64,000 bases of DNA, from positions 2,119 through 66,118 of the forward strand of contig JAFGHF010000063.1 in the NCBI GenBank assembly GCA_016939375.1, given 5' to 3'. This document shows positions 1 through 64,000 of the stretch, one piece after another. Under the pieces are notes generated by a model that worked only from the letters and a program-made list of their open reading frames with translations, had not been told where the DNA came from and ran no database searches. Each line of letters opens with the position of its first letter. Position 1 is the first letter of the stretch. Origin of the DNA: Candidatus Omnitrophota bacterium. GTDB lineage: Bacteria; Omnitrophota; Gorgyraeia; JAFGHF01. Both the position numbers and the translations under genes were made by a program.

Positions 1-3000
1 CATCCTGCGTGGCTACGCCCACAGAACAATTATTCAGATGACAATGTCTTAACATCACACAACCGGATGCTACCAGAACAGCGGTACAAAAACCATATTC
101 CTGGGCTCCTAATAAAGCGGCGATGGCCACATCGCGGCCGGTACGCATCTGGCCGTCAGTCTGCAGACAGACACGCGAACGCAGGTTGTTCAATATTAAT
201 GTCTGATGGGTCTCAGAAAGCCCCAGCTCCCAAGGAAGTCCTGCATATCTAATCGAACTCTTTGGCGAGGCCCCCGTACCTCCGTCGCCTCCGGATATAA
301 GTATCATATCGGCATGGCCCTTGGCTACTCCCGCGGCGACTGTCCCCACTCCGATTTCAGAGACCAACTTTACGCTGATACGCGCTTGGGGATTTGCATT
401 CTTTAAATCAAATATCAACTGCGCCAGATCTTCGATAGAATATATATCGTGATGCGGCGGCGGTGATATCAAAGTCACCCCTTGCGTAGTATGCCTGGTG
501 CGGGCGATTATCTCACTCACTTTGTGCCCGGGAAGCTGACCCCCTTCGCCCGGCTTTGCCCCTTGGGCAATCTTGATTTGTATTTCATCGGCATTGACCA
601 AATAATTTATGGTCACACCAAATCTCCCGGAAGCGACCTGCTTTATAGCGCTTCTTCTTGAATCTCCGTTAGGAAGCGTGATAAACCTATTGGGGTCCTC
701 GCCACCTTCTCCGGTGTTGGATTTACCGCCGATCCTGTTCATGGCGATAGCGATAGTCTCATGCGCAGGGCTGCTAATCGAGCCAAAACTCATCGCCCCT
801 GTGGCAAAACGCCGCATGATATTTTCCGCCGGCTCGACCTGTTCAATAGGAATAGAATCTTTCTTTTTAAATTCAAGCAGGCTTCTTAAGGTCGTGGGGT
901 TGGCTGATTGATCGTTTATCGCCTGGGCAAATTCCTTGTATCTTTGGTAGTCATTCTTACGCGTAGCATCTTGTAACGCGACTATGCTCTGCGGGTTCCA
1001 TAGATGGAACTCTCCGTCTTTCTTCCATTGATATATACCGCCGCTAGCCAAGTAATCAACGCCTATATCCCTTTGTGGATAGGCCTGTTTGTGTCGCGAA
1101 ATAGTCTCCTGGGCGATTTCATCAAGACCTACGCCACCGATACGCGATACGGTGCCGCTGAAATATTCCTCTATCAGTTCCATATTTAACCCCAAGGCCT
1201 CGAATATCTGCGCGCCACGGTAGCTTCTTAAAGTCGATATGCCCATTTTTGATAGAATCTTCAATATACCGTCTGTTATGGCCTTTTTATAGTTTTTTAT
1301 CGCGACCTTTAAGTCTGAATCTATCTCTTTTTCATTTATCAGGTATTCTATGGCCTCGTAGGCAAGGTAAGGGTTTACGCAACCCGCCCCATAACCGAAT
1401 AAAAGCGCAAAGTGGTGCACTTCCCTGGGTTCAGCGCTTTCCACTATTATCGCTACCTGAGAACGGATATTTTTCCTCACTAGGTGCTGATGCACAGCAC
1501 TGGTAGCCAAGAGCGTGGGCAGCGCGATGTTATCTTTATCCGCTCCCCGGTCACTCAATATAATAAAGGAATAACCTTTTTCAATGGCGTATTCGGCCTC
1601 AAAGCATATCCTCTGCAAGGCCTGTCTAAAACCTTCTTTTCCTCCGCCGACATCAAAAAAGGTATATATAGTCTTGGTCTTGAAACCGTTGATGCTGATA
1701 TCGCGTATTTTTTCAAGTTCTGCGTCTGTCAAAATTGGGTTTCTCACCCTTAGCTTATGACTGTGTTTTTGCGTTTCATCCAATATATTCTGCTCCGGAC
1801 CGATAAAACTCTCCAGGCTCATCACCAGTTTCTCGCGGATAGAATCTATGGCCGGATTGGTCACCTGTGCGAAGAGTTGCTTGAAATAGTTGTATAAAAG
1901 CTGAGGCTTTTTGGACAAAAACGCATGCGGTGTATCGTTGCCCATAGAGCCTACCGGTTCTTTGCCTTCTTCGGCCTTGGGCCTGATGACCAGTTTTAGG
2001 TCTTCCCGCGTATAACCAAAAGCCTTAAGGCTGGGGATTAAATCTTGCGTCCTTTGGCTTGAGGAACTCACGCTAAGCAGTTTATCCAGATCGACCATAT
2101 TCTCTTCATTCCACTTTCCATATGGCTGGCGCGAGGACATCCTTTTCTTTATCTGCGAATCATTTACTATACAACCTGATTCTGTGTTGATAAAAAATAT
2201 TTTACCGGGCTCTAGCCTCCCGCAATGCTTGATATTCTCTGGGGCTATATCAAGGACACCCACTTCAGAGGCCATGACCACAAAATCGTCTTTGCTGACG
2301 ATATAGCGGGCAGGACGTAAGCCGTTTCTATCCAGCACCGCCCCGATATTCTTCCCGTCGGTAAAAGCGATAGCGGCCGGGCCATCCCACGGCTCCATAA
2401 AACAGGCGTGATATCTATAAAAATCTCTCAATTTTTTATCCATCAGCCCATCGTGCTCCCAGGCCGCGGGAATAAGCATCGTCATCGCGTGCTCAAGAGA
2501 CCTGCCCGAGAGGACTAAAAGCTCAAATATGTTGTCTATCGCCGCGGAATCACTTCCCCCTTCTACGATGACGGGTTTCAGTTTTTCAATATCGGTGCCG
2601 AAAAGTTCAGTGGTCAAGAGTCTTTCTCTAGCCCTAACCCAATTTATATTTCCGCGCAAGGTATTTATCTCACCGTTGTGGGCCAAAAACCTAAAGGGTT
2701 GAGCCAGGTCCCAGGTGGGAAAGGTATTGGTGCTGTAGCGCGAGTGCACCAGACAAAGAGAACTCTCTATCGAAGTATCTTTTAAGTCCAAAAAGAAGTC
2801 CTGCAGTTGAGAAGGCATCAAAAGTCCTTTATAGCTTAAGGTCCGGCCTGAGAGATTAGTGATGTAGAAAAATGATTTCTGTTCAATAGAAGATGCCCTG
2901 ACCTCGGCCTCGAGTTGCTTGCGGATGATATAGAGTTTCCTCTCAAAAGCAAGTTCGTCTTTCAATTCTTTGTCTCTTTTGATGAATACCTGCGATATAT

Positions 3001-3442
3001 AAGGCATGGTCTGGCGGGCACCGTCTCCTATCACCGAGCTCTCTATGGGGACCTCACGCCAACCCAAAAGCTGCTGGCCTTCCTGCGTGATGACTTTTTG
3101 GAAAATATCTAGGCAGGTCTTTCTCTCATTTTCATCCTGAGGTAAAAAAACAAGCCCTGTGCCATAAGATCCCAAAGCAGGTAAATCAATATGTGCCTTT
3201 TTGCATTCTTTAAATAAAAACTTATGCGGCATCTGGATGAGGATACCGGCGCCGTCTCCAGTGAGCGGGTCAGCGCCTACCGCACCGCGGTGGCTTAAAC
3301 GTCTGAGTACCTCGATCCCTTTTTTGACGATATCATAGGACTTCTTCCCTTTAATGTTACAGACGAATCCCACGCCGCAATTATCGTGCTCGAATCGCGG
3401 ATCATATAGACCCTGCTTTAGGGGGAAATGTCTGTATTTCAC
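1..3442 (-). CDS. gltB: Glutamate synthase (GOGAT) large subunit, partial; C-terminal end lies beyond the window start
   Basis: Manual reverse-complement translation gives one continuous frame of ~1146 aa. It starts [27 protein letters not shown] (the Ntn amidotransferase Cys), followed by a TLRGNINW-like motif, the central domain and an FMN-binding region ending ...GDGGTGASP...[14 protein letters not shown]. The ORF track omits it because it has no stop inside the window. The GTG start (complement of 3440-3442) overlaps the TGA stop of the upstream gene, forming GTGA. Confidence 0.88.
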
Positions 3443-3699
3443 TTTTTAAATCTCTCCACGTCAATATCGAGTTTTTGTATCTTTTTGTGCAAAGTATTAC
3501 GGTTTAGACCTAAAAGCCTTGCTGCCTGAATTTGATTGCCTTCGGTACGTTTTAAGGCCTTGCTAATAATCGCCCTTTCAATACTACTAATAGTATCGTC
3601 ATAGATATGGCCGGAGTCTACGCTGTGAAAATCTTCGTTTAACGAATCGTAAATATCATCCATAACTAATTTGCCTAATTTTTGTGCACTCCCGGACAA
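3439..3699 (-). CDS. Stand-alone Fis/NtrC-family helix-turn-helix DNA-binding protein (86 aa)
   Basis: The C-terminal region ...[27 protein letters not shown] matches the HTH_8 (Fis/NtrC C-terminal) signature. There is no receiver or AAA+ domain. It sits between glnA and gltB. Confidence 0.7.
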
Positions 3700-3760
3700 A
3701 ATTTTTTGTAGGCCCCGCTTCTAAATAGCGGTTTTGAAGCAGGGCCTACCGCTTTACTCG

Positions 3761-5092
3761 TTATAGGACCGAAAGATATTTATCCAGTTCGTATTGAGGC
3801 ACCTGGATGCGGTAATCATCCCATTCCTTCTTTTTAAGTTGTATAAACCTGGGGAATATATGCTCTCCCAGTGTCTTTTTGACCAGGGCGCTGTCTTCGG
3901 TTATGGCAATGGCATGGCCCAGTGAATCGGGTAAGGTCTCGATGCCTTGGGTCCTTCTCTCCTCGGCGCTTAAGTGGTATAGGTTTTGCTCCATCGGCTT
4001 AGGTACTTTGTATTTTTTCTCTATGCCTTCCAAGCCGGCTTGAAGCATAGCGGCAAATGTAAGGTAAGGATTGCACGCCGGGTCACAGGCTCTAAATTCG
4101 CAGCGCGTGGCTTTTTCTTGACCGGGATGATAAAGCGGTACGCGTATAAGCGCGCTTCTGTTCCTGCGGCTCCAGGCCACATATACCGGGGCTTCATATC
4201 CGGGGACTAACCTCTTGTACGAGTTTGTGGTCTGGGCAAATATGGAACATATCTCCTTGGAATGTTTCAAGAGGCCCGCGATATAATACTGGGCTGTGCT
4301 TGAGAGAAAGTCTTTGGACTTGGCATCGAAAAAGGCATTTTTACTTCCTTTAAAAAGCGACTGGTGTGTATGCATGCCGGAACCGTTTTCGCCAAAAATA
4401 GGTTTGGGCATAAAAGTGGCATATACGCCGAACTTGCTGGCTATTTCTTTTACGACTACCCTGTAGGTGATTACGTTATCGGCCATCTCCAAGGCGTCTT
4501 TATAACGCATATCGACTTCGTGCTGTGAAGGGGCGACCTCATGGTGGGAATATTCCACATCGATGCCCATTTTCTCAAGGGCTAATACCGTCTCTCTTCT
4601 TAAATCGCTGGCTACATCTAAGGTAGTAAGGTCAAAGTAACCACCTTTATCCAGTATGTCCGCAGAATTATCGGCCTTGAAATAGAAAAATTCGAGCTCG
4701 GGACCCAGATAATAATGGTCAAAACCCATCTTCTCTGCCCTCTCCAGTGCCCGCTTGAGCACATACCGTGGGTCGCCTTCGTAAGGGGTCTTATCCGGGT
4801 TTAATATATCGCAGATCATTCTGCCCACAGCTTTTTCTTTGGGCCGCCAGGGCAGAATCTGAAAAGTATCCGGATCGGGCATAGCAATCATATCCGATTC
4901 CTCTATATCCTGATAACCGGTGATAGAGGAGCCGTCAAAGCCCATGCCGTTTTCCAGAGCACCCTCCAACTCCTTATCGGTGATGGAGAAGCTCTTTACC
5001 CTGCCTAAGACGTCGGTAAACCACAGACGTATAAATTTGACATCCTTCTCCTTTGCCAGCTTTAAAATATCCTGTTTTGTTTTCTTTGCCAT
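3761..5092 (-). CDS. glnA: Glutamine synthetase type I (443 aa, GSI-alpha size class)
   Basis: Full-length GS type I catalytic-domain similarity by eye (N-terminal beta-grasp region MAKKTKQDILKLAKEKDVKFIRLWFTDVLG, catalytic domain, NLYHLSAEE near the C-terminus). An AGGAGG RBS sits 8 nt upstream of the ATG. Confidence 0.95.
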   Translation of the reverse strand: MAKKTKQDILKLAKEKDVKFIRLWFTDVLGRVKSFSITDKELEGALENGMGFDGSSITGYQDIEESDMIAMPDPDTFQILPWRPKEKAVGRMICDILNPDKTPYEGDPRYVLKRALERAEKMGFDHYYLGPELEFFYFKADNSADILDKGGYFDLTTLDVASDLRRETVLALEKMGIDVEYSHHEVAPSQHEVDMRYKDALEMADNVITYRVVVKEIASKFGVYATFMPKPIFGENGSGMHTHQSLFKGSKNAFFDAKSKDFLSSTAQYYIAGLLKHSKEICSIFAQTTNSYKRLVPGYEAPVYVAWSRRNRSALIRVPLYHPGQEKATRCEFRACDPACNPYLTFAAMLQAGLEGIEKKYKVPKPMEQNLYHLSAEERRTQGIETLPDSLGHAIAITEDSALVKKTLGEHIFPRFIQLKKKEWDDYRIQVPQYELDKYLSVL

Positions 5093-5120
5093 TTTAGTCC
5101 TCCTGTTTTAATAAATATTA

Positions 5121-5160
5121 GACATAAAAAAAGACGTTCTTATCTCTTTAAGAACGTCTT
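5121..5160 (-). terminator. Intrinsic terminator/attenuator hairpin in the glnA leader
   Basis: On the minus strand: AAGACGTTCTTAaagagaTAAGAACGTCTT followed by TTTTTTTAT, about 30 nt upstream of the glnA RBS. Confidence 0.6.
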
Positions 5161-5180
5161 TGTCCTTTTCACCTTGTGCT

Positions 5181-5197
5181 TGCACAAACTTTGTGCA
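5181..5197. promoter_or_regulatory. Perfect 17-bp palindrome TGCACAAACTTTGTGCA (candidate NtrC-type operator)
   Basis: Half-sites TGCAC...GTGCA with the same 17-bp span as the NtrC consensus TGCACC-N5-GGTGCA. It lies in the glnA leader between the conserved box and the terminator. Confidence 0.4.
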
Positions 5198-5230
5198 GTT
5201 ATTTACACAATTATCTCTTCCACCATTGAT

Positions 5231-5265
5231 AAGTAAAAAATCGCCTCTTTTGGTAACCTTCTTTT
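5231..5265 (-). promoter_or_regulatory. Conserved ~35-nt leader box, copy 1 (glnA leader)
   Basis: The minus-strand sequence AAGAAGGTTACCAAAAGAGGCGATTTTTTACTTA is near-identical to the copy upstream of amtB. Confidence 0.5.
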
Positions 5266-5275
5266 TCAAAAAAAT

Positions 5276-5617
5276 TTATCCTATGGCCTGCCCGCCGCTT
5301 TGGCCTGTTCTGATCCTGATGCATTCGGGTAGGTCCAGAATAAATATCTTACCATCGCCAATCTGGCCAGTCTTGGCCCCTTTTATGATGGCATCAATGG
5401 TCGGCTGGACAAAATCCTCATTTACCGCTATCTCTAACCTTACTTTTTTCAACAAGTTAACTTCATGTATGACCCCTCTATAGGTCTCTGTATAGCCCTT
5501 TTGCTGGCCGCAGCCCAAGGCATTGGTAACAGTCATCTTAAAGACTTCGGCATCATATAGGGCCGCCTTTACATCGGGTAGTTTATGGGGTTGTATCATT
5601 GCAATTATTAGTTTCAC
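5276..5617 (-). CDS. glnB: Nitrogen regulatory protein P-II
   Basis: 113 aa; [13 protein letters not shown]...[11 protein letters not shown] (T-loop with Tyr)...GDGKIFI. Canonical P-II. Confidence 0.95.
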
Positions 5618-5632
5618 GGCATCCTCCTTAAC

Positions 5633-6916
5633 CTATTGTGTAGTAAAGACTTGAAATCCGGAATAGGACTCCATCCCATGTTGACTAAGGTCCAACCCTT
5701 TCAACTCCTCTTCTCTGGAAACCCTTAGGCCTACTGACTTATCAATCATCTTAAACACAAAAAACATCACGCTGAGCACAAATACAACAACACTGAATAC
5801 GCCCAACGCCTGTACTCCCAGCTGGGTGAACCCTCCACCATGAAAAAGTCCGTCTCTGGCCAAACCCAATGCCTTACGGCCAAAAATACCCACAGCCAAT
5901 GTACCCCATATACCATTCATCGCATGTACCGGCACCGCTCCCACAGGATCGTCTACTAATACCTTATCAAGAAATACAGTTCCCAAAACTACGATTATAC
6001 CGGCTATAGCGCCAATAATCATAGCCTCATAAGGCATGACAAAGGCACAAGGTGCAGTTATCGCTACCAATCCCGCCAATGCCCCGTTCATGGTCATGGT
6101 TAAGTCCGGTTTTCCGAACTTACGCCAGGCAAAAAACATAGCCACTAGCCCCCCGCTGGCCGCAGCCAGATTTGTGGTAATAGCCACATGGGCGATTTGG
6201 CTTCCGTCGCCTACGCTAAGCGTAGAACCGGGATTAAATCCAAACCAGGCAAACCATAAAATCAGTGTCCCTAAAGAGGCTAAGGACATGGAATGTCCGG
6301 CAATAGCATTGGCTGAGCCGTCCTTATTAAACTTGCCGATTCTGGGACCAAGAATTATTGTTCCCATCAAGGCCGCACAACCTCCCACTGCATGCACAAC
6401 GGTGGAGCCGGCAAAATCAGCAAAATCAAGACCGGCCAACCAACCGCCGCCCCAAATCCAGTGTCCTACTAAAGGATAGACGGTCGCGGAAATAATGAAA
6501 GAATACAACAAATATGCGGGAAACTTCATTCTCTCTGCCACGCCACCGGCAACAATAGTCGCTGCCGCCCCGCAGAATACCGCGTGAAAAAACCAATTGG
6601 CGTACAACGGAAGGTCATTATGCGCCACGGTTCCGTTTAGAAACCATCCTGAAAAACCCATAAAGGCGTTTCCGCTACCGAACATTATGGCATAGCCAAA
6701 CATAAAAAAGCCCAATGAGGCCATGCAGAAATCTAAAAAGTTATTCATTAACACGTTACAGGCGTTTTTGGTCCTGATTAAACCCGCTTCAAGCATGCCA
6801 AAACCAGCTTGCATTATAAAGACCATAAACGCCGCAATCATCACCCAAAGCGTGTCAATCCCTACTTTACTAGCATAAATTACGTTTTCCACCTTACTTC
6901 TCCTTTCCAAAAACAA
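5633..6916 (-). CDS. amtB: Ammonium transporter (Amt family)
   Basis: ~420 aa polytopic membrane protein with Amt family similarity. The track start is a TTG. A GTG 8 codons downstream (complement ~6890-6892) has a GGAAAGGAG RBS and is the more likely start. Confidence 0.93.
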   Translation of the reverse strand: MFLERRSKVENVIYASKVGIDTLWVMIAAFMVFIMQAGFGMLEAGLIRTKNACNVLMNNFLDFCMASLGFFMFGYAIMFGSGNAFMGFSGWFLNGTVAHNDLPLYANWFFHAVFCGAAATIVAGGVAERMKFPAYLLYSFIISATVYPLVGHWIWGGGWLAGLDFADFAGSTVVHAVGGCAALMGTIILGPRIGKFNKDGSANAIAGHSMSLASLGTLILWFAWFGFNPGSTLSVGDGSQIAHVAITTNLAAASGGLVAMFFAWRKFGKPDLTMTMNGALAGLVAITAPCAFVMPYEAMIIGAIAGIIVVLGTVFLDKVLVDDPVGAVPVHAMNGIWGTLAVGIFGRKALGLARDGLFHGGGFTQLGVQALGVFSVVVFVLSVMFFVFKMIDKSVGLRVSREEELKGLDLSQHGMESYSGFQVFTTQ

Positions 6917-6947
6917 AAAGGGCGTCTTTTCTTAAAAAACGCCCTTG
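6908..6947 (-). terminator. Intrinsic terminator/attenuator hairpin in the amtB leader
   Basis: On the minus strand: AAGGGCGTTTTTTAAGAAAAGACGCCCTT followed by TTTGTTTTTGG, ending a few nt before the amtB RBS. Confidence 0.6.
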
Positions 6948-6983
6948 TTAAAAACACTACTCTGTGCTTTTTCTCTATCTACA

Positions 6984-7018
6984 CTCTATTAAGTAAAAAA
7001 TCACCTCTTTTGGTAACC
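6984..7018 (-). promoter_or_regulatory. Conserved ~35-nt leader box, copy 2 (amtB leader; overlaps the last codons of the sigma-like gene)
   Basis: The minus-strand sequence AAGAAGGGTTACCAAAAGAGGTGATTTTTTACTTA matches 33/35 positions of the glnA-leader copy. Confidence 0.5.
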
Positions 7019-7516
7019 CTTCTTGCGCCATTTTTTAATCATATTCTTTTTATATTTAAGGACCATGACGTGTGAAATGCTCATTTCATCGGCAATCTGG
7101 CGCACAGTATAGCCTTTAAGAAGATATGAGAGGACTGTCCTTTCCTTTTCAGTTAAGCCTGTCTTCTTTATCTCATCGACTGTGATCTTATCTTCAACGC
7201 TCGAGCCAAAGGGGAGCTTTTTGTCCTCGATGATATCGCCTAATGTAAGGCCCCCGGGAGTAATAACCTCATCGAGGCTGGAAAATATTGCCTTGGGCCT
7301 TCCTTTTCTTAAGAAATTCTTTATGTGAAACTCGCAGGCTTTGATCACATAGGCCTCGTTTTTTCCTATTGGCAGACCTTGGCCGTAATTTTGCCATAAA
7401 AAAATACACATCTCCTGATAGAGGTCCTCTTCAGAATAGAAGCCATAGAGCAGGTTTTTTCTGGCAATATGCTTAAGAACAGGTGTTATTTTATCCAGCA
7501 ATATCCTAAAATCCAT
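7001..7516 (-). CDS. Sigma-70 family (ECF-like) RNA polymerase sigma factor, 171 aa
   Basis: A region-2-like segment (EDLYQEMCIFLWQNY) plus a C-terminal region-4 HTH (LTEKERTVLSYLLKGYTVRQIADEMSISHVMVLKYKKN). Confidence 0.6.
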   Translation of the reverse strand: MDFRILLDKITPVLKHIARKNLLYGFYSEEDLYQEMCIFLWQNYGQGLPIGKNEAYVIKACEFHIKNFLRKGRPKAIFSSLDEVITPGGLTLGDIIEDKKLPFGSSVEDKITVDEIKKTGLTEKERTVLSYLLKGYTVRQIADEMSISHVMVLKYKKNMIKKWRKKGYQKR

Positions 7517-7540
7517 CTTTTTTTGCCCTTTATATAGAAA

Positions 7541-7580
7541 AAGGGCGTCTTAAAGCCAAAGCATGGCTTCAAACGCCCTT
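7541..7580 (-). promoter_or_regulatory. Leader hairpin immediately upstream of the sigma-like gene RBS
   Basis: AAGGGCGT...ACGCCCTT stem (the same stem sequence as the amtB leader terminator) followed by TTTTTCT. Its 5' arm can alternatively pair with GCCCTTT at 7524-7530. Confidence 0.45.
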
Positions 7581-7587
7581 GTTTGTA

Positions 7588-7616
7588 CAAAAAAAGACGT
7601 TCTAAGAAGAACGTCT
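7588..7616 (-). terminator. Intrinsic terminator after the GAF-ANTAR gene
   Basis: AGACGTTCTTcttAGAACGTCT followed by TTTTTTTG on the minus strand (the same stem as the glnA-leader terminator). Confidence 0.6.
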
Positions 7617-7681
7617 ATGTTCCGGGCACATCTATGTGCCCTTCATCTATGAGTATAGCACAATATTAGGGTGCGGTCAAC

Positions 7682-8407
7682 TCATTTTTTATAAGATTTT
7701 TTCATCTCCTCGGCCAATATTATGGCCTCTGATACATCACGCATGCTCTTTCTGCTGTCCATGCTGTATTTCCTTAAGCGCTGGTATGCCTGTTTCTCCG
7801 TTAAGCGCTCCTGCTCCATTATGATGCCCTTGGCCTTCTCAATAGATTTTCTTGCTTCCAGCTCTTCCTTGATAACCTTGGACTCCACTACCAGCCTAAA
7901 ATTCTCGATTACGATAGCGGCCTGATTGGCAATCGACTTTAAGGCATTTATCTCATTTTTGCTGAATTCATGTGGTTTAGAGGTATAGCTATTTAATACG
8001 CCTATGGGCTTTCCTTTAAATATTAGCGGCACACATAATAATGAACAAAGCTTCTCTTTTTTGGCAATGCTGGTATTAATATAATCTTTATCTTTACGCA
8101 CATCGGTCACGGTAATCGGCTTTCCCTCTTTAGCTACTTTGCCGGCAATGCCATTGCCTATCTTGATATTCGGCTTCTTGTTATATGCCTCACTGACCGA
8201 TTGAGTGGCCTTGACCTCCAATTCCTGCGTTTTTTTGTTTAATAACATTATAGAGCAGATTTTAGAGCTCATCACCTCGGCAGTTACAGTGACAATAAGT
8301 TTGAGCACATCGTCCAAGTAGGAATCCGAGGCTATAGCCTCACCTATCTTGGCTAATGCCTGGATTATATGCTTGGGATCACATATTTGTTTATTTTCCC
8401 TTGCCAT
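7682..8407 (-). CDS. GAF domain + ANTAR domain RNA-binding antiterminator-type regulator (241 aa)
   Basis: An N-terminal GAF-like ~150 aa is followed by a C-terminal ANTAR signature IEKAKGIIMEQERLTEKQAYQRLRKYSMDSRKSMRDVSEAIILAEEM. Confidence 0.8.
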   Translation of the reverse strand: MARENKQICDPKHIIQALAKIGEAIASDSYLDDVLKLIVTVTAEVMSSKICSIMLLNKKTQELEVKATQSVSEAYNKKPNIKIGNGIAGKVAKEGKPITVTDVRKDKDYINTSIAKKEKLCSLLCVPLIFKGKPIGVLNSYTSKPHEFSKNEINALKSIANQAAIVIENFRLVVESKVIKEELEARKSIEKAKGIIMEQERLTEKQAYQRLRKYSMDSRKSMRDVSEAIILAEEMKKSYKK

Positions 8408-8476
8408 GTCTCTTGGTTTCCTTAATAACCCTTATATCAAATCGCTATGGGCAAGTCAATATCTATAAATATGACG

Positions 8477-10435
8477 CTACACGGCGATTTCCTGCGGACT
8501 GGGTTGGTCAATAAAGGTCTTATGCCAGATCTCTAAGTTCAAGAGGTCCCAGATGCGCGCGCCGTGGTTGAACTCACCCGAAATATGCTCATCCAATATA
8601 TTATTTATATATTCTTTATTAAAGTAACCCCGAGAGATGCTTTCCTGAGATAAAAGCACATCGCGAGTGAAATCTTTTAGCTCGCTTCTAAACCAGCGGT
8701 CAATGGGCACACCAAAGCCCTGTTTTTTCCTCTTTAAGATCTCTTTGGGCAATAAGTCCCGGGCCACCTGTTTTAATATATATTTTTGTTCTAAACCATG
8801 CAATTTATAATTTAGCGGAAGCGATGCGGCGAATTCCATCACCTTGTGGTCTAAAAACGGCGAGCGGGCCTCCAGAGAATTGGCCATTGTGGCTATATCC
8901 ATCTTTACGCAGAGGTCTTCCGGCAAATAGCTGTTGACATCTACCTGCATCGCCTTTTCTGATGAACTCTCGGACTCTGCCTGCTGGGCAAGATCCAATA
9001 TATAATCGTAGACATCCTCGCTTAAGGCGGCCTTAAAATCGTTGCTATATAGACTATCTTTTTGATCCTGCTGAAACTGGCACATCCAGCTGATATATCT
9101 TCGCCACTCATCAGAGTAGTTGCGCAGGCCCATCAAAAGCGCTTCGATATACCTGGGTACTGGCCGCACATTGAGCCACTTAAGAGAAAGCGCGGCTGTC
9201 TTATCAAGAAGTCCTTTATTGCCGCGAAACATAGAAAGCGCAAGGTTAATAAAGGGCTTGGGCATATATTGAAGATACCTGCTTACCTTTAGGCCCTTAT
9301 ATCTTTCATATCCGGCAAAAGACTCGTCTCCTCCGTCGCCGTTTAGGGCCACGGTGACATACTCCCTGGTCATCTTGGCCACATAATAAGTAGGGATGGA
9401 GGAGGAATCCCCTAAAGGCTCGTTATAGTGCCAGATGAGTTTATTGAGCAGCTCAAAGGCATTGGGCTTGATGATAAACTCACGGTGCTCTGTGCTGTAG
9501 CGCTTGGCGATCAGCCTGGCAAATTCTATCTCGTTATAATTTTCTTCCTCAAAGCCGATTGTAAATGTCTTGACAGGCGCGCTCAGACATTTACTCATCA
9601 GGGCCACCACAAAGCTTGAGTCTATCCCTCCGCTTAAGAAAGCCCCCAAAGGCACATCGCTTATCAGGCGTAACTTCACCGCCTCGGTCAAAAGCTCCTT
9701 AAACATCTCTTTACTCTGGGCAAATGAGATCTTTTGCTTTTTGTAGCTAAGCCGCCAGTATCTTCTGGTCTTTATGCCATTTTTATCTAAAGTCAAAATA
9801 TGGGCGGGAGGAAGTTTGCTGATGCCCTTTATCATCGAGCGCGGGCTGGGGATATATCCGTAGGTGAGGAAATAATTTATGGCATTATAGTCTATCTCTT
9901 TGGGAATATTATTTTGCAGAAGGGCCTTTATCTCTGAGGCAAAGATAAAATTATTGCCGTCATAATAATAAGAGACCGGTTTTTTGCCTACCCTATCGCG
10001 GGCTAAAAATAATCTTTCTTTCTTTGTATCCCATATGGCAAAGGCGAACATCCCGCGTAATTTCTCAACGCAATCTAAGCCCATTTCCTCGTAAAGGTGG
10101 ACGATCACCTCGGTATCGCTTCTGGTCTTAAACTTATGGCCCCGGGCAGCGAGCTCTTCTTTCAGCTCTAAGAAATTATAGACCTCGCCGTTATGCACAA
10201 TCCAGATCAAGCCGTCTTCATTGCTCATCGGCTGATGGCCGGTGGAAAGATCGATTATGCTTAAGCGCCTATGGGCTAAGCCTGCCTGAGCTTTAGTATT
10301 GGGCGACTTCTCAAAAGAGGTATAGACCCCTTCATCATCTGGCCCGCGGTAGGAGAGGACATCGGCCATGCGCTTGATATCCTGGGGCTCGATTTTCCTG
10401 CCTTTAAAATTGCAACTTCCGGCGATACCACACAT
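8477..10435 (-). CDS. asnB: Asparagine synthetase, glutamine-hydrolysing
   Basis: 652 aa; MCGIAG N-terminal nucleophile Cys, SGGIDSS PP-loop. Confidence 0.95.
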   Translation of the reverse strand: MCGIAGSCNFKGRKIEPQDIKRMADVLSYRGPDDEGVYTSFEKSPNTKAQAGLAHRRLSIIDLSTGHQPMSNEDGLIWIVHNGEVYNFLELKEELAARGHKFKTRSDTEVIVHLYEEMGLDCVEKLRGMFAFAIWDTKKERLFLARDRVGKKPVSYYYDGNNFIFASEIKALLQNNIPKEIDYNAINYFLTYGYIPSPRSMIKGISKLPPAHILTLDKNGIKTRRYWRLSYKKQKISFAQSKEMFKELLTEAVKLRLISDVPLGAFLSGGIDSSFVVALMSKCLSAPVKTFTIGFEEENYNEIEFARLIAKRYSTEHREFIIKPNAFELLNKLIWHYNEPLGDSSSIPTYYVAKMTREYVTVALNGDGGDESFAGYERYKGLKVSRYLQYMPKPFINLALSMFRGNKGLLDKTAALSLKWLNVRPVPRYIEALLMGLRNYSDEWRRYISWMCQFQQDQKDSLYSNDFKAALSEDVYDYILDLAQQAESESSSEKAMQVDVNSYLPEDLCVKMDIATMANSLEARSPFLDHKVMEFAASLPLNYKLHGLEQKYILKQVARDLLPKEILKRKKQGFGVPIDRWFRSELKDFTRDVLLSQESISRGYFNKEYINNILDEHISGEFNHGARIWDLLNLEIWHKTFIDQPSPQEIAV

Positions 10436-10446
10436 CTTTATCTTGC

Positions 10447-11373
10447 CTATTCTTTATAAAGCTTACCTTGAAAACTCTCTTTTTCGGCTATCTTATCTTC
10501 GATTTTTTGCAAGACTATATTTTTTTCCAAAAGCCAAAGCGGGGCGACCAGATATTCCTTAGGACAATCGGCGCTGATCCTCTGGATCACGGTCTGGGGC
10601 CAAAGATGTTCTAGAAACTCCGTGGCCAGGTCCACATATTCATTTATGGACATAGGCTTATACTGCTTATCCCAGAATAACTGCTCAAGCTTGGTGCCTT
10701 TGATCACATGTAAGGGGTGGATCTTTACGCCGTCTACTTTTAAGTTGGCCAGGGTCCGGGCAGTGCCCATAATCTCATCTTTCGTCTCACCCGGTAAACC
10801 TATTATCACATGGGCGCAGACTTTTACCTTGCCCCTATTTTTGACCATCTGGTAAGTCTCTAAAAAGTCTGAGTAAGAGTGCCCACGGTTGATGAGCTGT
10901 AATGTCTTATCATGTATGCTCTGCAGGCCTAGTTCCAACCAGACCTCAAAGTCAGAGGCATAACTCTCTATCAGGTCCATGACTTCGTTGTTAACGCAGT
11001 CGGGCCGCGTGCCGATAGCGATGCCGGCGATATTGTAGAAGCTCTTTACGATATCATACTTTTCCTTCAATTCATTCACCGGGGCATAGGTATTGGTATA
11101 GCTCTGAAAATAGACGATGAATTTCTCGGCCTTAAACTTATTTAAGCCCGCCTCTATCCCCTTCTTGATCTGATGACGTATGGTCTGCTCGGGCATGCGC
11201 ACGTTAAAGCTAAATCCCTTGTTATCGCAGAAGATGCAACCGTCTTTGCTCTTGGTGCCGTCTCTGTTGGGACAGGAAAACCCCGCGTCGACGCTCACCT
11301 TATGTACCCGGCAGCCAAAACGTTCTTTTAGATAATCGGAAAATTTATAATATGGCTTATGTATATTTTCCAT
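10447..11373 (-). CDS. Radical SAM protein, TIGR01212 (YhcC-like) family
   Basis: Motif FSCPNRDGTKSKDGCIFCDN. The likely true start is the second ATG (MENIHKPYYKF), which has a GAAGGAG RBS. It overlaps the mnmG 3' end by 17 nt. Confidence 0.85.
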   Translation of the reverse strand: MENIHKPYYKFSDYLKERFGCRVHKVSVDAGFSCPNRDGTKSKDGCIFCDNKGFSFNVRMPEQTIRHQIKKGIEAGLNKFKAEKFIVYFQSYTNTYAPVNELKEKYDIVKSFYNIAGIAIGTRPDCVNNEVMDLIESYASDFEVWLELGLQSIHDKTLQLINRGHSYSDFLETYQMVKNRGKVKVCAHVIIGLPGETKDEIMGTARTLANLKVDGVKIHPLHVIKGTKLEQLFWDKQYKPMSINEYVDLATEFLEHLWPQTVIQRISADCPKEYLVAPLWLLEKNIVLQKIEDKIAEKESFQGKLYKE

Positions 11374-13222
11374 TCTCACTCCTTCTTCGTACATGGACCA
11401 TCAGGACCATCAGTGCCGCCGGAGTTACTCCGGAGATACGATTGGCCTGGCCTAATGTAAGGGGCCTGCTTTTGTTTAGCTTTTCCCTGATCTCACGGGA
11501 AAGAGCGGTGATCTTCGAGTAATCTAATTCTTGAGGTATCTTTATTTTCTCCAAATGCTTAAAATTGCGCACCTCGGTAAGCTGCCTTTTAATAAAACCG
11601 GAATATTTTGTCTCGGTCTCTATACCCTCAAGCACGCTTTGCGAATAATCAAAAGGCAGGTGTTCTTTTATATCTTGGATCTTTACCTGCGGGCGCTTGA
11701 GCAATTGGAAAAACGAGATATTCTTATGCCCGGGGACAGTTCTCTGATTGGCGTGAGAACCGGTCTTGACTTTAAGGTGGTGGTCTTTTAAGTACTGGAT
11801 GCCTTCCTGGATCTGGGCCTGTTTCTTTTGGGCCCTCTGGAAATCCTTCTTGCTCACCAGGCCAAATTCAAAGCCGAATTTGCGCAAGCGCGCGTCGGCA
11901 TTGTCTTCGCGGATCAAAAGGCGGTATTCCACGCGCGAGGTAAACATACGGTATGGTTCGGGAGTACCTTTAGTCACCAAATCGTCTATAAGCACTCCTA
12001 TATAACTTGTGGAACGGTCAAGCTCAAAAGGCTCTTTGCCTCTAATGCGCAGCCCGGCGTTTATAGCTGCGATCAATCCTTGGGCAGCGGCCTCTTCATA
12101 ACCGGTGGTCCCGTTTATTTGTCCGGCAAGATATAAGTTCTTTATCCTTTTTGTCTCTAAGCTGGGGTAAAGTTCTCTGGAGTCCACTACATCGTGCTCT
12201 ATGCCGTAGCCATAGCGGTTAATCTTGGCCTTCTCTAAACCGGGCACCGAATGTATAAATTCATCCTGCACATCTTCGGGCAGGCTGGTGGAGAGCCCAT
12301 TGGGATAATATTCATCGCCTCTTGAGCCTTCTGGCTCTAAGAAGATCTGATGCCGCGAGTGGTGCGGGAATTTTACTACCTTATCTTCAAAAGAGGGGCA
12401 ATAGCGCACCCCCGTACCTATGATTTTGCCGCTAAATAAGGGTGATTTATCTAAGTTTTTGCGGATGATCTCGTGGGTCTTCTCATCTGTATAGGTAATA
12501 TAACAAGGGACTTGTTTTAACTTCAGCTTTTTGGTAGAAAAAGAAAACGCGCGTGGCGGCGAATCCCCTTCCTGGGGTTGCATTTTTTCAAAGTCCAGAC
12601 TCCTACCTTCAAGTCTGGCACAGGTACCGGTCTTAAAACGCAACATATTAAATCCAAGTTCATGAAATTCGCGGGCTAAGCTTTCGCTGGTATCCCTCTC
12701 CTCTATTCTTCCTCCGGGAAGACTGCGCATCCCGAAATGAATCAGCCCGTTTAGAAAAGTACCCGGGGTAACTATCACTGTCTGCGAGCAGACCTCTTTA
12801 TTATCCGATGTCTTGACCCCGAAAATCCTTCCGTCTTTTATTAAGAACCCCGCCACTTCGGCTTCCATGACCTTCAGTTTTTTTTGGGCGCTTATCGCTT
12901 TTTGCATATACGAGGCGTATTTTTTACGGTCAACCTGCGCCCGCGAGGACCAGACCGCAGCCCCTTTTGAGGCATTGAGCGTCCTGAATTGTATGGCTGA
13001 GGCATCAGTAGCACGGGCCATCTCACCGCCCAAGGCGTCTATCTCTTTTACAAGCTGGCCTTTTCCTATTCCGCCCACAGCCGGGTTGCAAGACATGATG
13101 CCTATCGCATTCTTGTGCAAGGTAATCAAAAGGGTAAGGGCGCCCATGCGCGCGCTGGCTAAGGCGGCTTCGCAGCCGGCATGTCCCGCCCCTACAACTA
13201 TCACATCGTATTTTTTCATCAT
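11357..13222 (-). CDS. mnmG: tRNA uridine-5-carboxymethylaminomethyl modification enzyme MnmG (GidA)
   Basis: MMKKYDVIVVGAGHAGCEAA FAD-binding N-terminus and full-length GidA similarity. The track start MFSKP is an upstream TTG. Confidence 0.95.
   Translation of the reverse strand: MMKKYDVIVVGAGHAGCEAALASARMGALTLLITLHKNAIGIMSCNPAVGGIGKGQLVKEIDALGGEMARATDASAIQFRTLNASKGAAVWSSRAQVDRKKYASYMQKAISAQKKLKVMEAEVAGFLIKDGRIFGVKTSDNKEVCSQTVIVTPGTFLNGLIHFGMRSLPGGRIEERDTSESLAREFHELGFNMLRFKTGTCARLEGRSLDFEKMQPQEGDSPPRAFSFSTKKLKLKQVPCYITYTDEKTHEIIRKNLDKSPLFSGKIIGTGVRYCPSFEDKVVKFPHHSRHQIFLEPEGSRGDEYYPNGLSTSLPEDVQDEFIHSVPGLEKAKINRYGYGIEHDVVDSRELYPSLETKRIKNLYLAGQINGTTGYEEAAAQGLIAAINAGLRIRGKEPFELDRSTSYIGVLIDDLVTKGTPEPYRMFTSRVEYRLLIREDNADARLRKFGFEFGLVSKKDFQRAQKKQAQIQEGIQYLKDHHLKVKTGSHANQRTVPGHKNISFFQLLKRPQVKIQDIKEHLPFDYSQSVLEGIETETKYSGFIKRQLTEVRNFKHLEKIKIPQELDYSKITALSREIREKLNKSRPLTLGQANRISGVTPAALMVLMVHVRRRSENGKYT
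11732..11777. repeat. Copy A of a ~41-46 nt near-identical element (inside the mnmG coding sequence)
   Basis: gggacagttctctgattggcgtgagaaccggtcttgacttt matches 17623-17663 at 37/41. The minus-strand RNA folds as an 8-bp stem CGGUUCUC/GAGAACUG with a 10-nt loop ACGCCAAUCA. Confidence 0.7.
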
Positions 13223-13258
13223 CGGCTTAGAAAACAATGGACGGCCAAACGATTGAGA

Positions 13259-13290
13259 GCCGTCCGCTTTTTTATTTACACTCCATTTTA
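13259..13290. terminator. Palindromic hairpin between the PilP-like gene and mnmG
   Basis: GGACGGCcaaacgattgagaGCCGTCC; T-run on the plus strand, weaker U-run on the minus strand. Confidence 0.35.
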
Positions 13291-13686
13291 CTCTATTACT
13301 AAGACTTCTTGACTTACGCCATCACTTAAGATTACTCTGTTCTCTTCGATGCGTTCCACCTTCATACCGCCGATCTCGTCCCCGGCATGCACTACCTCGC
13401 CGTTTATCAAGGCATAAGGAGATTCCTCGTCCCAGATAACTCCGGAAAGGTTAAGCTGGACCCTGGCCTCGGCCTCTTCACTGGGCCAGACAAAAGGATT
13501 CCTGCCCCATTCTTTATAAGCCGTTCTTTTTTTATCCTCTAAGTTCGGTAATTCCACAGTTTTATTTGCTAAAGGAGCAAGGGCGTTTGAAGAAGACTGT
13601 CCTTTTTTTGTGCCTTTGGGCAGCCAGATCACCAGCGCCACTACCACAAGAACGGCAAGAATCGCGATCCCTTGAATCTTCTTCAT
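13288..13686 (-). CDS. PilP-like pilus assembly protein (small, N-terminal TM/signal, C-terminal beta domain); hypothetical
   Basis: N-terminal hydrophobic segment and C-terminal LSGVIWDEESPYALINGEVVHAGDEIGGMKVERIEENRVIL, resembling PilP/GspC HR-type domains. Position is directly after pilO. Confidence 0.4.
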   Translation of the reverse strand: MKKIQGIAILAVLVVVALVIWLPKGTKKGQSSSNALAPLANKTVELPNLEDKKRTAYKEWGRNPFVWPSEEAEARVQLNLSGVIWDEESPYALINGEVVHAGDEIGGMKVERIEENRVILSDGVSQEVLVIE

Positions 13687-13687
13687 C

Positions 13688-14230
13688 TTATTCCGGCTCC
13701 ATATATAGTTTGACCGTCATATCCACGTCTAACTTAGCCAAGGCGCCTTTAGGCCGCACAGAGAACGCCGCTACTTCCCCCACAGTGAGCGGAAATTCCT
13801 CTATATAAACGAGAAATTGCCCCAGGCCCCTGTAGTCACATTCGAGCTTAAGTTCGATGGGTAAGACACTAAAATTTCCTTCTTCATAACTCTGTTCATC
13901 AGCGGGCGTGATCGAAATGAATTTAAGGCCTAATTGCCCGCCATAGGCAGTGATATCATCGATAGCCAAAGAAACGTCTTTTTGCTTCATCAAATCTTTA
14001 GCCAAATCTATCTTTTTTAAAGAATCAATGGCTTTGCGCTGAGAGATAAGCTGGCCGTCTAAGCTGTTTAAGTAATTTTTTGTCCGGCTCAACCTTAAAG
14101 CCAAAGGACGATGGGCGATGAGCAGGACCAAGATGACCACGAATATAGCCAAGCCATAAATAATAAACTGCATCTGGCGCTTATCCAGGCTATTTTTTAA
14201 TTTGTTTATACTCTCTTTTATATCGCTCAT
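13688..14230 (-). CDS. pilO: Type IV pilus assembly protein PilO
   Basis: 180 aa with one TM, a coiled-coil and a C-terminal PilO-like region. Operon position is after pilMN. Confidence 0.6.
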   Translation of the reverse strand: MSDIKESINKLKNSLDKRQMQFIIYGLAIFVVILVLLIAHRPLALRLSRTKNYLNSLDGQLISQRKAIDSLKKIDLAKDLMKQKDVSLAIDDITAYGGQLGLKFISITPADEQSYEEGNFSVLPIELKLECDYRGLGQFLVYIEEFPLTVGEVAAFSVRPKGALAKLDVDMTVKLYMEPE

Positions 14231-14232
14231 TT

Positions 14233-15825
14233 TTATTTTAAACTCAGTTTAAGTTCAAATTGATATAACCCTTGCGCGGTGGCGTTTTTTGTAGTAACTA
14301 ATTTCACTTCTTCAAAGATGCCTTTTTCCAAAGTCTTCATGCACTCGGTAAGCAGTTTTTCTTCTGATGTCTTAGAGGGTTTTATCTCGCCGGCAAGCTG
14401 AACGCTATTTTGGGCGGCCTTCATCTTAGTCAGGCGTATCTGCTCAGGCACACAATTGCCGATTTCCTTTAGGACATCGCTCCAATAGATACGCTTATTT
14501 AAGGCATCGACCAAAAATGCCTGCTTGTTTACCTGCCCTATCCTGGGCTTTAACGCGCCTAACTCCAGCTCGGCCGCGGCCAGGCGCTTAAGATCCGTAC
14601 CCAGCTTGATCCTCATGCCCACATAGCTTAAAATCAATATCACAAAGACCGCAGCCATCAGGGCTTTGATAGAGGAGCGCTCGATCAATATTTTGGTCTC
14701 TTCTTTGATCTCTACCGGCAAGAGGTTTATTGAGTCTTTTGCGCTCTGGGCCACACCGATGGCCTGGGCAAACCTATGTGCCTGGGTAGCGTTATTTTCC
14801 AAAAGATAAGGGGCTAGGCTTGAGACATCTATAAAAGGGTTGCCCAATTCAACGGGAATGCCTAAGTTTTCATTAAGCTGTTTGGCCAGGCCTTTTAAAT
14901 CACTGCCGCCCCCCAAAAGGATCAACCTCTCTACCTTGATGCCTTGTTCGCTCTCTCTATAGAAGTCAAAAGACCTCTCTATCTCCTCAATAAGTTTTTC
15001 CACATTCGGGCGCAAAAGCGACAAAAGCTGCATGCTGGTCAACTTACCTTCAAGCACTTGCGAAGTCGCGCTCTCGGGTATGCCGTATTTTCTTTTGATC
15101 TTTTCCGCCTGGGCAAAGTTCAACTGGATCTTGCCCAACTCCGAAGCCAACACTTGGGTCATCGCTTTTGTAAATTCTCTGGCGGCCACCGGTAATTTGC
15201 GGCTAAAAGCGGCTTTCCCCTTCTGAAAGATAAAAAGTTCGCTTAGGCTATGTCCGATATCTAAAATCGCGGTGGTCTTCTGTCCTTCTGAGCCCAGCCC
15301 GGCGATGACATCATCAAGGACGAAACCGGCCTGGGTAAAAAGATGCGGTTTCAGACCCAATTGGCCAAGCAGGCTGATATAATTGTTTATAGTCGCCTGC
15401 GGAGAGCAGGCTACTAAGATCTTCAGTTTTTTTGCTCCCGATTCGCTGACTTCCTCGAGGACCTTAAAGTCCAATACGGATTCGTCAACGGGAAATGAGA
15501 TAAAATCCTTCATCTCCCATTTAAGGGCGGGGATTATCTCCGCTTTGGGCATATAAGGAATGGTGATCACCCTGGTGCAGCTTTGCGCACAGTTGACCAC
15601 CACATTGATATCACTCTCCTGGGCATTGATAGATTTGAACAGTTCTTTCAAGGCCTCCAATTGCGCCACAGGAGTATCTTTTTCTAAATTTATCTCTTTT
15701 AAGACCAGCTGAGACAGCTGTAATTTGCCTTCGGCGTGCACAAATTTGGCCAGCTTGATAGCGGCCGTGCCTATATCCAGGCCGATAACACTTTTCTTTC
15801 TTGTAAAGAATTTCGGTTTGACCAT
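14233..15825 (-). CDS. pilMN: PilM-PilN fusion protein
   Basis: N-terminal actin-like PilM (SVIGLDIGTAAIKLAKF...), then INLLP (the PilN N-terminal PilM-binding motif) in-frame without a start codon, then a TM helix and the PilN periplasmic region. 530 aa in total. Confidence 0.8.
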   Translation of the reverse strand: MVKPKFFTRKKSVIGLDIGTAAIKLAKFVHAEGKLQLSQLVLKEINLEKDTPVAQLEALKELFKSINAQESDINVVVNCAQSCTRVITIPYMPKAEIIPALKWEMKDFISFPVDESVLDFKVLEEVSESGAKKLKILVACSPQATINNYISLLGQLGLKPHLFTQAGFVLDDVIAGLGSEGQKTTAILDIGHSLSELFIFQKGKAAFSRKLPVAAREFTKAMTQVLASELGKIQLNFAQAEKIKRKYGIPESATSQVLEGKLTSMQLLSLLRPNVEKLIEEIERSFDFYRESEQGIKVERLILLGGGSDLKGLAKQLNENLGIPVELGNPFIDVSSLAPYLLENNATQAHRFAQAIGVAQSAKDSINLLPVEIKEETKILIERSSIKALMAAVFVILILSYVGMRIKLGTDLKRLAAAELELGALKPRIGQVNKQAFLVDALNKRIYWSDVLKEIGNCVPEQIRLTKMKAAQNSVQLAGEIKPSKTSEEKLLTECMKTLEKGIFEEVKLVTTKNATAQGLYQFELKLSLK

Positions 15826-15844
15826 TATATATCTCTTTTTTAGA

Positions 15845-16669
15845 TTACCAAAAAGTGACGAATTTCCCCAGGCCCAAGCTCACCCCCGGAGCTGAGCCGG
15901 TATCATAAGCCTCAAGCTCATTTACTTCCGGCCGGTTCCCGTTGACATTAAGTTTAAGATAACGCGCTGTTACCGAATCGAAGCTGACCGCGCCGCCGGG
16001 ACTCTCCACAGGGTTACTTACCGGCTGATAAGCGACATTATCTGTAGAATATTGTATCTGATATGAAGCGATCTGGTTGCCGTCAAATACTATCTTATCA
16101 AAATCGATCTGGCTGGCAAAATCGTGTTTGAGCCAGGAGCCGTTGCTTATGTTAGATTTCCATTTAGTATTACTGAGCCCATCGTTTGATTTATTGGCGG
16201 TATTTCCTCCTTGCGCCGAAGACGCGGAAGCCACGGCAGTCAAAGAAAGGTTGGGCCCATCTCCCCCAGCCGATACCTGTATATTTCGCTGCACGGCTTT
16301 TCTTTTGGCTATAGGATCATTATCATCGGGGATATAGCCTTCCGATTCGATTGTATATGTGCCGTCACCGTTATCGACAGTGGTGACGGTATACGTCCCT
16401 TCATAAGGGCCCTCTCCAAAAGGCTCATCTTCCTCGCCCCAGCCCACCGGCTCTTGGCCAATGGTCAGGGCCCATCTTGCTTTGGCTATCCCTGCCTCGG
16501 CTATATAAAAGGCCTGCATGTTGCGCAACCCCGCAGCGGAAGACCTTATTTCATAATGGACCATGGTCACAAAGGCCAGGACAACTACTGTCAGGCTGAT
16601 CAAGGTTATAAAGACAAAAATAAGCGCTGCTCCTGTTCTTTCTTTCGCGACTCCTGCATTCATCATCAT
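15845..16669 (-). CDS. PilX-like minor pilin with a C-terminal F5/8 type C (discoidin) carbohydrate-binding domain
   Basis: PilX_N-like N-terminus (ERTGAALIFVFITLISLTVVV), then a discoidin-like C-terminus (SNTKWKS...SWLKHDF...QIQYSTDNVAY...ARYLKLNVNGNRPEVNELEAY). Confidence 0.65.
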   Translation of the reverse strand: MMMNAGVAKERTGAALIFVFITLISLTVVVLAFVTMVHYEIRSSAAGLRNMQAFYIAEAGIAKARWALTIGQEPVGWGEEDEPFGEGPYEGTYTVTTVDNGDGTYTIESEGYIPDDNDPIAKRKAVQRNIQVSAGGDGPNLSLTAVASASSAQGGNTANKSNDGLSNTKWKSNISNGSWLKHDFASQIDFDKIVFDGNQIASYQIQYSTDNVAYQPVSNPVESPGGAVSFDSVTARYLKLNVNGNRPEVNELEAYDTGSAPGVSLGLGKFVTFW

Positions 16670-17178
16670 TGATTCCTGGCATATACGCTGGAGCTTAAAG
16701 TAAAGCTTTCCTCGGCCTTATTCATATCAAGAGAAATCGTAATCACCCGGATAGAGTCGCGCTTAGACTGTGAAGCGACATCCGCAGGCAAACTCATTAG
16801 GTCGTTATCCACATCGCGATAGGCAAGCGCAAAATCTTCCACATCAGATGCCAATGTCGTCTGGGTTGCCCCTTCTGTCCTGATCAGCTTGTTTGAGTTG
16901 ATTCCAAAAGCCACTGTCTCATCGCTGCCGTTGTCATCTAAGTCGGCCGTAAATGTTATTGCGTCTTCGTCGGCATCGGTAATACTGCTGGCCTGGCCCA
17001 GCTCACGCACCATCCGCTCCATGGCCAGAGAACTCTCTGATCTGATCTGACTGCGGTCTCTACTAGTGCCCCATACTCTTAAGCCCACGACAAAAACCCA
17101 GAGGGCCGAGACCACCAGCACGGAAAAAAGGGCCATTACTATTATTAATTCTATTAAAGTAAAACTTTTTTTACTCAA
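16666..17178 (-). CDS. Prepilin-type N-terminal cleavage/methylation domain minor pilin
   Basis: KKSFTLIELIIVMALFSVLVV class III signal with Glu+5. The -1 residue is Ser rather than Gly. Confidence 0.65.
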   Translation of the reverse strand: MSKKSFTLIELIIVMALFSVLVVSALWVFVVGLRVWGTSRDRSQIRSESSLAMERMVRELGQASSITDADEDAITFTADLDDNGSDETVAFGINSNKLIRTEGATQTTLASDVEDFALAYRDVDNDLMSLPADVASQSKRDSIRVITISLDMNKAEESFTLSSSVYARNQ

Positions 17179-17600
17179 TTTTTAGAGATATATGTCGCCA
17201 AGGCAACAGATATTTCATCAGATTTATATGTCCAATACGTCTTCACGATTACTTTTTTAAGGTCTATCTGGGGCTCGCTAACGATGACCTCTCTCTGAAA
17301 ACCGGGGAATCCGACTATATCCGCTTTAGCCTCATCGACGACTTCCGTATCAAAATCCAGGTTTTTAAACTCTTCCATCCTCTGCTGGGCCAAGTTCATG
17401 GCCACAGTCGTGCTCTCGGCATCATAACTGCTCACCAAGCCTGTGCTGAAAAGCCCTACCACAAAGACGACCCCCAGCACCATGATGATCAGGGTAATCA
17501 GGATTTCCAGCAATGTAAAAGCACGCCTCGTGATTCGTGATTCGCAGTTCGATATATTTATCACTTGCGTAAGCTCTTTATTAGGTTGGTTCATAAGCAT
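17175..17600 (-). CDS. Pseudopilin (GspI/PilV-like)
   Basis: RRAFTLLEILITLIIMVLG; the -1 residue is Ala; long N-terminal leader. Confidence 0.6.
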   Translation of the reverse strand: MLMNQPNKELTQVINISNCESRITRRAFTLLEILITLIIMVLGVVFVVGLFSTGLVSSYDAESTTVAMNLAQQRMEEFKNLDFDTEVVDEAKADIVGFPGFQREVIVSEPQIDLKKVIVKTYWTYKSDEISVALATYISKN

Positions 17601-17621
17601 TCGCCCTCGAGCTCTATATAG

Positions 17622-17667
17622 AGGGACAGTTCTCCGATTGGCGCAAGAACCGGTCTTGATTTTTAGA
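17622..17667. repeat. Copy B of the ~41-46 nt element (pilin 3' UTR / intergenic)
   Basis: gggacagttctccgattggcgcaagaaccggtcttgatttt; same orientation as copy A. It is followed on the plus strand by a small CCCTC...GAGGG hairpin around a palindromic CTCTATATAGAG. Confidence 0.7.
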
Positions 17668-18127
17668 AGCCGCCGGTGCCGCTGGTGCCGTTGGAGATAT
17701 AAATATCATCATCGGGAGTGCCTTGAATAGCTCCTGTCCCGTTTACTCCCGTAATATCCGCCGCGCCGTCAGGGCCTACAGAAAAGATGACGTAGTAATC
17801 TGAATTGGTGCCGGCATCAGTGGCATATCTATATTGCACACCGGCGTCAAAGGGGTCATTGAGTATCTGGCCGATGATCTGCGGCGAAGCACCGGTAATG
17901 GCCGATTGCCAGCTGGTATTCACCGCCGCGCCCTGGCTGGGATATTGCCTGCTATTATGTATATAATATGACTCTACCGCTGCCGCCAGGCCACGCAACT
18001 CTCCCGCCGCCTTGGCTATATTACCTTCCTCCTGCATGCCCCTGAAGCGAGGCAGGGCAATACCGATTAAAATAGCAATCACGGTTATTACTATTAAAAG
18101 CTCGATGATAGTAAAACCTCTTTTCAT
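17663..18127 (-). CDS. Type IV major pilin / GspG-like major pseudopilin
   Basis: The true start is the internal ATG, giving MKRGFTIIELLIVITVIAILIGIALP (canonical G|FTxxE). An AAGGGGGAG RBS lies upstream. ~155 aa. Confidence 0.85.
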   Translation of the reverse strand: MKRGFTIIELLIVITVIAILIGIALPRFRGMQEEGNIAKAAGELRGLAAAVESYYIHNSRQYPSQGAAVNTSWQSAITGASPQIIGQILNDPFDAGVQYRYATDAGTNSDYYVIFSVGPDGAADITGVNGTGAIQGTPDDDIYISNGTSGTGGF

Positions 18128-18221
18128 TGCTCCCCCTTGTGTTTTTATTCCCTTTTTATATATTTTACAATCTTCAAAGAAGTTAGGCAACTTATATTTA
18201 TAAGTCCACTTATTATTCGTT

Positions 18222-19436
18222 TTATCGTCTAAGCAGCTTTATCATGTCAAACATAGGCAGAAGCATAGAGGCCATAATAAAGGCTACTATCGCGCCCATG
18301 ATGACCAAAAATACGGGCTCCAGGACAGTGGTGATCTTCTTTATGCTATAGTTTATGGCCCGGTCATAAAAATCACTGATCTTGTTCAACATCCCCTCTA
18401 GGTTTCCCGATTCCTCCCCCACAGAAATCATCTGTACTGTGTCTGGGGGAAATTCCGCGCTTACTTTGAGAGATTCAGAAAGCTTCTCCCCTTTTTCCGC
18501 AGCCATGCGCATTTGATAGATGACTTGGCCTAAGACTTCATTATCCACCACATCGCGGACTATATCTAAGGATTGCAAAATAGGCACACCGCTAGCAATT
18601 AAGGTAGAGAGCGTGCGCGCGAAGCGGGAAATGCAAGTTTTGCGTACCAGGGGCCCGATGACCGGAAGTTTTAGAGACAATCTGTCTATTTTTATCCTGC
18701 CGGCGGTGGTCTTTATATAAGCCTTAAAACCCACTCCTATTAAGCCGATGGCCAAAATCATAAGGTACCAAAACTGTTTAATGAAATTACCCAGGTGATA
18801 AAGTAAAATAGTGGCCGCCGGCATTGCTATCCCGGCGCGCTGGAATATTTCCACAAATTTGGGGATGACAAAGGTCACTATAAAGACAATCACTAAAGTG
18901 GCCGCGACAATCAAAATCGCGGGATAAAAAAGGGCCGCCCTTATCTTTTGCCTTAAGTCTTCCTGGGCCTCGGCGAATTCAGCATAGCGGTTGAGCACTT
19001 GGTCTAAATTGCCGCTGGCTTCACCGGCGGCGACCATACTTATGAAAAGCCGGGAGAAAACCCCTGGATACTGGGCAAAGCTTTGGGAAAGACTCAATCC
19101 CCCTTCAACGCTGCGGGCGACATTATCTATGATTTCTTTGAGTTTTCTGTTTTCGACCTGTTTCTTTAGCGTATCTAAACTGGACATTATGCTAAGACCT
19201 GAGTTGAGCATATTGGCCAGCTGAAGGTCAAACATCACTATCTCCTCGGTGCTGATCCTACGCAAGCCTTTACTGAGCTTCTCCAGGCTCACCCCCATTA
19301 AGGCCTCAGCAATATCGATAGGGGCATAGCCCATGCGCTTGAGCTTTTCAGCGACTTCGTCCTTGCTGGCTGCTTCGATAACGCCCTTGACCAGCTTGCC
19401 GCTGTTATCCCTAGCCTTGTAATTGTAATTTGGCAA
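18222..19436 (-). CDS. pilC: Type IV pilus / T2SS platform protein PilC (GspF family)
   Basis: 404 aa; two T2SSF repeats; polytopic. Confidence 0.9.
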   Translation of the reverse strand: MPNYNYKARDNSGKLVKGVIEAASKDEVAEKLKRMGYAPIDIAEALMGVSLEKLSKGLRRISTEEIVMFDLQLANMLNSGLSIMSSLDTLKKQVENRKLKEIIDNVARSVEGGLSLSQSFAQYPGVFSRLFISMVAAGEASGNLDQVLNRYAEFAEAQEDLRQKIRAALFYPAILIVAATLVIVFIVTFVIPKFVEIFQRAGIAMPAATILLYHLGNFIKQFWYLMILAIGLIGVGFKAYIKTTAGRIKIDRLSLKLPVIGPLVRKTCISRFARTLSTLIASGVPILQSLDIVRDVVDNEVLGQVIYQMRMAAEKGEKLSESLKVSAEFPPDTVQMISVGEESGNLEGMLNKISDFYDRAINYSIKKITTVLEPVFLVIMGAIVAFIMASMLLPMFDMIKLLRR

Positions 19437-19438
19437 CT

Positions 19439-21058
19439 TTAGGCCTCCTCAGTAACGCGCATGACTTCTTCCTGAGTAGTTATGCCCTGCTTGACCTTCT
19501 CATCGCCGTCCTGGCGCAGTGTGTGCATTCCCGCTTTTATCGCGGCCTTACGGATATCGTCGGTCGAAGTCTTGGAGTTAGTCAGTTTTCTTATCTCTTC
19601 GCCAGCCAGCATCAATTCAAAAATCCCTTTGCGCCCCTTATAGCCGGTATTGACACAGGAATCGCAGCCTTTTCCTTTACAATCTTTGCAAAGCATGCGT
19701 ACCAGCCTCTGAGCCAATACACCGATCACCGATGAGGCTATCAAAAACGGCTCCACCCCCATATCTATAAGCCTGGTAATCGCTGTCGGCGCGTCATTAG
19801 TATGCAAGGTGGAAAATACCAGGTGTCCCGTAAGCGCTGCCTGGACCGCGATCTCTGCGGTCTCTATGTCACGGATCTCCCCTACCATGATGACGTCCGG
19901 ATCCTGCCTTAAAATAGAACGCAGGCCCGTTGAGAATTCCAAACCCACCTTGTGATTGACCTGCATCTGGCGCACTCCGGGCAGATGATATTCAATCGGG
20001 TCCTCAATAGTGACGATATTCTTTTCTTCTGAATTGATTATATTTAAAGAGGCATAGAGAGTGGTCGTCTTGCCCGAACCGGTAGGGCCGGTGACCAAGA
20101 TTATCCCGTGCGGCCGCTTAATCAACTCTTCATATTTTTTTAATGTATCGGGCAAAAACCCCAGCTGCTCCAGCTTTAAAATAATACTGCTTCTATCCAA
20201 AAGGCGCAGGACCACATTCTCGCCATAAATGGTGGGCACGCAGGAAACGCGGATATCTATCTGCCGGCCTTCCATTTTGATCTGGAAACGGCCGTCTTGC
20301 GGTACCCTGTGCTCGGCGATATCCATATCGGAAAGTATCTTGATGCGCGAGACGATCGCCGATTGTAAAAACTTGGGCGGAGAAATACGCTCGTGCAATA
20401 CTCCATCTATCCTATAGCGGGTGCGTAAGGTCTCTTCTTCCGGTTCGATATGGATGTCACTGGCTCCCTGGCGCACAGCCTCGATGATCATCAAGTTGAC
20501 CATCTTGATGACCGGAGGCTCTTCTACTATCCCCTGGAGCTTTTTCAAATCCTTTTCCTGGCCCGGCTTGATCTTCAATGCCTCGACCTCTAAGCTACTG
20601 ATTACTTCTTCCATAGTGCCACGGGCCCGGTAATGTTCCTCCAAGGCCTTTTTGACTTCCGTTTCTGTAGCTATAGCCGGGTCGATCTCCATGCCAGTCT
20701 TAAGCCTCAATTCATCCAGGGCAAAGACATTCATAGGATCGGCCATGGCCACAGTCAGGCTCTTGCCGATTTTTAATACGGGGATAAGTATGTATTTTCT
20801 GGCCAAATCTTCGGGAACTAATTCGATTATCTTAGGGTCGATCAGGTAATTCTTAAGTTCGACATGCGGTATATTCAACTGTTGGCTTAAAAATACGGCT
20901 AAGTCCGTCTCGCTGATCACGCCTTTGGATACCAACACCTGGCGCAAGGGCTTGGCATTGGCCTTGGCTTCGATCTCGGCCTGTTTAAGCTGCTCGGCAT
21001 TGATAATGCCCTTTTCCAGAAGGCTCTGGCCCAGGGACTTCTTATCTTTCTTGGCCAT
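19439..21058 (-). CDS. pilB: Type IV pilus assembly ATPase PilB (GspE family) with an N-terminal MshEN/T2SSE_N domain
   Basis: Walker A GPTGSGKTTT, a tetracysteine CKDCKGKGCDSC, and N-terminal LGQSLLEKGIINAEQLKQAE / LRQVLVSKGVISETDL motifs. Confidence 0.95.
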   Translation of the reverse strand: MAKKDKKSLGQSLLEKGIINAEQLKQAEIEAKANAKPLRQVLVSKGVISETDLAVFLSQQLNIPHVELKNYLIDPKIIELVPEDLARKYILIPVLKIGKSLTVAMADPMNVFALDELRLKTGMEIDPAIATETEVKKALEEHYRARGTMEEVISSLEVEALKIKPGQEKDLKKLQGIVEEPPVIKMVNLMIIEAVRQGASDIHIEPEEETLRTRYRIDGVLHERISPPKFLQSAIVSRIKILSDMDIAEHRVPQDGRFQIKMEGRQIDIRVSCVPTIYGENVVLRLLDRSSIILKLEQLGFLPDTLKKYEELIKRPHGIILVTGPTGSGKTTTLYASLNIINSEEKNIVTIEDPIEYHLPGVRQMQVNHKVGLEFSTGLRSILRQDPDVIMVGEIRDIETAEIAVQAALTGHLVFSTLHTNDAPTAITRLIDMGVEPFLIASSVIGVLAQRLVRMLCKDCKGKGCDSCVNTGYKGRKGIFELMLAGEEIRKLTNSKTSTDDIRKAAIKAGMHTLRQDGDEKVKQGITTQEEVMRVTEEA

Positions 21059-21064
21059 CTAGCA

Positions 21065-21442
21065 TTACTCCTTGATGAGTCTTTTTATTTTATCCAGCAG
21101 TTCCTGTGGCTCAAAAGGCTTGGCCACATAATCATCCGCCTTGACATACTGGCACATCTCCTCGATACGCTTTTTCCAGTCTTCCTTGGCGGTGAAAATG
21201 ATCACGGGGATAGAGGCTGTCTCTTCGGTATGCTTGATCTCATAGCAGATATCATATCCGTTATTATCAGGCAACATAATATCCAATATTATCAGGTCTG
21301 GCTTTTTTTCCATGATCACTGCTTGGGCGTTTGCGCCGGTATCCAACTGCATCACTTCATAACCGTTAAACTCGAGGCGCTCTTTCAGCAATTCGAATAA
21401 ATATAACTCATCATCGATAATCAATATTTTTTTGCCTGACAT
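21065..21442 (-). CDS. Single-domain response regulator (CheY-like receiver), R1
   Basis: DD...D(54)...T...K receiver residues; 125 aa. Confidence 0.9.
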   Translation of the reverse strand: MSGKKILIIDDELYLFELLKERLEFNGYEVMQLDTGANAQAVIMEKKPDLIILDIMLPDNNGYDICYEIKHTEETASIPVIIFTAKEDWKKRIEEMCQYVKADDYVAKPFEPQELLDKIKRLIKE

Positions 21443-21443
21443 A

Positions 21444-21818
21444 TTATTCCCGCTCCTTTAGAAGTTTTTCTATTTTTCCCAAAAGCTCATCGGGTTTGAA
21501 GGGCTTAGTGATATATGCATCGGCACCGACCTCCTGGCCCAATTTTACATCTTCTTCTTGGGCCCGTGCCGAGAATAGTATTATGGGCACATCGATATAG
21601 TTGGTATCCCTTTTTAACAGGCCACAGACCTTGTATCCATCCATCTGCGGCAACATCAAATCCAAGATGATCAAATCCGGTTTTTCTTTATGCGCGATAT
21701 CAAGGGCCATCTTGCCATCGAAAGCGGTAATCACCTCATAGCCATTGGCCTTCAGCCTTGACTCTACCAGCTTTACAATATGGGGTTCATCATCGACAAC
21801 CAGTATTTTCTTGGGCAT
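21444..21818 (-). CDS. Single-domain response regulator, R2
   Basis: Receiver-only, 124 aa; paralog of 27703-28071. Confidence 0.9.
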   Translation of the reverse strand: MPKKILVVDDEPHIVKLVESRLKANGYEVITAFDGKMALDIAHKEKPDLIILDLMLPQMDGYKVCGLLKRDTNYIDVPIILFSARAQEEDVKLGQEVGADAYITKPFKPDELLGKIEKLLKERE

Positions 21819-21832
21819 AATAACACCTTTTT

Positions 21833-22195
21833 CTAAATATATATTTTGATCGCATCCAGCAGCTTCTGAGGCTCAAAAGGCTTAAAGAGATAATCAGTCA
21901 CCCCTAAGTCTTTGGCCGCTAGAATAGGATCGGTCTGGTCTTCGCAGGTAAGCATGATCACCGGAGTAAATCTTGTCTCTGGCTTAGAGCGTATCCTGCG
22001 CAAGGCCTCCAGACCATCCACGCCCGGCATGTGCACATCGAGCAGGATCAGATCAGGCCGCTCGGCTAAGGCCTTGACTACCGCCTCTTCTCCGTTTGTG
22101 GCTGTAGCCACCTCATAATAGTTGGCCTCTAACCGTGATTTTACTACTTTTATGATATTCGGCTCGTCGTCGACGACTAATATCTTCTTGGCCAT
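21833..22195 (-). CDS. Single-domain response regulator, R3
   Basis: Receiver-only, 120 aa. Confidence 0.9.
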   Translation of the reverse strand: MAKKILVVDDEPNIIKVVKSRLEANYYEVATATNGEEAVVKALAERPDLILLDVHMPGVDGLEALRRIRSKPETRFTPVIMLTCEDQTDPILAAKDLGVTDYLFKPFEPQKLLDAIKIYI

Positions 22196-22555
22196 TTACG
22201 CTTTCCCTATGTACTTCTCGATCTTCTCTAAAAGTTCCTCGGCCTTAAAAGGTTTGACCATGTAGTCATTTATCCCTTCAACAGCGAATAGGTCCTGCAT
22301 CGCCCCCTGGCCGGTGAGTACGATTACCGGTATCTCTCGTGAGGCCTTTCTTAGCCTGCGCACAAACGTATAGCCATCCATGGCAGGCATAAGTATATCC
22401 AGGATTATCAGGTCCGGATTTTCCTGCTCTACCCTTTCTAAGCCTTCTTTGCCGTTTGAGGCGGCGACTACTTCATAACCGTTGGCCTGCAGGCGGGACT
22501 TTAAGAGTTGGACAATGTGCGGTTCATCGTCGATCACTAAGATTTTTTTAGCCAT
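22196..22555 (-). CDS. Single-domain response regulator, R4
   Basis: Receiver-only, 119 aa; close paralog of R5. Confidence 0.9.
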   Translation of the reverse strand: MAKKILVIDDEPHIVQLLKSRLQANGYEVVAASNGKEGLERVEQENPDLIILDILMPAMDGYTFVRRLRKASREIPVIVLTGQGAMQDLFAVEGINDYMVKPFKAEELLEKIEKYIGKA

Positions 22556-22912
22556 TTATTCTTTCCTTAAATTTTTTTCGATCTTTTTTAGCAACTCGTC
22601 CGCATTGAATGGTTTTACGACGTAATCGGTTATCCCTTCTATAGCAAATAGATCTTTCATGCCTGATTTAGCTGTAAGCACGATGATGGGGATATCCCCA
22701 TCAGCCTTCTTTAGCCTCTTCACAAACGTATAGCCATCCATCTGCGGCATCAGGATGTCCAGGACAATCAGATCTGGATTTTCTTTTTGAAATCTCTCCA
22801 GGCCCTCTTCTCCGTTTGTAGCCGAAACCACCTCATAGCCGTTAGCTTGCAGGCGCGAGATAAGCACCTTTATTATATCAGGCTCATCGTCAATTACCAG
22901 GATTTTACTCAT
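22556..22912 (-). CDS. Single-domain response regulator, R5
   Basis: The true start is the internal MSKILVIDDEP. The longer track ORF overlaps the upstream kinase. Confidence 0.85.
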   Translation of the reverse strand: MSKILVIDDEPDIIKVLISRLQANGYEVVSATNGEEGLERFQKENPDLIVLDILMPQMDGYTFVKRLKKADGDIPIIVLTAKSGMKDLFAIEGITDYVVKPFNADELLKKIEKNLRKE

Positions 22913-22928
22913 TTTTTCCTCTTTTCGT

Positions 22929-24086
22929 TTAGCTTTTGGGTAAGGTAAAAATAAACTTTGTCCCCTGATCCAATTTGCTTTCCGCCCGGATCTTGCCTTT
23001 ATGCAACTGGACAATCCCTTTGGCGATGGAAAGTCCAAGGCCCGTACCTTTCTCGCCCGGGCCAGCCATGCGGCCGAATTGCTCAAATTTATCGAAAAGT
23101 TTGGGCAGATCCTCCGGTGCGATACCAGGCCCTGTGTCGGCTACGGAGCATTCTACTGTCTCCCCCTCATCGCGCACAGCAATCTCTACATGGCCTTTTT
23201 GGGTAAATTTCAAGGCATTGTTGAGTAGATTGGCAAAGACCTGAGTAATCTTATCTTTATCGGCTGAGATCTCTATTTTTTCAGCCGGCAGATTTGTCTT
23301 TATCTCTAAACTTTTCTTTTGGGCAAGAGGGCCAAAGGTAGAGCCGACCGATCTGGCCAAGGCCACGATGTCAAGGGGTGCCTTTTTGATCTCAACCTTT
23401 CCTGCTTCTATCTTAGATATATCCAGAAGATTGTCAATTATTCTTTTTAAGCGGTCGATATCCTCCAGGCACATAGTCAAAAATTCCTGTTGTTCTTTAG
23501 TGGTGCCCCCCAGAATACCGTCTAAGACCTGAGACACTGTCTCTCTTATCGTAGTCAGGGGAGTGCGCAATTCATGGGATACCGTGGAAATAAAATCGCT
23601 TTTTATCTGGTTGAGCTTCATAAGCTGCTTGTTGGCTACCTGTAACTTCTCGGCGTAAGCCCGGGTCTGCGCTTCCAGGCGTTCTCTTTCTTTTTTATTC
23701 CCGTAATTTTCGACAGTTCTCTTCAGCGCCAGGGACAGGCTGCCCTTGGGCACATCGTCTTTGACCACATAATCGTAGGCCCCTATTTTCATCACCTCAG
23801 CGGCTATCTTTTCATCACCCTCTCCGGTAGCCATAATCACCGGTATATCCACATTATTTTCTTTGAGTTTTTTCACCATCTCCAATCCGGTCATGCCCGG
23901 CATCTTATAATCCACGACAATCAGGTCAAACGTATCGGCGCTTATCTTATCTAATCCCTCAGCCCCTGAGCGGCAGACGGTGACTTCGATATCGAAATCC
24001 TCATTGCCAAGCAAGGCTTCTCTCTCTATCTCCCGGTCTATGGGGCTGTCATCCACTAAGCATACTTTTAGTTTTTTCTTTGACAT
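22929..24086 (-). CDS. Cytoplasmic hybrid histidine kinase (REC-HisKA-HATPase)
   Basis: N-terminal receiver, then HisKA FISTVSHELRTPL and HATPase GTGLGLSIAKGIV. No TM. Confidence 0.9.
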   Translation of the reverse strand: MSKKKLKVCLVDDSPIDREIEREALLGNEDFDIEVTVCRSGAEGLDKISADTFDLIVVDYKMPGMTGLEMVKKLKENNVDIPVIMATGEGDEKIAAEVMKIGAYDYVVKDDVPKGSLSLALKRTVENYGNKKERERLEAQTRAYAEKLQVANKQLMKLNQIKSDFISTVSHELRTPLTTIRETVSQVLDGILGGTTKEQQEFLTMCLEDIDRLKRIIDNLLDISKIEAGKVEIKKAPLDIVALARSVGSTFGPLAQKKSLEIKTNLPAEKIEISADKDKITQVFANLLNNALKFTQKGHVEIAVRDEGETVECSVADTGPGIAPEDLPKLFDKFEQFGRMAGPGEKGTGLGLSIAKGIVQLHKGKIRAESKLDQGTKFIFTLPKS

Positions 24087-26897
24087 CTAAACACTCTCGG
24101 CACTCTTTTTTTGTTTTTGCTTTTTTAAAATAGTAAAATAGAACGTACTGCCTTTACCAACTTCTGATTCAACCCATATCCTCCCGCCGTGTTGCTCGAC
24201 GATCTTTTTGCATATAGTCAGGCCCGCTCCCGTACCTTTATCTTCATCGGTATCCAAACGTTGAAATAGGCCAAATACCGTATCCAGGTGCTCTTTTGGT
24301 ATGCCCTGTCCATTGTCCCTTACGTAAAGGCAAAATTCCGCTGGCGAATCCTCTTTGCAGCCTATCTCTATCATGGGCTTTGGCTTATCATTATATTTTA
24401 TAGCATTAGTGATCAGATTTGTAAATAGCTGAGATATCCTTACTTTTTCAAATTTAATCGTGGGTAACTTTTGGGCTTTTAGCTCGGTATTGCTTTCTTT
24501 GAGACGTACGGTAAGGTCTTCTCTTATCTCATCGATAAGTCTGTTTAAATCTATTTCCTCCAGAGACGCCCTGCGCCGGGCGATCCTGGATAGCTCCAGG
24601 AGGTCTTTGATTAAGGTCTGCATCTTTTGCACCGACCTTTGAATGACGTCTAAATAATGCTTGCCCTGCTCATCCAGTTTATCTTTATATTTATCGTGCA
24701 AAAATTGGCTGAAGGAGGCTATCCCACGCAGCGGTTCCTTTAGGTCGTGCGAGACTACATAGGTAAAATCGTCCAGCTCCTTGTTCGACCGCTCCACCTC
24801 TATTATTTTCTCTTGCAGCTTGTCTTTGGCCTGCTTTAAGTCCCGGCTGGTGGCATTTAAGTCTTCGACCATCAAAAGCATGGCCTTGTCGCTTTTCTGC
24901 AGTTTCTCCACCTGCTCTTGTAATTGTTTTCCCGTCTTGGAAAGTTCCTCGAGTAGTCTTTTATATTCGCGTACATCCCTGGCCGCCAAAATAGCGCTGG
25001 TGGTCTTGCCCTCCTGGTCCTTAAAGGGCACGCCGTTAAAGCTTACCGGAATAGAACGTCCCTGCTTGTCCTTTAGCTCAATCTCTAAGTTAGATACACC
25101 CTGGCCCTGGAGTATTATCTTTTTGATGATCGCCAGGTCTTTCTCTCCGGCCATAAAGAAATCACTTATCGGCCTTTTTATTATCTCGCTTCTGTCATAT
25201 TCTAAAAGTCTGGCGGTAGCGTTGTTCACGGTCTTGATCCTGGCGTTTTTATCGATGACCAAAAGCGCATCATTCATATTTTCGATGATATTGTCCACAT
25301 AGTCTTTAGAAAATGTGGTCTCGCGAAGATTTGCGCTCATCTGCCGGAATGCATTGGCCAGCTGGCCTATCTCGTTCTTGGTCTCTAAGGCCCTGATATC
25401 GCCCATCTGCACATCCAACCGCCCCCGGGCCACACTATCCATCTTATCCGCTAATTGAGTGAATGTATCGGTCATTTTGGAAGCGAAAATATAAGCAACG
25501 CTTGAACCCAAAACTATTGCCAATACGCAGACAAAGACTATCTGGTTTCTGATATTGTTTACGCCTTTAAAAAACTCATCCAAATAAGCCACGGCAGCGA
25601 TCATCCAATCCCAGGGCTGAAAATAAGTATAGGCTAATATTTTTAGCCTGGGGCTTGAGCTCCCGCGCCCTTGGTAAAGGTAAGATATGATCCTGCTCTC
25701 ACCCGGATCCAAGCTAGACGCACTCTCCACGATCTCGCTGATGAAAAGTTTTCCTTGGACATCTTTATCCAAAAGCGCATCCTGACCATCACGGGTGCGG
25801 TTTTCGGACAATATATAGCGGCCCCTTTTTTCGCCCTGGGCGCCGATGAGGCAAAGGTATCCACTCTGTCCTATTTTTTGCCTGGCCATCAAATCTTTGA
25901 GTTGCTCTTTTTTTATTTCCTCAAAGTCGGCTGCTAAGAGGTCCTGGGGATAAAAGGCCACGGCTACAATCCATTCTTTCTGCGGGATGTGCATTATAGC
26001 GACTACCTTTTGGTTTTCCTTATCTTCTATGCTATCCCGCCAATTATATGCGCTATGGCCGATCTCGCCTTCCTTTAGAGACTTTCCTATCACGATAACG
26101 TCACGAAATACAAATTTACCGTCCTGATTTTCCGCATACCAGATATTTTCCCCATCCCGGACGCGGTTCTTGGAAAGTATATAATTACCTTCATAATCGA
26201 GGATGTAAATATAACCGTTTTGACCCACTACCGTGGAGGCTAAAAGGTCGATCAGCTGCGTGTCCATCTGCCTGCTGGACATCTGGTTTATCATATTATC
26301 GAATTGGGATTCCAGCTCGCTGCCCGCCAGCTCCACCTCTTTGTCGTTTACTCCACCGGTCACTCTTTCTCTCATCTTGACAATGCGCATCACCCGGTCG
26401 TATTCGGATAACGCCTTGTCAACGGCTTCTGTATTTATGCCCAATTTTTTGGCTCTCTCAAGGACCCCGGAGACCTCCGCCATAGCTAAGTCAAACTCCT
26501 TGACATAGGCGCTAAACTCGTCCATAGCAAAGCTAAAAAGGAGCATGTTCTTTTCGTATCTTCTGGCCCGCAAAAGCGGCTCTTTGAGCGTATCCGCGTC
26601 GACCTGGGCGCCGATATTTTTGCTGATCAGCTCTTGGACTCCTTTAGCCTGGGAAGTGGCAATATCCTTTGTCTTATCCAAAGCGGCGTCTTTGTTTCCC
26701 TCGACCAGATCATAATATGCCCGGGTAGTGATAAACCAGTCCAGGCATTGGGCCTTCAGCGATTCTTTGATATTTTTAAGTATGGCCTCTTTGGCGCTAT
26801 TGTAGCTTAGTATACCCAGCCCAATAACCGGGATGGTGACCAAAATAACGCATATAGCCATCAGCTGGCTCTTAATGCTTATATCGCCTGTTTTCAT
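24087..26897 (-). CDS. Membrane sensor histidine kinase (periplasmic Cache-like, HAMP, PAS, HisKA, HATPase)
   Basis: 936 aa; two TM segments flanking a ~420 aa extracytoplasmic region; HisKA FTYVVSHDLKEPL; HATPase GTGAGLTICKKIV. Confidence 0.88.
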   Translation of the reverse strand: MKTGDISIKSQLMAICVILVTIPVIGLGILSYNSAKEAILKNIKESLKAQCLDWFITTRAYYDLVEGNKDAALDKTKDIATSQAKGVQELISKNIGAQVDADTLKEPLLRARRYEKNMLLFSFAMDEFSAYVKEFDLAMAEVSGVLERAKKLGINTEAVDKALSEYDRVMRIVKMRERVTGGVNDKEVELAGSELESQFDNMINQMSSRQMDTQLIDLLASTVVGQNGYIYILDYEGNYILSKNRVRDGENIWYAENQDGKFVFRDVIVIGKSLKEGEIGHSAYNWRDSIEDKENQKVVAIMHIPQKEWIVAVAFYPQDLLAADFEEIKKEQLKDLMARQKIGQSGYLCLIGAQGEKRGRYILSENRTRDGQDALLDKDVQGKLFISEIVESASSLDPGESRIISYLYQGRGSSSPRLKILAYTYFQPWDWMIAAVAYLDEFFKGVNNIRNQIVFVCVLAIVLGSSVAYIFASKMTDTFTQLADKMDSVARGRLDVQMGDIRALETKNEIGQLANAFRQMSANLRETTFSKDYVDNIIENMNDALLVIDKNARIKTVNNATARLLEYDRSEIIKRPISDFFMAGEKDLAIIKKIILQGQGVSNLEIELKDKQGRSIPVSFNGVPFKDQEGKTTSAILAARDVREYKRLLEELSKTGKQLQEQVEKLQKSDKAMLLMVEDLNATSRDLKQAKDKLQEKIIEVERSNKELDDFTYVVSHDLKEPLRGIASFSQFLHDKYKDKLDEQGKHYLDVIQRSVQKMQTLIKDLLELSRIARRRASLEEIDLNRLIDEIREDLTVRLKESNTELKAQKLPTIKFEKVRISQLFTNLITNAIKYNDKPKPMIEIGCKEDSPAEFCLYVRDNGQGIPKEHLDTVFGLFQRLDTDEDKGTGAGLTICKKIVEQHGGRIWVESEVGKGSTFYFTILKKQKQKKSAESV

Positions 26898-27697
26898 TTT
26901 AACTCTATCCTGCTTTTTAGGGCGGCTATTCGGTCTTGCAGCTCTTTCATCCTGAACTCTCTATTTATCGTCGCCTCACGGAACCTCTCCAGCTCATCCA
27001 GCTTTTCTTTAAGTTCGCGGGTGCGTTCTTCTACTTTTTTCTCCAACTCCTGGTTTAGTTTTCTGATAGTGTCCTGGGCCCTTCTGCTTTCGGTATTGTC
27101 AATCATGGAAAATATCAATCCCTGCTCCAAGTTATCTTTATTAATCGCCCTTAATATCACCAGCGTGGGCACGCGGTGGCCATCCATGTGTACGTAATCG
27201 TATTCATAACTGACACGGTCGAGCCTTACTATATTTTGATAGATGAGTTCCTGATTGACTCGCCGATACTCCTCTTCGCTTGGGTAGATAAAAGCCAGGG
27301 AAGGTTCGCTCATCCACCTCTCTACCGGCCAACCTAAGATATCCTCGGCGGCCTTGCTTATCCAGATGACTTTATCATTTTTGACGAAAAAAATGGCAGC
27401 CGGTGAATCTCCTAATATCGCCGACAAAAGCTTGCGCGAGCTATCCATCTTCTCCATTTTTTCGATTGTCTGGCGGTATTGCGAATCCGCGGTATTGAGC
27501 ATAAACAAAAGCGCTATCGTGGCCAATCCTATACCTACCAACTGAATAAATACTTCTACCCAGCTAAGTGAACCGGCAGGCATCTTGAAAAGCAGGTGTG
27601 GTATATCGAATAACTTGGCCAGTAGCGCCAAAAGTATCAATAGGGCAAACATCACCCCAGCGATCAGCTGTGGACGAAAACCACCATTATTCTCCAT
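26894..27697 (-). CDS. Membrane-anchored PAS domain protein with a C-terminal coiled-coil (no kinase domain)
   Basis: Two N-terminal TM helices, a PAS-like segment and a C-terminal LERFREATINREFRMKELQDRIA coiled-coil. Confidence 0.55.
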   Translation of the reverse strand: MENNGGFRPQLIAGVMFALLILLALLAKLFDIPHLLFKMPAGSLSWVEVFIQLVGIGLATIALLFMLNTADSQYRQTIEKMEKMDSSRKLLSAILGDSPAAIFFVKNDKVIWISKAAEDILGWPVERWMSEPSLAFIYPSEEEYRRVNQELIYQNIVRLDRVSYEYDYVHMDGHRVPTLVILRAINKDNLEQGLIFSMIDNTESRRAQDTIRKLNQELEKKVEERTRELKEKLDELERFREATINREFRMKELQDRIAALKSRIELK

Positions 27698-27702
27698 GGG
27701 CC

Positions 27703-28071
27703 CTATTCCCCTAATAACTGTTTTATCTTACCAAAAAGCTCCTCTGGCTCAAAAGGTTTAGCTATATAGGCATCCGCACCAACCTCATCTCCCAGCTTTC
27801 TGTCTTCTTCCTGGGCCTTGGCCGAGAAAAGTATGATCGGAATATCTTTGTATCTTGAGTCTTTTTTAAGCAAAGCGCAGACTTTATACCCGTCCATTTT
27901 AGGAAGCATCAGATCCAATATTATCAAGTCGGGATTTTCATTCCGCGCTTTATCTAATGCGGCCTGGCCGTCATTGGCAGAAATGACTTCATAGCCTGCC
28001 GCTTCGAACCTCATCGTCATCATCTCTACCAGCTGAGCCTCATCGTCAACAAGTAAGATCTTTTTGCTCAT
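27703..28071 (-). CDS. Single-domain response regulator
   Basis: 122 aa receiver; paralog of R2. Confidence 0.9.
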   Translation of the reverse strand: MSKKILLVDDEAQLVEMMTMRFEAAGYEVISANDGQAALDKARNENPDLIILDLMLPKMDGYKVCALLKKDSRYKDIPIILFSAKAQEEDRKLGDEVGADAYIAKPFEPEELFGKIKQLLGE

Positions 28072-28080
28072 CTGCTCCTC

Positions 28081-30390
28081 TCATTTCAGTTTATCCATTA
28101 TTTCGCTGATATTCTTCACTTCATCCGGATAAGTCAGGTAATCGAAATGTAACTCCACTTTTTTGGCCAATCTCTGTAACGCAAGATAGTCATCTAAGTT
28201 CTGTTTTAATCTTGCTCCTACCCTAAAGACGTTCTCTCTGTCGCACTCGGTTAATACGACAACGACCCCGCCAAAGACCTTTAGGGCCATATCTCCTTCG
28301 CGGCGTAAAGTGCTCTTTAATACCTCTTCCATTATGGTCAACAGGGACTCGATTTCCGCGTCGGAAAAGTTCTTCTTTAGTTTCTCTAGATTGCCTATAG
28401 CCACTGTTATCAAAGAAAGTTTTGTATCTTTTTCCTGGGCCTCCTGGACCACATTATTGATGTATTCCTCAAAAAACCTCATGGTAGTATATTTAGGCAA
28501 GGTAAAGATAAATTTCGTGCCTCTTTCAAACTTATCATGCCTTCTGGCATAGGGACTTTCGGCCCAGATGTCCCCGCCGTGCATATGCACGATCTCCCGG
28601 GCGATGGAAAGCCCCAGGCCCGTGCCCTTCTCGCCTCCTCCGGCAACCCGGCCGAACTGCGAGAATTTATCAAACAATTTAGGCAGGTCTTCTTCAGCAA
28701 CCCCTACTCCCGTATCCGCCACCGAACATTCAATATCGTCCTTTTTCTCGTTCAAGCTGACTTTGATATAACCGCTTTCAGTAAATTTAATCGCGTTATA
28801 GATCAAGTTGGTAAATATCTGGGTCACTCTATCCGAATCAGCGTATATATCGATCCTTTTTTGCGGTAGGACTACCTTAAGCTGCAGACCCCTTTCTTCG
28901 ACTTTTGGCTGCAAGGTAGTAACGACCTGTTGCACGATGCTCTTGATATTGACCAGTTCTCTTTTAAGCGTGATCTTTCCCGATTCGATCTTTGATATAT
29001 CAAGCAGGTTATTGATTATCCTGGCCAATCTATCGATGTTGTTCCTGGCGGTATTGAGGATCTTGCCCTGTTTTTCGTTTATCTCACCCGGTATCTCGTC
29101 CAATATAAGACTAATACCCTCTTTAGTGATTGAAAGGGGTGTACGCAACTCATGCGACACCGTGGAAATGAACTCAGATTTCAAGCGGTCCAGTTCCTGT
29201 AACCTCTTATTGTTCTGCTCCAATTCTTTATAGAGTAGTTTAATGGCTTGGTTGGTCTTATTCAGACCCCAGGTCTGTATCTCTAGGTCATCCTTTATCT
29301 TTCTTAAAATCTCTTCCGCTTTTTTGCGCTCGGTAATATCTACATTCACCTCAGCCACCAGCCATCTGCCGTTTTCGTCCTGGAAAGGCGTAGTGGTGAC
29401 CTGTATGGGCCTGTTTCCTTCTTTAGGCATAGTCTCTTCTGTGACTACGGTCTTTTTTGTCTTCAAGGCCTGGGGGATACCACAGTTAGGACACATCGTA
29501 TCCCGGTCGGCGAAGTATTGATAACATTTCTTTCCTTTAGGGTCTCCGTATAACTTCTGCCATGCCGGGTCGACATATACAATATTAAAATCTGAATCGA
29601 TAATATCGATGTTTGTCTTGGTGGCGCCCAGGATATACTCGATCTGCTGCTTCAATCTTAAGAGTTCTTCCTGAGTCTCTTTTCTGCCCGTAATGTCCTC
29701 GACGATCATCAAGACCTTTTTTTCTCCGGCCTCTTTTAAAGGTACGCCGATAAAATTCCTCACCGTGGTCTTGTTACTGAAATAAGGGGTATATGTGATA
29801 TTATCCATCTGGAAGTCTCTGCCTTCCAATGCCGCCTTTATCTTTTGGGAAAGGCCGATCGTTTTATAAGTAGGCAGGGTAAAGACATTGAGCGACTTGA
29901 ACTTCTTATATGTATCGCCGGATATTTGTATCATTGCCGGATTTACGTAATCGATAGTTCCCCTGCTATTCACCACATAAATGCCAAACGGCGCTTTTTC
30001 AATAATACTGCGGGTCGTCTTGTAGGCCTGGGCGATGTCTCTCTCCGCCCTCTTAGGCCTTTCTAATAATAAACGGATGGTTTTTGCACTGGGGCCACCG
30101 ACCAACTCGACACCTTGCGGCTTCTCTCTCAGCAGCCTCTGATAATTTTGATGATTACCGCTGAGATCTACTATCTCGTTTAGGCCTTTCAATCTGATAA
30201 ATTTTTTCCAGTCTTTGGCCGTCGGTATGCCTAACCTCCTGGCCAATTTTATGCCCGGCGCTTTAGGGTTTTTATCCACAATCCCTATTATATTTACGGG
30301 CGGAGAATCCTTGTTTACCATCTCCAGAAGTGCGCTTGCACATTCTCCCGCGCCAACTATAAGTATATTTGTCTTTTTTTTAGCTGCCAT
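28081..30390 (-). CDS. Multidomain sensor histidine kinase (N-terminal Rossmann-like domain, 2 PAS, HisKA, HATPase, C-terminal degenerate GGDEF-like)
   Basis: ILIVGAGECASALLEMV...IIGIVDKNP (Rex/CoA-binding-like), PAS segments (one carrying C-x2-C...CPNC), HisKA FISTVSHELRTPL, HATPase, and a C-terminal ~130 aa with ...ALKVFGGVVVVL. Confidence 0.8.
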   Translation of the reverse strand: MAAKKKTNILIVGAGECASALLEMVNKDSPPVNIIGIVDKNPKAPGIKLARRLGIPTAKDWKKFIRLKGLNEIVDLSGNHQNYQRLLREKPQGVELVGGPSAKTIRLLLERPKRAERDIAQAYKTTRSIIEKAPFGIYVVNSRGTIDYVNPAMIQISGDTYKKFKSLNVFTLPTYKTIGLSQKIKAALEGRDFQMDNITYTPYFSNKTTVRNFIGVPLKEAGEKKVLMIVEDITGRKETQEELLRLKQQIEYILGATKTNIDIIDSDFNIVYVDPAWQKLYGDPKGKKCYQYFADRDTMCPNCGIPQALKTKKTVVTEETMPKEGNRPIQVTTTPFQDENGRWLVAEVNVDITERKKAEEILRKIKDDLEIQTWGLNKTNQAIKLLYKELEQNNKRLQELDRLKSEFISTVSHELRTPLSITKEGISLILDEIPGEINEKQGKILNTARNNIDRLARIINNLLDISKIESGKITLKRELVNIKSIVQQVVTTLQPKVEERGLQLKVVLPQKRIDIYADSDRVTQIFTNLIYNAIKFTESGYIKVSLNEKKDDIECSVADTGVGVAEEDLPKLFDKFSQFGRVAGGGEKGTGLGLSIAREIVHMHGGDIWAESPYARRHDKFERGTKFIFTLPKYTTMRFFEEYINNVVQEAQEKDTKLSLITVAIGNLEKLKKNFSDAEIESLLTIMEEVLKSTLRREGDMALKVFGGVVVVLTECDRENVFRVGARLKQNLDDYLALQRLAKKVELHFDYLTYPDEVKNISEIMDKLK

Positions 30391-30408
30391 TTCTTATGCC
30401 TATAAGTT

Positions 30409-30774
30409 TTAGAGGAGTTTTTTGGCTGCTTCCAAAAGCGGAGTATGGTCGCTGGTCTTGACGCAATAATCGTCAGCGCCGGCCTTTCTGGCCTCTACCG
30501 CGTCTATGGCATCGACGTTACCGGTCATGATGATTATTTTAGGCTTATCCGGCCCCGAGGCCTCTCTGATCCTGCGGCAGGCCTCAAAACCGCTTATACC
30601 CGGAAGCAGAGTATCCAAAACGATTATATCCGGTTTTTCGCAAGCCGCTTTTTCCACACCCAGCTCACCGGTCTCAGCTATAATTATGTCCTCAAAACCG
30701 GCTTTAGCCAAAAAGCGTTTCATAATCTTTCTGTCCTGTTCATTATCATCGATAATCAAAAGTTTTTTGCCCAT
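30409..30774 (-). CDS. Single-domain response regulator
   Basis: 121 aa receiver. Confidence 0.9.
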   Translation of the reverse strand: MGKKLLIIDDNEQDRKIMKRFLAKAGFEDIIIAETGELGVEKAACEKPDIIVLDTLLPGISGFEACRRIREASGPDKPKIIIMTGNVDAIDAVEARKAGADDYCVKTSDHTPLLEAAKKLL

Positions 30775-30777
30775 ATC

Positions 30778-31263
30778 TCACTCCTTGGGGATATCCGGAT
30801 TCGGTAATTTATTAATCATATTCCAATAAAAATTAAATCCTTCCACAACTTTTACAAAGTCGTCGTAATTAAGCGGCTTGGGGATAAAGCTGGCCGCTCC
30901 GTCTCTATAACTTCTGGCGATATCCTCTTGGTCTCTGGAGGAAGTAAGCATGACTATAGGGATATAGTTGTAGCGGATATCTTTTTTTAAGGCCTCTAAT
31001 ACCTGGAAGCCGTCCATCTTTGGCAGATTGATATCTAAAAGGATCAGATCGGGGCGAGGAAATTTCTCCTTGTCCTGGTATTTACCCTCGTGACGGATAA
31101 AATCCAACGCCTCTTCTCCGTCATTGACCACATATATATTATTTTTAATCTTCACCTTGGAAAAAGCTCTTAAGGTTATTTTTATATCTGTCTCATTATC
31201 TTCGACCAAAAGGATGTCTAAAGGTTTGCTATTTTTTTCCTCTTGGCTGAAATGCTCCTCCAT
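30778..31263 (-). CDS. Single-domain response regulator (start uncertain)
   Basis: Receiver domain LDILLVEDNETD...D...K. The start is probably the internal MEEHFSQ. The track ORF extends to 31338, overlapping the upstream kinase. Confidence 0.8.
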   Translation of the reverse strand: MEEHFSQEEKNSKPLDILLVEDNETDIKITLRAFSKVKIKNNIYVVNDGEEALDFIRHEGKYQDKEKFPRPDLILLDINLPKMDGFQVLEALKKDIRYNYIPIVMLTSSRDQEDIARSYRDGAASFIPKPLNYDDFVKVVEGFNFYWNMINKLPNPDIPKE

Positions 31264-31300
31264 AGATCTCTCCTCTTCTTTAGGACCTTTCGTGTTGTAA

Positions 31301-33346
31301 CTACAACTTACCTGTGTAGGGAGGCGGGCCACTTTCACCGTTCTGTCTATTAAGCTTATCTTTCGGCTGTTTTTGATCGATGAGGCCGTCCCGGATAAGG
31401 ACCTCCCCTGGCTTCTTCTTTTTTCTTATGTCTTTGGGTATGCGTATTTGAAAAGCGGCGCCCTTGCCTATTTCAGATTCGACCCAAATCTCTCCTTTAT
31501 GGTCGTCCACTACCCTCTTTACTATGCTTAAGCCCGCGCCTGTGCCTTCGTATTCCATATTTGTATGTAAGCGTTTAAAAATCCCGAATATCTGATTGTG
31601 GTATTTAGGGTCGATACCAATGCCGTTGTCTTTCACGTAAAATCTATGAAACCTCCCTTCATCTATATATCCTATCTCCACTCTGGGGGCTTCCTTGTTG
31701 TTCTTGGAAGAGAACTTTATGGCATTGTTAATCAGATTTAAGATCAACTCGCTCATCTTGATCCGGTCGCAGATGATATCGGGCATATCTTGCTGGATAC
31801 GCATGTCGACCTTTTTCTCTTTAATATCGAATTCGATACGTTTAATCACGGTATCTATCAGATCATTCAGATTAACGGTCTCGAAAGGATTCTTGATCCT
31901 GGAGATCCGGGAAAGCTTAAGCAGATCTTCGATGAGGTTGCTCATCCGGTTTGCCCCCTGGCGGATCTCCTTAAGATAGTCACGGCCTTCCTCGTCAAGC
32001 TTCTCTTTATAGTCCTCCTCTAAAAATCCGGTAAAAGAAGCAATCGCCCTTAATGGTGCGCGTAAGTCGTGGCTGGCGGTATAGACAAAACTATCAAGCT
32101 CTTTATTCGCCTTCTCCAGCAGCTTCTTTTGCTCCTCTATCTGGGCCTTTTGTCTTTCTACATTAGCCTTGGCCTCTACCAGGCTATCGGTCATCTTATT
32201 AAAAGACTGGGCCAGTTCTCCGATTTCGTCTTTGGCGCCGATTTTGGCCCGGGCCGAAAGGTCCCCTGAGGCTATGGTGACAGATGTATTAGTCAATTCT
32301 TTTATCGGACTGGAAACCGAACGGGCAATGACAACAGCCATAACTACCACCACAACAGCCAGTAAAAGGCTGATGATGCCTAAGGTATTTCTTAAGCGCC
32401 TGGCCGAAGCGAATATCTCACTGGTATCAATCTTTACGATTATGCCCCAGCGGAAAGAAGACAAATATCTGCGTACATTCAACACCTTCTGGCCACGATA
32501 ATCGACAAAGGCACCCAAGCCCTCTTGCCCCTTTAAGGCCTGTTCTATCTGTTGGCCCTGGGCAGAGTCACCCTTGATCTCTCTGGCAAATGCCGCATCG
32601 GGGTCAAAACGCAAAGGAGTGATAAAGACTATGCGCTGGGCCGTTTTTGCCACTATCGCCGTCTCGCCGGTCTGTCCCAAACCCGTATAATCGCTGACGA
32701 GCTCAGAAACACCTTTATTGCTCATCTGTCCGATGATTACACCTACAAGCCCAGCCCCTTTAAAGACAGGTGAGGCGATAAATACGGCCGCAGTCTTGCT
32801 CTTTGGGTCATATTCAAAATCGGATATCTCAGTAGTCAAAGAATCTTTTGCTTTAATAAAGGCCTTGGCCAGCTCTGTGGGTTCATACAACGCCATCTCA
32901 TATAGTGATTTTTTTTCCGGTTTTTTTTGGGCGGCAAAGAGGATATCGCCGTTAGGGCGGATAAGGAAAAGGTCGTCGTAGCCGAATAAATTCTGATAGT
33001 ATTCCAAAAATGGTCTGTATTTCTGCTCCACCGCCATAAATGCTGCGATATTTTCACCATTTTCGGCAAAGGCGAGGTCCAATTTTTCGAAGGCTTCGAT
33101 AATGTCTGAGGTATGGGAAAGAGTGGTGATGTCGTTTTCTTTGTCGCGCAGGAATACCTTTACCAGATTGGCTTTGTTGTCGGCAACGGCCAGCAGGCTA
33201 TTGGCCACTTCTTCCTCTAATACCTCGCGGGAGCTATTATAACTGACATATGTGGCAATAGCCAATGGCACAAGAGCAATAAATAAAAACCAGAGAATAA
33301 ATTTGGGGGTAATACGTAGGTTTTTTAAAAATTGCGATTCAAACAT
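31301..33346 (-). CDS. Membrane sensor histidine kinase (dCache-like, HAMP, HisKA, HATPase)
   Basis: 681 aa; two TM; HisKA FVYTASHDLRAPL; HATPase GTGAGLSIVKRVV. Confidence 0.88.
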   Translation of the reverse strand: MFESQFLKNLRITPKFILWFLFIALVPLAIATYVSYNSSREVLEEEVANSLLAVADNKANLVKVFLRDKENDITTLSHTSDIIEAFEKLDLAFAENGENIAAFMAVEQKYRPFLEYYQNLFGYDDLFLIRPNGDILFAAQKKPEKKSLYEMALYEPTELAKAFIKAKDSLTTEISDFEYDPKSKTAAVFIASPVFKGAGLVGVIIGQMSNKGVSELVSDYTGLGQTGETAIVAKTAQRIVFITPLRFDPDAAFAREIKGDSAQGQQIEQALKGQEGLGAFVDYRGQKVLNVRRYLSSFRWGIIVKIDTSEIFASARRLRNTLGIISLLLAVVVVVMAVVIARSVSSPIKELTNTSVTIASGDLSARAKIGAKDEIGELAQSFNKMTDSLVEAKANVERQKAQIEEQKKLLEKANKELDSFVYTASHDLRAPLRAIASFTGFLEEDYKEKLDEEGRDYLKEIRQGANRMSNLIEDLLKLSRISRIKNPFETVNLNDLIDTVIKRIEFDIKEKKVDMRIQQDMPDIICDRIKMSELILNLINNAIKFSSKNNKEAPRVEIGYIDEGRFHRFYVKDNGIGIDPKYHNQIFGIFKRLHTNMEYEGTGAGLSIVKRVVDDHKGEIWVESEIGKGAAFQIRIPKDIRKKKKPGEVLIRDGLIDQKQPKDKLNRQNGESGPPPYTGKL

Positions 33347-33382
33347 ATAGATAACTTTGGTTATAATGGTTTATAAAATAGA

Positions 33383-33766
33383 TCAATCTTGGCGATATTT
33401 ATCGATCAACCTTAAGGCGCTGGTAAGGTTTTCGACCTCCTTCTGTAAGGAGCTTGTCTTTACGATAAAACCGGAAGCGCCCAAGGCCCTGGCCTCTTTG
33501 AACCTCTGTTCGTCAGAAAAAGCGGTGATCATAAAGACCGGCAAAAGCTTATCCTTTTTCCTTATCCTCTTTAATACCTCCAACCCGCTGATGCCAGGCA
33601 TCATTATATCCAGAAGCACCGCGTCCGGCTTCTCCTCTTCTATCTTGCGTAATGCCTCTTTTCCGTTAGTGGCGGTAATTACCCGATAGTCATTGGACTC
33701 CAGCCTCATTGTCACGGTGCTTAAGAAATCAGGCTCATCGTCAACTAGAAGTATCTTTTTGCCCAC
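33383..33766 (-). CDS. Single-domain response regulator
   Basis: 127 aa receiver. Confidence 0.9.
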   Translation of the reverse strand: MGKKILLVDDEPDFLSTVTMRLESNDYRVITATNGKEALRKIEEEKPDAVLLDIMMPGISGLEVLKRIRKKDKLLPVFMITAFSDEQRFKEARALGASGFIVKTSSLQKEVENLTSALRLIDKYRQD

Positions 33767-33879
33767 CGACTATTCTCCGTATAACTCAAGTAAAAACGCG
33801 CAAAAATAAATTACATATATAGAGTTATTATAATATGTTAGGATAGATAAATCAACTTAAAATAAAGGACGGCTAAGCG

Positions 33880-34299
33880 TTAATCCCCTACAATCTTTAC
33901 TAAGACCCTTTTCCTGCGCCGGCCGTCAAATTCTCCGTAAAAAATCTGCTCCCAAGGCCCAAAATCAAGGTCGCCCTTGCTGACTGCAACTACGACTTCC
34001 CGGCCCATTATAGTCCTTTTCAGATGGGCATCTGCGTTGTCCTCACCCGTTAAATTGTGATTATATCGGCTAGTGGGCTCATGCGGCGCAAACCCTTCCA
34101 GCCATTCCTCAAAATCCTTATGCAGACCCGGCTCATCATCATTGATAAACACGCTAGCGGTAATATGCATGGCATTTACCAGACAAAGGCCCTCTTTTAT
34201 CCCGCTTTTCTTCAGACAACGCTCGACTTGGGGGGTGATATTGACGAGCTCTCTTCTTTTTTTGGTATTAAACCAAAGATGTTCGGTATAAGATTTCAC
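33880..34299 (-). CDS. YjbQ/UPF0047 family protein
   Basis: [14 protein letters not shown]...DNADAHLK...[20 protein letters not shown]. Confidence 0.8.
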
Positions 34300-34362
34300 T
34301 TTTACACCTCCGAATTTTGTGTACTATTATATCATAGGGCCTCGCAAGATAGCTATTAATAT

Positions 34363-34392
34363 AACTTGGGCTTGACCTCTTTAGGCACTAGA
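34363..34392 (+). promoter_or_regulatory. Sigma-70-type promoter (TTGACC-N18-TATAAT) for the ttcA-like gene; likely leaderless
   Basis: -35 at 34363-34368 and -10 at 34387-34392. ATG codons at 34393 and 34402 give a leader of no more than a few nt. Confidence 0.5.
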
Positions 34393-35166
34393 GACTATAA
34401 TATGGAAGCTATGAAGAAATCCGTAATCGCCCGCTTAATACATAAAAAAACCGCCCGGGCCCTGCGCGACTATAGCATGATAGTAAACCGTGACAGAGTG
34501 CTGGTTGCCATTTCCGGACAGGACAGTCTGGCCCTCCTGCAGGTGCTGCAGGAAAAGGCTAATTTTCTGCCTATCAAGTATAAATTAATCGCGGCCCATG
34601 TCAATTTAAACCCAGTTAGAAATAGTATTTCTAACTGGGCAAACCACCTAAACGCAAAGGTCATAGAAAGACAGCTGAAGAAAAAAGGCATAGAATATCA
34701 TATGCTTGAGGTAGATCTGGATAAAGGCAAGAAAGAGAGGAAGACCAGCGAATGCTTCTGGTGTTCCTGGAAAAGAAGAGAGGCCCTTTTTAAGCTGGCC
34801 GATGCCTTAAAATGCAAAAAGATAGCCCTGGCCCATCATCTAGATGATATAGTGGAGACATATCTCCTGAACATCTTTTTTCAGGGAGAACTAAGCACTA
34901 TGCCTCCGAAATTAAGGATGTTCGATGGACGCTTCCATATCATCAGGCCTTTTGCCTATTTGGAAAAAAAGGTTATCAGCGAATACGCCAAGATAAGAAA
35001 CATACCCCAAATGCCCTATCAATGTCCCTTTGGCCAAACTAGCAATAGGACGGCCATGCGTAAGATTATCGGCTCATTGCAAAAGAAGAGACCCAAAGTA
35101 AAAGAGAACATCTTCAAAAGCATGAGCAATATCAACAGGCTCTATCTTCCCAAGAAAGATAATTAG
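34393..35166 (+). CDS. PP-loop ATPase, TtcA-like tRNA 2-thiocytidine synthetase family
   Basis: SGQDS PP-loop variant (VLVAISGQDSLALL) and CxxC (CFWCSWKRR). The start is 34393 or 34402. The track start 34366 lies inside the promoter. Confidence 0.65.
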   Translation, partial: DYNMEAMKKSVIARLIHKKTARALRDYSMIVNRDRVLVAISGQDSLALLQVLQEKANFLPIKYKLIAAHVNLNPVRNSISNWANHLNAKVIERQLKKKGIEYHMLEVDLDKGKKERKTSECFWCSWKRREALFKLADALKCKKIALAHHLDDIVETYLLNIFFQGELSTMPPKLRMFDGRFHIIRPFAYLEKKVISEYAKIRNIPQMPYQCPFGQTSNRTAMRKIIGSLQKKRPKVKENIFKSMSNINRLYLPKKDN

Positions 35167-35178
35167 GAATACTTCTTT

Positions 35179-35538
35179 CTATCGTATAAGAAACCTGTTT
35201 TCCGCTTTTTTGGCTTTGAAAAACTGGAGAGTGAACTTTTTGGCCAGTTTGTGGTCAAACTTACGGCAGGAAAAAATATTTATATAGGCCCGGCCCCAGA
35301 GGTCTGAAAAATGGCCGGTTATAGAACTGGTCTCTATCAACTGCACAAGGGAAAAACCTTTAGTAAAAGCCGCGTTCTCGCCAAAATACGGCAGTAGCGT
35401 CTTGCCATATTTCTCCATATTGATCAACTTACAAAGTCTATCCACGTACTCTTGCAGTTTCTTGCGCGAAGTAAGCACCCCTTTGTCGCACCCATCAAGG
35501 TCCAAAATCAACTCATAACCATAAATCTTTTTCTTCAT
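35179..35538 (-). CDS. Divergent S-adenosylmethionine decarboxylase-like (SpeH/SpeD class 1) paralog
   Basis: YGYELILDLDGCD and LVQLIETSSITGHF align to SpeH, but the canonical ES|H..HTWPE processing/catalytic motif is replaced by TSSITGHFSD. Confidence 0.6.
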   Translation of the reverse strand: MKKKIYGYELILDLDGCDKGVLTSRKKLQEYVDRLCKLINMEKYGKTLLPYFGENAAFTKGFSLVQLIETSSITGHFSDLWGRAYINIFSCRKFDHKLAKKFTLQFFKAKKAENRFLIR

Positions 35539-35539
35539 T

Positions 35540-35767
35540 TTATGATACTCCTTTTAAACAATCGGGGAGCTTTACGCTGGCTGGCTTTATGCAGACATCC
35601 CCAACTCTTTTAAACGGTACATTATCATAATAAATCTTTTTATTGATTGTTTCTGGCAGGAGAGAGAATAACGGGCTACTCCGGAATTTGACCTTAGAAT
35701 GCGTTCCGGTTAATCGGGCATGATTTCTGACGCTGGAGTACTTCTTGTTCATTCCCACCCCCTCCAT
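35540..35767 (-). CDS. Hypothetical small protein (75 aa); may be non-coding leader instead
   Basis: The ORF is only in the track. No recognisable motif. It lies in a ~340-nt upstream region of the AdoMetDC-like gene. Confidence 0.2.
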   Translation of the reverse strand: MEGVGMNKKYSSVRNHARLTGTHSKVKFRSSPLFSLLPETINKKIYYDNVPFKRVGDVCIKPASVKLPDCLKGVS

Positions 35768-35876
35768 AATACTTTTTCGAGTTCCTATTTAGAAATTCAA
35801 CTTCTCGATTATATATTAAGACAAATTTTACGATTACGCAAGAAATTTTTTAAGATTTTTTTTGAAGTTCGGGTTT

Positions 35877-36629
35877 TTAAGCTACCCTGTTGAGCAGCCG
35901 GCCAATGTCTTCGATCTCCACCTCGACCTTATCCCCTTTTTTCATGCTGCCCACTCCGGGAGGCGTACCAGTGGAGATTATATCTCCGGGAAACAAAGTC
36001 ATTATCCGCGAAATAAAAGAGACTAGATACCCGGGTGAGAAGATAAAATTTTTGGTGGAAGAGTCTTGTTTTAGCCTGCCGTTCAAATATAACCTGACCT
36101 GTTTATCTGTAGGATCAAAGTGCGTCTCTATCCAGGGGCCAAGCGGGGCAAAGCTGTCAAATGATTTCGCCCTTGTCCATTGGACGTCTTTTTTTTGCAA
36201 GTCGCGCGCAGTCACATCATTAAGACAAGTATAGCCGAAAATATGCCCTGCGGCTTTTCCCTTAGAGACATCTTTTGTTTTTCTTCCGATCACTATGGCC
36301 AGCTCCGCTTCGTAATCAAGCCTCTTTACGCCTTTGGGATAAATAATATTATCACCGGGGCCGATGGCAGCTGTATTGGGTTTAAGAAATATCAGAGGCT
36401 CGCTGGGCACCTTCATCCCCAGTTCGCGGGCATGGTCGGTGTAATTAAGTCCTACAAGTATCACCTTGGAAGGGGCTGCTGGAGCCAAAAATAAAACCTT
36501 ATCTCGCGATATTTTTTGAGAGGACAATTCAATTTTATTAAAAGGGGCTTTCTTAAGCAATATAACGGTATCGCCCTCTACCTTCGCCCAACGTATCTGG
36601 TCTTTAACAAAAACACGTGCGATCTTCAT
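35877..36629 (-). CDS. Fumarylacetoacetate hydrolase (FAH) family protein
   Basis: FLKPNTAAIGPGDNIIYP...DYEAELAIVIG. Confidence 0.85.
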   Translation of the reverse strand: MKIARVFVKDQIRWAKVEGDTVILLKKAPFNKIELSSQKISRDKVLFLAPAAPSKVILVGLNYTDHARELGMKVPSEPLIFLKPNTAAIGPGDNIIYPKGVKRLDYEAELAIVIGRKTKDVSKGKAAGHIFGYTCLNDVTARDLQKKDVQWTRAKSFDSFAPLGPWIETHFDPTDKQVRLYLNGRLKQDSSTKNFIFSPGYLVSFISRIMTLFPGDIISTGTPPGVGSMKKGDKVEVEIEDIGRLLNRVA

Positions 36630-37405
36630 TTCTGCAGTCCGAAAAATTCCATGCTACTGTTATTGCATACTTGCGCAATTTGGTCCTCAGAAATTTTTTT
36701 TATTTCCGCCACTGCTTTTAGCGTTCTAAAGACATCTTTGGGCCGGGAAAAGTATTCGCCTTCTGCGGGTTTATACCTGACAGGGGAATCCGTCTCTAAA
36801 AAGATTTTCTCTAGCGGCGCTCTGGCGATTGCGCTTTTGTGCTCCGGACTATATTCAGCCGCTGGCGTGGCTGAAATACAATAACCCCTCTCAAGCAATT
36901 CCTCCAATACATCCTGCGGTCCGCTGTACCAGTGAAATTCGGCTTCTTTTATATCGTATCGGCTGAGCATCTCCAAACAGGCCCGCCATGCTCCGCGGCT
37001 GTGTACGACTACTGGCTTATCGTAGCGCTTGGCCATATCAAGCTGCTTTTCAAAAACAAGGTTTTGCAGCTGGCGCCCGGGTCCTTCTTTACGCGCCGGC
37101 TTATACCAGTAGTCCAACCCTATTTCCCCTAAGGCAACGATATCTTTGATATTTTCCTCTATAAAACTAAGGGCGTCTTCCGGGTCGCAGCCTTCAACGT
37201 AACCGGGATGAACGCCCATAGCAGGATATATCGGCAAGATATCTTTATATCTGGGGCAAATATCGAGGAGCTCTCGATTTGATTGGGGCCCCTGGCCTAC
37301 AGCTATTACAGCTTCTACCCCCGCCTCTCTTGCCTCTTCTAAAGCCTTTTTTAAATCATCTATCTCTTCCAAATGCGCGTGGGTGTCTATTAACTTAGGC
37401 ATCAT
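36626..37405 (-). CDS. TatD family metal-dependent hydrolase
   Basis: LIDTHAHL N-terminal motif; 259 aa. Confidence 0.88.
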   Translation of the reverse strand: MMPKLIDTHAHLEEIDDLKKALEEAREAGVEAVIAVGQGPQSNRELLDICPRYKDILPIYPAMGVHPGYVEGCDPEDALSFIEENIKDIVALGEIGLDYWYKPARKEGPGRQLQNLVFEKQLDMAKRYDKPVVVHSRGAWRACLEMLSRYDIKEAEFHWYSGPQDVLEELLERGYCISATPAAEYSPEHKSAIARAPLEKIFLETDSPVRYKPAEGEYFSRPKDVFRTLKAVAEIKKISEDQIAQVCNNSSMEFFGLQK

Positions 37406-37912
37406 CTAATACAGGGCCATTATCTTTGAAGTCATGATACTTAACATCACTACGGCGATTATTACTTTGGCTATGATAGAACCTACTCTGCCCAGGATGC
37501 CTCCGGCTCCGGACTTAAGCGATTTTACCAGATCGCGCTGGACAACAAGCTCCACCAAAAAAGCGCCCAAAAAGATCCCTAAAAAAGTACCTAAAATAAG
37601 GCCCACGCCCAAAAGACCGGCGCCAAAAAGCGCCCCTAATATCCCGCCTATGATAGCCCCGGCCACGGCGCGATTGGAAGCACCGAACTTTTTCGCCCCG
37701 ATGATGATAAAGACATATTCCATAAGCTCGCCGAAAAGATAAAGGACGAAAAGGATGATCAGCGTTTTTATACCCAGCACCTGGAACTCCGTCATGATCG
37801 CATACAGCACAGAACCTATCAGCATGATTAACGTGCCGAAAGTAGTAAAGAAAATAGCGGCGAAGCCTATAAGGCTGAATATGATCAGTATAGAGAGGGC
37901 TAATATTTCCAT
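37406..37912 (-). CDS. DUF456-like integral membrane protein
   Basis: 168 aa; Gly-rich TM helices. Confidence 0.5.
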   Translation of the reverse strand: MEILALSILIIFSLIGFAAIFFTTFGTLIMLIGSVLYAIMTEFQVLGIKTLIILFVLYLFGELMEYVFIIIGAKKFGASNRAVAGAIIGGILGALFGAGLLGVGLILGTFLGIFLGAFLVELVVQRDLVKSLKSGAGGILGRVGSIIAKVIIAVVMLSIMTSKIMALY

Positions 37913-37924
37913 TTAAACCTCACC

Positions 37925-38995
37925 TTAAATATACTCTTTATGCCTTAACTGCAATAAGAGTTCTTCTTTTTTATCGGAATTGTCCAAAGCCGATTGCGGG
38001 GATATTTTTTTCTGCTCCACAAGCTCAAGCAGGCACTGGTTAAAGGTCTTCATCCCGTAAATCTCACCGGTAGCGATATATTTAGGCAACTCCCACAATT
38101 TATTTTCCCTGATCAATCTTGATACTGTGGGGCTTAAGGTCATCACCTCATAGGCCGGAGCCAGCCCTTCGGTATCAATACGGGGAATAAGCCGCAAAGA
38201 GACTACGCCTTTAAGCAAATTGGACAATTGATTGAATAAAAAATGGTGCTGCTCGGGCGGGAAGAAGTTCACGATCCTCTCCACGGTAGAGGCGGCATCG
38301 ACGGTATGCACGGTAGAAAGTACCAACACTCCTGTTTCCGCGGCCGTAAGCGCTGCGTGGCAGGTATGCTCGTCCCTGATATTGCCGATGAAGATGACAT
38401 CGGGAGAGTGGATAGTAAATTGCTTGAGCGCATCGGCATAGGAGAAGACATCCTTGCCTATGTCTCTTTGGTTTATTATCGATTTTTTATCTGTAAAGGT
38501 AAACTCGATCGGCTCCTCTACAGCCAAGATGTGTCTTCTAAAATTCTGATTTATGTGTTCGATCATCGCGGCAATGGTGGTAGACTTGCCGCTGCCGGTG
38601 ATCCCGGTAAGCAAGACCAAGCCGCGCCTTTCGTTGCAGAATTTTTTTAACACCTTACCCGGGAGATTGAGATCCTCGAATGTGCCGATATTCAAATTGA
38701 TCTTCCTGATGACCATGGCCAGGGTACTGCGCTGATAAAAGATGCCTACGCGGAACCTCCAGCTACCCTCATAGGTGGTGGCGAATTCATAGCTCTTATT
38801 TTGCTGCAGCTGCTCTTTCCCCGCCTTTCCGATCATCTCAAAGACGATCTTCTCCACATCATCATTATCAAAGAGATGGTCTTTGAGCGTGACCACTTCG
38901 GTGTACACCCTTCCTTTTAGATAGCTTCCCACGCTGATAAATAAGTCGGAGACTTCCCTTTCGATCATTATAGAGAGGATCTCATTAAAGTTCAT
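37925..38995 (-). CDS. pilT: Twitching motility / pilus retraction ATPase PilT
   Basis: 356 aa; Walker A GITGSGKSTT, PilT family. Confidence 0.9.
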   Translation of the reverse strand: MNFNEILSIMIEREVSDLFISVGSYLKGRVYTEVVTLKDHLFDNDDVEKIVFEMIGKAGKEQLQQNKSYEFATTYEGSWRFRVGIFYQRSTLAMVIRKINLNIGTFEDLNLPGKVLKKFCNERRGLVLLTGITGSGKSTTIAAMIEHINQNFRRHILAVEEPIEFTFTDKKSIINQRDIGKDVFSYADALKQFTIHSPDVIFIGNIRDEHTCHAALTAAETGVLVLSTVHTVDAASTVERIVNFFPPEQHHFLFNQLSNLLKGVVSLRLIPRIDTEGLAPAYEVMTLSPTVSRLIRENKLWELPKYIATGEIYGMKTFNQCLLELVEQKKISPQSALDNSDKKEELLLQLRHKEYI

Positions 38996-39088
38996 CTTCT
39001 TCCCCTTTTTTGAGGCTTCTGGCTTTATTTAAAGGTATTACCAGGTTTATTATACCTGAATTTTTGCCATGATTCAAATAGCAATTTA

Positions 39089-40966
39089 TTAATAAGGCAG
39101 CAATACAAACCAAAACGGCAAGCCGGGAAATTTGGGGCGCATAATCGAGTTTATCTTATCCTCGTCTATGCCTTCAGGAAACTGATAGGGTAAAGCAAAA
39201 GCCAGTTCAAATCTCTTTTCATTGAGTACATGCAGCTCTACTGCCGGGTCGTGATAGCGAAACTGAAGCTCCTCAGACTCTGGCTTTAAAAATATAAAAC
39301 CTTTTTGCATATCCTCTACGTATTGCCTGATGATTTGCTTAATAAAGTCCTCCTTGGTGCGCTTGCTGATAAGGTAACGTCCTCCTCCCGGTCCGGATAA
39401 AGCTATCTTTTCTTTACGCAGGCTCTCTTGCGCCTGTTGGTTGTCCAGCTCCAAATTGGTCACAAAGGGAATGATGGTGCCAAACCCGGCGGCCTTTAAG
39501 GTATTGTAATATATAAGCCAGATGCCTTGAGGATCGACCTTCTGCTCGCCTTGGTAGTCATGCGGGCTAAAGACATCGCTGCCCGGGGAATCAAGGACCG
39601 CGAATCCACCTTTGTTCAGGCGCTTCCTGACGAATTGATAGAACTCCCGGCTATATAATTTGGCCATATCATAATCATAAGGGTCGGGAAAGTCGATAAA
39701 TATGGCATCGAACTTCTCTTGAGAGTCTTTGATATAATGGTATCCGTCGGCTATATTGACCTCTACCTTCGGGTCTTCCAGAGAACCGCGGTTTAAATAG
39801 CTCAATACAGGGTGACTCTTGGCCAATTGTATCATCCGCTCATCGATCTCCACCTGGACTATCTTTTGCACCTGGGGATATTTCAAAAGCTCCCTGTTAA
39901 GCAACCCATCGCCAGCACCTAAAACCAATATCTTTTTAGGCACAGCCCCGTTCAATATGATCGGCAGATGTGCGAAATATTCATGATAGACCTCTTCCTC
40001 ATCTGTAGAAAACTGAAAGTCGCCGTTTAAAAACAAGTAATAATCGCGGGGATATTGCGGGTCTTTTATATATTTTGTGCTGTAGGAATCGACCAGGATA
40101 CGGGTAAAAGGGTCCTTATCCAGTTTATAGCGCACGATGTCTATCTTTTGATAGGGAGAGCTGTATCTTTCAACCTGGGAGAGACCCCGGCATGGCCGAA
40201 AGAGGGCGGAAAAGTCTTGGAACGATTCATAATAGTAATAATATTTCTGCAAAAAATATTGCTGGATGCCGTTTATATTGAAAAAGGCTACGACGATGAG
40301 CACCGACAATGAAAATCCCACGCCTGCCTTTACGGGGAATCCGGCACTTTTTTTGAGGAAACTAAAAAGAATGAACAAGGCCACTGCCAGATTCAAAAAA
40401 GCGACCACAAGACCGACGCTGATTACCTCGAAGTTCGGCAATAATAGCAAGGGAAAACTAAAGGCCCCGGCAAGCGAACCAAAATAATCCATCGCCAAGA
40501 CCCTGTTAGTGACTTTCTTCTCTTTGCAGAGCTCATTGGCGATAGCGATAAGCAAAGGCAGTTCCAGGCCTGTTAAAAAACCTACCCCTACGACAACTAG
40601 AAATGACAAGGTAAAGAACGTACCCACTCCCAGAAGCAGTTTATCTTCCAAAAACATATATCCATATATCATATGGGCGTAATGGACTATGGCTACCGCC
40701 AGACCACCGGCAAGGCTGAGAAGGATCTCCACAAAAAATAATGAGCGCCATCTCTCTTTTTTGCCAAAAAGCCTCTGGCAAAGGAGCGCACCTATGCCCA
40801 TTGCCCCTAAATACAGTCCGATAGTCACGCTATAGCGTATGACTGTGTTGATGGACAAAAGAGAAACAGTCTGGGCTATCATCAGCTCATAAAGTATGCT
40901 GCAGGCGGCTAAAACAAAGCTGATGATGTAGACTAAAGTCATCGCAGAACCTGTCTTTTTATCCAT
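39089..40966 (-). CDS. speE: Membrane-anchored polyamine aminopropyltransferase (spermidine synthase with an N-terminal multi-TM domain)
   Basis: N-terminal ~230 aa polytopic domain, then KILVLGAGDGLLNREL...DAIFIDFPDP. Confidence 0.85.
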   Translation of the reverse strand: MDKKTGSAMTLVYIISFVLAACSILYELMIAQTVSLLSINTVIRYSVTIGLYLGAMGIGALLCQRLFGKKERWRSLFFVEILLSLAGGLAVAIVHYAHMIYGYMFLEDKLLLGVGTFFTLSFLVVVGVGFLTGLELPLLIAIANELCKEKKVTNRVLAMDYFGSLAGAFSFPLLLLPNFEVISVGLVVAFLNLAVALFILFSFLKKSAGFPVKAGVGFSLSVLIVVAFFNINGIQQYFLQKYYYYYESFQDFSALFRPCRGLSQVERYSSPYQKIDIVRYKLDKDPFTRILVDSYSTKYIKDPQYPRDYYLFLNGDFQFSTDEEEVYHEYFAHLPIILNGAVPKKILVLGAGDGLLNRELLKYPQVQKIVQVEIDERMIQLAKSHPVLSYLNRGSLEDPKVEVNIADGYHYIKDSQEKFDAIFIDFPDPYDYDMAKLYSREFYQFVRKRLNKGGFAVLDSPGSDVFSPHDYQGEQKVDPQGIWLIYYNTLKAAGFGTIIPFVTNLELDNQQAQESLRKEKIALSGPGGGRYLISKRTKEDFIKQIIRQYVEDMQKGFIFLKPESEELQFRYHDPAVELHVLNEKRFELAFALPYQFPEGIDEDKINSIMRPKFPGLPFWFVLLPY

Positions 40967-40972
40967 AATCCT

Positions 40973-41332
40973 CTAAACACCCCTGGGTATGACTTTCACC
41001 CTCGCCTCTTTAGCTCGGAACTTCTTTTTTAAATCGTCTATGGTAATCTGCGCATCCATCTCCCCGCAGGTAAGGATGTCCAGGGCGATATAATCGGCCT
41101 CCGGCCAGGTATGGATGGCGAAATGCGACCAGGAGATGACTACGACTCCGGTCACGCCATAGGGCTGGAACTGGTGAAAAAGATATTTTAATATCTTGGT
41201 CCCGCTTTTCTTGGCTGCCTGCAAAAAGGGCTCTTCTACATCTTTGACGAATTTGATTTTTTCTTTGTCGCAACCTATAAGTTCTACCAGGTAATGCTTA
41301 CCGAACTCCTGCTTGAGATTATCCACTATCAT
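40973..41332 (-). CDS. speH: S-adenosylmethionine decarboxylase proenzyme (class 1 bacterial/archaeal type)
   Basis: VISWSHFAIHTWPE...ALDILTCG. Confidence 0.88.
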   Translation of the reverse strand: MIVDNLKQEFGKHYLVELIGCDKEKIKFVKDVEEPFLQAAKKSGTKILKYLFHQFQPYGVTGVVVISWSHFAIHTWPEADYIALDILTCGEMDAQITIDDLKKKFRAKEARVKVIPRGV

Positions 41333-42030
41333 CCCCCTATATATCTATTGATACAGAATTCATTGATATGCGCGGCAGATTTTAGACAAAACATTATAAT
41401 CACAAAAAGGACCGCTTGCGCCGATAAAAAGGCATAATATTGCTTCCTTTTATGCGGCGGAACCATTCCTCTCTGTGTAAATAAACAAAGTCCGGCCAGG
41501 GAGTTTAGGCTGGCCACAAAAAAGGCACTGGCCACAAGGCCCAGCCGGGGATAAAAGATAAAGGCGAAAAAGACAGAGCCCAAGAGCGCACCGACATAGT
41601 CCACAGCCAATATAGGGTTCTCCGAAGGCCCTTTCTCCCTATTGCTTATCTCCATCAAAAGCGGAAGCTCAAAGCCGGTAAACACCCCCACAAGGATGAT
41701 AAGCGCATGCGCCGATAATGAAAATGCCAACCTGCTTGGGGCTACTAGATTCAAGGAATGTAAAATGACGACCGAAAATCCACCGATGAGCGTCAAGAGT
41801 ATCTCTACCTTAAGCAGGACTAAAACGGGGTTTTTGACGGTCTTGCCCTCAGCCAGCAAAGCGCCAAAACCCATAGAGAATAGATATAGCCCGATGGTAA
41901 TACTATACCTTAATACAGTATTTTCCAGGAAAGCGGATAAAGACTGGGCCAGCAACAGCTCATAAACAATACTGCAGAAGGCCAGGATAAGCTTGATTAA
42001 AAGGATAATATTTTTTTGTCTCATGGTCAA
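41329..42030 (-). CDS. Stand-alone paralog of the SpeE N-terminal membrane domain (233 aa)
   Basis: CSIVYELLLAQSLSAFLENTVLRYSITIGLYLFSMGFGALL parallels the speE N-terminus CSILYELMIAQTVSLLSINTVIRYSVTIGLYLGAMGIGALL. Confidence 0.65.
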   Translation of the reverse strand: MTMRQKNIILLIKLILAFCSIVYELLLAQSLSAFLENTVLRYSITIGLYLFSMGFGALLAEGKTVKNPVLVLLKVEILLTLIGGFSVVILHSLNLVAPSRLAFSLSAHALIILVGVFTGFELPLLMEISNREKGPSENPILAVDYVGALLGSVFFAFIFYPRLGLVASAFFVASLNSLAGLCLFTQRGMVPPHKRKQYYAFLSAQAVLFVIIMFCLKSAAHINEFCINRYIGG

Positions 42031-43067
42031 TAAGCGGGCTTCTTGCGCAAGTACAAGGACCTGCCCAAAAAGTACCCAAGTAAAAGATTACAAATGACTA
42101 AAAAGGCTAATATCGCTATAGAAGCACCCAGACTGGGTTCTTTTAAAGAAAAGGCAAAGCGGGTGATCCTGAACCCGATGACAACAGTCAGGATATAAAT
42201 CCATAGGATCGCCAAAGCATAGTACTTAAGCGGTGTTTTTAACAAGAAGCTTTTAATGCGCGGATAACGCTCAACCGACATATGGAGGGCGGGAATCACC
42301 ATCAAATAAAAACCGATTAACCCCGACATAAAAAACGGTGACGGTTTGAATATGGCCGGGCCCCAGACATTCGAATCATCGAATACGGTAAATAAATTTC
42401 CCGAAAAAGCAGAGGCCAGAAACAGGACGATTCCCATCCAGGGCAACAACCTTATTTTCGGGCTATTGCGGTCAAAAAGGTAGCCCAAAAAGATGCCTAA
42501 CACAAAAATCGAAAACCAGGGAAAAAATGGCCAGTAGTTCTCGCCCCAAAAATCACCAAAGATAATAGAATATAGATAAAAATGCCTGAATTGAAGGAGC
42601 GGAAATATGTTCGAGAAAAACAGAGCCGTCATTCCCAGAATCATCAGCCCTATTTTACTGGATAAAGCGGAAAACCTTTTCACAAAGGGATAAGAGATCA
42701 CCATGGATAGAGCGACAAACTGCAGCACATCCCAGTCTATGGCATCTTCCAGGCCCCAGGCCAAAGAGTTCATCAAAAATCCCAGCATAGAAAGAATAAA
42801 GGCCCTTTTCAGGACCTTGCCCCAGCCTATGTTTTTATTATTGACATAGACAAAAAAGGTCATCGCCGCTAACGTGGCTAACATAAAAGGAAAAAAATGT
42901 ACGCCTGTGCGGAAGAAGATTTCCAAAAACCGGCGGGCCTGCGCATAACGCAATCCCCCCTGGTCATCGACCACAAACATGCCTACTATCGGCTGGGCGA
43001 CTATTACCGTGATGATCCCTATTGCCTTTAGCAGGTCTATACTGAGATACCTTTTACGGTTTTCCAT
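42027..43067 (-). CDS. Polytopic membrane protein, acyltransferase-3/DUF1624-like
   Basis: 346 aa, ~10 TM. Confidence 0.45.
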   Translation of the reverse strand: MENRKRYLSIDLLKAIGIITVIVAQPIVGMFVVDDQGGLRYAQARRFLEIFFRTGVHFFPFMLATLAAMTFFVYVNNKNIGWGKVLKRAFILSMLGFLMNSLAWGLEDAIDWDVLQFVALSMVISYPFVKRFSALSSKIGLMILGMTALFFSNIFPLLQFRHFYLYSIIFGDFWGENYWPFFPWFSIFVLGIFLGYLFDRNSPKIRLLPWMGIVLFLASAFSGNLFTVFDDSNVWGPAIFKPSPFFMSGLIGFYLMVIPALHMSVERYPRIKSFLLKTPLKYYALAILWIYILTVVIGFRITRFAFSLKEPSLGASIAILAFLVICNLLLGYFLGRSLYLRKKPAY

Positions 43068-44677
43068 AACTGCTGCTCCGCAATCTTTCCTGTTTTAGTC
43101 TTGGGCAATTCCTTCAAGAAATATATAGATACAGGCCGGGCATAAGAGCCGACTCTTTTGCAAATCTTCTCATTGATCTCTTTTTCTCTTTGAGCGGTCC
43201 TTTTTGCCAGCACACAAAGATAAATCTTATTAAATGAAAAAAGGACTTTTGCCGCCTTTATCCCCTTTAACCTTGCCACCTCTTTCTCGATTATAGCTGG
43301 CTCCAAATAACGCCCTTTAATCTTCAGGAGGCTGTCGCTTCTGCCTAATAATTCAAGGTAACCCCTTTTCTCCTTTGCCAAGTCCATAGTGTCAAAAAAG
43401 AGATGCCCCTTATCAAAGCGTTTAAGAAAACCTATCTGGTCATTCAAATAACCGGAACAGAAAGAAGGCAGGAGGTTTTTTATCCAAAGTTTGCCTATCC
43501 CCTTTTTATCTTTAGCGCTAAGGCGGTATTGCACTCCTAAAAACGGCTTCATGAAATGGATCTGATTGAACTTTTTGTATTTGATAGGCATAGGCAGGCT
43601 AGAAAGGATCGCCATCGTCTCGGCAGTGCCGCAGATATTTACGATTTTTGAATCGGCAAAATATCTTTTACACTTTTCCCATTGAGGCTTGCTCATCTTC
43701 TCGGACATAAAGATCAGGGTCAGGCCCCTCTCTGTCCTATGTTCGACTTTATCAAGAAACGACGGTATTGCTAAAAGGGCATCCGCTCTTTCGGCCTTAA
43801 TGATCCTTTTGGCTTCTTTGGCCAGAAAGACGATGTCCTCGCATATCACAGTCTTGTTGGCTAAAAACAAGGAGGCATAGTAAAAGATAAACGTCGGGGC
43901 AAAGGCAAAATTCAATGTATTAATCATGGTGGCGTTTCCCCGAAAGCCCAAATACGCCCTCTCGAACAAATAAGTGGAAAGAAACGCCCCTAGGGAACCG
44001 CTGGTTATTATTTTTGGTAAAGCGGTGGTGCCGGATGTAAAGACAATAAAGGTGGGCTCGGAGGCATCTAAGGCAACGGTCCGCCAACAGGCAGATTTAG
44101 ACATGCCTTGTTGAAGACGCCTTTTTTCTATCATTTTCAGCTTGGGCAATTTTTTGCCGAAGGATGAAATATCCTTGTCATAAATCAAAAAGTCAGCTCT
44201 TACCTTATCAACATAATAGTCTCTGGCGTCTTTGGGAAATCCCTCGTATAGAAACCCAAAAATGGCCCCAGCTCTCTGCAGGGCCAGGGCCAATAAAAGG
44301 CTTAGTTCCTTACTTTCGTTGCTGAGCAGGATCAAGACCTTGGATCTTCTATTGACACCCTCTTTTCTTAAGAAAAAACATAGTTTTTTTACTGTCACAA
44401 GCAGACTGCCGTAGGTATAGCTCTTTCTGGTTGCATCGCTTCCGTAAAACACCAAGATCTCTTTGTTTGTCAGCCCCTTGCGGATATTCCTCTCCAGGAT
44501 ATTTTCGCTATAATTGATCTTGCCCTGCAGAAACCATCTGCGCGGACCTTTTTCTATCGGCGAGCATAGCCGCTTAAAAGGCTTATCCCAGATGAAAGAC
44601 CGGGCAATATCATCCCAGAACCGCTCTGGGTCTTTTTTAAAACCGCGCATGTAAGAATAATAACGGCTTTTGCCCAC
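43037..44677 (-). CDS. AMP-binding (adenylate-forming) enzyme, acyl-CoA synthetase-like
   Basis: FTSGTTALPK, GTAET, LPKTKTGKI motifs. Confidence 0.75.
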   Translation of the reverse strand: MGKSRYYSYMRGFKKDPERFWDDIARSFIWDKPFKRLCSPIEKGPRRWFLQGKINYSENILERNIRKGLTNKEILVFYGSDATRKSYTYGSLLVTVKKLCFFLRKEGVNRRSKVLILLSNESKELSLLLALALQRAGAIFGFLYEGFPKDARDYYVDKVRADFLIYDKDISSFGKKLPKLKMIEKRRLQQGMSKSACWRTVALDASEPTFIVFTSGTTALPKIITSGSLGAFLSTYLFERAYLGFRGNATMINTLNFAFAPTFIFYYASLFLANKTVICEDIVFLAKEAKRIIKAERADALLAIPSFLDKVEHRTERGLTLIFMSEKMSKPQWEKCKRYFADSKIVNICGTAETMAILSSLPMPIKYKKFNQIHFMKPFLGVQYRLSAKDKKGIGKLWIKNLLPSFCSGYLNDQIGFLKRFDKGHLFFDTMDLAKEKRGYLELLGRSDSLLKIKGRYLEPAIIEKEVARLKGIKAAKVLFSFNKIYLCVLAKRTAQREKEINEKICKRVGSYARPVSIYFLKELPKTKTGKIAEQQLWKTVKGISV

Positions 44678-44783
44678 TTCACCCCCATTTTACTTCAGCC
44701 TTTTTTTGATTATAGCATATAGAGAAGCAAAATAACACCCTTTATTGCCTATCTATTCTAAGGTAATTTTGTAAATTTTACAA

Positions 44784-44812
44784 TTGATTATTATGTAGCC
44801 AAGTGCTATACT
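44784..44812 (+). promoter_or_regulatory. Sigma-70-type promoter TTGATT-N17-TATACT; near-leaderless
   Basis: -35 at 44784-44789, -10 at 44807-44812, ATG at 44823. Confidence 0.55.
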
Positions 44813-44822
44813 ATTATGTAAC

Positions 44823-45497
44823 ATGAAAACGATATTGAACCGAACCCTGCTTTCCAGTCAAGATTTTAGACGGCTGAAAGAGTCTTTTTTTTCATCTTCC
44901 CCTCATCAGGCAAGCCCATCTCATACAAACATAAAGAAAAAAGTGATAATGACCGCGTCTTTGGCCTTCGTTGTCTTGCTTATCGGTTTCGCATTTTTTT
45001 CTAATTTTGACATCGTCATCTTATCTAATCCCAACCATATTTTTGGAAACGACGCGATAGACCTGCTCTCCAAAGAAGAACTTGCCACGGCTTCTATCAT
45101 AGCCCCGGCGGGAAATTCAAAAATAGCGAAAAAGCTTATACTCGTGGATATCCCTTTTGACCGCAAAGCCGGTTTTAGCCTGAATTTTAAAGACAAAATG
45201 GACATGTCCGATTCCAATGTAGCCCTGGTCTTAAAAAACCCCGGACAGGATTTTAATATAGACGTGGTCTTACGCGACAACCGTTTTTTCTCCAATTCGC
45301 TTAATCCTATTACGCTTGAGGTGTCGGGGGCAACTGAAACATCGGAATATATCAAAGTCCCCATAAATATCGAACATAGCAATATTTCCAACATCAACCT
45401 CTTGGGCATAAGCCAATTACGTTTTGTGTTCTCTCAAAAAAAGGAAGATTCTTTACCTGTTTTTGTAAAAAACGTCTTGTATGAAAAAAGGAGGTAG
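44823..45497 (+). CDS. Hypothetical single-pass membrane protein (224 aa)
   Basis: One TM (ASLAFVVLLIGFAFF) followed by a ~170 aa extracytoplasmic region. Confidence 0.5.
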   Translation: MKTILNRTLLSSQDFRRLKESFFSSSPHQASPSHTNIKKKVIMTASLAFVVLLIGFAFFSNFDIVILSNPNHIFGNDAIDLLSKEELATASIIAPAGNSKIAKKLILVDIPFDRKAGFSLNFKDKMDMSDSNVALVLKNPGQDFNIDVVLRDNRFFSNSLNPITLEVSGATETSEYIKVPINIEHSNISNINLLGISQLRFVFSQKKEDSLPVFVKNVLYEKRR

Positions 45498-45500
45498 GGA

Positions 45501-46527
45501 TATGATGAAGGTCATATCTTTAGTAAATCAAAAAGGCGGCTGCGGAAAGACCACGACCGCTGTCAACCTAGCATATGCCTTTGCCAAACGAGGCAATCGC
45601 ACTTTATTGATCGATCTGGACCCGCAGGCACACGCCACATTCTCATTGGGCATCACCCCCAATTTGACCACTGCCGATCTATTGGAACATGTAATCGAAA
45701 ACCGTCCTTTTAATCCAAAGGAATTTTTTGTCTGGCGCAAGGACGATCTATCCTTGCTGCCGGCAAGCATAGGCCTAAGCGCATTGGAAAACACTATTAA
45801 CAGACAAAACAACAAGCTGGAAATATTGACAAAAATGCTGATGAATATAGACGCCCATTTTGATTATTGCATAATCGACTGCCCCCCGAATCTAGGCGCT
45901 TTAACACTTAATGCCCTGGTCGCCTCAAGTTATTCGGTGGTTCCTCTGGGCATATGTGAGTTATCTTTAAGAGGCGTGGAAAACTTGAATAGTATCTTGA
46001 GCATGCTTTTTGAGCATCGTAAAAAGGCGCCCTATATACTCTACCTCATCACACAGGTGGATAGGCGTTTTAGGTATAGCGAAAATTTCTACAATAAGGT
46101 CAAAGAACAATTTAGAGACCAATTGCTCTCTACCGCGATCAGGACCAATATCCACCTGCGCGAGGCGGCTGCCTTTGGCAAAAGTGTGTTTGAATACAGA
46201 AGCGACTCCCGCGGAGCACAGGATTACAAACAGCTGGCCCAAGAAATCGAGTCGATAACCCAAAGGCCATCGCTAGTGCAACTATGCTTAAAGGGAATGG
46301 GGCATAACGAGGTATATGTGGTAGGAGAATTCAACGAATGGCGCAAGCACAGAAACTTCCAGTTGAAGAAAGTCGATGACGGCACCTGGAGCATCTCCCT
46401 GCCGCTTAAGCGAGGGACATACCGCTATAAGTTTATCGTCGATAACGAGTGGATTAACGATCCTTCGAATTCTCTTCAGGAAAATGACGCCTTTGGCGGG
46501 AAAAACTCTATACTATTTGTACGCTAG
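45501..46527 (+). CDS. ParA/MinD-family ATPase fused to a C-terminal CBM48 (AMPK-beta-type glycogen-binding) domain
   Basis: Deviant Walker A KGGCGKTTTAVNLA, then a C-terminal VVGEFNEW...GTYRYKFIVDNEWINDP...FGGKNSILFV. An AAAGGAGG RBS is present. Confidence 0.75.
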
Positions 46528-46853
46528 ACCCTGCAGCCGCAATTTTTGTTCCGTAAAATCGTAATCTGTTTTCTATAAGAGTCTACAAATCGGGTTTGCT
46601 TACTCTGCCCGCGAGCGAGGTTTTCAGCCAGCGGGCTTTTGTGTTTATATCCCCTCTTTTCCATCTCCCGGACCAGCTTTTGGTGCCTTGTATATAAAGC
46701 CCGCAACCTGCCTTTCCATCTTAAGGTCTCGGGGTGTCTGGCGTAGCCTTTTTTGTTTTCGGTAAGTATCACCCACAAGGCATGTAATTCCCTGTGTTCG
46801 CCAAGCAGATGGTTACGGCATAACTTATCCGGGGCTATATCCCAAATCCTCAT
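46524..46853 (-). CDS. Pyrimidine dimer DNA glycosylase (endonuclease V/DenV family)
   Basis: MRIWDIAPDKLCRNHLLGEHRELHALW; the true start is the ATG at 46853. Confidence 0.75.
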   Translation of the reverse strand: MRIWDIAPDKLCRNHLLGEHRELHALWVILTENKKGYARHPETLRWKGRLRALYTRHQKLVREMEKRGYKHKSPLAENLARGQSKQTRFVDSYRKQITILRNKNCGCRV

Positions 46854-46864
46854 CGTACATCCTC

Positions 46865-47455
46865 TTAATACGGGCAACTTTCTATGCCGTGTTTTTGGTA
46901 ATAACGCTGATGGTAGTCCTCGGCCTGGTAGAATTCCGAGGCCGGCTGTATTTGTGTCACTATTTTATTTTTATAGCTGCCTGATTGCTGCAGTCTTTCT
47001 TTTGAGCTTAAGGCCGCTTGCTCTTGCTCATGGCCATGAAAGAACACCGCCGAGCGATACTGGCTACCTACATCCGGTCCTTGGCGGTTAAGAGTAGTGG
47101 GGTCATGAATCTTCCAGAAGACGTCCAAAAGCTCACCGTATGAGATCTGTCGCGGATCAAATTGCAACTCTAGAGCCTCGGCATGACCGGTCTTGCCGGT
47201 GCATACATCTTCATACGTAGGATCCTTGAAGTGGCCGCCGGTGTAGCCGACTCTAGTGGAGACGACCCCTTTTAATTTAACAAAGGCCGCTTCCACGCCC
47301 CAAAAGCAACCCGCGGCAAAAGTGGCTTTCTGCAATTTTTGCCCAGCTGCGTCAGTAGTATCCATAAGACCCTCCTGCGCCAAAATACAGGTACCAGAAA
47401 AAAGTAGTACAACAAAAACAACGACCTGCCAAAAATTCCTATTGAATATTATCAT
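46865..47455 (-). CDS. msrA: Peptide methionine sulfoxide reductase MsrA (with signal peptide)
   Basis: [10 protein letters not shown] active-site motif. Confidence 0.9.
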
Positions 47456-47468
47456 CTAAAAAGAAGGG

Positions 47469-48005
47469 TTAAAATGAGCTATCGGAAGCGCCCATTTCCA
47501 CATTTGAATGGTAAAAGACTTTTGCCACTGGGTCTGGCGTGACCTTAATCAATTTTACTTCTTCGCTTAATGCGGGGCCTTGTCCTGGATCGGCATATCC
47601 CTCCAGTATCACCACCCCTTTTTCATCATCGAATTTCACCACCAACTGCATGCCGCCTTGAGGGTCTGCTTGGAGAGGGACGAAGGCTACGCCATCAGGC
47701 ATCAAAGGTTTGTGAATGGCCCGCATCTGCTCTCTCACCATCTCGTCAGCCCAGGCATCTGAAGGCGGCCATTCAGCGGTCCCTATATCCGAAAAGATAT
47801 AATTGACGAAATCTGAAGGTTTACCATCGGGGTAGGCTACATAAAAGGCCGAACGGGAAAGGTGTCCTGCTTTCATCATCGAACGCATTACCGCAGCGGC
47901 CTGCTTTAGCTCTTGGGGAGTCTTTTCACCGCATGAGGTAAATGCAAATACAGGCAATAGGAACAAAATCGCCCAAAGCTTAAAATAAAAATTATTTCTC
48001 ACCAT
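47469..48005 (-). CDS. Hypothetical lipoprotein
   Basis: Signal peptide plus lipobox AFTSC. Confidence 0.45.
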   Translation of the reverse strand: MVRNNFYFKLWAILFLLPVFAFTSCGEKTPQELKQAAAVMRSMMKAGHLSRSAFYVAYPDGKPSDFVNYIFSDIGTAEWPPSDAWADEMVREQMRAIHKPLMPDGVAFVPLQADPQGGMQLVVKFDDEKGVVILEGYADPGQGPALSEEVKLIKVTPDPVAKVFYHSNVEMGASDSSF

Positions 48006-48456
48006 AGTATTTTTCTATGGCTCTTCTCAATTCGGTGGGGCTGGAAACGAATATCTCAACATTACAGCCAAGGGCCTGTTCTATATCTGAAATCGTCTCG
48101 GCATCAGGGATCTCGGCAATCGTTATAGTGATCAGACTGCCCATTTTATCAATAGGCAAAAAGACATGCTTTTGGACAATATCAGCGGGCACAGACTTTA
48201 TCAATTCCTCGTCTATCCCATAGCTCTCTATAGGTAAAAAGGGGACCGCGTATTGAGTAGTGACTGAGGTTATTATCTCTTCTTCGGTGGCATAGCCGCG
48301 TTCTACCAGGATCTCTCCTATCAGCCTCCAGCGCCCCTGTTCTTGTTGTTGCTTTTTCTGCAGCTCTAGCGCCTCGTTCAATTGCTCCTCACTGATGATA
48401 CCGCGCTCCAATAACAATTTTCCGATGCGCTTATGCAGGACCTTGTCCCTATGCAC
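47992..48456 (-). CDS. Stand-alone MshEN/T2SSE_N-type domain protein (candidate c-di-GMP receptor)
   Basis: Two tandem motifs, RIGKLLLERGIISEEQLNEALELQ and RLIGEILVERGYATEEEI. Confidence 0.6.
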   Translation of the reverse strand: MHRDKVLHKRIGKLLLERGIISEEQLNEALELQKKQQQEQGRWRLIGEILVERGYATEEEIITSVTTQYAVPFLPIESYGIDEELIKSVPADIVQKHVFLPIDKMGSLITITIAEIPDAETISDIEQALGCNVEIFVSSPTELRRAIEKYYGEK

Positions 48457-48544
48457 TGCGGCTTCTCCTTTTTTTGCCCTATTATTGTCTAGACTAGCCT
48501 AGATCTAAATTATACACCTTATTTGAACAATTTCGCAACATATT

Positions 48545-49354
48545 TTATTGGGGCTTGAGAAAATCGGTATATACCCCGTAGACTCCTCTTCTCCTTAACT
48601 CCTGGCGTAAAAAATCCTCATTGACCGTATGTACATAGGAAGGTACTCCGATTCTGCGCAATTTCAAAGGCAAGTCGTTAAGCGCGCGATAAACAGGCAT
48701 AGCGACCGCTAATAAATCTTTTTTTCGAGCAAAACTCAAGACATCCCGGTCAGAATAAAGCGAGCGATATAGAGTCAGGATGATATGTTCGTAGCCCATG
48801 CCCTTTGCGAGAGGATATTCCTCGAAAAAATAGATCTGCGCGATAAAGTTGCTTAACAGCTGGGGATATTTTTTTCTGATCAGGCCTAAAGCCCTTATGT
48901 TTTCGCTCTTGGCATCAGTTACTATATAGACATCCCGATGATCTACCATCCAGCCTGTCAGCTCCTCTAAAGACAACTGCGTTAATCCTCCTTGCATCTT
49001 AAGTCGCATAAAATCTTCGAGCGTATGATCCGCGAAGGATACTCCATAAAGCCTCTGCAGGGTCTCTCCCCAATCGTGTATAAGCACCAGCCGCCCATCG
49101 CTTGTCCAGTTAAAGTCCACTTCAATAAATTTAAATCCCTTGTCGTAGTTTGAATCTAAGGCCTGCAGCGAATTCGTGAGCGTAAGGGACTCTATTCCCC
49201 CGCCCGCATGGGCGATAAGCTCAGGCAGCTTGGATTGTCCAAATCTGTAATCCTCTTCTTGCCTTAGAAACTTATCTTTGAGCGAGAAAACCAATCCTAA
49301 AAAGATAATCAGGATGACCGATACCCATAAAACTGCCTTTTTGACTTTAATCAT
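48545..49354 (-). CDS. Glycerophosphodiester phosphodiesterase (GDPD)-like protein
   Basis: HAGGG...IEVDFNWTSDGRLVLIHD. Confidence 0.6.
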   Translation of the reverse strand: MIKVKKAVLWVSVILIIFLGLVFSLKDKFLRQEEDYRFGQSKLPELIAHAGGGIESLTLTNSLQALDSNYDKGFKFIEVDFNWTSDGRLVLIHDWGETLQRLYGVSFADHTLEDFMRLKMQGGLTQLSLEELTGWMVDHRDVYIVTDAKSENIRALGLIRKKYPQLLSNFIAQIYFFEEYPLAKGMGYEHIILTLYRSLYSDRDVLSFARKKDLLAVAMPVYRALNDLPLKLRRIGVPSYVHTVNEDFLRQELRRRGVYGVYTDFLKPQ

Positions 49355-51162
49355 CTTTCTTTTGCCTTATACCACTGATCTATCTTGCGCAAAGAAAATT
49401 GCTTTCCGATCAAAATATCCCTGCTTAAGACCTTGATATGTCCTAACCAGGCAGATACTTTTCTGCATACCCTTGCCTTACTATCGCCTTTACATAAGTT
49501 TATGTAGTCATCATCGCCCACTACAAGGCTGACTCCCGCCAATGTCCGTATGTGCAAGTCGCTAACTGGTGCAAACATATCCAATTGGGCAAAACCGGGT
49601 GAGCCCAATAAGTTAAAGATGATTCCGGGAATCTCATACATAGCTATAGTCCCCGTACGCACCGGCCCTTTTTTCCCATCGATTATTATAAGCGGGGCAC
49701 TGGCATATCTTCTATACATCGCCGGCGTAAATTCGTCGCGGCAAGGGATAAAAAGACCGGACTCCACATAAGCCCGGTAATTGGCCCCGAGCATGGGGAT
49801 ATGGTCTCCTAATATTACCAAAAGGGCATCGGGGTCTTCCCTCCTTATCACTTTTATAAACTCCATTATCTCCTGGGTGCTGTATCTAATGGAATTGGCA
49901 TAGCTCGCTACTTCTTTTACCTGGGAGTCACATTCAATGACAGTGGGCCTGGTTTGCGGATCAAGCAAAAACGGCCAGTGTCCGGTAAGGGTAAGTATAT
50001 AGAGGAGCTTCGGCCCTGCCTTGTGTCTTTGCCTGGCGATCTGCCAGGATTGACGATAAAGCGACTTATCAGAGAGCGTCCATTCATTGATATCATCAAG
50101 CTTAAAGTCATCTATTGAATAATAAAAATCGAACCCCAGCCTGTGATAGGCATTCAGCCTGTTCCAATAAGTGGGGATATAGGGATGCAGGGCGATGCTC
50201 TCATATCCGCATTCGGATAAAAGCCTGGGCAATGCCGGGATCTTATTTTTCACGCTGGCGTGAAACATTATCCTTCTATCAAAAAGATTGGCCGGCTGTC
50301 CGCTTAAGACCTCGAATTCCGTATTAGCCGTATGGCCTCCGTAAACAGGGCTAAGCACCCAAGAGTTGCCGCAGCTATCCCAAAGTGCCCTAAAACCAGG
50401 GTCAAAAGGGTCTTGGCTGAAATTGACTCTTTCTAAGAGCGTCACATCCCAAAGCCCTTCCATAATTATGATTATTACATCTCTCTTATCAAATTCTGAA
50501 GCGCGAGCATAACCTTCGCCTTTTATTCTCAGTCCTGCCAAAGCTGCTTCTACCTCTTTCTGATCGGGCGCCTGCAGGCGCTCCATGGAAAAGCGCGCCC
50601 CGTTATAAAGAAGATACACAGCCGCTCCACTTTTCTGATAATTATTGAGCTGACGCCAGAGCTTGAACTTATATCTTGATTCTAAGGCATCCACGATGGG
50701 TCGGGGATAAAACACTATAAACGAACTGGCGAGCGCGATTATAATAACCGCCACTAAAGACTCTCTTTTGATCTTGAGATTGATCAGAAAAAGGACTAAG
50801 AGCGCGATAAGCGGCAAGACCAGAAAAAACCTCTGCGCTGAGTTAAGGATGTTATATAAAGCCCCGAATGAATAAATATCATCAATGGTGATAGGTGAAC
50901 CTAAAAGCGATATCTTTATGGCATTGCCTATATAAAATATCCCCATAAAGATAAATTGGGTGAGTAAAAATAAGATGGCCTTTCGTGAAAAAGCAAACAA
51001 CAGATAACCCAATAGGACTTGTAGCATCCAATCGGGAAAAAGATGCCACCCCAAACATTGCAAGGAATATACCGCCTCCACATATATCTGCAGGAAAAGA
51101 TAAAATATGGATGCCGATAAAAGCGGAAGGAATATTTTTTTATCTAAGGGTTTATCCATCAA
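49351..51162 (-). CDS. LTA synthase family protein (membrane-anchored, sulfatase-fold)
   Basis: N-terminal TM helices and YGGHTANTEFEVLSGQ. Confidence 0.8.
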   Translation of the reverse strand: MMDKPLDKKIFLPLLSASIFYLFLQIYVEAVYSLQCLGWHLFPDWMLQVLLGYLLFAFSRKAILFLLTQFIFMGIFYIGNAIKISLLGSPITIDDIYSFGALYNILNSAQRFFLVLPLIALLVLFLINLKIKRESLVAVIIIALASSFIVFYPRPIVDALESRYKFKLWRQLNNYQKSGAAVYLLYNGARFSMERLQAPDQKEVEAALAGLRIKGEGYARASEFDKRDVIIIIMEGLWDVTLLERVNFSQDPFDPGFRALWDSCGNSWVLSPVYGGHTANTEFEVLSGQPANLFDRRIMFHASVKNKIPALPRLLSECGYESIALHPYIPTYWNRLNAYHRLGFDFYYSIDDFKLDDINEWTLSDKSLYRQSWQIARQRHKAGPKLLYILTLTGHWPFLLDPQTRPTVIECDSQVKEVASYANSIRYSTQEIMEFIKVIRREDPDALLVILGDHIPMLGANYRAYVESGLFIPCRDEFTPAMYRRYASAPLIIIDGKKGPVRTGTIAMYEIPGIIFNLLGSPGFAQLDMFAPVSDLHIRTLAGVSLVVGDDDYINLCKGDSKARVCRKVSAWLGHIKVLSRDILIGKQFSLRKIDQWYKAKER

Positions 51163-51179
51163 ATACTATCCGCCTCATG

Positions 51180-51626
51180 CTATAGCCAGCGTCTTACCTC
51201 TTTTTTATAATCCATATATCGTTGGCCAAAGGTATTTTGCAGTTTCTGTTCTTCGAAAGAAATATAAATACGGTCCAAGGCGGCCAGAAAGAGCGGGCAG
51301 ATGAACAAAGCGCTTAATGAGCCTAAAAGGCTGGCTACCCCCAGCAACACCAGGACCATCCCCAGATACATCGGATTGCGGCTGATCCGAAAGGGACCTG
51401 AAGTCTCCAATTGGATAGGGGTATCATGAGGCTCGATAGGGATATTTTTTTTCTTAAACATGTTATCGGGCCAGATGTTTAATATTATCCCTAAGGATAT
51501 TAACAAGATCCCCAAATAATTATACGGGGGATAGATTATTTTTTTTATCGGTAAAACAAAATGGGATGTGATACATAAGATCAAAAAGACAAACAAAACC
51601 GCAGGTGGCATGACCTTAAATCTCAC
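51180..51626 (-). CDS. Isoprenylcysteine carboxyl methyltransferase/PEMT-family membrane methyltransferase
   Basis: RNPMYLG motif. Confidence 0.7.
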   Translation of the reverse strand: MRFKVMPPAVLFVFLILCITSHFVLPIKKIIYPPYNYLGILLISLGIILNIWPDNMFKKKNIPIEPHDTPIQLETSGPFRISRNPMYLGMVLVLLGVASLLGSLSALFICPLFLAALDRIYISFEEQKLQNTFGQRYMDYKKEVRRWL

Positions 51627-51644
51627 CTTATCTCAATCATCCTT

Positions 51645-51857
51645 TCATCTATTCAGCCGAAACAATAAAAGCATTAATCCTAAGGCCAATGCCGATTGGA
51701 TAAAGACCGCTATCCAATAGGCAACGGGCTGGCTGCTTCTTCTATATATAATACCCTCTTTTACTTCGGCCTTTTTCGTTTTAAGGGCCGAACATACGAC
51801 TTTTAAAAGATAGGCGCAGGATACGAGGATTAATACATTGACGGCTATTTTATGCAT
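51645..51857 (-). CDS. Small hypothetical membrane protein (70 aa)
   Basis: Two hydrophobic helices; ORF only. Confidence 0.3.
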   Translation of the reverse strand: MHKIAVNVLILVSCAYLLKVVCSALKTKKAEVKEGIIYRRSSQPVAYWIAVFIQSALALGLMLLLFRLNR

Positions 51858-51864
51858 TATGCGA

Positions 51865-53232
51865 TTAAAAATAACAGGCGCTATTCTGGAAGGCCAGGTC
51901 TATGCGCAAGGTCTTGTACAACATAAACAGCAGCAATAGCACGTATGAGACCCTAAGCGCATTGCGCGGGAAAATTTTTGAGATGGCTTTGGTCTTTTCC
52001 CAGATATAAAATTGAGTTTTGGCTGAAAGCAGGATAAGAAAGATAGCTACAGGCAATATATACCGGCACTGGTAATTCTTCCACCAGATAAAGAAAATAA
52101 GAATAATAAATGAAGACAGGCAGAGAAAAAAGTATGACTGAAAATGTTCCCTGTCCAGGGCTAAAAGGACTAACCCTAAGAAAGAAAAAAGGTAAAAAGG
52201 AGAAAGCTCGATCAGTCTCCCCGGATAGAAATATTGCGGTGCCTTGGCAAACATCCCTAACGACCAACCGGTGCTGGGGATATAATTTAGGCTGAAGCTA
52301 TTTACGATAAATCTGGTCAAGACGACCAAAAAGGCCAAGGTCGAAACGCTGGCGATGCTAATCCTTAGTCTTTTATTTTTCGAGAAGACCGAAACAGCTA
52401 TCAAGAAGGCCAAAATGACAAAAGAAGCAACTATGCGCTTTTGGTTACGCCATTGCAGGCGTTGAAAGACACCGTGGGTCATAGATATATCTTGTATGAA
52501 GCTCACCCCATATACTTTGTAGTTCCAGCAAAGCCACGGCAGAAGCATCAAAAAAGGTATAAAAAGGCTGAAGATAAAGACCTTGTTTTTGAAAAATTCG
52601 CGCTTAAAGCACAACGCATAAATGATGATAATAAACAAAGAAAGCAGGCCTGGGTATTTTGTAAGTCCGGCTAATCCGACACAGATCCCGCTTGAGATTA
52701 AAAAATATGGGTTATATTTTTTTGTAGCCCGTATGAACAGGTAGACCGATAGGGCGATAAAAAATGCCAAAGTGGTCTCCATCCATACCCTCTGCGAACA
52801 GACCCAGCCAATAGGTTCAATTGACATAAGCAATGCCGCATAAACGCCGATCTTGTTATTAAATAATAGAGAACCCAAAAAATAGGCAAGCGCAACCAGA
52901 AGTACACCAAAAAACAAAGAAACAGCAAAAGCGGCATATATCGACCTACCGAACATCTGATAACTTAGGGAAATGAGTATCGTATATAGGGGAGGGTGTT
53001 TAAATAACGGCTTCTTCAAGTAATCGGGAAGCTGGCGGCCTCTTTTTGTGTCTTGGGCATAGATGCGTATAGAATTATAGCTTTCCAGACCCTGTTCACC
53101 GATCTGGTAAGCCAGCGTAGCATAGACACTTTCGTCATAGGTACGGTTTGACTTGGCATCAAAGGTGTTATACCTTAAGAAAAAGGTGAAAAGGACAAGG
53201 ATTATTAGGATTACGCTTATGTCTTTTTTCAT
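51865..53232 (-). CDS. GT39/GT83 (ArnT/PMT-like) membrane glycosyltransferase
   Basis: 455 aa polytopic; DESVYA motif near the N-terminus. Confidence 0.65.
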   Translation of the reverse strand: MKKDISVILIILVLFTFFLRYNTFDAKSNRTYDESVYATLAYQIGEQGLESYNSIRIYAQDTKRGRQLPDYLKKPLFKHPPLYTILISLSYQMFGRSIYAAFAVSLFFGVLLVALAYFLGSLLFNNKIGVYAALLMSIEPIGWVCSQRVWMETTLAFFIALSVYLFIRATKKYNPYFLISSGICVGLAGLTKYPGLLSLFIIIIYALCFKREFFKNKVFIFSLFIPFLMLLPWLCWNYKVYGVSFIQDISMTHGVFQRLQWRNQKRIVASFVILAFLIAVSVFSKNKRLRISIASVSTLAFLVVLTRFIVNSFSLNYIPSTGWSLGMFAKAPQYFYPGRLIELSPFYLFSFLGLVLLALDREHFQSYFFLCLSSFIILIFFIWWKNYQCRYILPVAIFLILLSAKTQFYIWEKTKAISKIFPRNALRVSYVLLLLFMLYKTLRIDLAFQNSACYF

Positions 53233-53297
53233 TCTCCGCTATAATATCACCCTATATATAACTTGGTCAAGGACAATATGTTCTAAGCCGGTAAAAA

Positions 53298-54038
53298 TCA
53301 TTTCCGGGCAAAAACAAATATGGAAACACCGAACACGCGGGGCATCAAACGGTGTTTTTCCAACAAAGCCAATAGGCTTCTTAAAATATCTCTTAAGGGA
53401 TCTATCCTTATCTTATCCAAAGGAGGCATCATGTATTCAGAATTATAGACTTTAAATCCATGATTTTGGACTAGACCTAAAATCATTCTTTTTGTATATA
53501 TCCTTGCATAAGCGTATTTATCATGTACCTTTTTAGGCAACCAGGAGAAAAATGGGACTCTGTTCCAGGGCAACAGGGGAAGTTTTGCGCCATGGGTCTC
53601 AAAAAACCACCATTTATTAGGCACCGAAAGCACAAGCATCCCTCCCTTTTTTAAAACCCTATACATCTCATCTAAGGCCTTTTCCTGAGGGGCTATATGC
53701 TCTAAGGTCTCGATGCAGGTCACCACATCAAAGGCTTCATCGGCAAGGTCCAAAGAGGTCAGATCCATCTGTTTTATTTCACAATTGTCTATTCCCCGGG
53801 CCTGGACCTGGCCCCTAAACTCTTCCAGCCTCTGCCCTTCTATGTCTACGGCGGTACATTTTTTTACATGCTTGAGATATTCTAATGTCTGTGCACCGTT
53901 ACCGCATCCGGCATCAAGCAAATTGGCGTTTTTTAAATCGGTATTTCGCAGAATGATCTCCATTCTCTTTTGAATGCCAAAGTAGCCGTATTCTATCGGG
54001 GCGCCCAATGCAATATTTTTTACCTCTGATCGGCGCAT
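53298..54038 (-). CDS. Class I SAM-dependent methyltransferase
   Basis: LLDAGCGNG motif. Confidence 0.85.
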   Translation of the reverse strand: MRRSEVKNIALGAPIEYGYFGIQKRMEIILRNTDLKNANLLDAGCGNGAQTLEYLKHVKKCTAVDIEGQRLEEFRGQVQARGIDNCEIKQMDLTSLDLADEAFDVVTCIETLEHIAPQEKALDEMYRVLKKGGMLVLSVPNKWWFFETHGAKLPLLPWNRVPFFSWLPKKVHDKYAYARIYTKRMILGLVQNHGFKVYNSEYMMPPLDKIRIDPLRDILRSLLALLEKHRLMPRVFGVSIFVFARK

Positions 54039-54047
54039 AAAAAGCCT

Positions 54048-54941
54048 CTATCCCCTTATACCCTGTAAAAGTCCCTTTATGTAGGCCTTAAAGATCCCTG
54101 GCTTGCCGCGAAGCCGCTCATAAATAGAGCGCACTGTTATATAACAAAGAACACAAATAGGTATTGTGGTATAGTACCATATCTTTAAGGAATATCTTCT
54201 AAAAAACCTTACTCCGCTCTTAGCCTTAAGGTAGGCCTTATCGGGGCTTAAGCCCCCGCCTATACTCTTTGATATCTTATGCCATATTTTCGCACCCCGC
54301 ACGCAGACAACTCTATAGCCCTGAGCTCTCGCGCGCAGACAAAGATCGGCATCCTCAAAATAGGCAAAATAGGCTGGGTCAAACATACCGATCTTTTCTA
54401 TTACTTCCCTCTTTATCATTAAGGCGCACCCCGTCTGATAGTCCTCATCGACAATCCCCTCATATCGGCCTAAGTCTTTTTTTCTGTTGCCGATGTGCCA
54501 GCTGTTGCCCAACAAAGATAGAATCCTTCCACCGGCAAACCAAATTTTATCCTTTTGATGATAATAAAGGATCTTCGGGCCAATAATACCAATTTCTGTG
54601 TCTTTAGTCGCTACATCCAACAAGTCCTTGAGAAGAGCCGGAGATACAACAGTGTCATTATTCAAAATCAATATGTAGTTGGCCTGCCTTTCTAAAGCAT
54701 ATTTAATTCCTATATTATTTCCCTTGGCAAAACCAAAATTTTCATCATTTTCTATAAATTCCGCTTCGGGAAACCTTTCCCTTAGATACTCAACGGAACC
54801 ATCGTTAGAACCATTATCTATAATCAAGATTTTAAAATTGTCGTAATCCAGGTTCTTGAGCGAATCAAGACCCTCCTCTGTGTCATTTTTGCCGTTATAA
54901 TTTAATATGTTTATATATACCAAGGGATAAGTCTTTTCCAC
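54048..54941 (-). CDS. Glycosyltransferase family 2
   Basis: YINILNYNG...DNGSNDGS; DxD. Confidence 0.85.
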   Translation of the reverse strand: MEKTYPLVYINILNYNGKNDTEEGLDSLKNLDYDNFKILIIDNGSNDGSVEYLRERFPEAEFIENDENFGFAKGNNIGIKYALERQANYILILNNDTVVSPALLKDLLDVATKDTEIGIIGPKILYYHQKDKIWFAGGRILSLLGNSWHIGNRKKDLGRYEGIVDEDYQTGCALMIKREVIEKIGMFDPAYFAYFEDADLCLRARAQGYRVVCVRGAKIWHKISKSIGGGLSPDKAYLKAKSGVRFFRRYSLKIWYYTTIPICVLCYITVRSIYERLRGKPGIFKAYIKGLLQGIRG

Positions 54942-54943
54942 GT

Positions 54944-56470
54944 CTATTCCTGTAGAAATTTTTTCAATTTTGAGTCTTTAAAGGAAAATCTCGCGCCCAA
55001 TTTGCTGCTAATATTATCCAAAATTATCAAATCACTTTTTTCCAGGCTCTTGGTAAACAATATTGACATCAAAGCAATCAACAATATGACTACTGCTAAA
55101 GGAAATATAAACAAATTGTTACTTGCAATAATATCTTTAACTAAAGAAAAGAACAATAAAGACAAAATCACCGATAATGCCGCAGGCCTAAGATAATATT
55201 TTTTAAACAGGTGAATTCTCGCAAAGATGTAAACTTCAACCGATGCTAAAATATTTATTATTATGTACGAAACTGCCGTGGCTATGGCTGCCCCGGATAG
55301 TCCATAATCGGGGATCAATAATATATTTAAAAACAGATTTACTGCTGCCCCCAATAGAAAATTAATTGCAGAAAATGCTTGCCGTCCGATGACAATGAGC
55401 GTCATCCCATTTAGACCCATGAAGGTATGGAAGAAAAAACCGAGGCACAAAAACCTTAAGGCCATATCGGACTGCAGATATTCTTTCCCGAATAAGATCC
55501 CTATGCAAGAGCGGGGGGCTAAAAATAAAACCATAAAAATAGGCAGGGAGGCGGCGAATATCCACTTAGACGTGCTTACATATATTTTTCTCATATTATC
55601 AAATTCTTTCCTTGAATAGAGGAAAGATATCACGGGCAAGAAAATAAAAGATGTGGATTCCAAAACAAAGTTGATAGTCTGGGAAAGTGGACGGGCGGCA
55701 TTGTACATCCCTACCGTTGCCTCGGTTTTATAATAGCCTAAAAGTAAGGTGTCCGACCAGTGAATCACAATATTAAGGATGACGATACCTAAAATAGGAA
55801 GTGAAAAAAGAAGCAGTTCTCTATTCATAGGTAAATGCTTTGCCTTAGGCAGATGCTTGGGTAGGTTCTTTACGGCATAGATGGTCAATATTACCGCCGT
55901 CAATATAGTGGAAGATAAATATGCGAATATGACTCCGGAAAGCCCTCGGGACAAGACAACGGCCAGGCCTAGAAAAATAATCAAACTTAGGTAGCTGAAA
56001 ATATTATAAAAGTAGACTTTTGGCTTTACTTCGCCAAATCCTTGAAATATCGAAACCAATATGTTGACAATCACATAAAAGGGAACTGTCAATGCCAGTA
56101 TTTTCACTATGCCCGATAGCCCTGATTTATGTAAAAGATCAAAGACGCCTAACTGCGCCAAAAAGAAGACAACCATGACGGAAATAACACTTCCCAATAG
56201 CGCAAAGAAGATGGCAGCTTTGATGATGCCCCAAACCCGGGCGTAGTCACCCTTGGCCATTAAAGCGGAGATGAATCTAGCTATGCTGCGCACCAAAGCC
56301 AAAGAACAAATGGAGACAAGGATACTAGTAATAGCCAGGCCAAGAGATAATAAACCGTATTCTTCTACGGCTACATATCTTACTATTATTACTCTTACCG
56401 CTAAATTTAGCAGAGCACCCAATCCATAGCCAATAAAGATTATACCCGCACCCTTGGCTATCTTTTTCAA
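54944..56470 (-). CDS. Wzx-like oligosaccharide flippase / polysaccharide biosynthesis protein
   Basis: 508 aa, ~14 TM. Confidence 0.7.
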   Translation of the reverse strand: MKKIAKGAGIIFIGYGLGALLNLAVRVIIVRYVAVEEYGLLSLGLAITSILVSICSLALVRSIARFISALMAKGDYARVWGIIKAAIFFALLGSVISVMVVFFLAQLGVFDLLHKSGLSGIVKILALTVPFYVIVNILVSIFQGFGEVKPKVYFYNIFSYLSLIIFLGLAVVLSRGLSGVIFAYLSSTILTAVILTIYAVKNLPKHLPKAKHLPMNRELLLFSLPILGIVILNIVIHWSDTLLLGYYKTEATVGMYNAARPLSQTINFVLESTSFIFLPVISFLYSRKEFDNMRKIYVSTSKWIFAASLPIFMVLFLAPRSCIGILFGKEYLQSDMALRFLCLGFFFHTFMGLNGMTLIVIGRQAFSAINFLLGAAVNLFLNILLIPDYGLSGAAIATAVSYIIINILASVEVYIFARIHLFKKYYLRPAALSVILSLLFFSLVKDIIASNNLFIFPLAVVILLIALMSILFTKSLEKSDLIILDNISSKLGARFSFKDSKLKKFLQE

Positions 56471-56511
56471 AGAATCGTTTAATATTTCTTGCGTTTTCAG
56501 AATTACCCCTT

Positions 56512-58089
56512 TTATATTTTTCCGGATTGCCTTAGTCTTCTGACGGCATCTTCAACTTTTTCTCTCTCAATAATTTTCCTATATCCTACAGGTCTTATAG
56601 CCGGTGGAGAATTATCCCTGAAAATATGTTTTAGCACTTTTCCGTCTGCATTCTCCGGAACAGGCAAACCAAATATATGCAGTACAGTGGGAAATACATC
56701 ATAAATCTTTACATCATCTAATCTTTGGCCGCTAGGCCTTATATTAGGGCCACAGGCAATAAATATACCGTTCGGCCTGTGGCTACCATAATCCTCTTTA
56801 TAATCAATTACCGCTTTGCTTATCAGGCTGGGTATTATTGTATTTATATTATCATCAAGCCTAATGACTAAATCAGGCAAAACATTAGGTTCCCGGCTAT
56901 TGTAAATTTCTTGTTTTTTAAAGACAGAAATGGGTATGCGTTTTCCGGTCTTAGGGTCCGTTAATTCCTTTAATTTACTGATTATTGCGTCTTGCGTTGA
57001 TTCATATTCTTCGGGATTAATAGCTCCTGCCGGTTCTCTTCCTTTTACATTAAGCCATATTTCCCCGGCTGCCGTATGGGCAAATGCTTTAGTACGCTTC
57101 CAGTCTATATTCAATGCCTCGACCCTGGGAACCCTGACCTCTTTTCTTAGTTTTATCTGCATCGGCCTCGGCAAAATACCAATAATCTTTCTGGCCACAT
57201 TCCTAAGCTTTAGTTTTTCAATATATCTCTGTAGATATAAAACCAATTCTTTGTAACCAAGCTTCTTCTTTAGAGTCAAATAGCCGTTTTTCAAAAGCCA
57301 CTGGTTAATATTGAAGGTCCTTTCTCCCGTACCAAATCCGTGGTCGGAAACCACAAAAACGTCGGCATCTGCCCCCTTAAGCTCCAATAACTCTTTTACT
57401 TTTTGATCTAATTCTCTATACATATCTAAAATGGCCTCTTGATCGTCCCAAAAGCGATGTTGAATTCTATCCAGGGCAGTAAATACAAAAAAAGCGAAGT
57501 CCCATTCTTGACTTTTTAACAAAAAGTTGAATGCCTGAGAATGTTTGAGAAGGACATCTTTAACCTTGACCCGCAATTTATCTCGGCTATAAACTTCTAT
57601 CAACATGTCTTTATCAAAATCGATTTCTGTCACGTCGATCTTATAGCCGCTACATACATTATTTAAGTTCTTCTCCAGTTCAGGTGGATAGGTTAAGTTT
57701 TTGCCGCAGCTGTACCAGCCGGCTACCATCTGGCCGTTTATCTCATATGCGCTATAGACATGAGGCACATTGGCTATACATATCTTCTTCCCATTATCAG
57801 AAAGAATATCCCAAAGGTTGTTTTTAGGAAGGCTCCTTTTGTAAAAAAATGGTTTAAAATCATAGCCTATTTTTACCATTAAAGTCGAAAAACCCAATTT
57901 GCCGGGCTCGATGCCCGCGGAAAGGCTGTTCCAGGCCGGTATCGTCCAGGCAGGTATTGTGCTTTGAAAATCAGCCCAGACGCCGTTGTCCATAAGCCTT
58001 TTGATTGTAGGAAGCTCTCCCCTGTCCACAGCCGGCTTCATTAGGCCCCAGGTTGCTCCGTCTAGGCCGATAATAATTACTTTAGACAT
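56512..58089 (-). CDS. Nucleotide pyrophosphatase/phosphodiesterase (type I phosphodiesterase, alkaline phosphatase superfamily)
   Basis: IIGLDGATW N-terminus. Confidence 0.75.
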   Translation of the reverse strand: MSKVIIIGLDGATWGLMKPAVDRGELPTIKRLMDNGVWADFQSTIPAWTIPAWNSLSAGIEPGKLGFSTLMVKIGYDFKPFFYKRSLPKNNLWDILSDNGKKICIANVPHVYSAYEINGQMVAGWYSCGKNLTYPPELEKNLNNVCSGYKIDVTEIDFDKDMLIEVYSRDKLRVKVKDVLLKHSQAFNFLLKSQEWDFAFFVFTALDRIQHRFWDDQEAILDMYRELDQKVKELLELKGADADVFVVSDHGFGTGERTFNINQWLLKNGYLTLKKKLGYKELVLYLQRYIEKLKLRNVARKIIGILPRPMQIKLRKEVRVPRVEALNIDWKRTKAFAHTAAGEIWLNVKGREPAGAINPEEYESTQDAIISKLKELTDPKTGKRIPISVFKKQEIYNSREPNVLPDLVIRLDDNINTIIPSLISKAVIDYKEDYGSHRPNGIFIACGPNIRPSGQRLDDVKIYDVFPTVLHIFGLPVPENADGKVLKHIFRDNSPPAIRPVGYRKIIEREKVEDAVRRLRQSGKI

Positions 58090-59005
58090 TCTCGGATCCC
58101 CTTTTTTTAGTCTTTTTAGAAAATATAAACCGGAAAAACCTTTTGCAAAAATTCGCTACACCCAAGTTGCTTTTTCCCATTAACTTTCTAAGCGTGCTTT
58201 TTAATGCGGGGTATATAATAGAGGCCAAAATAAACAGAAATTTTTGATTAATGCTGCCATATCGCTTCAAGGCCATGATCTTGGAATCGAGTGATAAAAA
58301 ATAATGCTTTCTCCACCTTTCTTCGCTTTTCTTTTTAAATCCGCCCCGTTTATGATAGACAATGGCTTCGGGCGCAAATTTAGCCCTCCAGCCTCTATTG
58401 TGTGCCCGCCAAGATAGCTCTGCATCTTCATAGTTACTGCCATATTCTTCATCATACATACCGATGTCTTCTATCATCTTTCTACTGTATAAACATGCAG
58501 CCGAACATGCCCCGATAATTTCAAGTTTATTATCAAATTGTCCTTTATCTATCTGGTCATGACCCCGGTCGATGATTCTGCCAAATCGAAATATATGTCC
58601 TGTCGAATCTATAATATGAGGATTGTCCATTCTCAATACCTTAGGTTGTACAATTCCGATTTGATGATCGCTTTCAGCAACAACTACTAATTTTTTTAGA
58701 CAATCGGGGTCAGCCTTTGCATCGCAGTTTATTAAAAAAACATACTGCACATCATTGTTTGTCAAAGATTCTCTCATCCCCCGATTATATCCTCCGGAAG
58801 AACCGAGATTTTCTCTGTTAACAATCAATCTTACATCCGGAAACCCCTTTTTAATTGCCTCCTGAGAGCCGTCCGTAGAACAATTATCTACTACGATAAT
58901 CTCATAATTGCCATATAGTAACTTTTGTACGCTATCTATAGCGTCAAGCACATACTCTATTCCATTATAGTTGATGATGATTACGCAGACTTTCGGTTCT
59001 TGCAT
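58082..59005 (-). CDS. Glycosyltransferase family 2
   Basis: VIIINYNG...DNCSTDGS. Confidence 0.85.
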   Translation of the reverse strand: MQEPKVCVIIINYNGIEYVLDAIDSVQKLLYGNYEIIVVDNCSTDGSQEAIKKGFPDVRLIVNRENLGSSGGYNRGMRESLTNNDVQYVFLINCDAKADPDCLKKLVVVAESDHQIGIVQPKVLRMDNPHIIDSTGHIFRFGRIIDRGHDQIDKGQFDNKLEIIGACSAACLYSRKMIEDIGMYDEEYGSNYEDAELSWRAHNRGWRAKFAPEAIVYHKRGGFKKKSEERWRKHYFLSLDSKIMALKRYGSINQKFLFILASIIYPALKSTLRKLMGKSNLGVANFCKRFFRFIFSKKTKKRGSENV

Positions 59006-59021
59006 CTTTAAAACTCCGTTT

Positions 59022-59231
59022 TTAACCTAAATAGCCCAGATCTTCGAGACGCTTCTTTATCTGTCCATCGTCTTCTGTTTCATTTTTGGATACGTCATCG
59101 GCAACGATCTCTTTCAGCACAAAAGTGATATAATCAGACAGCGAGTTAAAACTGCTGTTTTCAATACGTTTCTCCACCGCCTCTAAGATATCCTCAGGAA
59201 TAGTTATCGTCACTTCCTTTTTATTTGGCAT
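59022..59231 (-). CDS. Ribbon-helix-helix (CopG/Arc/MetJ-like) small DNA-binding protein
   Basis: 69 aa, KEVTITIPEDILEAVEKRI. Confidence 0.55.
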   Translation of the reverse strand: MPNKKEVTITIPEDILEAVEKRIENSSFNSLSDYITFVLKEIVADDVSKNETEDDGQIKKRLEDLGYLG

Positions 59232-59283
59232 AGCAGACTCCCTTTTTTGAATCTTATCCGATTCCTTTTTAACCCTCTATTGC

Positions 59284-60678
59284 TTACTTAAGCACTTTCT
59301 TTATTTCACCGTCTTGTATATTTATTAGTTTTTCTATCTCCTGCCTAAGGGTTTTGGTGAGATCTTTCTTTTCATTAGCAAGATTAACCAATTCTTGGGG
59401 GTCATCTTTTAAATTAAATAGCTCTTCTCTTTGATGATGAACAAATCCACATCTCGGACATATTCTACGAGGGCCCAAAGAAAAAGAATATTTCCACTCA
59501 TTATCTATAATACCTATCCTTTTGCCTACACCGATTCGCTCATGCATAAAACCAAATAGAACCGGTCTTGGCTTAACACGCGTTGGTTCATTTATTAACG
59601 TCAATAAGCTCTCTCCGTCAAAAATATGGTTAGTTTTTATATTTAAGAAATCTAAGATGGTGGGGACGACATCTATGTGGCGGGCAAATGGCCTGACCCT
59701 GCTACCTTTGTATGCTCCCTTGGGAAATTTTATGATCAAGGCTGCTTTAAGGATTTCCTCAAAATGGGTATGGTGGCCAAAATAGGCATTGTGCTCCCCC
59801 AGCCCCTCACCGTGGTCGAAAGTCACTATTATCATTGTATTATCAAAAAGGTTGTTAGCTTTAAAATAAGAAATCAAGCTACCTATCTGCTCATCAATAT
59901 AATTTAGGGAACCGATATATCTTTGCACTATTTCATCGGTAGACCTCGCAGAATAAGTACACATCTTCATATATCTTTTATACTTCGGTCCGCTGATTCG
60001 GTCAATAATCTCTTTGATCTTTTTATTATATTTGGACTTAACGTGTTTAAACCTCCTGACATATTGCGGCGGCGGGTCATAGGGGGTATGGGTGTCCCAA
60101 AAATGCAAAAACAGGAAAAAAGGCCTTTTATCAATGATACCCTTTGCATGTTCAACTACTTTTTCCGCATAATCATAAGCAGCAATGGTTCCAGGTAGGT
60201 GCTTAAGAAACCAGTAAGGAAGTCTGGGGAAAATCTTACAAATCGCCCTGTGTCCAAAATCAAGCATTGACTGCATCCTGTTTTTTCTAAGGCTGCCGCT
60301 ATAATAGTCAAAACCCGTTTTGTACCAACGGCCTAAGAAGTCAATGGCTGAGGTCACATATCCGCTCTCTTTTAAAATTCTGGGAAGAAATTGGTCGTCT
60401 TTAAGAGAAACAAACCTTTTTTCATATTTGCTAACCCACGGCCCGTGGTGAATTATACCGTGCGACCAGGGCCACAAACCAGTCAAAATACTGGTATGTA
60501 CGGGGTCTGTTCCGAATAAAAAGGAATAGGCGTTATCAAATACTACGGATTCTCCGGCCAGGCTATCAATATTGGGCGTTGCCCCTAAACTACTGCCGTA
60601 ACAACCTAAAAAATCCTTTCTAAACGCATCCAGTGTTAAGAGAACGATATTGCAGGGAGCATCTGAAGCTTGGTTCAT
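59284..60678 (-). CDS. Sulfatase-family (alkaline phosphatase superfamily) protein lacking the formylglycine C/S-x-P-x-R motif (T-D-P-V-H instead)
   Basis: IVLLTLDAFRKDFLGCYG...TPNIDSLA...FGTDPVHTSILTG and C-terminal ELFNLKDDPQELVNLA. Confidence 0.7.
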   Translation of the reverse strand: MNQASDAPCNIVLLTLDAFRKDFLGCYGSSLGATPNIDSLAGESVVFDNAYSFLFGTDPVHTSILTGLWPWSHGIIHHGPWVSKYEKRFVSLKDDQFLPRILKESGYVTSAIDFLGRWYKTGFDYYSGSLRKNRMQSMLDFGHRAICKIFPRLPYWFLKHLPGTIAAYDYAEKVVEHAKGIIDKRPFFLFLHFWDTHTPYDPPPQYVRRFKHVKSKYNKKIKEIIDRISGPKYKRYMKMCTYSARSTDEIVQRYIGSLNYIDEQIGSLISYFKANNLFDNTMIIVTFDHGEGLGEHNAYFGHHTHFEEILKAALIIKFPKGAYKGSRVRPFARHIDVVPTILDFLNIKTNHIFDGESLLTLINEPTRVKPRPVLFGFMHERIGVGKRIGIIDNEWKYSFSLGPRRICPRCGFVHHQREELFNLKDDPQELVNLANEKKDLTKTLRQEIEKLINIQDGEIKKVLK

Positions 60679-60694
60679 TTATTTAGTCTCTTTT

Positions 60695-61843
60695 TTATCG
60701 TTTTGGCAGATTCGAGTCTGCTGTCAGCATAAAGCTTTCTATTGCCTTAACCACCTTATCCCAGGCAAAAAAACCCTTTCTTTTCTTTATATTTTCTACG
60801 AAGTCTGTGTGATCCTGTTGAAAAAAACTTAAAATTGCTTGCGCCAAAGAATTGCTATCTTCGGGTTTGGCTATATAACCTGTTTTGCCGTCCAAAACCA
60901 AATCCGGCATAGGACCTATATCAGTAGTAACAACCGGCTTATCGAAAGCAAGGGCTAAAGCCACTGCCCCACTCCCCGTTACACTTATATAAGGAAAAAC
61001 GGCTAAGTCTGCTGCCTCAAAATATTTTTCTACCTCTTCGTTAGGGATATACCGGTCGATAACCTTTACCCTTTTTCCTATGTTTAACTTATTTATCAAA
61101 TCGATATAATAGGATTTATTTTTCCAAAATTCACCGGCTACAATAAGCGTAATGTCTTCTAATTCCTTTAATACTCTGGGCATTGCTTCCAACAAATACT
61201 TCAGTCCTTTATATTCTCTTACAATACCAAAAAATAAAATAACTCTTCCCTTAATCCCCAATTTATCCTTAGCCCCATCTTTACTTAACCCCCCTTGTCT
61301 AAATACATCATATATGGGATGGAAGGCTGTTTTTATGTCGGCCCCTGGAATCAGTTTGAGCAAATTCTCTTTCTCTTTTTGGGAATGCACGATAAAATAG
61401 TCGCCATTGCTCAAAGCGATGCGCGCGCAGGCTCTATCAAGAAACCTTGATTCGTGCATTTGAGTATTATGGCAGATAAAGAGGACTTTTGTTTTGCAGG
61501 ATAATTTTACTATCCAACAAATCGCTGCAAATTGGGGGGTCCAGAATATATGCCACCACGGAAGAATCAAAAGCTTTACCGAAGATCTTTTGATTAATAG
61601 CGCGGTTTTAATCCAGGAAAACGGATTTAAGGAATCGAGAGTAAACTTTATATTCTCTTCTTTTATTTTTGTCTTACTTTCATCCAAATCTGTCTGCGCG
61701 GGATATAACCACTTTGGATATTGTCGGCGGAAGGAAAAAAACACAACCCGATGTTTTTTTATGAGCTCTCTGTAGAGTAACGTTGTATAATGTGAGATAC
61801 CGCCTTTGTAAGGATAGGAAGGGCCGACTAAAGCTATTTTCAT
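60695..61843 (-). CDS. Glycosyltransferase family 4
   Basis: 382 aa; C-terminal GT4 EX7E-like region. Confidence 0.8.
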   Translation of the reverse strand: MKIALVGPSYPYKGGISHYTTLLYRELIKKHRVVFFSFRRQYPKWLYPAQTDLDESKTKIKEENIKFTLDSLNPFSWIKTALLIKRSSVKLLILPWWHIFWTPQFAAICWIVKLSCKTKVLFICHNTQMHESRFLDRACARIALSNGDYFIVHSQKEKENLLKLIPGADIKTAFHPIYDVFRQGGLSKDGAKDKLGIKGRVILFFGIVREYKGLKYLLEAMPRVLKELEDITLIVAGEFWKNKSYYIDLINKLNIGKRVKVIDRYIPNEEVEKYFEAADLAVFPYISVTGSGAVALALAFDKPVVTTDIGPMPDLVLDGKTGYIAKPEDSNSLAQAILSFFQQDHTDFVENIKKRKGFFAWDKVVKAIESFMLTADSNLPKR

Positions 61844-61852
61844 TCAATAGGC

Positions 61853-62803
61853 CTAACTCTTTCTCTTGATCTTTATCAGTATCTTTTCTATAAGTTTTCT
61901 GTTAGATGAAACTAAATCGGCGACCAGGCCGAAGACCATCACTTGAAGACCGATCAGCGATAAAACAGCTCCTAATATCAGCGATTGAATATGCCCAGTA
62001 GGATTTAGATTAAATATATAGAAGTATAAATATCTTAAAAACAAAACAGTACCGCAGAAAAATACAACAAGACCGATCATCATAAACACATAAAGGGCCT
62101 CGTACATAGTATAGATCCTTAAAATTGTATTTGCTGACTTTGTTATGTATTGAAATATGCTTTTGTATAACCTTGATTTGCGTAAGGGAGGGTTTGTTCT
62201 TACGGATACATTGCTGATGGCTAGGTTTTTCTTTCCCGCCTCTATTATAGTCTCCAATGTATAACTGAATTCAGAGACAATATTTATCTCTAATAAGGCC
62301 TTTCTGCTATATGCTCTAAAACCGGTACTGGCATCGGGAATATTTGTTCCGGAAACACGCCGCACCACCCAACTTCCCATTTTTTGTAATATCTTTTTAA
62401 AAACCGAAAAATGTCTAATATGGTCTATATCCCGGCTGCCCACTACTATATCGGCCTCACCATCAATAATAGGCTTGACTAATTTCTTGATATCTTCGCC
62501 CCGGTATTGATTATCGCCGTCTGTATTGACAAGTATATCCGCGCCCAGACTTAAGGCAGCCTCGACTCCTGCCTCAAATGCCCGGGCTAGTCCTTTCCTG
62601 CCCCTGAATCTGACAATGTGTTCGACTCCATGCTCTTTGGCCACCTCACTGGTCCTATCAGTGCTGCCATCATCTATTACCAATACCTCGACTTTTGATA
62701 CGTTTTCAATCTTTCTCGGTATATCTTTTAAGGTAATGGGAAGCGTCTTTGCTTCATTTAAACACGGTATCTGCACTATCACCTTCAAATCTTGCTTTTC
62801 CAT
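61853..62803 (-). CDS. Polyprenol-phosphate glycosyltransferase (GT2, DPM1/ArnC/GtrB-like) with C-terminal TM helices
   Basis: VLVIDDGSTDRT plus two C-terminal TM segments. Confidence 0.8.
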   Translation of the reverse strand: MEKQDLKVIVQIPCLNEAKTLPITLKDIPRKIENVSKVEVLVIDDGSTDRTSEVAKEHGVEHIVRFRGRKGLARAFEAGVEAALSLGADILVNTDGDNQYRGEDIKKLVKPIIDGEADIVVGSRDIDHIRHFSVFKKILQKMGSWVVRRVSGTNIPDASTGFRAYSRKALLEINIVSEFSYTLETIIEAGKKNLAISNVSVRTNPPLRKSRLYKSIFQYITKSANTILRIYTMYEALYVFMMIGLVVFFCGTVLFLRYLYFYIFNLNPTGHIQSLILGAVLSLIGLQVMVFGLVADLVSSNRKLIEKILIKIKRKS

Positions 62804-62923
62804 ACCCCCCCCTAAATATTCAGACCTTTTTTACTATTTATTAGTATTGTACACAAAATAGAAATCCTCTGCAACATATTTTATTGCAAGGAGTTAAAGA
62901 CAATCTGGCCCTGGCGAGTGTGC

Positions 62924-63940
62924 TCAACGCCCAATTTTATATATTTCCCATACCAGGTCAAAAGACGGCTCAAAAACATCTTTGCCCTTGCAGCTTAACC
63001 TGATTTCTTCCACGGTCTCACCGTTGAAGAAATTGTTACTGCCGTCGTTCAAGGTACCAGGGACCTCTTTTACATAGGGGTGCGCCCAGATCCCGGAAAT
63101 CACATTTTCGCTGACTAGGCGGTGTTTTATTATCCTGCCGTTTTTCAACTTATATTCAATCAAGGCTTCTTTCTCTTTCCATATGAACTTTTTCACCTTA
63201 GCCTTAAGCGTGCGCTTAAACCCGGTCTTGGCCCTAATTACACTGTGCTCAAAGTCCGGCACCTCTATCCACTGTCCCCATCGGCAGCTCTTAGTATCTA
63301 AGGTAGCGGGCTTTTTAAAGGTCTTCGCTTTTTTTCGCTTAAACAAAACCGTCCTTTTATCAGAGAAGACCGGCTCATAACTGTCAAATATCTGCAAAAT
63401 AGTTTTCGGCTCATCGTTTAGCAAATATCTTTTATCGATGCTCCCGATCGGTCCTTTAGCCCTTTCGCTCACCCATATAATATAAAGCGGAGCGTCCTCG
63501 CTTGTAAAGAAATTGTAATTATACTCATCTAACTTCGGCGTATAGGCAAAATAAGATTGGAATACCGGCCTGGGTCGCCAATTTAAATCATTGGCCGCAA
63601 CATAAGTCAAATTCCAAGGATATATGTCGACAGTATGGCCATCGATCAAGCCTAGCATCTTTTGGGGCAACTTCTCATCAGCCAGGTTACTTTGCGAAAG
63701 ATCTTTCAATTTCTCCCCATAATACCTTAAATTTACCGCATGATACAGATTCTTATACCCTTCTAAGGTCTTTTTTTGAGCAGGCAAAGATGCTCTCTTT
63801 AGCATCCCGCTGATCGTATGTACGTCCATTACAGACAAGGCAAAGAAAAAAGACAAAATAATATACCAGAAAAAACAAAATCTGATCTTCTTCTTAGGCG
63901 CTATCGGTTGCAGCAGTATTATAAATATATATATGATCAC
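62924..63940 (-). CDS. Hypothetical membrane-anchored protein
   Basis: N-terminal TM segments; no recognised motif. Confidence 0.4.
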   Translation of the reverse strand: MIIYIFIILLQPIAPKKKIRFCFFWYIILSFFFALSVMDVHTISGMLKRASLPAQKKTLEGYKNLYHAVNLRYYGEKLKDLSQSNLADEKLPQKMLGLIDGHTVDIYPWNLTYVAANDLNWRPRPVFQSYFAYTPKLDEYNYNFFTSEDAPLYIIWVSERAKGPIGSIDKRYLLNDEPKTILQIFDSYEPVFSDKRTVLFKRKKAKTFKKPATLDTKSCRWGQWIEVPDFEHSVIRAKTGFKRTLKAKVKKFIWKEKEALIEYKLKNGRIIKHRLVSENVISGIWAHPYVKEVPGTLNDGSNNFFNGETVEEIRLSCKGKDVFEPSFDLVWEIYKIGR

Positions 63941-64000
63941 AAAATTAAAGAAAAACGCGAGGTGCCCGTACCCCTGCCTGGTGAAACTATATTTGAACTG

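Follow-up and report, generated by a model that had tools for sequence, protein, structure and literature searches.

We examined 14 signalling genes packed on the minus strand of a 64-kb stretch of DNA from an uncultured Omnitrophota relative (the window). They form the 5' portion of a co-directional cluster of approximately 20 kb, which then continues with pilB, pilC, the pilin genes, pilMN and pilO. On balance, we favour the reading that this array serves the type IVa pilus (T4aP) operon as a sensory front end, a multi-input network with receivers acting by protein contact on the pilus machine and not on DNA. The conserved-neighbourhood check proposed in an earlier note on this DNA showed that the linkage between the array and pilB is conserved across Omnitrophota loci. 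Therefore, judging by sequence, the output of the array is most likely the pilus machine, with the motor controlled directly rather than gene expression.

The note had placed the array at 21065-33766, and these borders proved exact: the last receiver gene has its 3' end at the first position, the start codon of the first one lies at the second, and all genes between them are co-directional. The Pfam annotation of 14 of 14 proteins agreed that the interval holds signalling genes exclusively, four of them encoding kinases and one a PAS protein. Meanwhile, the total of 15 proteins was reduced to 14 by the Pfam and gene calls, and the count of ten stand-alone receivers to nine, as the remaining REC domain forms the N-terminal part of HK4, a 385-aa kinase. 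The spacing is tight as described, but the gaps range from -4 to 37 nt instead of 0-36 nt; three junctions measure 0 nt, and one pair of genes overlaps (by 4 nt) rather than several. The 64-kb window has ten REC domains, and since every one of them falls inside these 12.7 kb, their clustering is non-random. The phospho-acceptor set DD...D...T/S...K is intact in each of the ten. The gap between REC9 and pilB is 6 nt, and this spacing suggests that the array and the pilus genes form a single operon. The promoter and terminator scans of the cluster gave matches at chance level; the promoter candidate listed in Table 1 sits in the 113-nt gap 5' of REC1.

Table 1. Features of the array and the pilus genes in the order of transcription (REC, stand-alone receiver; HK, kinase).
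Feature	Position	Strand	Length	Description and evidence
Candidate promoter	33827..33855	-		Sigma-70-like, TTGATT-17-TATAAT; 10/12 consensus matches, similar matches occur elsewhere
REC1	33383..33766	-	127 aa	First array gene; Pfam Response_reg 3.3e-30
HK1	31301..33346	-	681 aa	TM-dCache_1-TM-HAMP-HisKA-HATPase_c sensor kinase; Pfam
REC2	30778..31263	-	161 aa from ATG	Rcp1/RcpA-type; Pfam
REC3	30409..30774	-	121 aa	'VKTS' type; Pfam 4.9e-24
HK2	28081..30390	-	769 aa	Cytoplasmic HisKA/HATPase_c kinase; Pfam, AF2/Foldseek
REC4	27703..28071	-	122 aa	'PilB-adjacent' REC4/8 clade; Pfam 1.8e-28
PAS protein	26894..27697	-	267 aa	TM-TM-PAS-coiled-coil; Pfam PAS 6.1e-6; 4-nt overlap with HK3
HK3	24087..26897	-	936 aa	TM-double Cache-TM-HAMP-PAS-HisKA-HATPase_c sensor kinase; Pfam
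HK4	22929..24086	-	385 aa	REC-HisKA-HATPase_c; Pfam; 0-nt junction with HK3
REC5	22556..22912	-	118 aa	REC6 paralogue; Pfam 6.8e-30
REC6	22196..22555	-	119 aa	Pfam 3.7e-31
REC7	21833..22195	-	120 aa	Pfam 4.5e-31
REC8	21444..21818	-	124 aa	Second REC4/8-clade copy; Pfam 1.9e-29
REC9	21065..21442	-	125 aa	Pfam 2e-25
PilB	19439..21058	-	539 aa	PilB-type pilus extension ATPase; Pfam T2SSE 8.5e-141, MshEN
PilC/GspF	18222..19436	-		Platform protein; Pfam T2SSF 9.5e-67, NCBIfam
Prepilin-type genes	15845..18127	-		Four genes; Pfam
First pilin	17663..18127	-		GspG-like; Pfam
Last pilin	15845..16669	-		PilX_N minor pilin fused to F5/8 type C (discoidin) domain; Pfam
PilM-PilN fusion	14233..15825	-		Pfam PilM_2, PilN; NCBIfam PilM 158.4 bits (cut-off 133)
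PilO	13688..14230	-		Pfam
PilP/GspC-like	13288..13686	-		Small protein; cluster end, then mnmG

For the comparison, 14 related loci with a PilB at least 55% identical to that of the window were used (55-80% in the receiver-bearing ones). A receiver lies immediately 5' of pilB in 12 of them (L001, L074, L085, L089, L090, L091, L092, L093, L094, L095, L096 and L098) and in neither of the other two (the P0116 locus and L097); none was found 5' of pilB where the identity to the window PilB was 46% or less. In a neighbour-joining (NJ) tree of 51 REC domains, the pilB-adjacent receivers of nine loci share one clade with REC4 and REC8, the signature of which is strongly conserved. This clade is kept beside pilB down to ~66% PilB identity, and a more basal receiver is located near pilB at 55% (L074). 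The clade is present twice in the window, yet the neighbour of pilB there and in L001 is REC9, which occurs in these two loci only and is inserted between REC8 and pilB. From the conserved gene order we infer a functional link between the receivers and PilB.

The array 5' of pilB comprises one receiver in L092-L094 and L096, three receivers and one kinase in L089, five and three in L091, seven and three in L095, seven and four in L001, and nine and four in the window, which is the largest seen. Such wide differences, together with the lineage-specific duplication REC5/REC6, are what a chance pile-up of signalling genes at a permissive site through duplication and transfer would give, but we regard this as very improbable, as the same receiver clade stays beside pilB to ~66% PilB identity despite unrelated other neighbours. 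It is also improbable that the receivers control transcription of the pilus or other genes indirectly, via a partner from another locus that binds DNA or is a sigma/anti-sigma factor, with the pilB adjacency reflecting co-regulation only. Partner proteins can mediate the action of stand-alone receivers, and a MerR-family gene lies just 5' of the L095 array; however, Pfam detected no HTH, sigma-54 activator or anti-sigma component in the window cluster, and the conserved contact is the REC-pilB pair even in L092 and L093, minimal loci consisting of one receiver and one hybrid kinase without a regulator.

The window array is an accretion of modules that its relatives hold singly. L001, an Omnitrophota MAG, is fully syntenic with it and has three terminal receivers instead of five. 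The REC1-HK1-REC2-REC3 block also occurs in L001 and L095, and HK1-REC2-REC3 in L091 and L098; in these two loci, the gene 5' of the kinase encodes a receiver outside the REC1 clade. An HK2/4-type core is followed by a REC4/8-type receiver in L002, L004, L005, L007, L091, L094 and L095, and an HK1/3-type kinase by Rcp-like REC2 and REC3 in L001, L091, L095 and L006. REC1, which follows the conserved Lys with 'VKTS' where K-P-F is customary, has 'first-gene' clade orthologues in L001, L089 and L095; the NJ tree placed further members of the REC3 clade in L001, L091 and L095. The REC2 reading frame reaches back to a GTG at 31338 (its L001 orthologue has 159 aa), and phytochrome-associated receivers are its best relatives in the PDB (5brj, 2.3e-33; RcpA, 1k68; Rcp1, 1i3c). 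REC4 and REC8, of one clade in the tree, are 69% identical; the REC4 orthologue lies immediately 5' of pilB in L091, L094, L095 and L098, while REC8 is 82% identical to its L001 orthologue and closest to the solved structures of OmpR-family and PleD receivers and RR468 (3dge, 3.8e-24). REC5 and REC6 share 70% amino acid and 67% DNA identity, and no REC5 orthologue was found in L001. REC7 is the orthologue of L001 RECa (58%), and its clade takes in the near-pilB receivers of L074 and L090.

The alignment of the kinase cores revealed two classes. HK1 and HK3, with the H-boxes SHDLRAPL (phytochrome-kinase-like class) and SHDLKEPL, respectively, have 45% identical cores, compared with 27-31% between HK1 and either HK2 or HK4; the latter two share the H-box SHELRTPL and 54% core identity. 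HK4 is 75% identical to its L001 orthologue, and its REC domain clusters in the NJ tree with those of the REC-PAS-kinase hybrids that L092 and L093 have 3' of their pilus operons. As the sole REC-kinase fusion, with the REC domain N-terminal, HK4 appears to be a receiver-gated kinase within a kinase cascade. In the 267-aa PAS protein, the orthologue of which is also a separate gene in L001, Pfam found no kinase or His-phosphotransfer domain.

Pfam confirmed that every receiver is devoid of an effector domain. The note had extended this to the whole array, and there the same annotation disagreed, since HK2 carries an overlooked GGDEF-family C-terminus. HK2 consists of a Rossmann-like N-domain, two PAS domains, HisKA, HATPase_c and a degenerate GGDEF-fold C-domain (30.6 bits in Pfam against a gathering cut-off of 23.8; 29.2 bits in the L001 orthologue). 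In single-sequence AF2 models (pLDDT 66-74) searched with Foldseek, residues 631-769 adopt the GGDEF fold (the top 14 matches are all GGDEF domains), and residues 1-125 an NAD(P)-binding Rossmann fold. The C-domain has FGGVV in place of the GG[DE]EF motif and lacks the metal-binding Asp; as judged from these residues, it is catalytically dead.

The ratio of REC domains to kinases in the array is 10:4, and several receivers probably draw on a single kinase. It is therefore reasonable to propose, as the note did, a branched network that acts outside transcription and may include sinks, the receivers being without DNA-binding or enzymatic outputs, although the pilus-operon context had been missed and a strict His-Asp-His-Asp phosphorelay is not borne out, as none of the 14 array proteins contains an Hpt or Spo0B-like domain in Pfam. 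We consider it rather unlikely that the network is self-contained, with receivers draining or shuttling phosphate and no dedicated local output. The excess of output-less receivers and the near-identical alpha-1 specificity residues of the paralogues (REC5/6/7; REC4/8), which would compete for one kinase, speak for it; nevertheless, a relay would have no shuttle, and such a network would not predict an array contiguous with pilB and evolutionarily tied to it. Multi-CheY phosphate-sink arrangements are known from Sinorhizobium (CheY1/CheY2) and Rhodobacter sphaeroides. There, too, receivers outnumber kinases and, as is likely here, paralogues compete for one kinase, but those systems serve flagellar chemotaxis with CheA, and sink behaviour of the array is only inferred. 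Sinks may be one component of the pilus-motor reading.

The wiring of the favoured pilus-motor network was deduced from which kinases and receivers are neighbours in other genomes, together with a heuristic on five alpha-1 residues, rather than from a covariation model. The substrates of the periplasmic-Cache kinase HK1 would be REC2, REC3 and perhaps REC1 (module A), and that of the cytoplasmic HK2, with its Rossmann-like and PAS inputs, REC4 (module B). In module C, HK3, the Cache/PAS kinase, would act together with its PAS partner protein to phosphorylate the receiver of HK4, which in turn would phosphorylate REC5-REC9. Phosphorylated REC4/8-type receivers could then bind PilB and tune pilus extension. 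Their paralogues may be antagonists or phosphate sinks competing for the same kinases; alternatively, they may address other parts of the machine, such as PilM, PilC or PilT.

Single-domain receivers of this kind are known from Xanthomonas. EmvR of X. oryzae is a PilB-binding repressor of the PilB ATPase (PMC11973254), and the output-less DrdR of X. campestris binds and stimulates PilB and PilT (PMC13507683). Like the proposed array, they are receiver-only regulators with a classical HisKA kinase and post-translational action on the T4aP extension motor, but each is a single receiver encoded by an orphan gene away from pilB, whereas the array has nine receivers. In the NCBIfam search the array receivers reached no named family, and the likeness lies in type and proposed action rather than in demonstrated sequence-level orthology. 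In contrast, the PilS-PilR two-component system, likewise linked genetically to T4aP genes, acts on pilin transcription through PilR, a sigma-54 activator of the NtrC type (AAA+, HTH), and the array receivers have no such domains.

T4aP activity is also steered without DNA binding by sets of single-domain receivers, among them antagonistic or sink-like ones, in Pil-Chp of Pseudomonas aeruginosa (PilG/PilH) and the cyanobacterial Tax systems (PixG/PixH). PilG and PilH control T4aP polarity antagonistically (PMC10519157, PMC11656802), and a review states that reports of a direct interaction between PilG/H and PilB are lacking (PMC11656802). A taxis-type role, in which CheY-like receivers decide the polarity or direction of pilus-based travel to host cells instead of just raising or lowering PilB activity, would fit the multiple receivers, including the REC7-type and REC4/8-type ones that co-occur in the window, L001, L074, L090 and L007 and recall such antagonistic pairs. 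Genes of the che type adjoin the pilus operon in L095 (CheW) and L096 (CheB/CheY/CheW/MCP). Meanwhile, Pil-Chp and Tax use a CheA-type kinase, CheW, MCP and methylation enzymes; Pfam found no CheA-type kinase, CheW, MCP, CheR or CheB in the window cluster, and all four kinases are HisKA-type sensors. Polarity switching is also not evidently needed in Omnitrophota, the cells of which are reported as ultra-small cocci or epibionts (PMC10066038), and we give this role a low probability. By analogy, the best reading is an array resembling PilG/PilH and the PilB-binding EmvR/DrdR, with c-di-GMP as a second input. If so, a multi-sensor kinase network would phosphorylate single-domain receivers acting on the pilus motor, bypassing transcription control. 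Further likenesses, to HK853-RR468 of Thermotoga maritima (REC8; H-box SHELRTPL of HK2/HK4) and to the cyanobacterial phytochrome pair Cph1-Rcp1 (REC2; H-box SHDLxxPL of HK1/HK3), are at class level only; the array sensor domains differ and include no phytochrome module.

The c-di-GMP input could enter via the N-terminus of PilB. The window PilB scored 640.5 bits against TIGR02538 (PilB), slightly below the cut-off, and in the PDB it is related to PilF, M. xanthus PilB, Geobacter PilB and MshE. Residues 9-60 matched NCBIfam NF053729 ('c-di-GMP-binding, MshE-related'; 43.4 bits, cut-off 38) and the N-terminus aligned to 5htl, 3jc8 and 6f8l with the 24+5+24-residue layout of the MshE-type motif (PMC11656802), shared with the MshEN receptors V. 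cholerae MshE, M. xanthus PilB and T. thermophilus PilF. Unlike in these receptors, motif II begins with PLR, not RLG, and motif I is without the terminal L..Q; because of the former, c-di-GMP binding by PilB is uncertain and the protein is a putative binder. A second entry point might be the GGDEF-like tail of the HK2-type kinase, replaced elsewhere by PilZ: the L094 kinase in the place of HK2 carries a PilZ domain with canonical RxxxR and DxSxxG motifs. The kinase SgmT of Myxococcus xanthus binds c-di-GMP at the I-site of its degenerate C-terminal GGDEF domain (PMC3509222). HK2 resembles it in combining a kinase with a catalytically dead C-terminal GGDEF fold, and the SgmT pathway is tied to T4P-dependent behaviour; however, SgmT has a receiver between kinase and GGDEF and a DNA-binding partner, DigR, while in HK2 the GGDEF-like domain directly follows HATPase_c. 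The RxxD column of this tail is retained in four of five homologs but is not invariant; since it reads KEED in the closest orthologue (L001), c-di-GMP binding by the HK2 tail is likewise uncertain. It should be noted that the four-pilin set of the operon, including the F5/8-C pilin, is common to L089, L090, L091 and L098.

Pfam scans of the interval 21065-33766 revealed 14 genes, all on the minus strand and separated by gaps of -4 to 37 nt. The earlier note had counted 10 stand-alone receivers among 15 proteins; the domain annotation gave nine stand-alone receivers and one receiver fused to a kinase. All four histidine kinases and all ten REC domains scored above the Pfam gathering cut-offs, placing them among the HisKA-type two-component proteins. 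The alignment of the kinase cores showed the conserved H-box His in the HisKA domains. Every REC domain has kept its phospho-acceptor Asp together with the acidic pocket, the Lys and the T/S, and by this residue set none looks like a pseudo-receiver. No further domain was detected by Pfam on the nine stand-alone receivers. The statement that the array lacks output domains thus stands for the receivers and fails for the kinase HK2, whose C-terminal GGDEF-family domain had been overlooked; as this domain sits on a kinase, the core of the claim survives. None of the receivers reached a named stand-alone receiver family of NCBIfam, the best scores being 84 bits for EpsW (cut-off 200) and 89 bits for DVU0259/DivK (cut-off 160). 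The PAS protein and HK3 were also considered as one frameshifted gene, and this reading was dropped because the same split is kept in the related Omnitrophota locus L001.

Coordinates of the array, the adjoining pilus genes and the related features of the window
Feature	Position	Strand	Description
REC1	33383-33766	-	stand-alone receiver
HK1	31301-33346	-	TM-dCache-TM-HAMP-HisKA-HATPase_c kinase
REC2	30778-31263	-	stand-alone receiver
REC3	30409-30774	-	stand-alone receiver
HK2	28081-30390	-	kinase; two PAS, HisKA, HATPase_c, GGDEF
HK2 residues 1-125	30016-30390	-	N-terminal domain
REC4	27703-28071	-	stand-alone receiver
PAS protein	26894-27697	-	two-TM PAS-coiled-coil protein
HK3	24087-26897	-	kinase; double Cache, HAMP, PAS, HisKA, HATPase_c
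HK4	22929-24086	-	REC-HisKA-HATPase_c kinase
REC5	22556-22912	-	stand-alone receiver
REC6	22196-22555	-	stand-alone receiver
REC7	21833-22195	-	stand-alone receiver
REC8	21444-21818	-	stand-alone receiver
REC9	21065-21442	-	stand-alone receiver
PilB	19439-21058		PilB-type ATPase, 539 aa
PilC	18222-19436		directly past PilB
Four prepilin genes	15845-18127		past PilC
Last minor pilin	15845-16669	-	PilX_N prepilin fused to F5/8 type C domain
PilM-PilN fusion, PilO, small PilP/GspC-like protein	to 13288		end of cluster
PilT/PilU-family ATPase	37925-38995	-	retraction ATPase
MshEN-domain protein	47992-48456	-	stand-alone, 154 aa
Sigma-70-like site	33855-33827		upstream of REC1

The gene of the PilB-type ATPase begins 6 nt past REC9. 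As pilB, pilC, the pilin genes, pilMN and pilO run on from REC9, the array makes up the 5' two-thirds of a co-directional cluster of about 20 kb; the operon status of the array and the pilus genes rests on gene spacing. The gap ahead of the first pilin gene measures 94 nt. The Pfam and NCBIfam searches identified a type IVa pilus core, namely the PilB-type ATPase, PilC, PilM/N/O and prepilins with the N-methylation motif. PilM scored above its NCBIfam cut-off, and PilB reached 640.5 bits on the PilB model, slightly under the equivalog cut-off of 675.65, and 616.2 bits on the GspE model (cut-off 630.25). The PilT-family gene, which passes TIGR01420 with 376.8 bits (cut-off 319.1), is not part of the operon; it is found some 4 kb upstream of the array, beyond a set of housekeeping genes. 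The PilQ secretin and the PilD prepilin peptidase both went unrecognised in the 64-kb window, whose ORFs were inspected visually and scanned in part, and their genes may lie elsewhere in the genome.

The sigma-70-like site upstream of REC1 is a consensus match only and is plausible as a promoter-like element. The other promoter and terminator scans of 11000-35500 stayed at the level of shuffled sequence, so the operon boundaries are not set by them. No riboswitch, the c-di-GMP riboswitch included, was found by Rfam in 13000-35000; a fluoride-aptamer match at 32315-32389 (+), antisense inside HK1, was rejected as chance (23 bits against a gathering cut-off of 34).

The conservation of the neighbourhood, which the earlier note had proposed to compare between genomes, was examined in 14 related loci encoding a PilB at least 55% identical to that of the window; two of them (L091 and L098) are near-duplicates. 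A receiver stands immediately 5' of pilB in 12 of the 14, the exceptions being the P0116 locus and L097. Meanwhile, a metagenome scan with PilB, which returned mostly distant PilBs, showed no upstream receiver beside those of 46% identity or less; these serve as a negative control and not as relatives. More than 120 orthologs of the window PilB share at least 63% identity with it, nearly all of them 537-543 aa long, and where a source is named, the label is mostly Omnitrophota or Omnitrophica, and in one case Planctomycetota. In L001, a Candidatus Omnitrophota MAG whose ortholog of the hybrid kinase HK4 is 75% identical, the stretch from REC1 to mnmG matches the window gene by gene, except that L001 has three terminal receivers against five in the window and lacks three minor pilins. 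The window carries the largest array among the loci examined (9 REC and 4 kinases).

Two-component genes beside pilB in the related loci
Locus	Content
L074, L085	short contigs; at least 2 REC and at least 1 REC, respectively
L092, L093	one REC upstream; REC-PAS-kinase hybrid past the pilus genes
L094	PAS kinase with terminal PilZ, then REC
L096	secretin, then REC; two hybrid kinases downstream
L089	REC, Cache kinase, REC, REC
L090	4 stand-alone REC, two kinases, HAMP protein
L091, L098	5 REC, 3 kinases
L095	7 REC, 3 kinases
L001	7 REC, 4 kinases

In the complete 1.55-Mb Omnitrophota genome CP070837.1 (L089), a second T2SS/T4P-like cluster (1-6172) with T2SSE, T2SSF, GspG/J/K-like, PilMN and PilO genes lies directly upstream of REC-kinase-REC-REC-pilB and holds a small ATP-synt_DE_N ORF, which may be compared with the reported co-location of T4aP and F-type ATPase genes (PMC10066038).

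In a neighbour-joining tree of 51 REC domains from the window and the other loci, the window receivers fell into clades common to other loci. One clade unites REC4 and REC8 (69% identical to each other) with their L001 orthologs and the pilB-adjacent receiver of L085 and L089-L096, and its signature DLIxLDxMxP...GYKxCxLLKxD...AxAYxxKP is strongly conserved. The arrays of the window, L001, L089 and L095 all open with the conserved REC1; REC2 belongs to the Rcp1/RcpA type, and REC9 was found in the window and L001 only. The gene order of L091 is HK1-REC2-REC3-HK2-REC4-pilB. Compared with it, the block PAS protein-HK3-HK4-REC7-REC8-REC9 was apparently inserted between REC4 and pilB in the lineage of the window and L001, and REC5 and REC6, a pair with 70% identity to each other and no ortholog in L001, were apparently added later in the window. 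With DNA identities of 62-67%, the duplications must be old; a recent tandem duplication giving rise to REC5 and REC6 was ruled out by their DNA identity of only 67%.

The possible partners of the kinases were derived from adjacency in other genomes and from a comparison of five alpha-1 positions commonly used for specificity. Two classes of kinase core can be told apart: HK1 and HK3 share 45% identity and the H-box SHDLxxPLR[AG]IASF, HK2 and HK4 share 54% identity and SHELRTPL, and the identity between the classes is 27-31%. In other genomes, HK1/3-type kinases are adjacent to REC2- and REC3-type receivers at four loci (L001, L006, L091 and L095), and cores of the HK2/4 type to REC4/8-type receivers at seven (L002, L004, L005, L007, L091, L094 and L095). 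The alpha-1 residues are TDIRA in REC2, QDIRF in REC3 and IDIEA in the HK4 receiver; QLMMR in REC4; and DIVSR in REC5, HILSR in both REC6 and REC8, and NIVSR in REC7. Together, the pairings and residues suggest that HK1 would phosphorylate REC2 and REC3, HK2 would act on REC4, HK3 on the receiver of HK4, and HK4 on REC5-REC9. Such wiring would amount to a kinase cascade that fans out to five receivers, where competition or sink effects are likely.

The phosphorelay that the earlier note had suggested finds no counterpart in the domain content. None of the 14 proteins matched Hpt at E <= 0.01 in Pfam, and the PAS protein gave no match even at E <= 1 and has no His in its coiled-coil tail. The array contains no hybrid kinase with a C-terminal receiver: in HK4, the sole REC-kinase fusion, the REC domain (residues 8-110) is N-terminal to HisKA. 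Since Hpt is missing, the array is not a classical His-Asp-His-Asp phosphorelay.

The C-terminal domain of HK2 scored 30.6 bits in Pfam (gathering cut-off 23.8), and that of its L001 ortholog, also above the cut-off, 29.2 bits. A single-sequence AF2 model of residues 631-769 had a modest pLDDT of 65.5, and its top 14 PDB matches in Foldseek were GGDEF domains (TM 0.61-0.69). The phmmer search of this domain against the PDB gave chance matches only, the fold being settled by Pfam, AF2 and Foldseek; a word-indexed search returned a single 87-aa fragment, and homologs were taken instead from kinases of the related loci. The GG[DE]EF position reads FGGVV in HK2 and NERVV, NEKLI, SSRLI and SSEVF in the homologous kinases, and the metal-binding Asp of the 'DID' strand is substituted in all of them. 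Because both the motif and the Asp are lost, the tail, judged by its residues, cannot be a diguanylate cyclase. The I-site RxxD column varies across the five sequences (REGD, KEED, REGD, RQED, RASD), so c-di-GMP binding by the predicted GGDEF-fold tail is possible and not secure.

In five loci the HK2-type kinase has a dead GGDEF domain as its tail. At its positional counterpart in L094, the PAS kinase upstream of REC-pilB (7595-9562) ends in a PilZ domain with the canonical motifs RRFKR (RxxxR) and DISEGG (DxSxxG). This suggests a class of kinases in which c-di-GMP may be sensed by the C-terminal tail, be it a dead GGDEF domain or PilZ. Among described kinases, SgmT of M. xanthus, with its degenerate GGDEF tail as c-di-GMP receptor, comes closest (PMC3509222).

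A putative c-di-GMP-binding motif of the MshE type was also detected on PilB itself. Its residues 9-60 scored 43.4 bits (cut-off 38) on the NCBIfam model NF053729, 'MshE-related c-di-GMP-binding', and its N-terminus can be aligned to MshE 5htl. The motifs at 8-31 and 37-60 with the spacer 32-36 give the layout of 24 + 5 + 24 residues described for MshEN (PMC11656802), motif II opening with PLR in place of RLG. The stand-alone MshEN-domain protein of the window (N-terminus RIGKLLLERGIISEEQLNEALELQ ... LIGEILVERGYATEEEIITSVTTQ) may be a free putative c-di-GMP receptor without a linked ATPase. The PilB motif, this protein and the HK2-type tails indicate that c-di-GMP probably converges on the same target as the receivers, the pilus machine.

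The first 125 residues of HK2 include ILIVGAGECA..., with a GxGxxA motif. Their single-sequence AF2 model is an NAD(P)-binding Rossmann domain (pLDDT 73.8), with Foldseek matches to DmpF, GFO/IDH/MocA-type enzymes and homoserine dehydrogenases; a Pfam GFO_IDH_MocA match below threshold is consistent with it. Through the modelled Rossmann-like domain, redox or energy state may feed into the control of the pilus.

The best-supported reading is that the phosphorylated single-domain receivers control the pilus machine post-translationally, a functional link that rests on gene order. Two precedents are receivers that target PilB: the single-domain EmvR binds it and represses its ATPase activity (PMC11973254), and the output-less DrdR binds PilB as well as PilT and stimulates both (PMC13507683). 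Further precedents are PilG/PilH (PMC10519157; PMC11656802) and PixG/PixH (PMC11181946). In its mode of action the array would most resemble a PilB cofactor of the EmvR/DrdR type, set in a much larger sensor network. It shares with Pil-Chp/Tax single-domain CheY-like receivers, of which it has nine as putative outputs, but it is not such a system, since Pfam found no CheA-type kinase, CheW or MCP in 13288-33766. Nor is it a PilS-PilR system, as an NtrC-type regulator with sigma-54 AAA+ and HTH domains is missing, and no array receiver carries AAA+ or HTH in Pfam.

Che genes occur only beside some relatives: CheW lies past the pilus genes in L095, and in L096 (1-7201) CheB, a CheY-like REC, CheW, a 1438-aa multi-HAMP MCP and a ParA-like ATPase stand divergent beside secretin-REC-pilB.

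The last minor pilin carries a discoidin-type, carbohydrate-binding domain and, by its domain fusion, is a candidate lectin-type pilus tip adhesin. The same fusion is encoded in L089 (14188-14988), L090 (14731-15591), L091 (14148-14972) and L098 (14154-14978), and is missing or replaced in L001 and L092-L097.

T4aP are near-universal in Omnitrophota and have been proposed as a means of host attachment in the main comparative study, which makes no mention of two-component regulators (PMC10066038). Our literature search on Omnitrophota pili and two-component regulation found nothing relevant. Each ingredient is familiar, yet as far as we found no description exists of the conserved pairing of a receiver with pilB, of the modular growth of this pair or of the GGDEF-like or PilZ kinase tails. 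We tentatively propose, as an idea we hold to be rather unlikely, that the REC4/8-clade receiver upstream of pilB is a conserved, hitherto undescribed phospho-dependent PilB cofactor in Omnitrophota, to which lineages add varying numbers of sensor kinases and competing receivers. Here, a 14-gene decision circuit would integrate periplasmic ligands sensed by the two Cache kinases, cytoplasmic signals sensed by PAS domains, NAD(P)H or redox state sensed by the HK2 Rossmann-like domain, and c-di-GMP. It would thereby time the extension of a lectin-tipped pilus by an ultra-small cell that is probably dependent on a host. If this were true, the tail alternating between dead GGDEF and canonical PilZ would define a class of c-di-GMP-gated histidine kinases. 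The conserved pair and its expansions (up to nine receivers and four kinases) offer a concrete, testable handle on the control of pilus deployment in uncultured nanobacteria; the small size and solubility of the proteins allow the binding of receivers to PilB, and ATPase activity, to be assayed with no need to grow the organism. The natural series of 1, 3, 5, 7 and 9 receivers also lends itself to the study of how two-component networks grow by duplication while staying insulated.

Elsewhere in the window, a ParA/MinD-like ATPase (45481-46527, +) has a C-terminal segment, VYVVGEFNEWRKHRNFQLKKVDDGTWSISLPLKRGTYRYKFIVDNEW, that resembles by eye a CBM48/AMPK-beta glycogen-binding module, and a nitrogen-assimilation trio of glutamine synthetase, PII and ammonium transporter occupies 3761-6916 (-). 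At 49351-63940 (-), genes of the glycosyltransferase, sulfatase-like, flippase and membrane-protein types form a long co-directional block, which probably serves surface polysaccharide, and the GC content falls to about 0.39-0.41 across the final 10 kb.

Follow-up and report, generated by a model that had tools for sequence, protein, structure and literature searches.

Bacteria generally rely on ParA/MinD ATPases to position large objects, from chromosomes, plasmids, and carboxysomes to chemoreceptor arrays, the division site, and flagella. In the known ParA systems, the activator of the ATPase sits on the cargo, and MinD grips the membrane by avidity with its two membrane-targeting helices. 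For storage granules, PhaM acts in the segregation of PHB granules in Ralstonia; it tethers the granule to a cellular scaffold and both daughter cells inherit it. Glycogen is the commonest carbon store of bacteria. We know of no positioning machinery for it, however, and full-text literature searches revealed none. Modules of the CBM48 family serve as targeting modules in non-enzymatic proteins such as PTST and AMPK-beta, with plant PTST delivering enzymes to starch.

We analyzed a locus in which a ParA-type ATPase is fused to a CBM48 module and preceded by a membrane protein, hereafter the partner. This pair may organize glycogen stores inside bacterial cells. The locus lies in the window, i.e., the whole 64-kb stretch of Omnitrophota DNA that was analyzed, and has the following features:

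44784..44812, plus strand: sigma-70-type promoter (-35 box TTGATT at 44784-44789, 17-nt spacer, extended -10 box TGcTATACT with TATACT at 44807-44812)
44823..45497, plus strand: partner gene, 224 aa, stop codon TAG at 45495-45497; type II (N-in) single-pass membrane protein
44847..44891, plus strand: N-terminal helix of the partner, residues 9-23 (SSQDFRRLKESFF); AF2 helix 9-23; cytoplasmic
44943..45020, plus strand: transmembrane helix of the partner, residues 41-66; NIKKK just before; AF2 helix 45-66, hydrophobicity peak from residue 41
45138..45488, plus strand: beta-jelly-roll, CBM-like domain of the partner, residues 106-222; AF2 pLDDT ~78-88; predicted to lie outside the cytoplasm
45489..45494, plus strand: Shine-Dalgarno sequence AGGAGG of the ATPase gene, within the 3' end of the partner gene (context AGGAGG-TAGGGAT-ATGATG)
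45502..46527, plus strand: ParA-CBM48 gene, 341 aa plus stop codon
45505..46263, plus strand: ParA/Soj-type ATPase domain, residues 2-254 (AAA_31, 1.3e-45)
45532-45552, plus strand: deviant Walker A motif KGGCGKT, within the ATPase domain
46270..46524, plus strand: CBM48/AMPK-beta-type glycogen-binding module, residues 257-341 (PF16561, 1.3e-14)

The initial annotation had recognized a TTGATT-N17-TATACT promoter about 10 nt upstream of the first ATG and taken it to indicate leaderless transcription. This promoter is indeed present, and it is significant because it is kept across orthologous loci, not because of its match to the consensus. The bare consensus occurs at chance level (6 sites versus 6.1 expected in 3.5 kb); in contrast, TTGnnT-N17-TAnnnT ending 6-12 nt 5' of the start codon was found in 6/8 close orthologous loci, with a chance probability of 0.03-0.6% per locus and none of 20,000 shuffles reaching six. 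Loci L081, L084, L001, L002, and L007 share the promoter architecture of the window. The ATG of the partner gene at 44823 lies 10 nt past the -10 box and has no Shine-Dalgarno sequence. The recurrent spacing supports a very short or absent leader; the proposed leaderless transcription is read from this spacing. The longest ORF over the ATPase gene spans 45481-46527 (348 aa, containing KGGCGKTT). Given that the ATPase homologues are ~340 aa long and begin with MK[VI]IS, that an identical NCBI protein has 341 aa, and that AGGAGG ends 7 nt before ATG 45502, we place the true start of the ATPase at this ATG, 4 nt past the TAG of the partner gene. The two genes are thus tightly coupled and non-overlapping, contrary to the overlap claimed initially, and computation shows that they share a common promoter and are translationally coupled.

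The ATPase is most similar to ParA and Soj proteins. Pfam matches were obtained to AAA_31 (1.3e-45, 155.9 bits, cut-off 27) and CbiA (2e-21, 76.6 bits, cut-off 25.4), and the nearest solved chains were ParA 8ray (6e-38), Thermus Soj 1wcv, and H. pylori Soj 6iub, at 30-34% identity. An AF2 monomer model of the full ATPase-CBM48 protein had a mean pLDDT of 89.8, and Foldseek TM scores to the same three structures were 0.90-0.94 relative to the targets; the match to MinD was weaker (1e-14). The protein carries a deviant Walker A motif, NQKGGCGKT, that fits the pattern xKGGxGK[ST] with its signature lysine. Among 85 relatives drawn from several phyla, K11 and K16 are invariant (85/85), as are Walker A' D38, Walker B D126, and R189; the Walker A cysteine belonged to the search pattern with which loci were fetched, so its invariance is partly by construction. 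These computations show a ParA/Soj-type ATPase with an intact active site, in line with the earlier reading of KGGCGKTT as the signature of a ParA-family protein. The DNA-binding arginines R189 and R218 of BsSoj correspond to R195 and R224 of CcParA (PMC7229837). The R189 equivalent is the invariant residue noted above, and basic residues are kept at 218/220 across the family; the R218 equivalent is K/R in 67/85 sequences and a histidine in the window subclade, which makes nucleoid binding uncertain.

Assignments to better-known members of the superfamily were considered and rejected. A chromosomal ParA of a ParABS system was rejected since the neighbor is a membrane protein and neither the window nor the flanks of 80 related loci contain a ParB-box motif (ParBc, GERRxRA). 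MinD was rejected since the C-terminus is a folded CBM48 with no amphipathic helix, and minD_bact scored 47 bits against a cut-off of 212.9; no min genes lie near the ATPase gene in the window. BcsQ was rejected on a TIGR03371 score of 90.6 bits versus a cut-off of 157.85 and on a search that found no bcs genes.

The C-terminal module matched AMPK1_CBM (PF16561) with an E-value of 1.3e-14 and 54.6 bits (cut-off 26.8) over residues 274-345 of the 348-aa ORF, and CBM_48 at 1e-5; the top PDB sequence matches were the CBMs of AMPK beta1 and beta2 (5e-8). Residues W100, K126, W133, and G147 of AMPK beta1 contact glycogen (PMC6274970) and align to W280, K310, W317, and G332 of the ATPase protein. 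Conservation is near-complete for W280 (85/85), W317 (84/85), and G332 (84/85), K310 is K/R in 76/85 sequences, and the equivalent of AMPK N150 is N/D in 82/85. Judged by its sequence, this is a genuine AMPK-beta/CBM48 domain, as the initial annotation had held, and it is predicted to bind glycogen. The ATPase sequence showed neither a signal peptide nor a transmembrane segment, which places the CBM48 in the cytoplasm; the obvious alpha-glucan for it there is glycogen, the synthesis of which is encoded by Omnitrophota MAGs (PMC8542988). The tether between ATPase and CBM varies from 12 to 66 residues across the family.

The partner has one hydrophobic helix at approximately residues 41-66, consistent with the 224-aa single-pass membrane protein described initially. 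Charged flanks agree with the N-in topology across its family: K/R counts are 5.4 on the N-terminal side of the helix and 2.2 on the C-terminal side, and N exceeds C in 78/86 members. The window partner itself had no match in Pfam or NCBIfam, and a word-indexed homologue search with it alone as query returned only 3 proteins. Its family was revealed via an alignment built from the upstream ORFs of related loci, and the family HMM matches the window partner with an E-value of 2.8e-29. Foldseek matches of its beta-sandwich included CBM6, CBM28, CBM30, CBM11, CIA30, and MAM (E 2e-5 to 2e-3), whereas Pfam matches among family members were weak (CBM30 in 7/40, best 3e-5; CBM_11 in 4/40). We rejected membership of CBM11 or CBM30, since no HMM scored above threshold, and call the domain CBM-like for its likeness at the level of the fold. 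Proteins of 900-4155 aa contain this domain in repeated copies.

Within the partner family, conservation is highest in the N-terminal helix, which has a mean BLOSUM score of 2.21; the beta-sandwich scores 1.13 and the linker 0.14. In the main clade, the N-terminal peptide reads MDKKDIYEHLAKIYLD, and the helix motif resembles the N-termini of alternative partners encoded downstream in other loci. From this conservation, and by analogy, we regard the helix as a candidate ATPase-contact peptide. The initial annotation had suggested the membrane protein as partner or anchor. A conserved partner it is: the family lies beside the ATPase in 48/80 related loci, essentially all of Omnitrophota type, directly upstream in 46 of these and divergent in 2. 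It is not a simple granule adaptor, however, because the folded domain is predicted to be extracytoplasmic and only the N-terminal tail of ~40 residues can reach the ATPase.

The ParA-CBM48 architecture is widespread: it forms more than 110 clusters when grouped at 90% identity and has full-length matches in at least 78 species-level genomes; every relative is MAG-derived. According to the initial annotation, its reading would fall if the architecture were common and already characterized: common it is, but full-text literature searches revealed no study of the architecture or of the pair. While the ATPase and partner are a conserved module, the genes flanking them vary. A GH57 gene neighbors the pair in 24 loci and is directly upstream and co-directional in 21 of these; because these neighbors are found mainly within a single Omnitrophota clade, the 24 cases do not count as independent events. 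The operon of the main Omnitrophota clade comprises an Alginate_exp outer-membrane porin, GH57, the partner, ParA-CBM48, and a DUF4870 membrane protein. In locus L084, a divergent glycogen gene cluster holds GH57, GH77, a GlgA-like gene, and a gene for CBM48 alone, as well as a two-component system, and L004 has a convergent GH77-GH57 pair. The pair is thus linked to alpha-glucan genes in three different arrangements among its relatives. In the window subclade, the two genes stand alone between unrelated flanks. A Pfam scan of 47 ORFs of the 64-kb window detected no glycogen gene, tblastn of the window for GH57, porin, DUF4870, and other conserved neighbors gave no match, and searching it with Rfam and for tRNAs gave no hits. 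The proposed link to alpha-glucan metabolism gains contextual support from the neighbors in relatives, not from the window itself.

Loci without the membrane partner have a downstream gene that starts with a ParB-like KLGRGL.../RDLxDVLHYFLP peptide, and in Myxococcota-type loci the upstream gene encodes a MerR-family DNA-binding protein. Such a ParB-like peptide, together with the helix being the most conserved block of the membrane partner, fits a cycle between a ParA-type ATPase and an activator. One alternative downstream partner, A4, was collinear with ParA in a profile comparison; this match was weak (probability 5.5%, E 0.007), and we do not claim A4 as a degenerate ParA.

We infer that the pair is a self-contained two-gene module that spatially organizes cytoplasmic alpha-glucan, i.e., glycogen, in an ATP-switched manner and perhaps by tethering; we give this reading about an even chance. 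The domain basis of the glycogen-granule positioning system envisaged initially held up, and its context gained support from relatives; positioning itself is a hypothesis. In the proposed mechanism, ATP binding would dimerize the ATPase and so present two CBM48 modules, with which the dimer would grip glycogen particles by avidity. The dimer would probably still touch nucleoid DNA, a contact proposed because the R189 equivalent is invariant and 218/220 are basic. The N-terminal helix of the partner may dock on the dimer, as peptides of ParB, MinE, and McdB do, and would there promote ATP hydrolysis or else keep the complex at the envelope, where a putative extracytoplasmic glycan-binding domain would fix the partner itself. 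Glycogen granules would in this way be distributed, anchored, and inherited instead of drifting. The folded domain of the partner, predicted to be extracytoplasmic, sits awkwardly with this model, which leaves its role unexplained. Because cargo binding resides on the ATPase itself and the partner is membrane-bound, the classic diffusion-ratchet scheme is not directly transferable. In its strongest form, which we advance tentatively and think somewhat doubtful, the proposal is of the first dedicated system for glycogen-granule positioning and inheritance: a ParA that binds its cargo via a fused CBM48 and assembles on glycogen as an ATP dimer would depend for its cycling or anchoring on the cytoplasmic tail of a partner fixed in the envelope. 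Its wiring would be unlike that of every described ParA/MinD system; it would be conserved throughout Omnitrophota, while Myxococcota and other phyla would use variant partners.

Other functions can be read from the same data. The Alginate_exp porin and DUF4870 membrane protein of the main-clade operon could point to an envelope polysaccharide machine that the ATPase organizes much as BcsQ does, localizing or gating trans-envelope export or import of alpha-glucan, with the CBM-like domain of the partner handling the polymer in the periplasm. Like BcsB, the partner combines a single transmembrane helix with a CBM-like domain that would lie in the periplasm, and the ATPase has sub-threshold BcsQ matches (Pfam CBP_BcsQ, 7e-15; NCBIfam, the 90.6 bits given above). 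However, no synthase, glycosyltransferase, or inner-membrane transporter is among the families recurring within 4 kb of relatives, the GH57 example begins at its catalytic motif without a signal-peptide-like N-terminus, nothing but the pair is kept in the window subclade, and the ATPase is far nearer to Soj/ParA (33% identity, TM 0.9) than to BcsQ (19%); we consider such a machine unlikely. Soj regulates DnaA and AMPK-beta senses glycogen, and the pair might likewise be a glycogen-sensing switch in which occupancy of the CBM48 modulates a Soj-like ATPase, which would in turn act on DNA-related processes such as replication initiation, transcription, or the timing of division. The ATPase domain is nearest to chromosomal Soj/ParA, the R189 equivalent is invariant, a MerR-family gene lies upstream in Myxococcota-type loci, and L084 has its two-component system. 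Nevertheless, the conserved partner in Omnitrophota is a membrane protein rather than a DNA-binding one, neither a ParB box nor any other recurrent DNA-binding or replication family occurs in the flanks of the 80 loci, and at the sequence level nothing separates sensing from positioning. A sensing role is improbable in our estimation.

The tight linkage to GH57, GH77, and GlgA-like genes, with the CBM48 targeting precedent of PTST and AMPK-beta, would also suit a scaffold that recruits or regulates glycogen enzymes such as GH57 and GlgA on the granule and takes no part in placing it. Such a scaffold leaves unexplained the ATP-dependent dimerization switch and the membrane partner with its N-terminal peptide, and the pair stands alone in the window subclade, making this explanation distinctly unlikely. 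Least credible, and very improbable, is that the CBM48-fold domain has lost glucan binding and mediates protein-protein contacts, so that the pair positions another cargo or the membrane protein itself. The CBM48 of AMPK-beta does also pack against the kinase domain, and the partner has no cytoplasmic link to glucan. Yet the tryptophans that stack on sugar, like the contacts made by Gly, Lys, and Asn, are kept near-universally across phyla, which is hard to explain without sugar binding, and linkage to alpha-glucan enzymes is repeated.

A glycogen-organizing role for the pair is directly testable, as the fused domain, whose binding site is well understood, identifies the cargo. Despite the uncultured hosts, the partner peptide is short enough for synthesis and the proteins are small and soluble enough for reconstitution in vitro. 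Placing the cargo-binding domain on the ATPase and pairing it with a membrane partner is an unusual wiring that would widen the mechanistic range of the ParA family. For annotation, this function would supersede the label 'AAA family ATPase / chromosome partitioning protein' for hundreds of genes in Omnitrophota and Myxococcota.

Compared with known systems, the ATPase has its closest sequences and structures in chromosomal ParA/Soj-ParB-parS, with which it also shares the invariant R189 equivalent. It differs in its extra CBM48, in having no ParB box, and in the histidine at the second DNA-binding arginine in the window subclade. BcsQ is likewise a ParA/MinD-family protein that is linked to polysaccharide biology and works with partners in the membrane or envelope; in contrast, our ATPase falls below the BcsQ family thresholds, has no bcsA/B/R/E, and would bind a cytoplasmic alpha-glucan. 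AMPK-beta and the plant PTST/FLO6 proteins share the CBM48 subfamily, the sugar-contact residues, and the principle of bringing a non-glycosidase carrier to glycogen or starch, but the carrier here is a P-loop ATPase switch in a bacterial setting rather than a kinase scaffold or coiled coil. PhaM offers the same idea of tethering, though it is not an ATPase and its sequence is unrelated. As in MinD/MinE, a C-terminal appendage may bind its surface only in the ATP dimer, by avidity, and a partner helix would act on that dimer; however, a folded CBM48 replaces the amphipathic membrane-targeting helix, MinC and MinE are absent, and the ATPase is Soj-like. The pair also resembles McdA/McdB, PpfA/TlpT, and ParC/ParP, in which a ParA with a deviant Walker A motif is encoded next to a small partner with a conserved N-terminal peptide and serves a non-DNA cytoplasmic cargo. 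Similarity to McdA itself is low (E 7e-14, 22% identity), and the arrangement departs from the McdA/McdB type in that the ATPase carries its own cargo module, the CBM48, and the partner is integral to the membrane rather than a cargo-bound adaptor.

On each criterion that could be tested, the 341-aa product of 45502-46527 (plus strand) is a ParA/MinD-family protein. Pfam assigned AAA_31 (1.3e-45) and CbiA (2e-21); NCBIfam gave no model at or above its cut-off, so the protein falls into no dedicated NCBI family. Among solved structures, chromosomal ParA/Soj chains are nearest (8ray, 6e-38; Thermus Soj 1wcv; H. pylori Soj 6iub), whereas MinD and McdA matched only at ~1e-14. The AlphaFold model (pLDDT 89.8) superimposes on Soj/ParA with target-relative TM scores of 0.90-0.94; the structure search found no PDB entry spanning both the ATPase and CBM48 domains. 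The ParA switch is intact: K11, K16, D38, and D126, which make up its signature and catalytic positions, are invariant across 85 family members. In B. subtilis Soj, two arginines equivalent to R195 and R224 of C. crescentus ParA are essential for DNA binding (PMC7229837). The first corresponds to R189, invariant in the same 85 members; at the second, the window has His and 67/85 relatives have K/R, and the position two residues further on is K/R in 83/85. Judged from these residues, binding to the nucleoid is plausible, if not secure.

The C-terminal domain proved to be the AMPK-beta/CBM48 module proposed in the initial annotation, scoring 54.6 bits against PF16561 (AMPK1_CBM; cut-off 26.8). 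Its top PDB sequence matches are the carbohydrate-binding modules of AMPK beta1 and beta2 (5e-8), then the CBM48s of pullulanase and SEX4. Glycogen binding by AMPK beta1 is abolished by W100G and K126Q and weakened by mutations of W133 and G147 (PMC6274970). In a HMMER alignment, these four positions correspond to W280, K310, W317, and G332, which are conserved as W (85/85), K/R (76/85), W (84/85), and G (84/85) among 85 sequences drawn from several phyla; at the position equivalent to N150, 82/85 have N/D. Between the two domains, family members have a connecting segment of anywhere from 12 to 66 residues, which on account of this range behaves as a tether. By these alignments, the glycogen-type CBM48 is intact and flexibly tethered. 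Neither a signal peptide nor a transmembrane segment was seen in the ATPase sequence and the CBM48 is therefore predicted to face the cytoplasm, where glycogen would be the obvious ligand. Glycogen synthesis is encoded in Omnitrophota MAGs (PMC8542988).

A protein 100% identical to the window's (P0001) belongs to a Candidatus Omnitrophota MAG. The full ATPase-CBM48 architecture is shared by over 110 clusters (90% identity), and 593 ParA relatives emerged when GTDB was scanned at one genome per species. All but two of the best 80 match through CBM48, and all 80 come from MAGs; of the 80, 38 are labelled Omnitrophota, 16 'uncultured Planctomycetia/Planctomycetales/Planctomycetota', and 13 Myxococcota or 'Deltaproteobacteria', and the remainder are Margulisiibacteriota, Krumholzibacteriia, Eisenbacteria, Spirochaetaceae, and others, each seen once or a few times. 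Given these numbers, the architecture is common, as had been allowed for; the accompanying possibility, that it was already characterised, found no counterpart in a full-text literature search, which retrieved no paper on it.

The gene lies in a plus-strand island at 44.8-46.5 kb, flanked on both sides by minus-strand genes. Features of the island and its neighbours in the window:
Upstream neighbours, minus strand: AMP-binding enzyme, HGSNAT-like acyltransferase, spermidine-synthase-like protein
44784-44812, plus strand: TTGATT-N17-TGcTATACT, 10 nt upstream of the partner ATG
44823-45497, plus strand: ORF 1, the membrane partner, 224 aa
45481-46527, plus strand: ORF 2, the ATPase as longest ORF, 348 aa
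Downstream neighbours, minus strand: convergent Pyr_excise glycosylase, MsrA, MshEN protein

We place the ATPase start at 45502, since nearly all homologues are ~340 aa long with an N-terminus MK[VI]IS, the identical NCBI entry is 341 aa, and an AGGAGG (45489-45494) lies 7 nt upstream of this ATG. The start thereby falls 4 nt past the TAG of the partner gene: the two genes are tightly coupled and, contrary to what was previously supposed, do not overlap. The Pyr_excise gene (46524-46877, minus strand), encoding a T4 endonuclease V-like pyrimidine-dimer glycosylase, overlaps the final 4 nt of the ParA-CBM48 ORF with its end, leaving no room for a terminator between them; it is arranged likewise in L081, a relative's locus.

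The intergenic region upstream of the partner gene spans 145 nt (G+C 29%), with no Shine-Dalgarno sequence found before the ATG. Judged as a bare consensus match, the promoter described there as strong is no better than chance (6 matches observed in 3.5 kb, 6.1 expected); its conservation is what sustains it. We compared eight loci of the window's subclade, window included, whose partner proteins are just 27-31% identical to the window's where measured. TTGnnT-N17-TAnnnT ends 6-12 nt upstream of the start codon in six of them (window, L081, L084, L001, L002, L007), at a chance per locus of 0.03-0.6%; six were reached in 0 of 20,000 shuffles. With transcription starting ~7 nt past the -10 box, the leader would be 0-5 nt, and the -10/ATG spacing makes the leaderless transcription claimed earlier a reasonable reading. 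An ATG-TAA 'start-stop' mini-ORF (44816-44821) sits between the -10 box and the true ATG, and the 10-nt string preceding that ATG, attatgtaac, is identical in the window and L081.

As a lone query, the 224-aa partner found almost nothing in homologue, Pfam, and NCBIfam searches. A same-strand ORF ends just upstream of the ATPase in 68 of 80 loci, however, and 46 of these ORFs form one BLAST family with the window's. The resulting HMM matches 48 loci plus the window (window E 2.8e-29), immediately upstream and co-directional save for two divergent cases (L016:2313-3188 and L028:2772-3614, minus strand, ~290 aa each, opposite in orientation to the ATPase; the former also matches Mann_GBD_bact and CBM27). 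The suspected partnership is real and conserved. Searching 1.84 billion representatives with a profile gave 1167 members at E <= 1e-3.

Partner proteins comprise a conserved N-terminal helix (main Omnitrophota clade MDKKDIYEHLAKIYLD; window SSQDFRRLKESFF), a basic stretch, one hydrophobic helix, a poorly conserved linker, and a ~120-residue beta-sandwich. In the AlphaFold model (overall pLDDT 68.7; sandwich 78-88), Foldseek matched CBM6, CBM28, CBM30, CBM11, GH50 CBM-like domains, CIA30, and MAM; Pfam matches of family members to CBM30 and CBM_11 were weak. K/R residues flank the hydrophobic helix unevenly (N side 5.4, C side 2.2; N > C in 78/86 members), and proteins of 900-4155 aa carry the sandwich in 2-7 copies. 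These proteins include the database matches P0250 (2608 aa), P0348 (4155 aa), P0374 (3771 aa), and P0272 (2950 aa). The flank bias and the repeats in very large proteins point to an N-in, C-out topology; the sandwich is apparently a module without a name that is widespread and lies outside the cytoplasm. With the predicted topology, only the N-terminal ~40 residues could reach the ATPase. Mean BLOSUM scores (N-terminal helix 2.21, sandwich 1.13, transmembrane helix 0.49, linker 0.14) show that, in this conserved and co-transcribed partner, the predicted cytoplasmic helix is under the strongest constraint.

The membrane partner is absent from Myxococcota-type loci, a few Omnitrophota, and others. 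There, the ATPase gene is followed directly by one for a protein of 260-310 aa, whose N-terminus is MPRDLADVLHYFLP or ...KLGRGLDEVADFWLS / KLGKGLEDISYLFLS. Downstream alternative partners, all with no Pfam match and a ParB-like N-terminus (KLGRGLxEV..FLS or MPRDLADVLHYFLP):
L080:1979-2842, L021:5179-6033, L071:5131-6048
L050:3770-4693, L031:5076-6002, L044:5100-5597

The LG[RK]GL form is the classical ParA-activating N-terminal motif of ParB proteins. The window partner's D-F-R-R-L-K-E-S-F-F-S shares its D-φ-x-x-φ-x-x-x-F-φ-[SP] spacing with these peptides, a likeness that is no more than suggestive; the second kind of partner lends support to the idea of an N-terminal peptide that would contact the ATPase. 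The body of the alternative partner aligns collinearly and weakly with ParA (hhalign probability 5.5%) and may be a degenerate ParA/MinD fold. The upstream gene in such loci encodes a MerR-family HTH protein. A MerR_1 HTH protein (~155-295 aa, longest-ORF calls) replaces the membrane partner in Myxococcota/'Deltaproteobacteria'-type loci (L021, L041, L042, L045, L055, L057, L066, L067, L068, L080).

Linkage to alpha-glucan enzymes recurs among relatives. A GH57 gene is nearby in 24 loci (the tested example matches Pfam at 2e-61), and in 21 of these it immediately precedes the partner. Upstream, 25 loci have a gene for an Alginate_exp-type outer-membrane porin, ahead of GH57 in operons examined, and in 21 loci the ATPase is followed by a DUF4870 membrane protein; examined main-clade operons read porin (an AlgE-like barrel, e.g., L047:358-1731), GH57, partner, ParA-CBM48, DUF4870. 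In L084 (ATPase 54% identical), the pair diverges from GH57+DUF3536, GH77, a two-component system, a stand-alone CBM48 (176-454, minus strand, 92 aa, adjoining the next gene), and a GlgA-like GT5, with a TreT-like gene downstream; in L004, GH77 and GH57 genes are convergent. The pair stands alone amid unrelated genes in the window, L081-L083, and L001-L002, and the two genes therefore constitute the conserved core.

No glycogen gene occurs in the 64-kb window, whose contents include genes for nitrogen assimilation, type IV pili, and sensor kinases, as well as an envelope-glycan cluster. The latter (49351-63940, minus strand) encodes two Sulfatase-family proteins, PMT_2, three GT2s, a Polysacc_synt flippase, GT1, a methyltransferase, and a phosphodiesterase. 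The pilus/T2SS block (14233-21058, minus strand) encodes PilM, T2SSF, and T2SSE with MshEN, and includes a 274-aa F5/8-type-C (discoidin) domain protein (15845-16669). No tRNA gene, nor Rfam family at gathering threshold, was found at 1-64000.

The best-supported reading, to which we give an even chance, is that the pair is an ATP-switched device linking cytoplasmic glycogen to cellular landmarks. The ATP dimer would display two CBM48s, gripping granules by avidity, and might additionally contact the nucleoid. The partner helix would dock at the dimer, stimulating hydrolysis or anchoring the complex, with the partner held in place through its glycan-binding domain outside the cytoplasm. This device accounts for neither the partner's outer domain nor the porin linkage, in which a porin would be co-transcribed with cytoplasmic glucan proteins. 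That the pair organises an envelope glucan machine, in the manner of BcsQ, is unlikely. So, to the same degree, is a glycogen-sensing Soj-like regulator. The recurrent enzyme genes bear on a scaffold for enzymes on granules, absent as they are around the pair in the window; we think this improbable. A CBM48 fold that has lost sugar binding, set against the conserved contact residues, is very improbable. What the initial annotation described is confirmed, save for the corrected start codon, and its interpretation is supported in part: the domain architecture and partnership are real and conserved, and glycogen positioning is a well-motivated hypothesis.

The system falls outside the ParABS, MinD, BcsQ, and McdA subfamilies. 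MinD achieves avidity through two membrane-targeting helices, while ParA-CBM48 is proposed to do so through two CBM48s. In the canonical ParA scheme, the cargo-binding element resides on the activator; a glycogen-linking device departs from this scheme because that element is on the ATPase itself.
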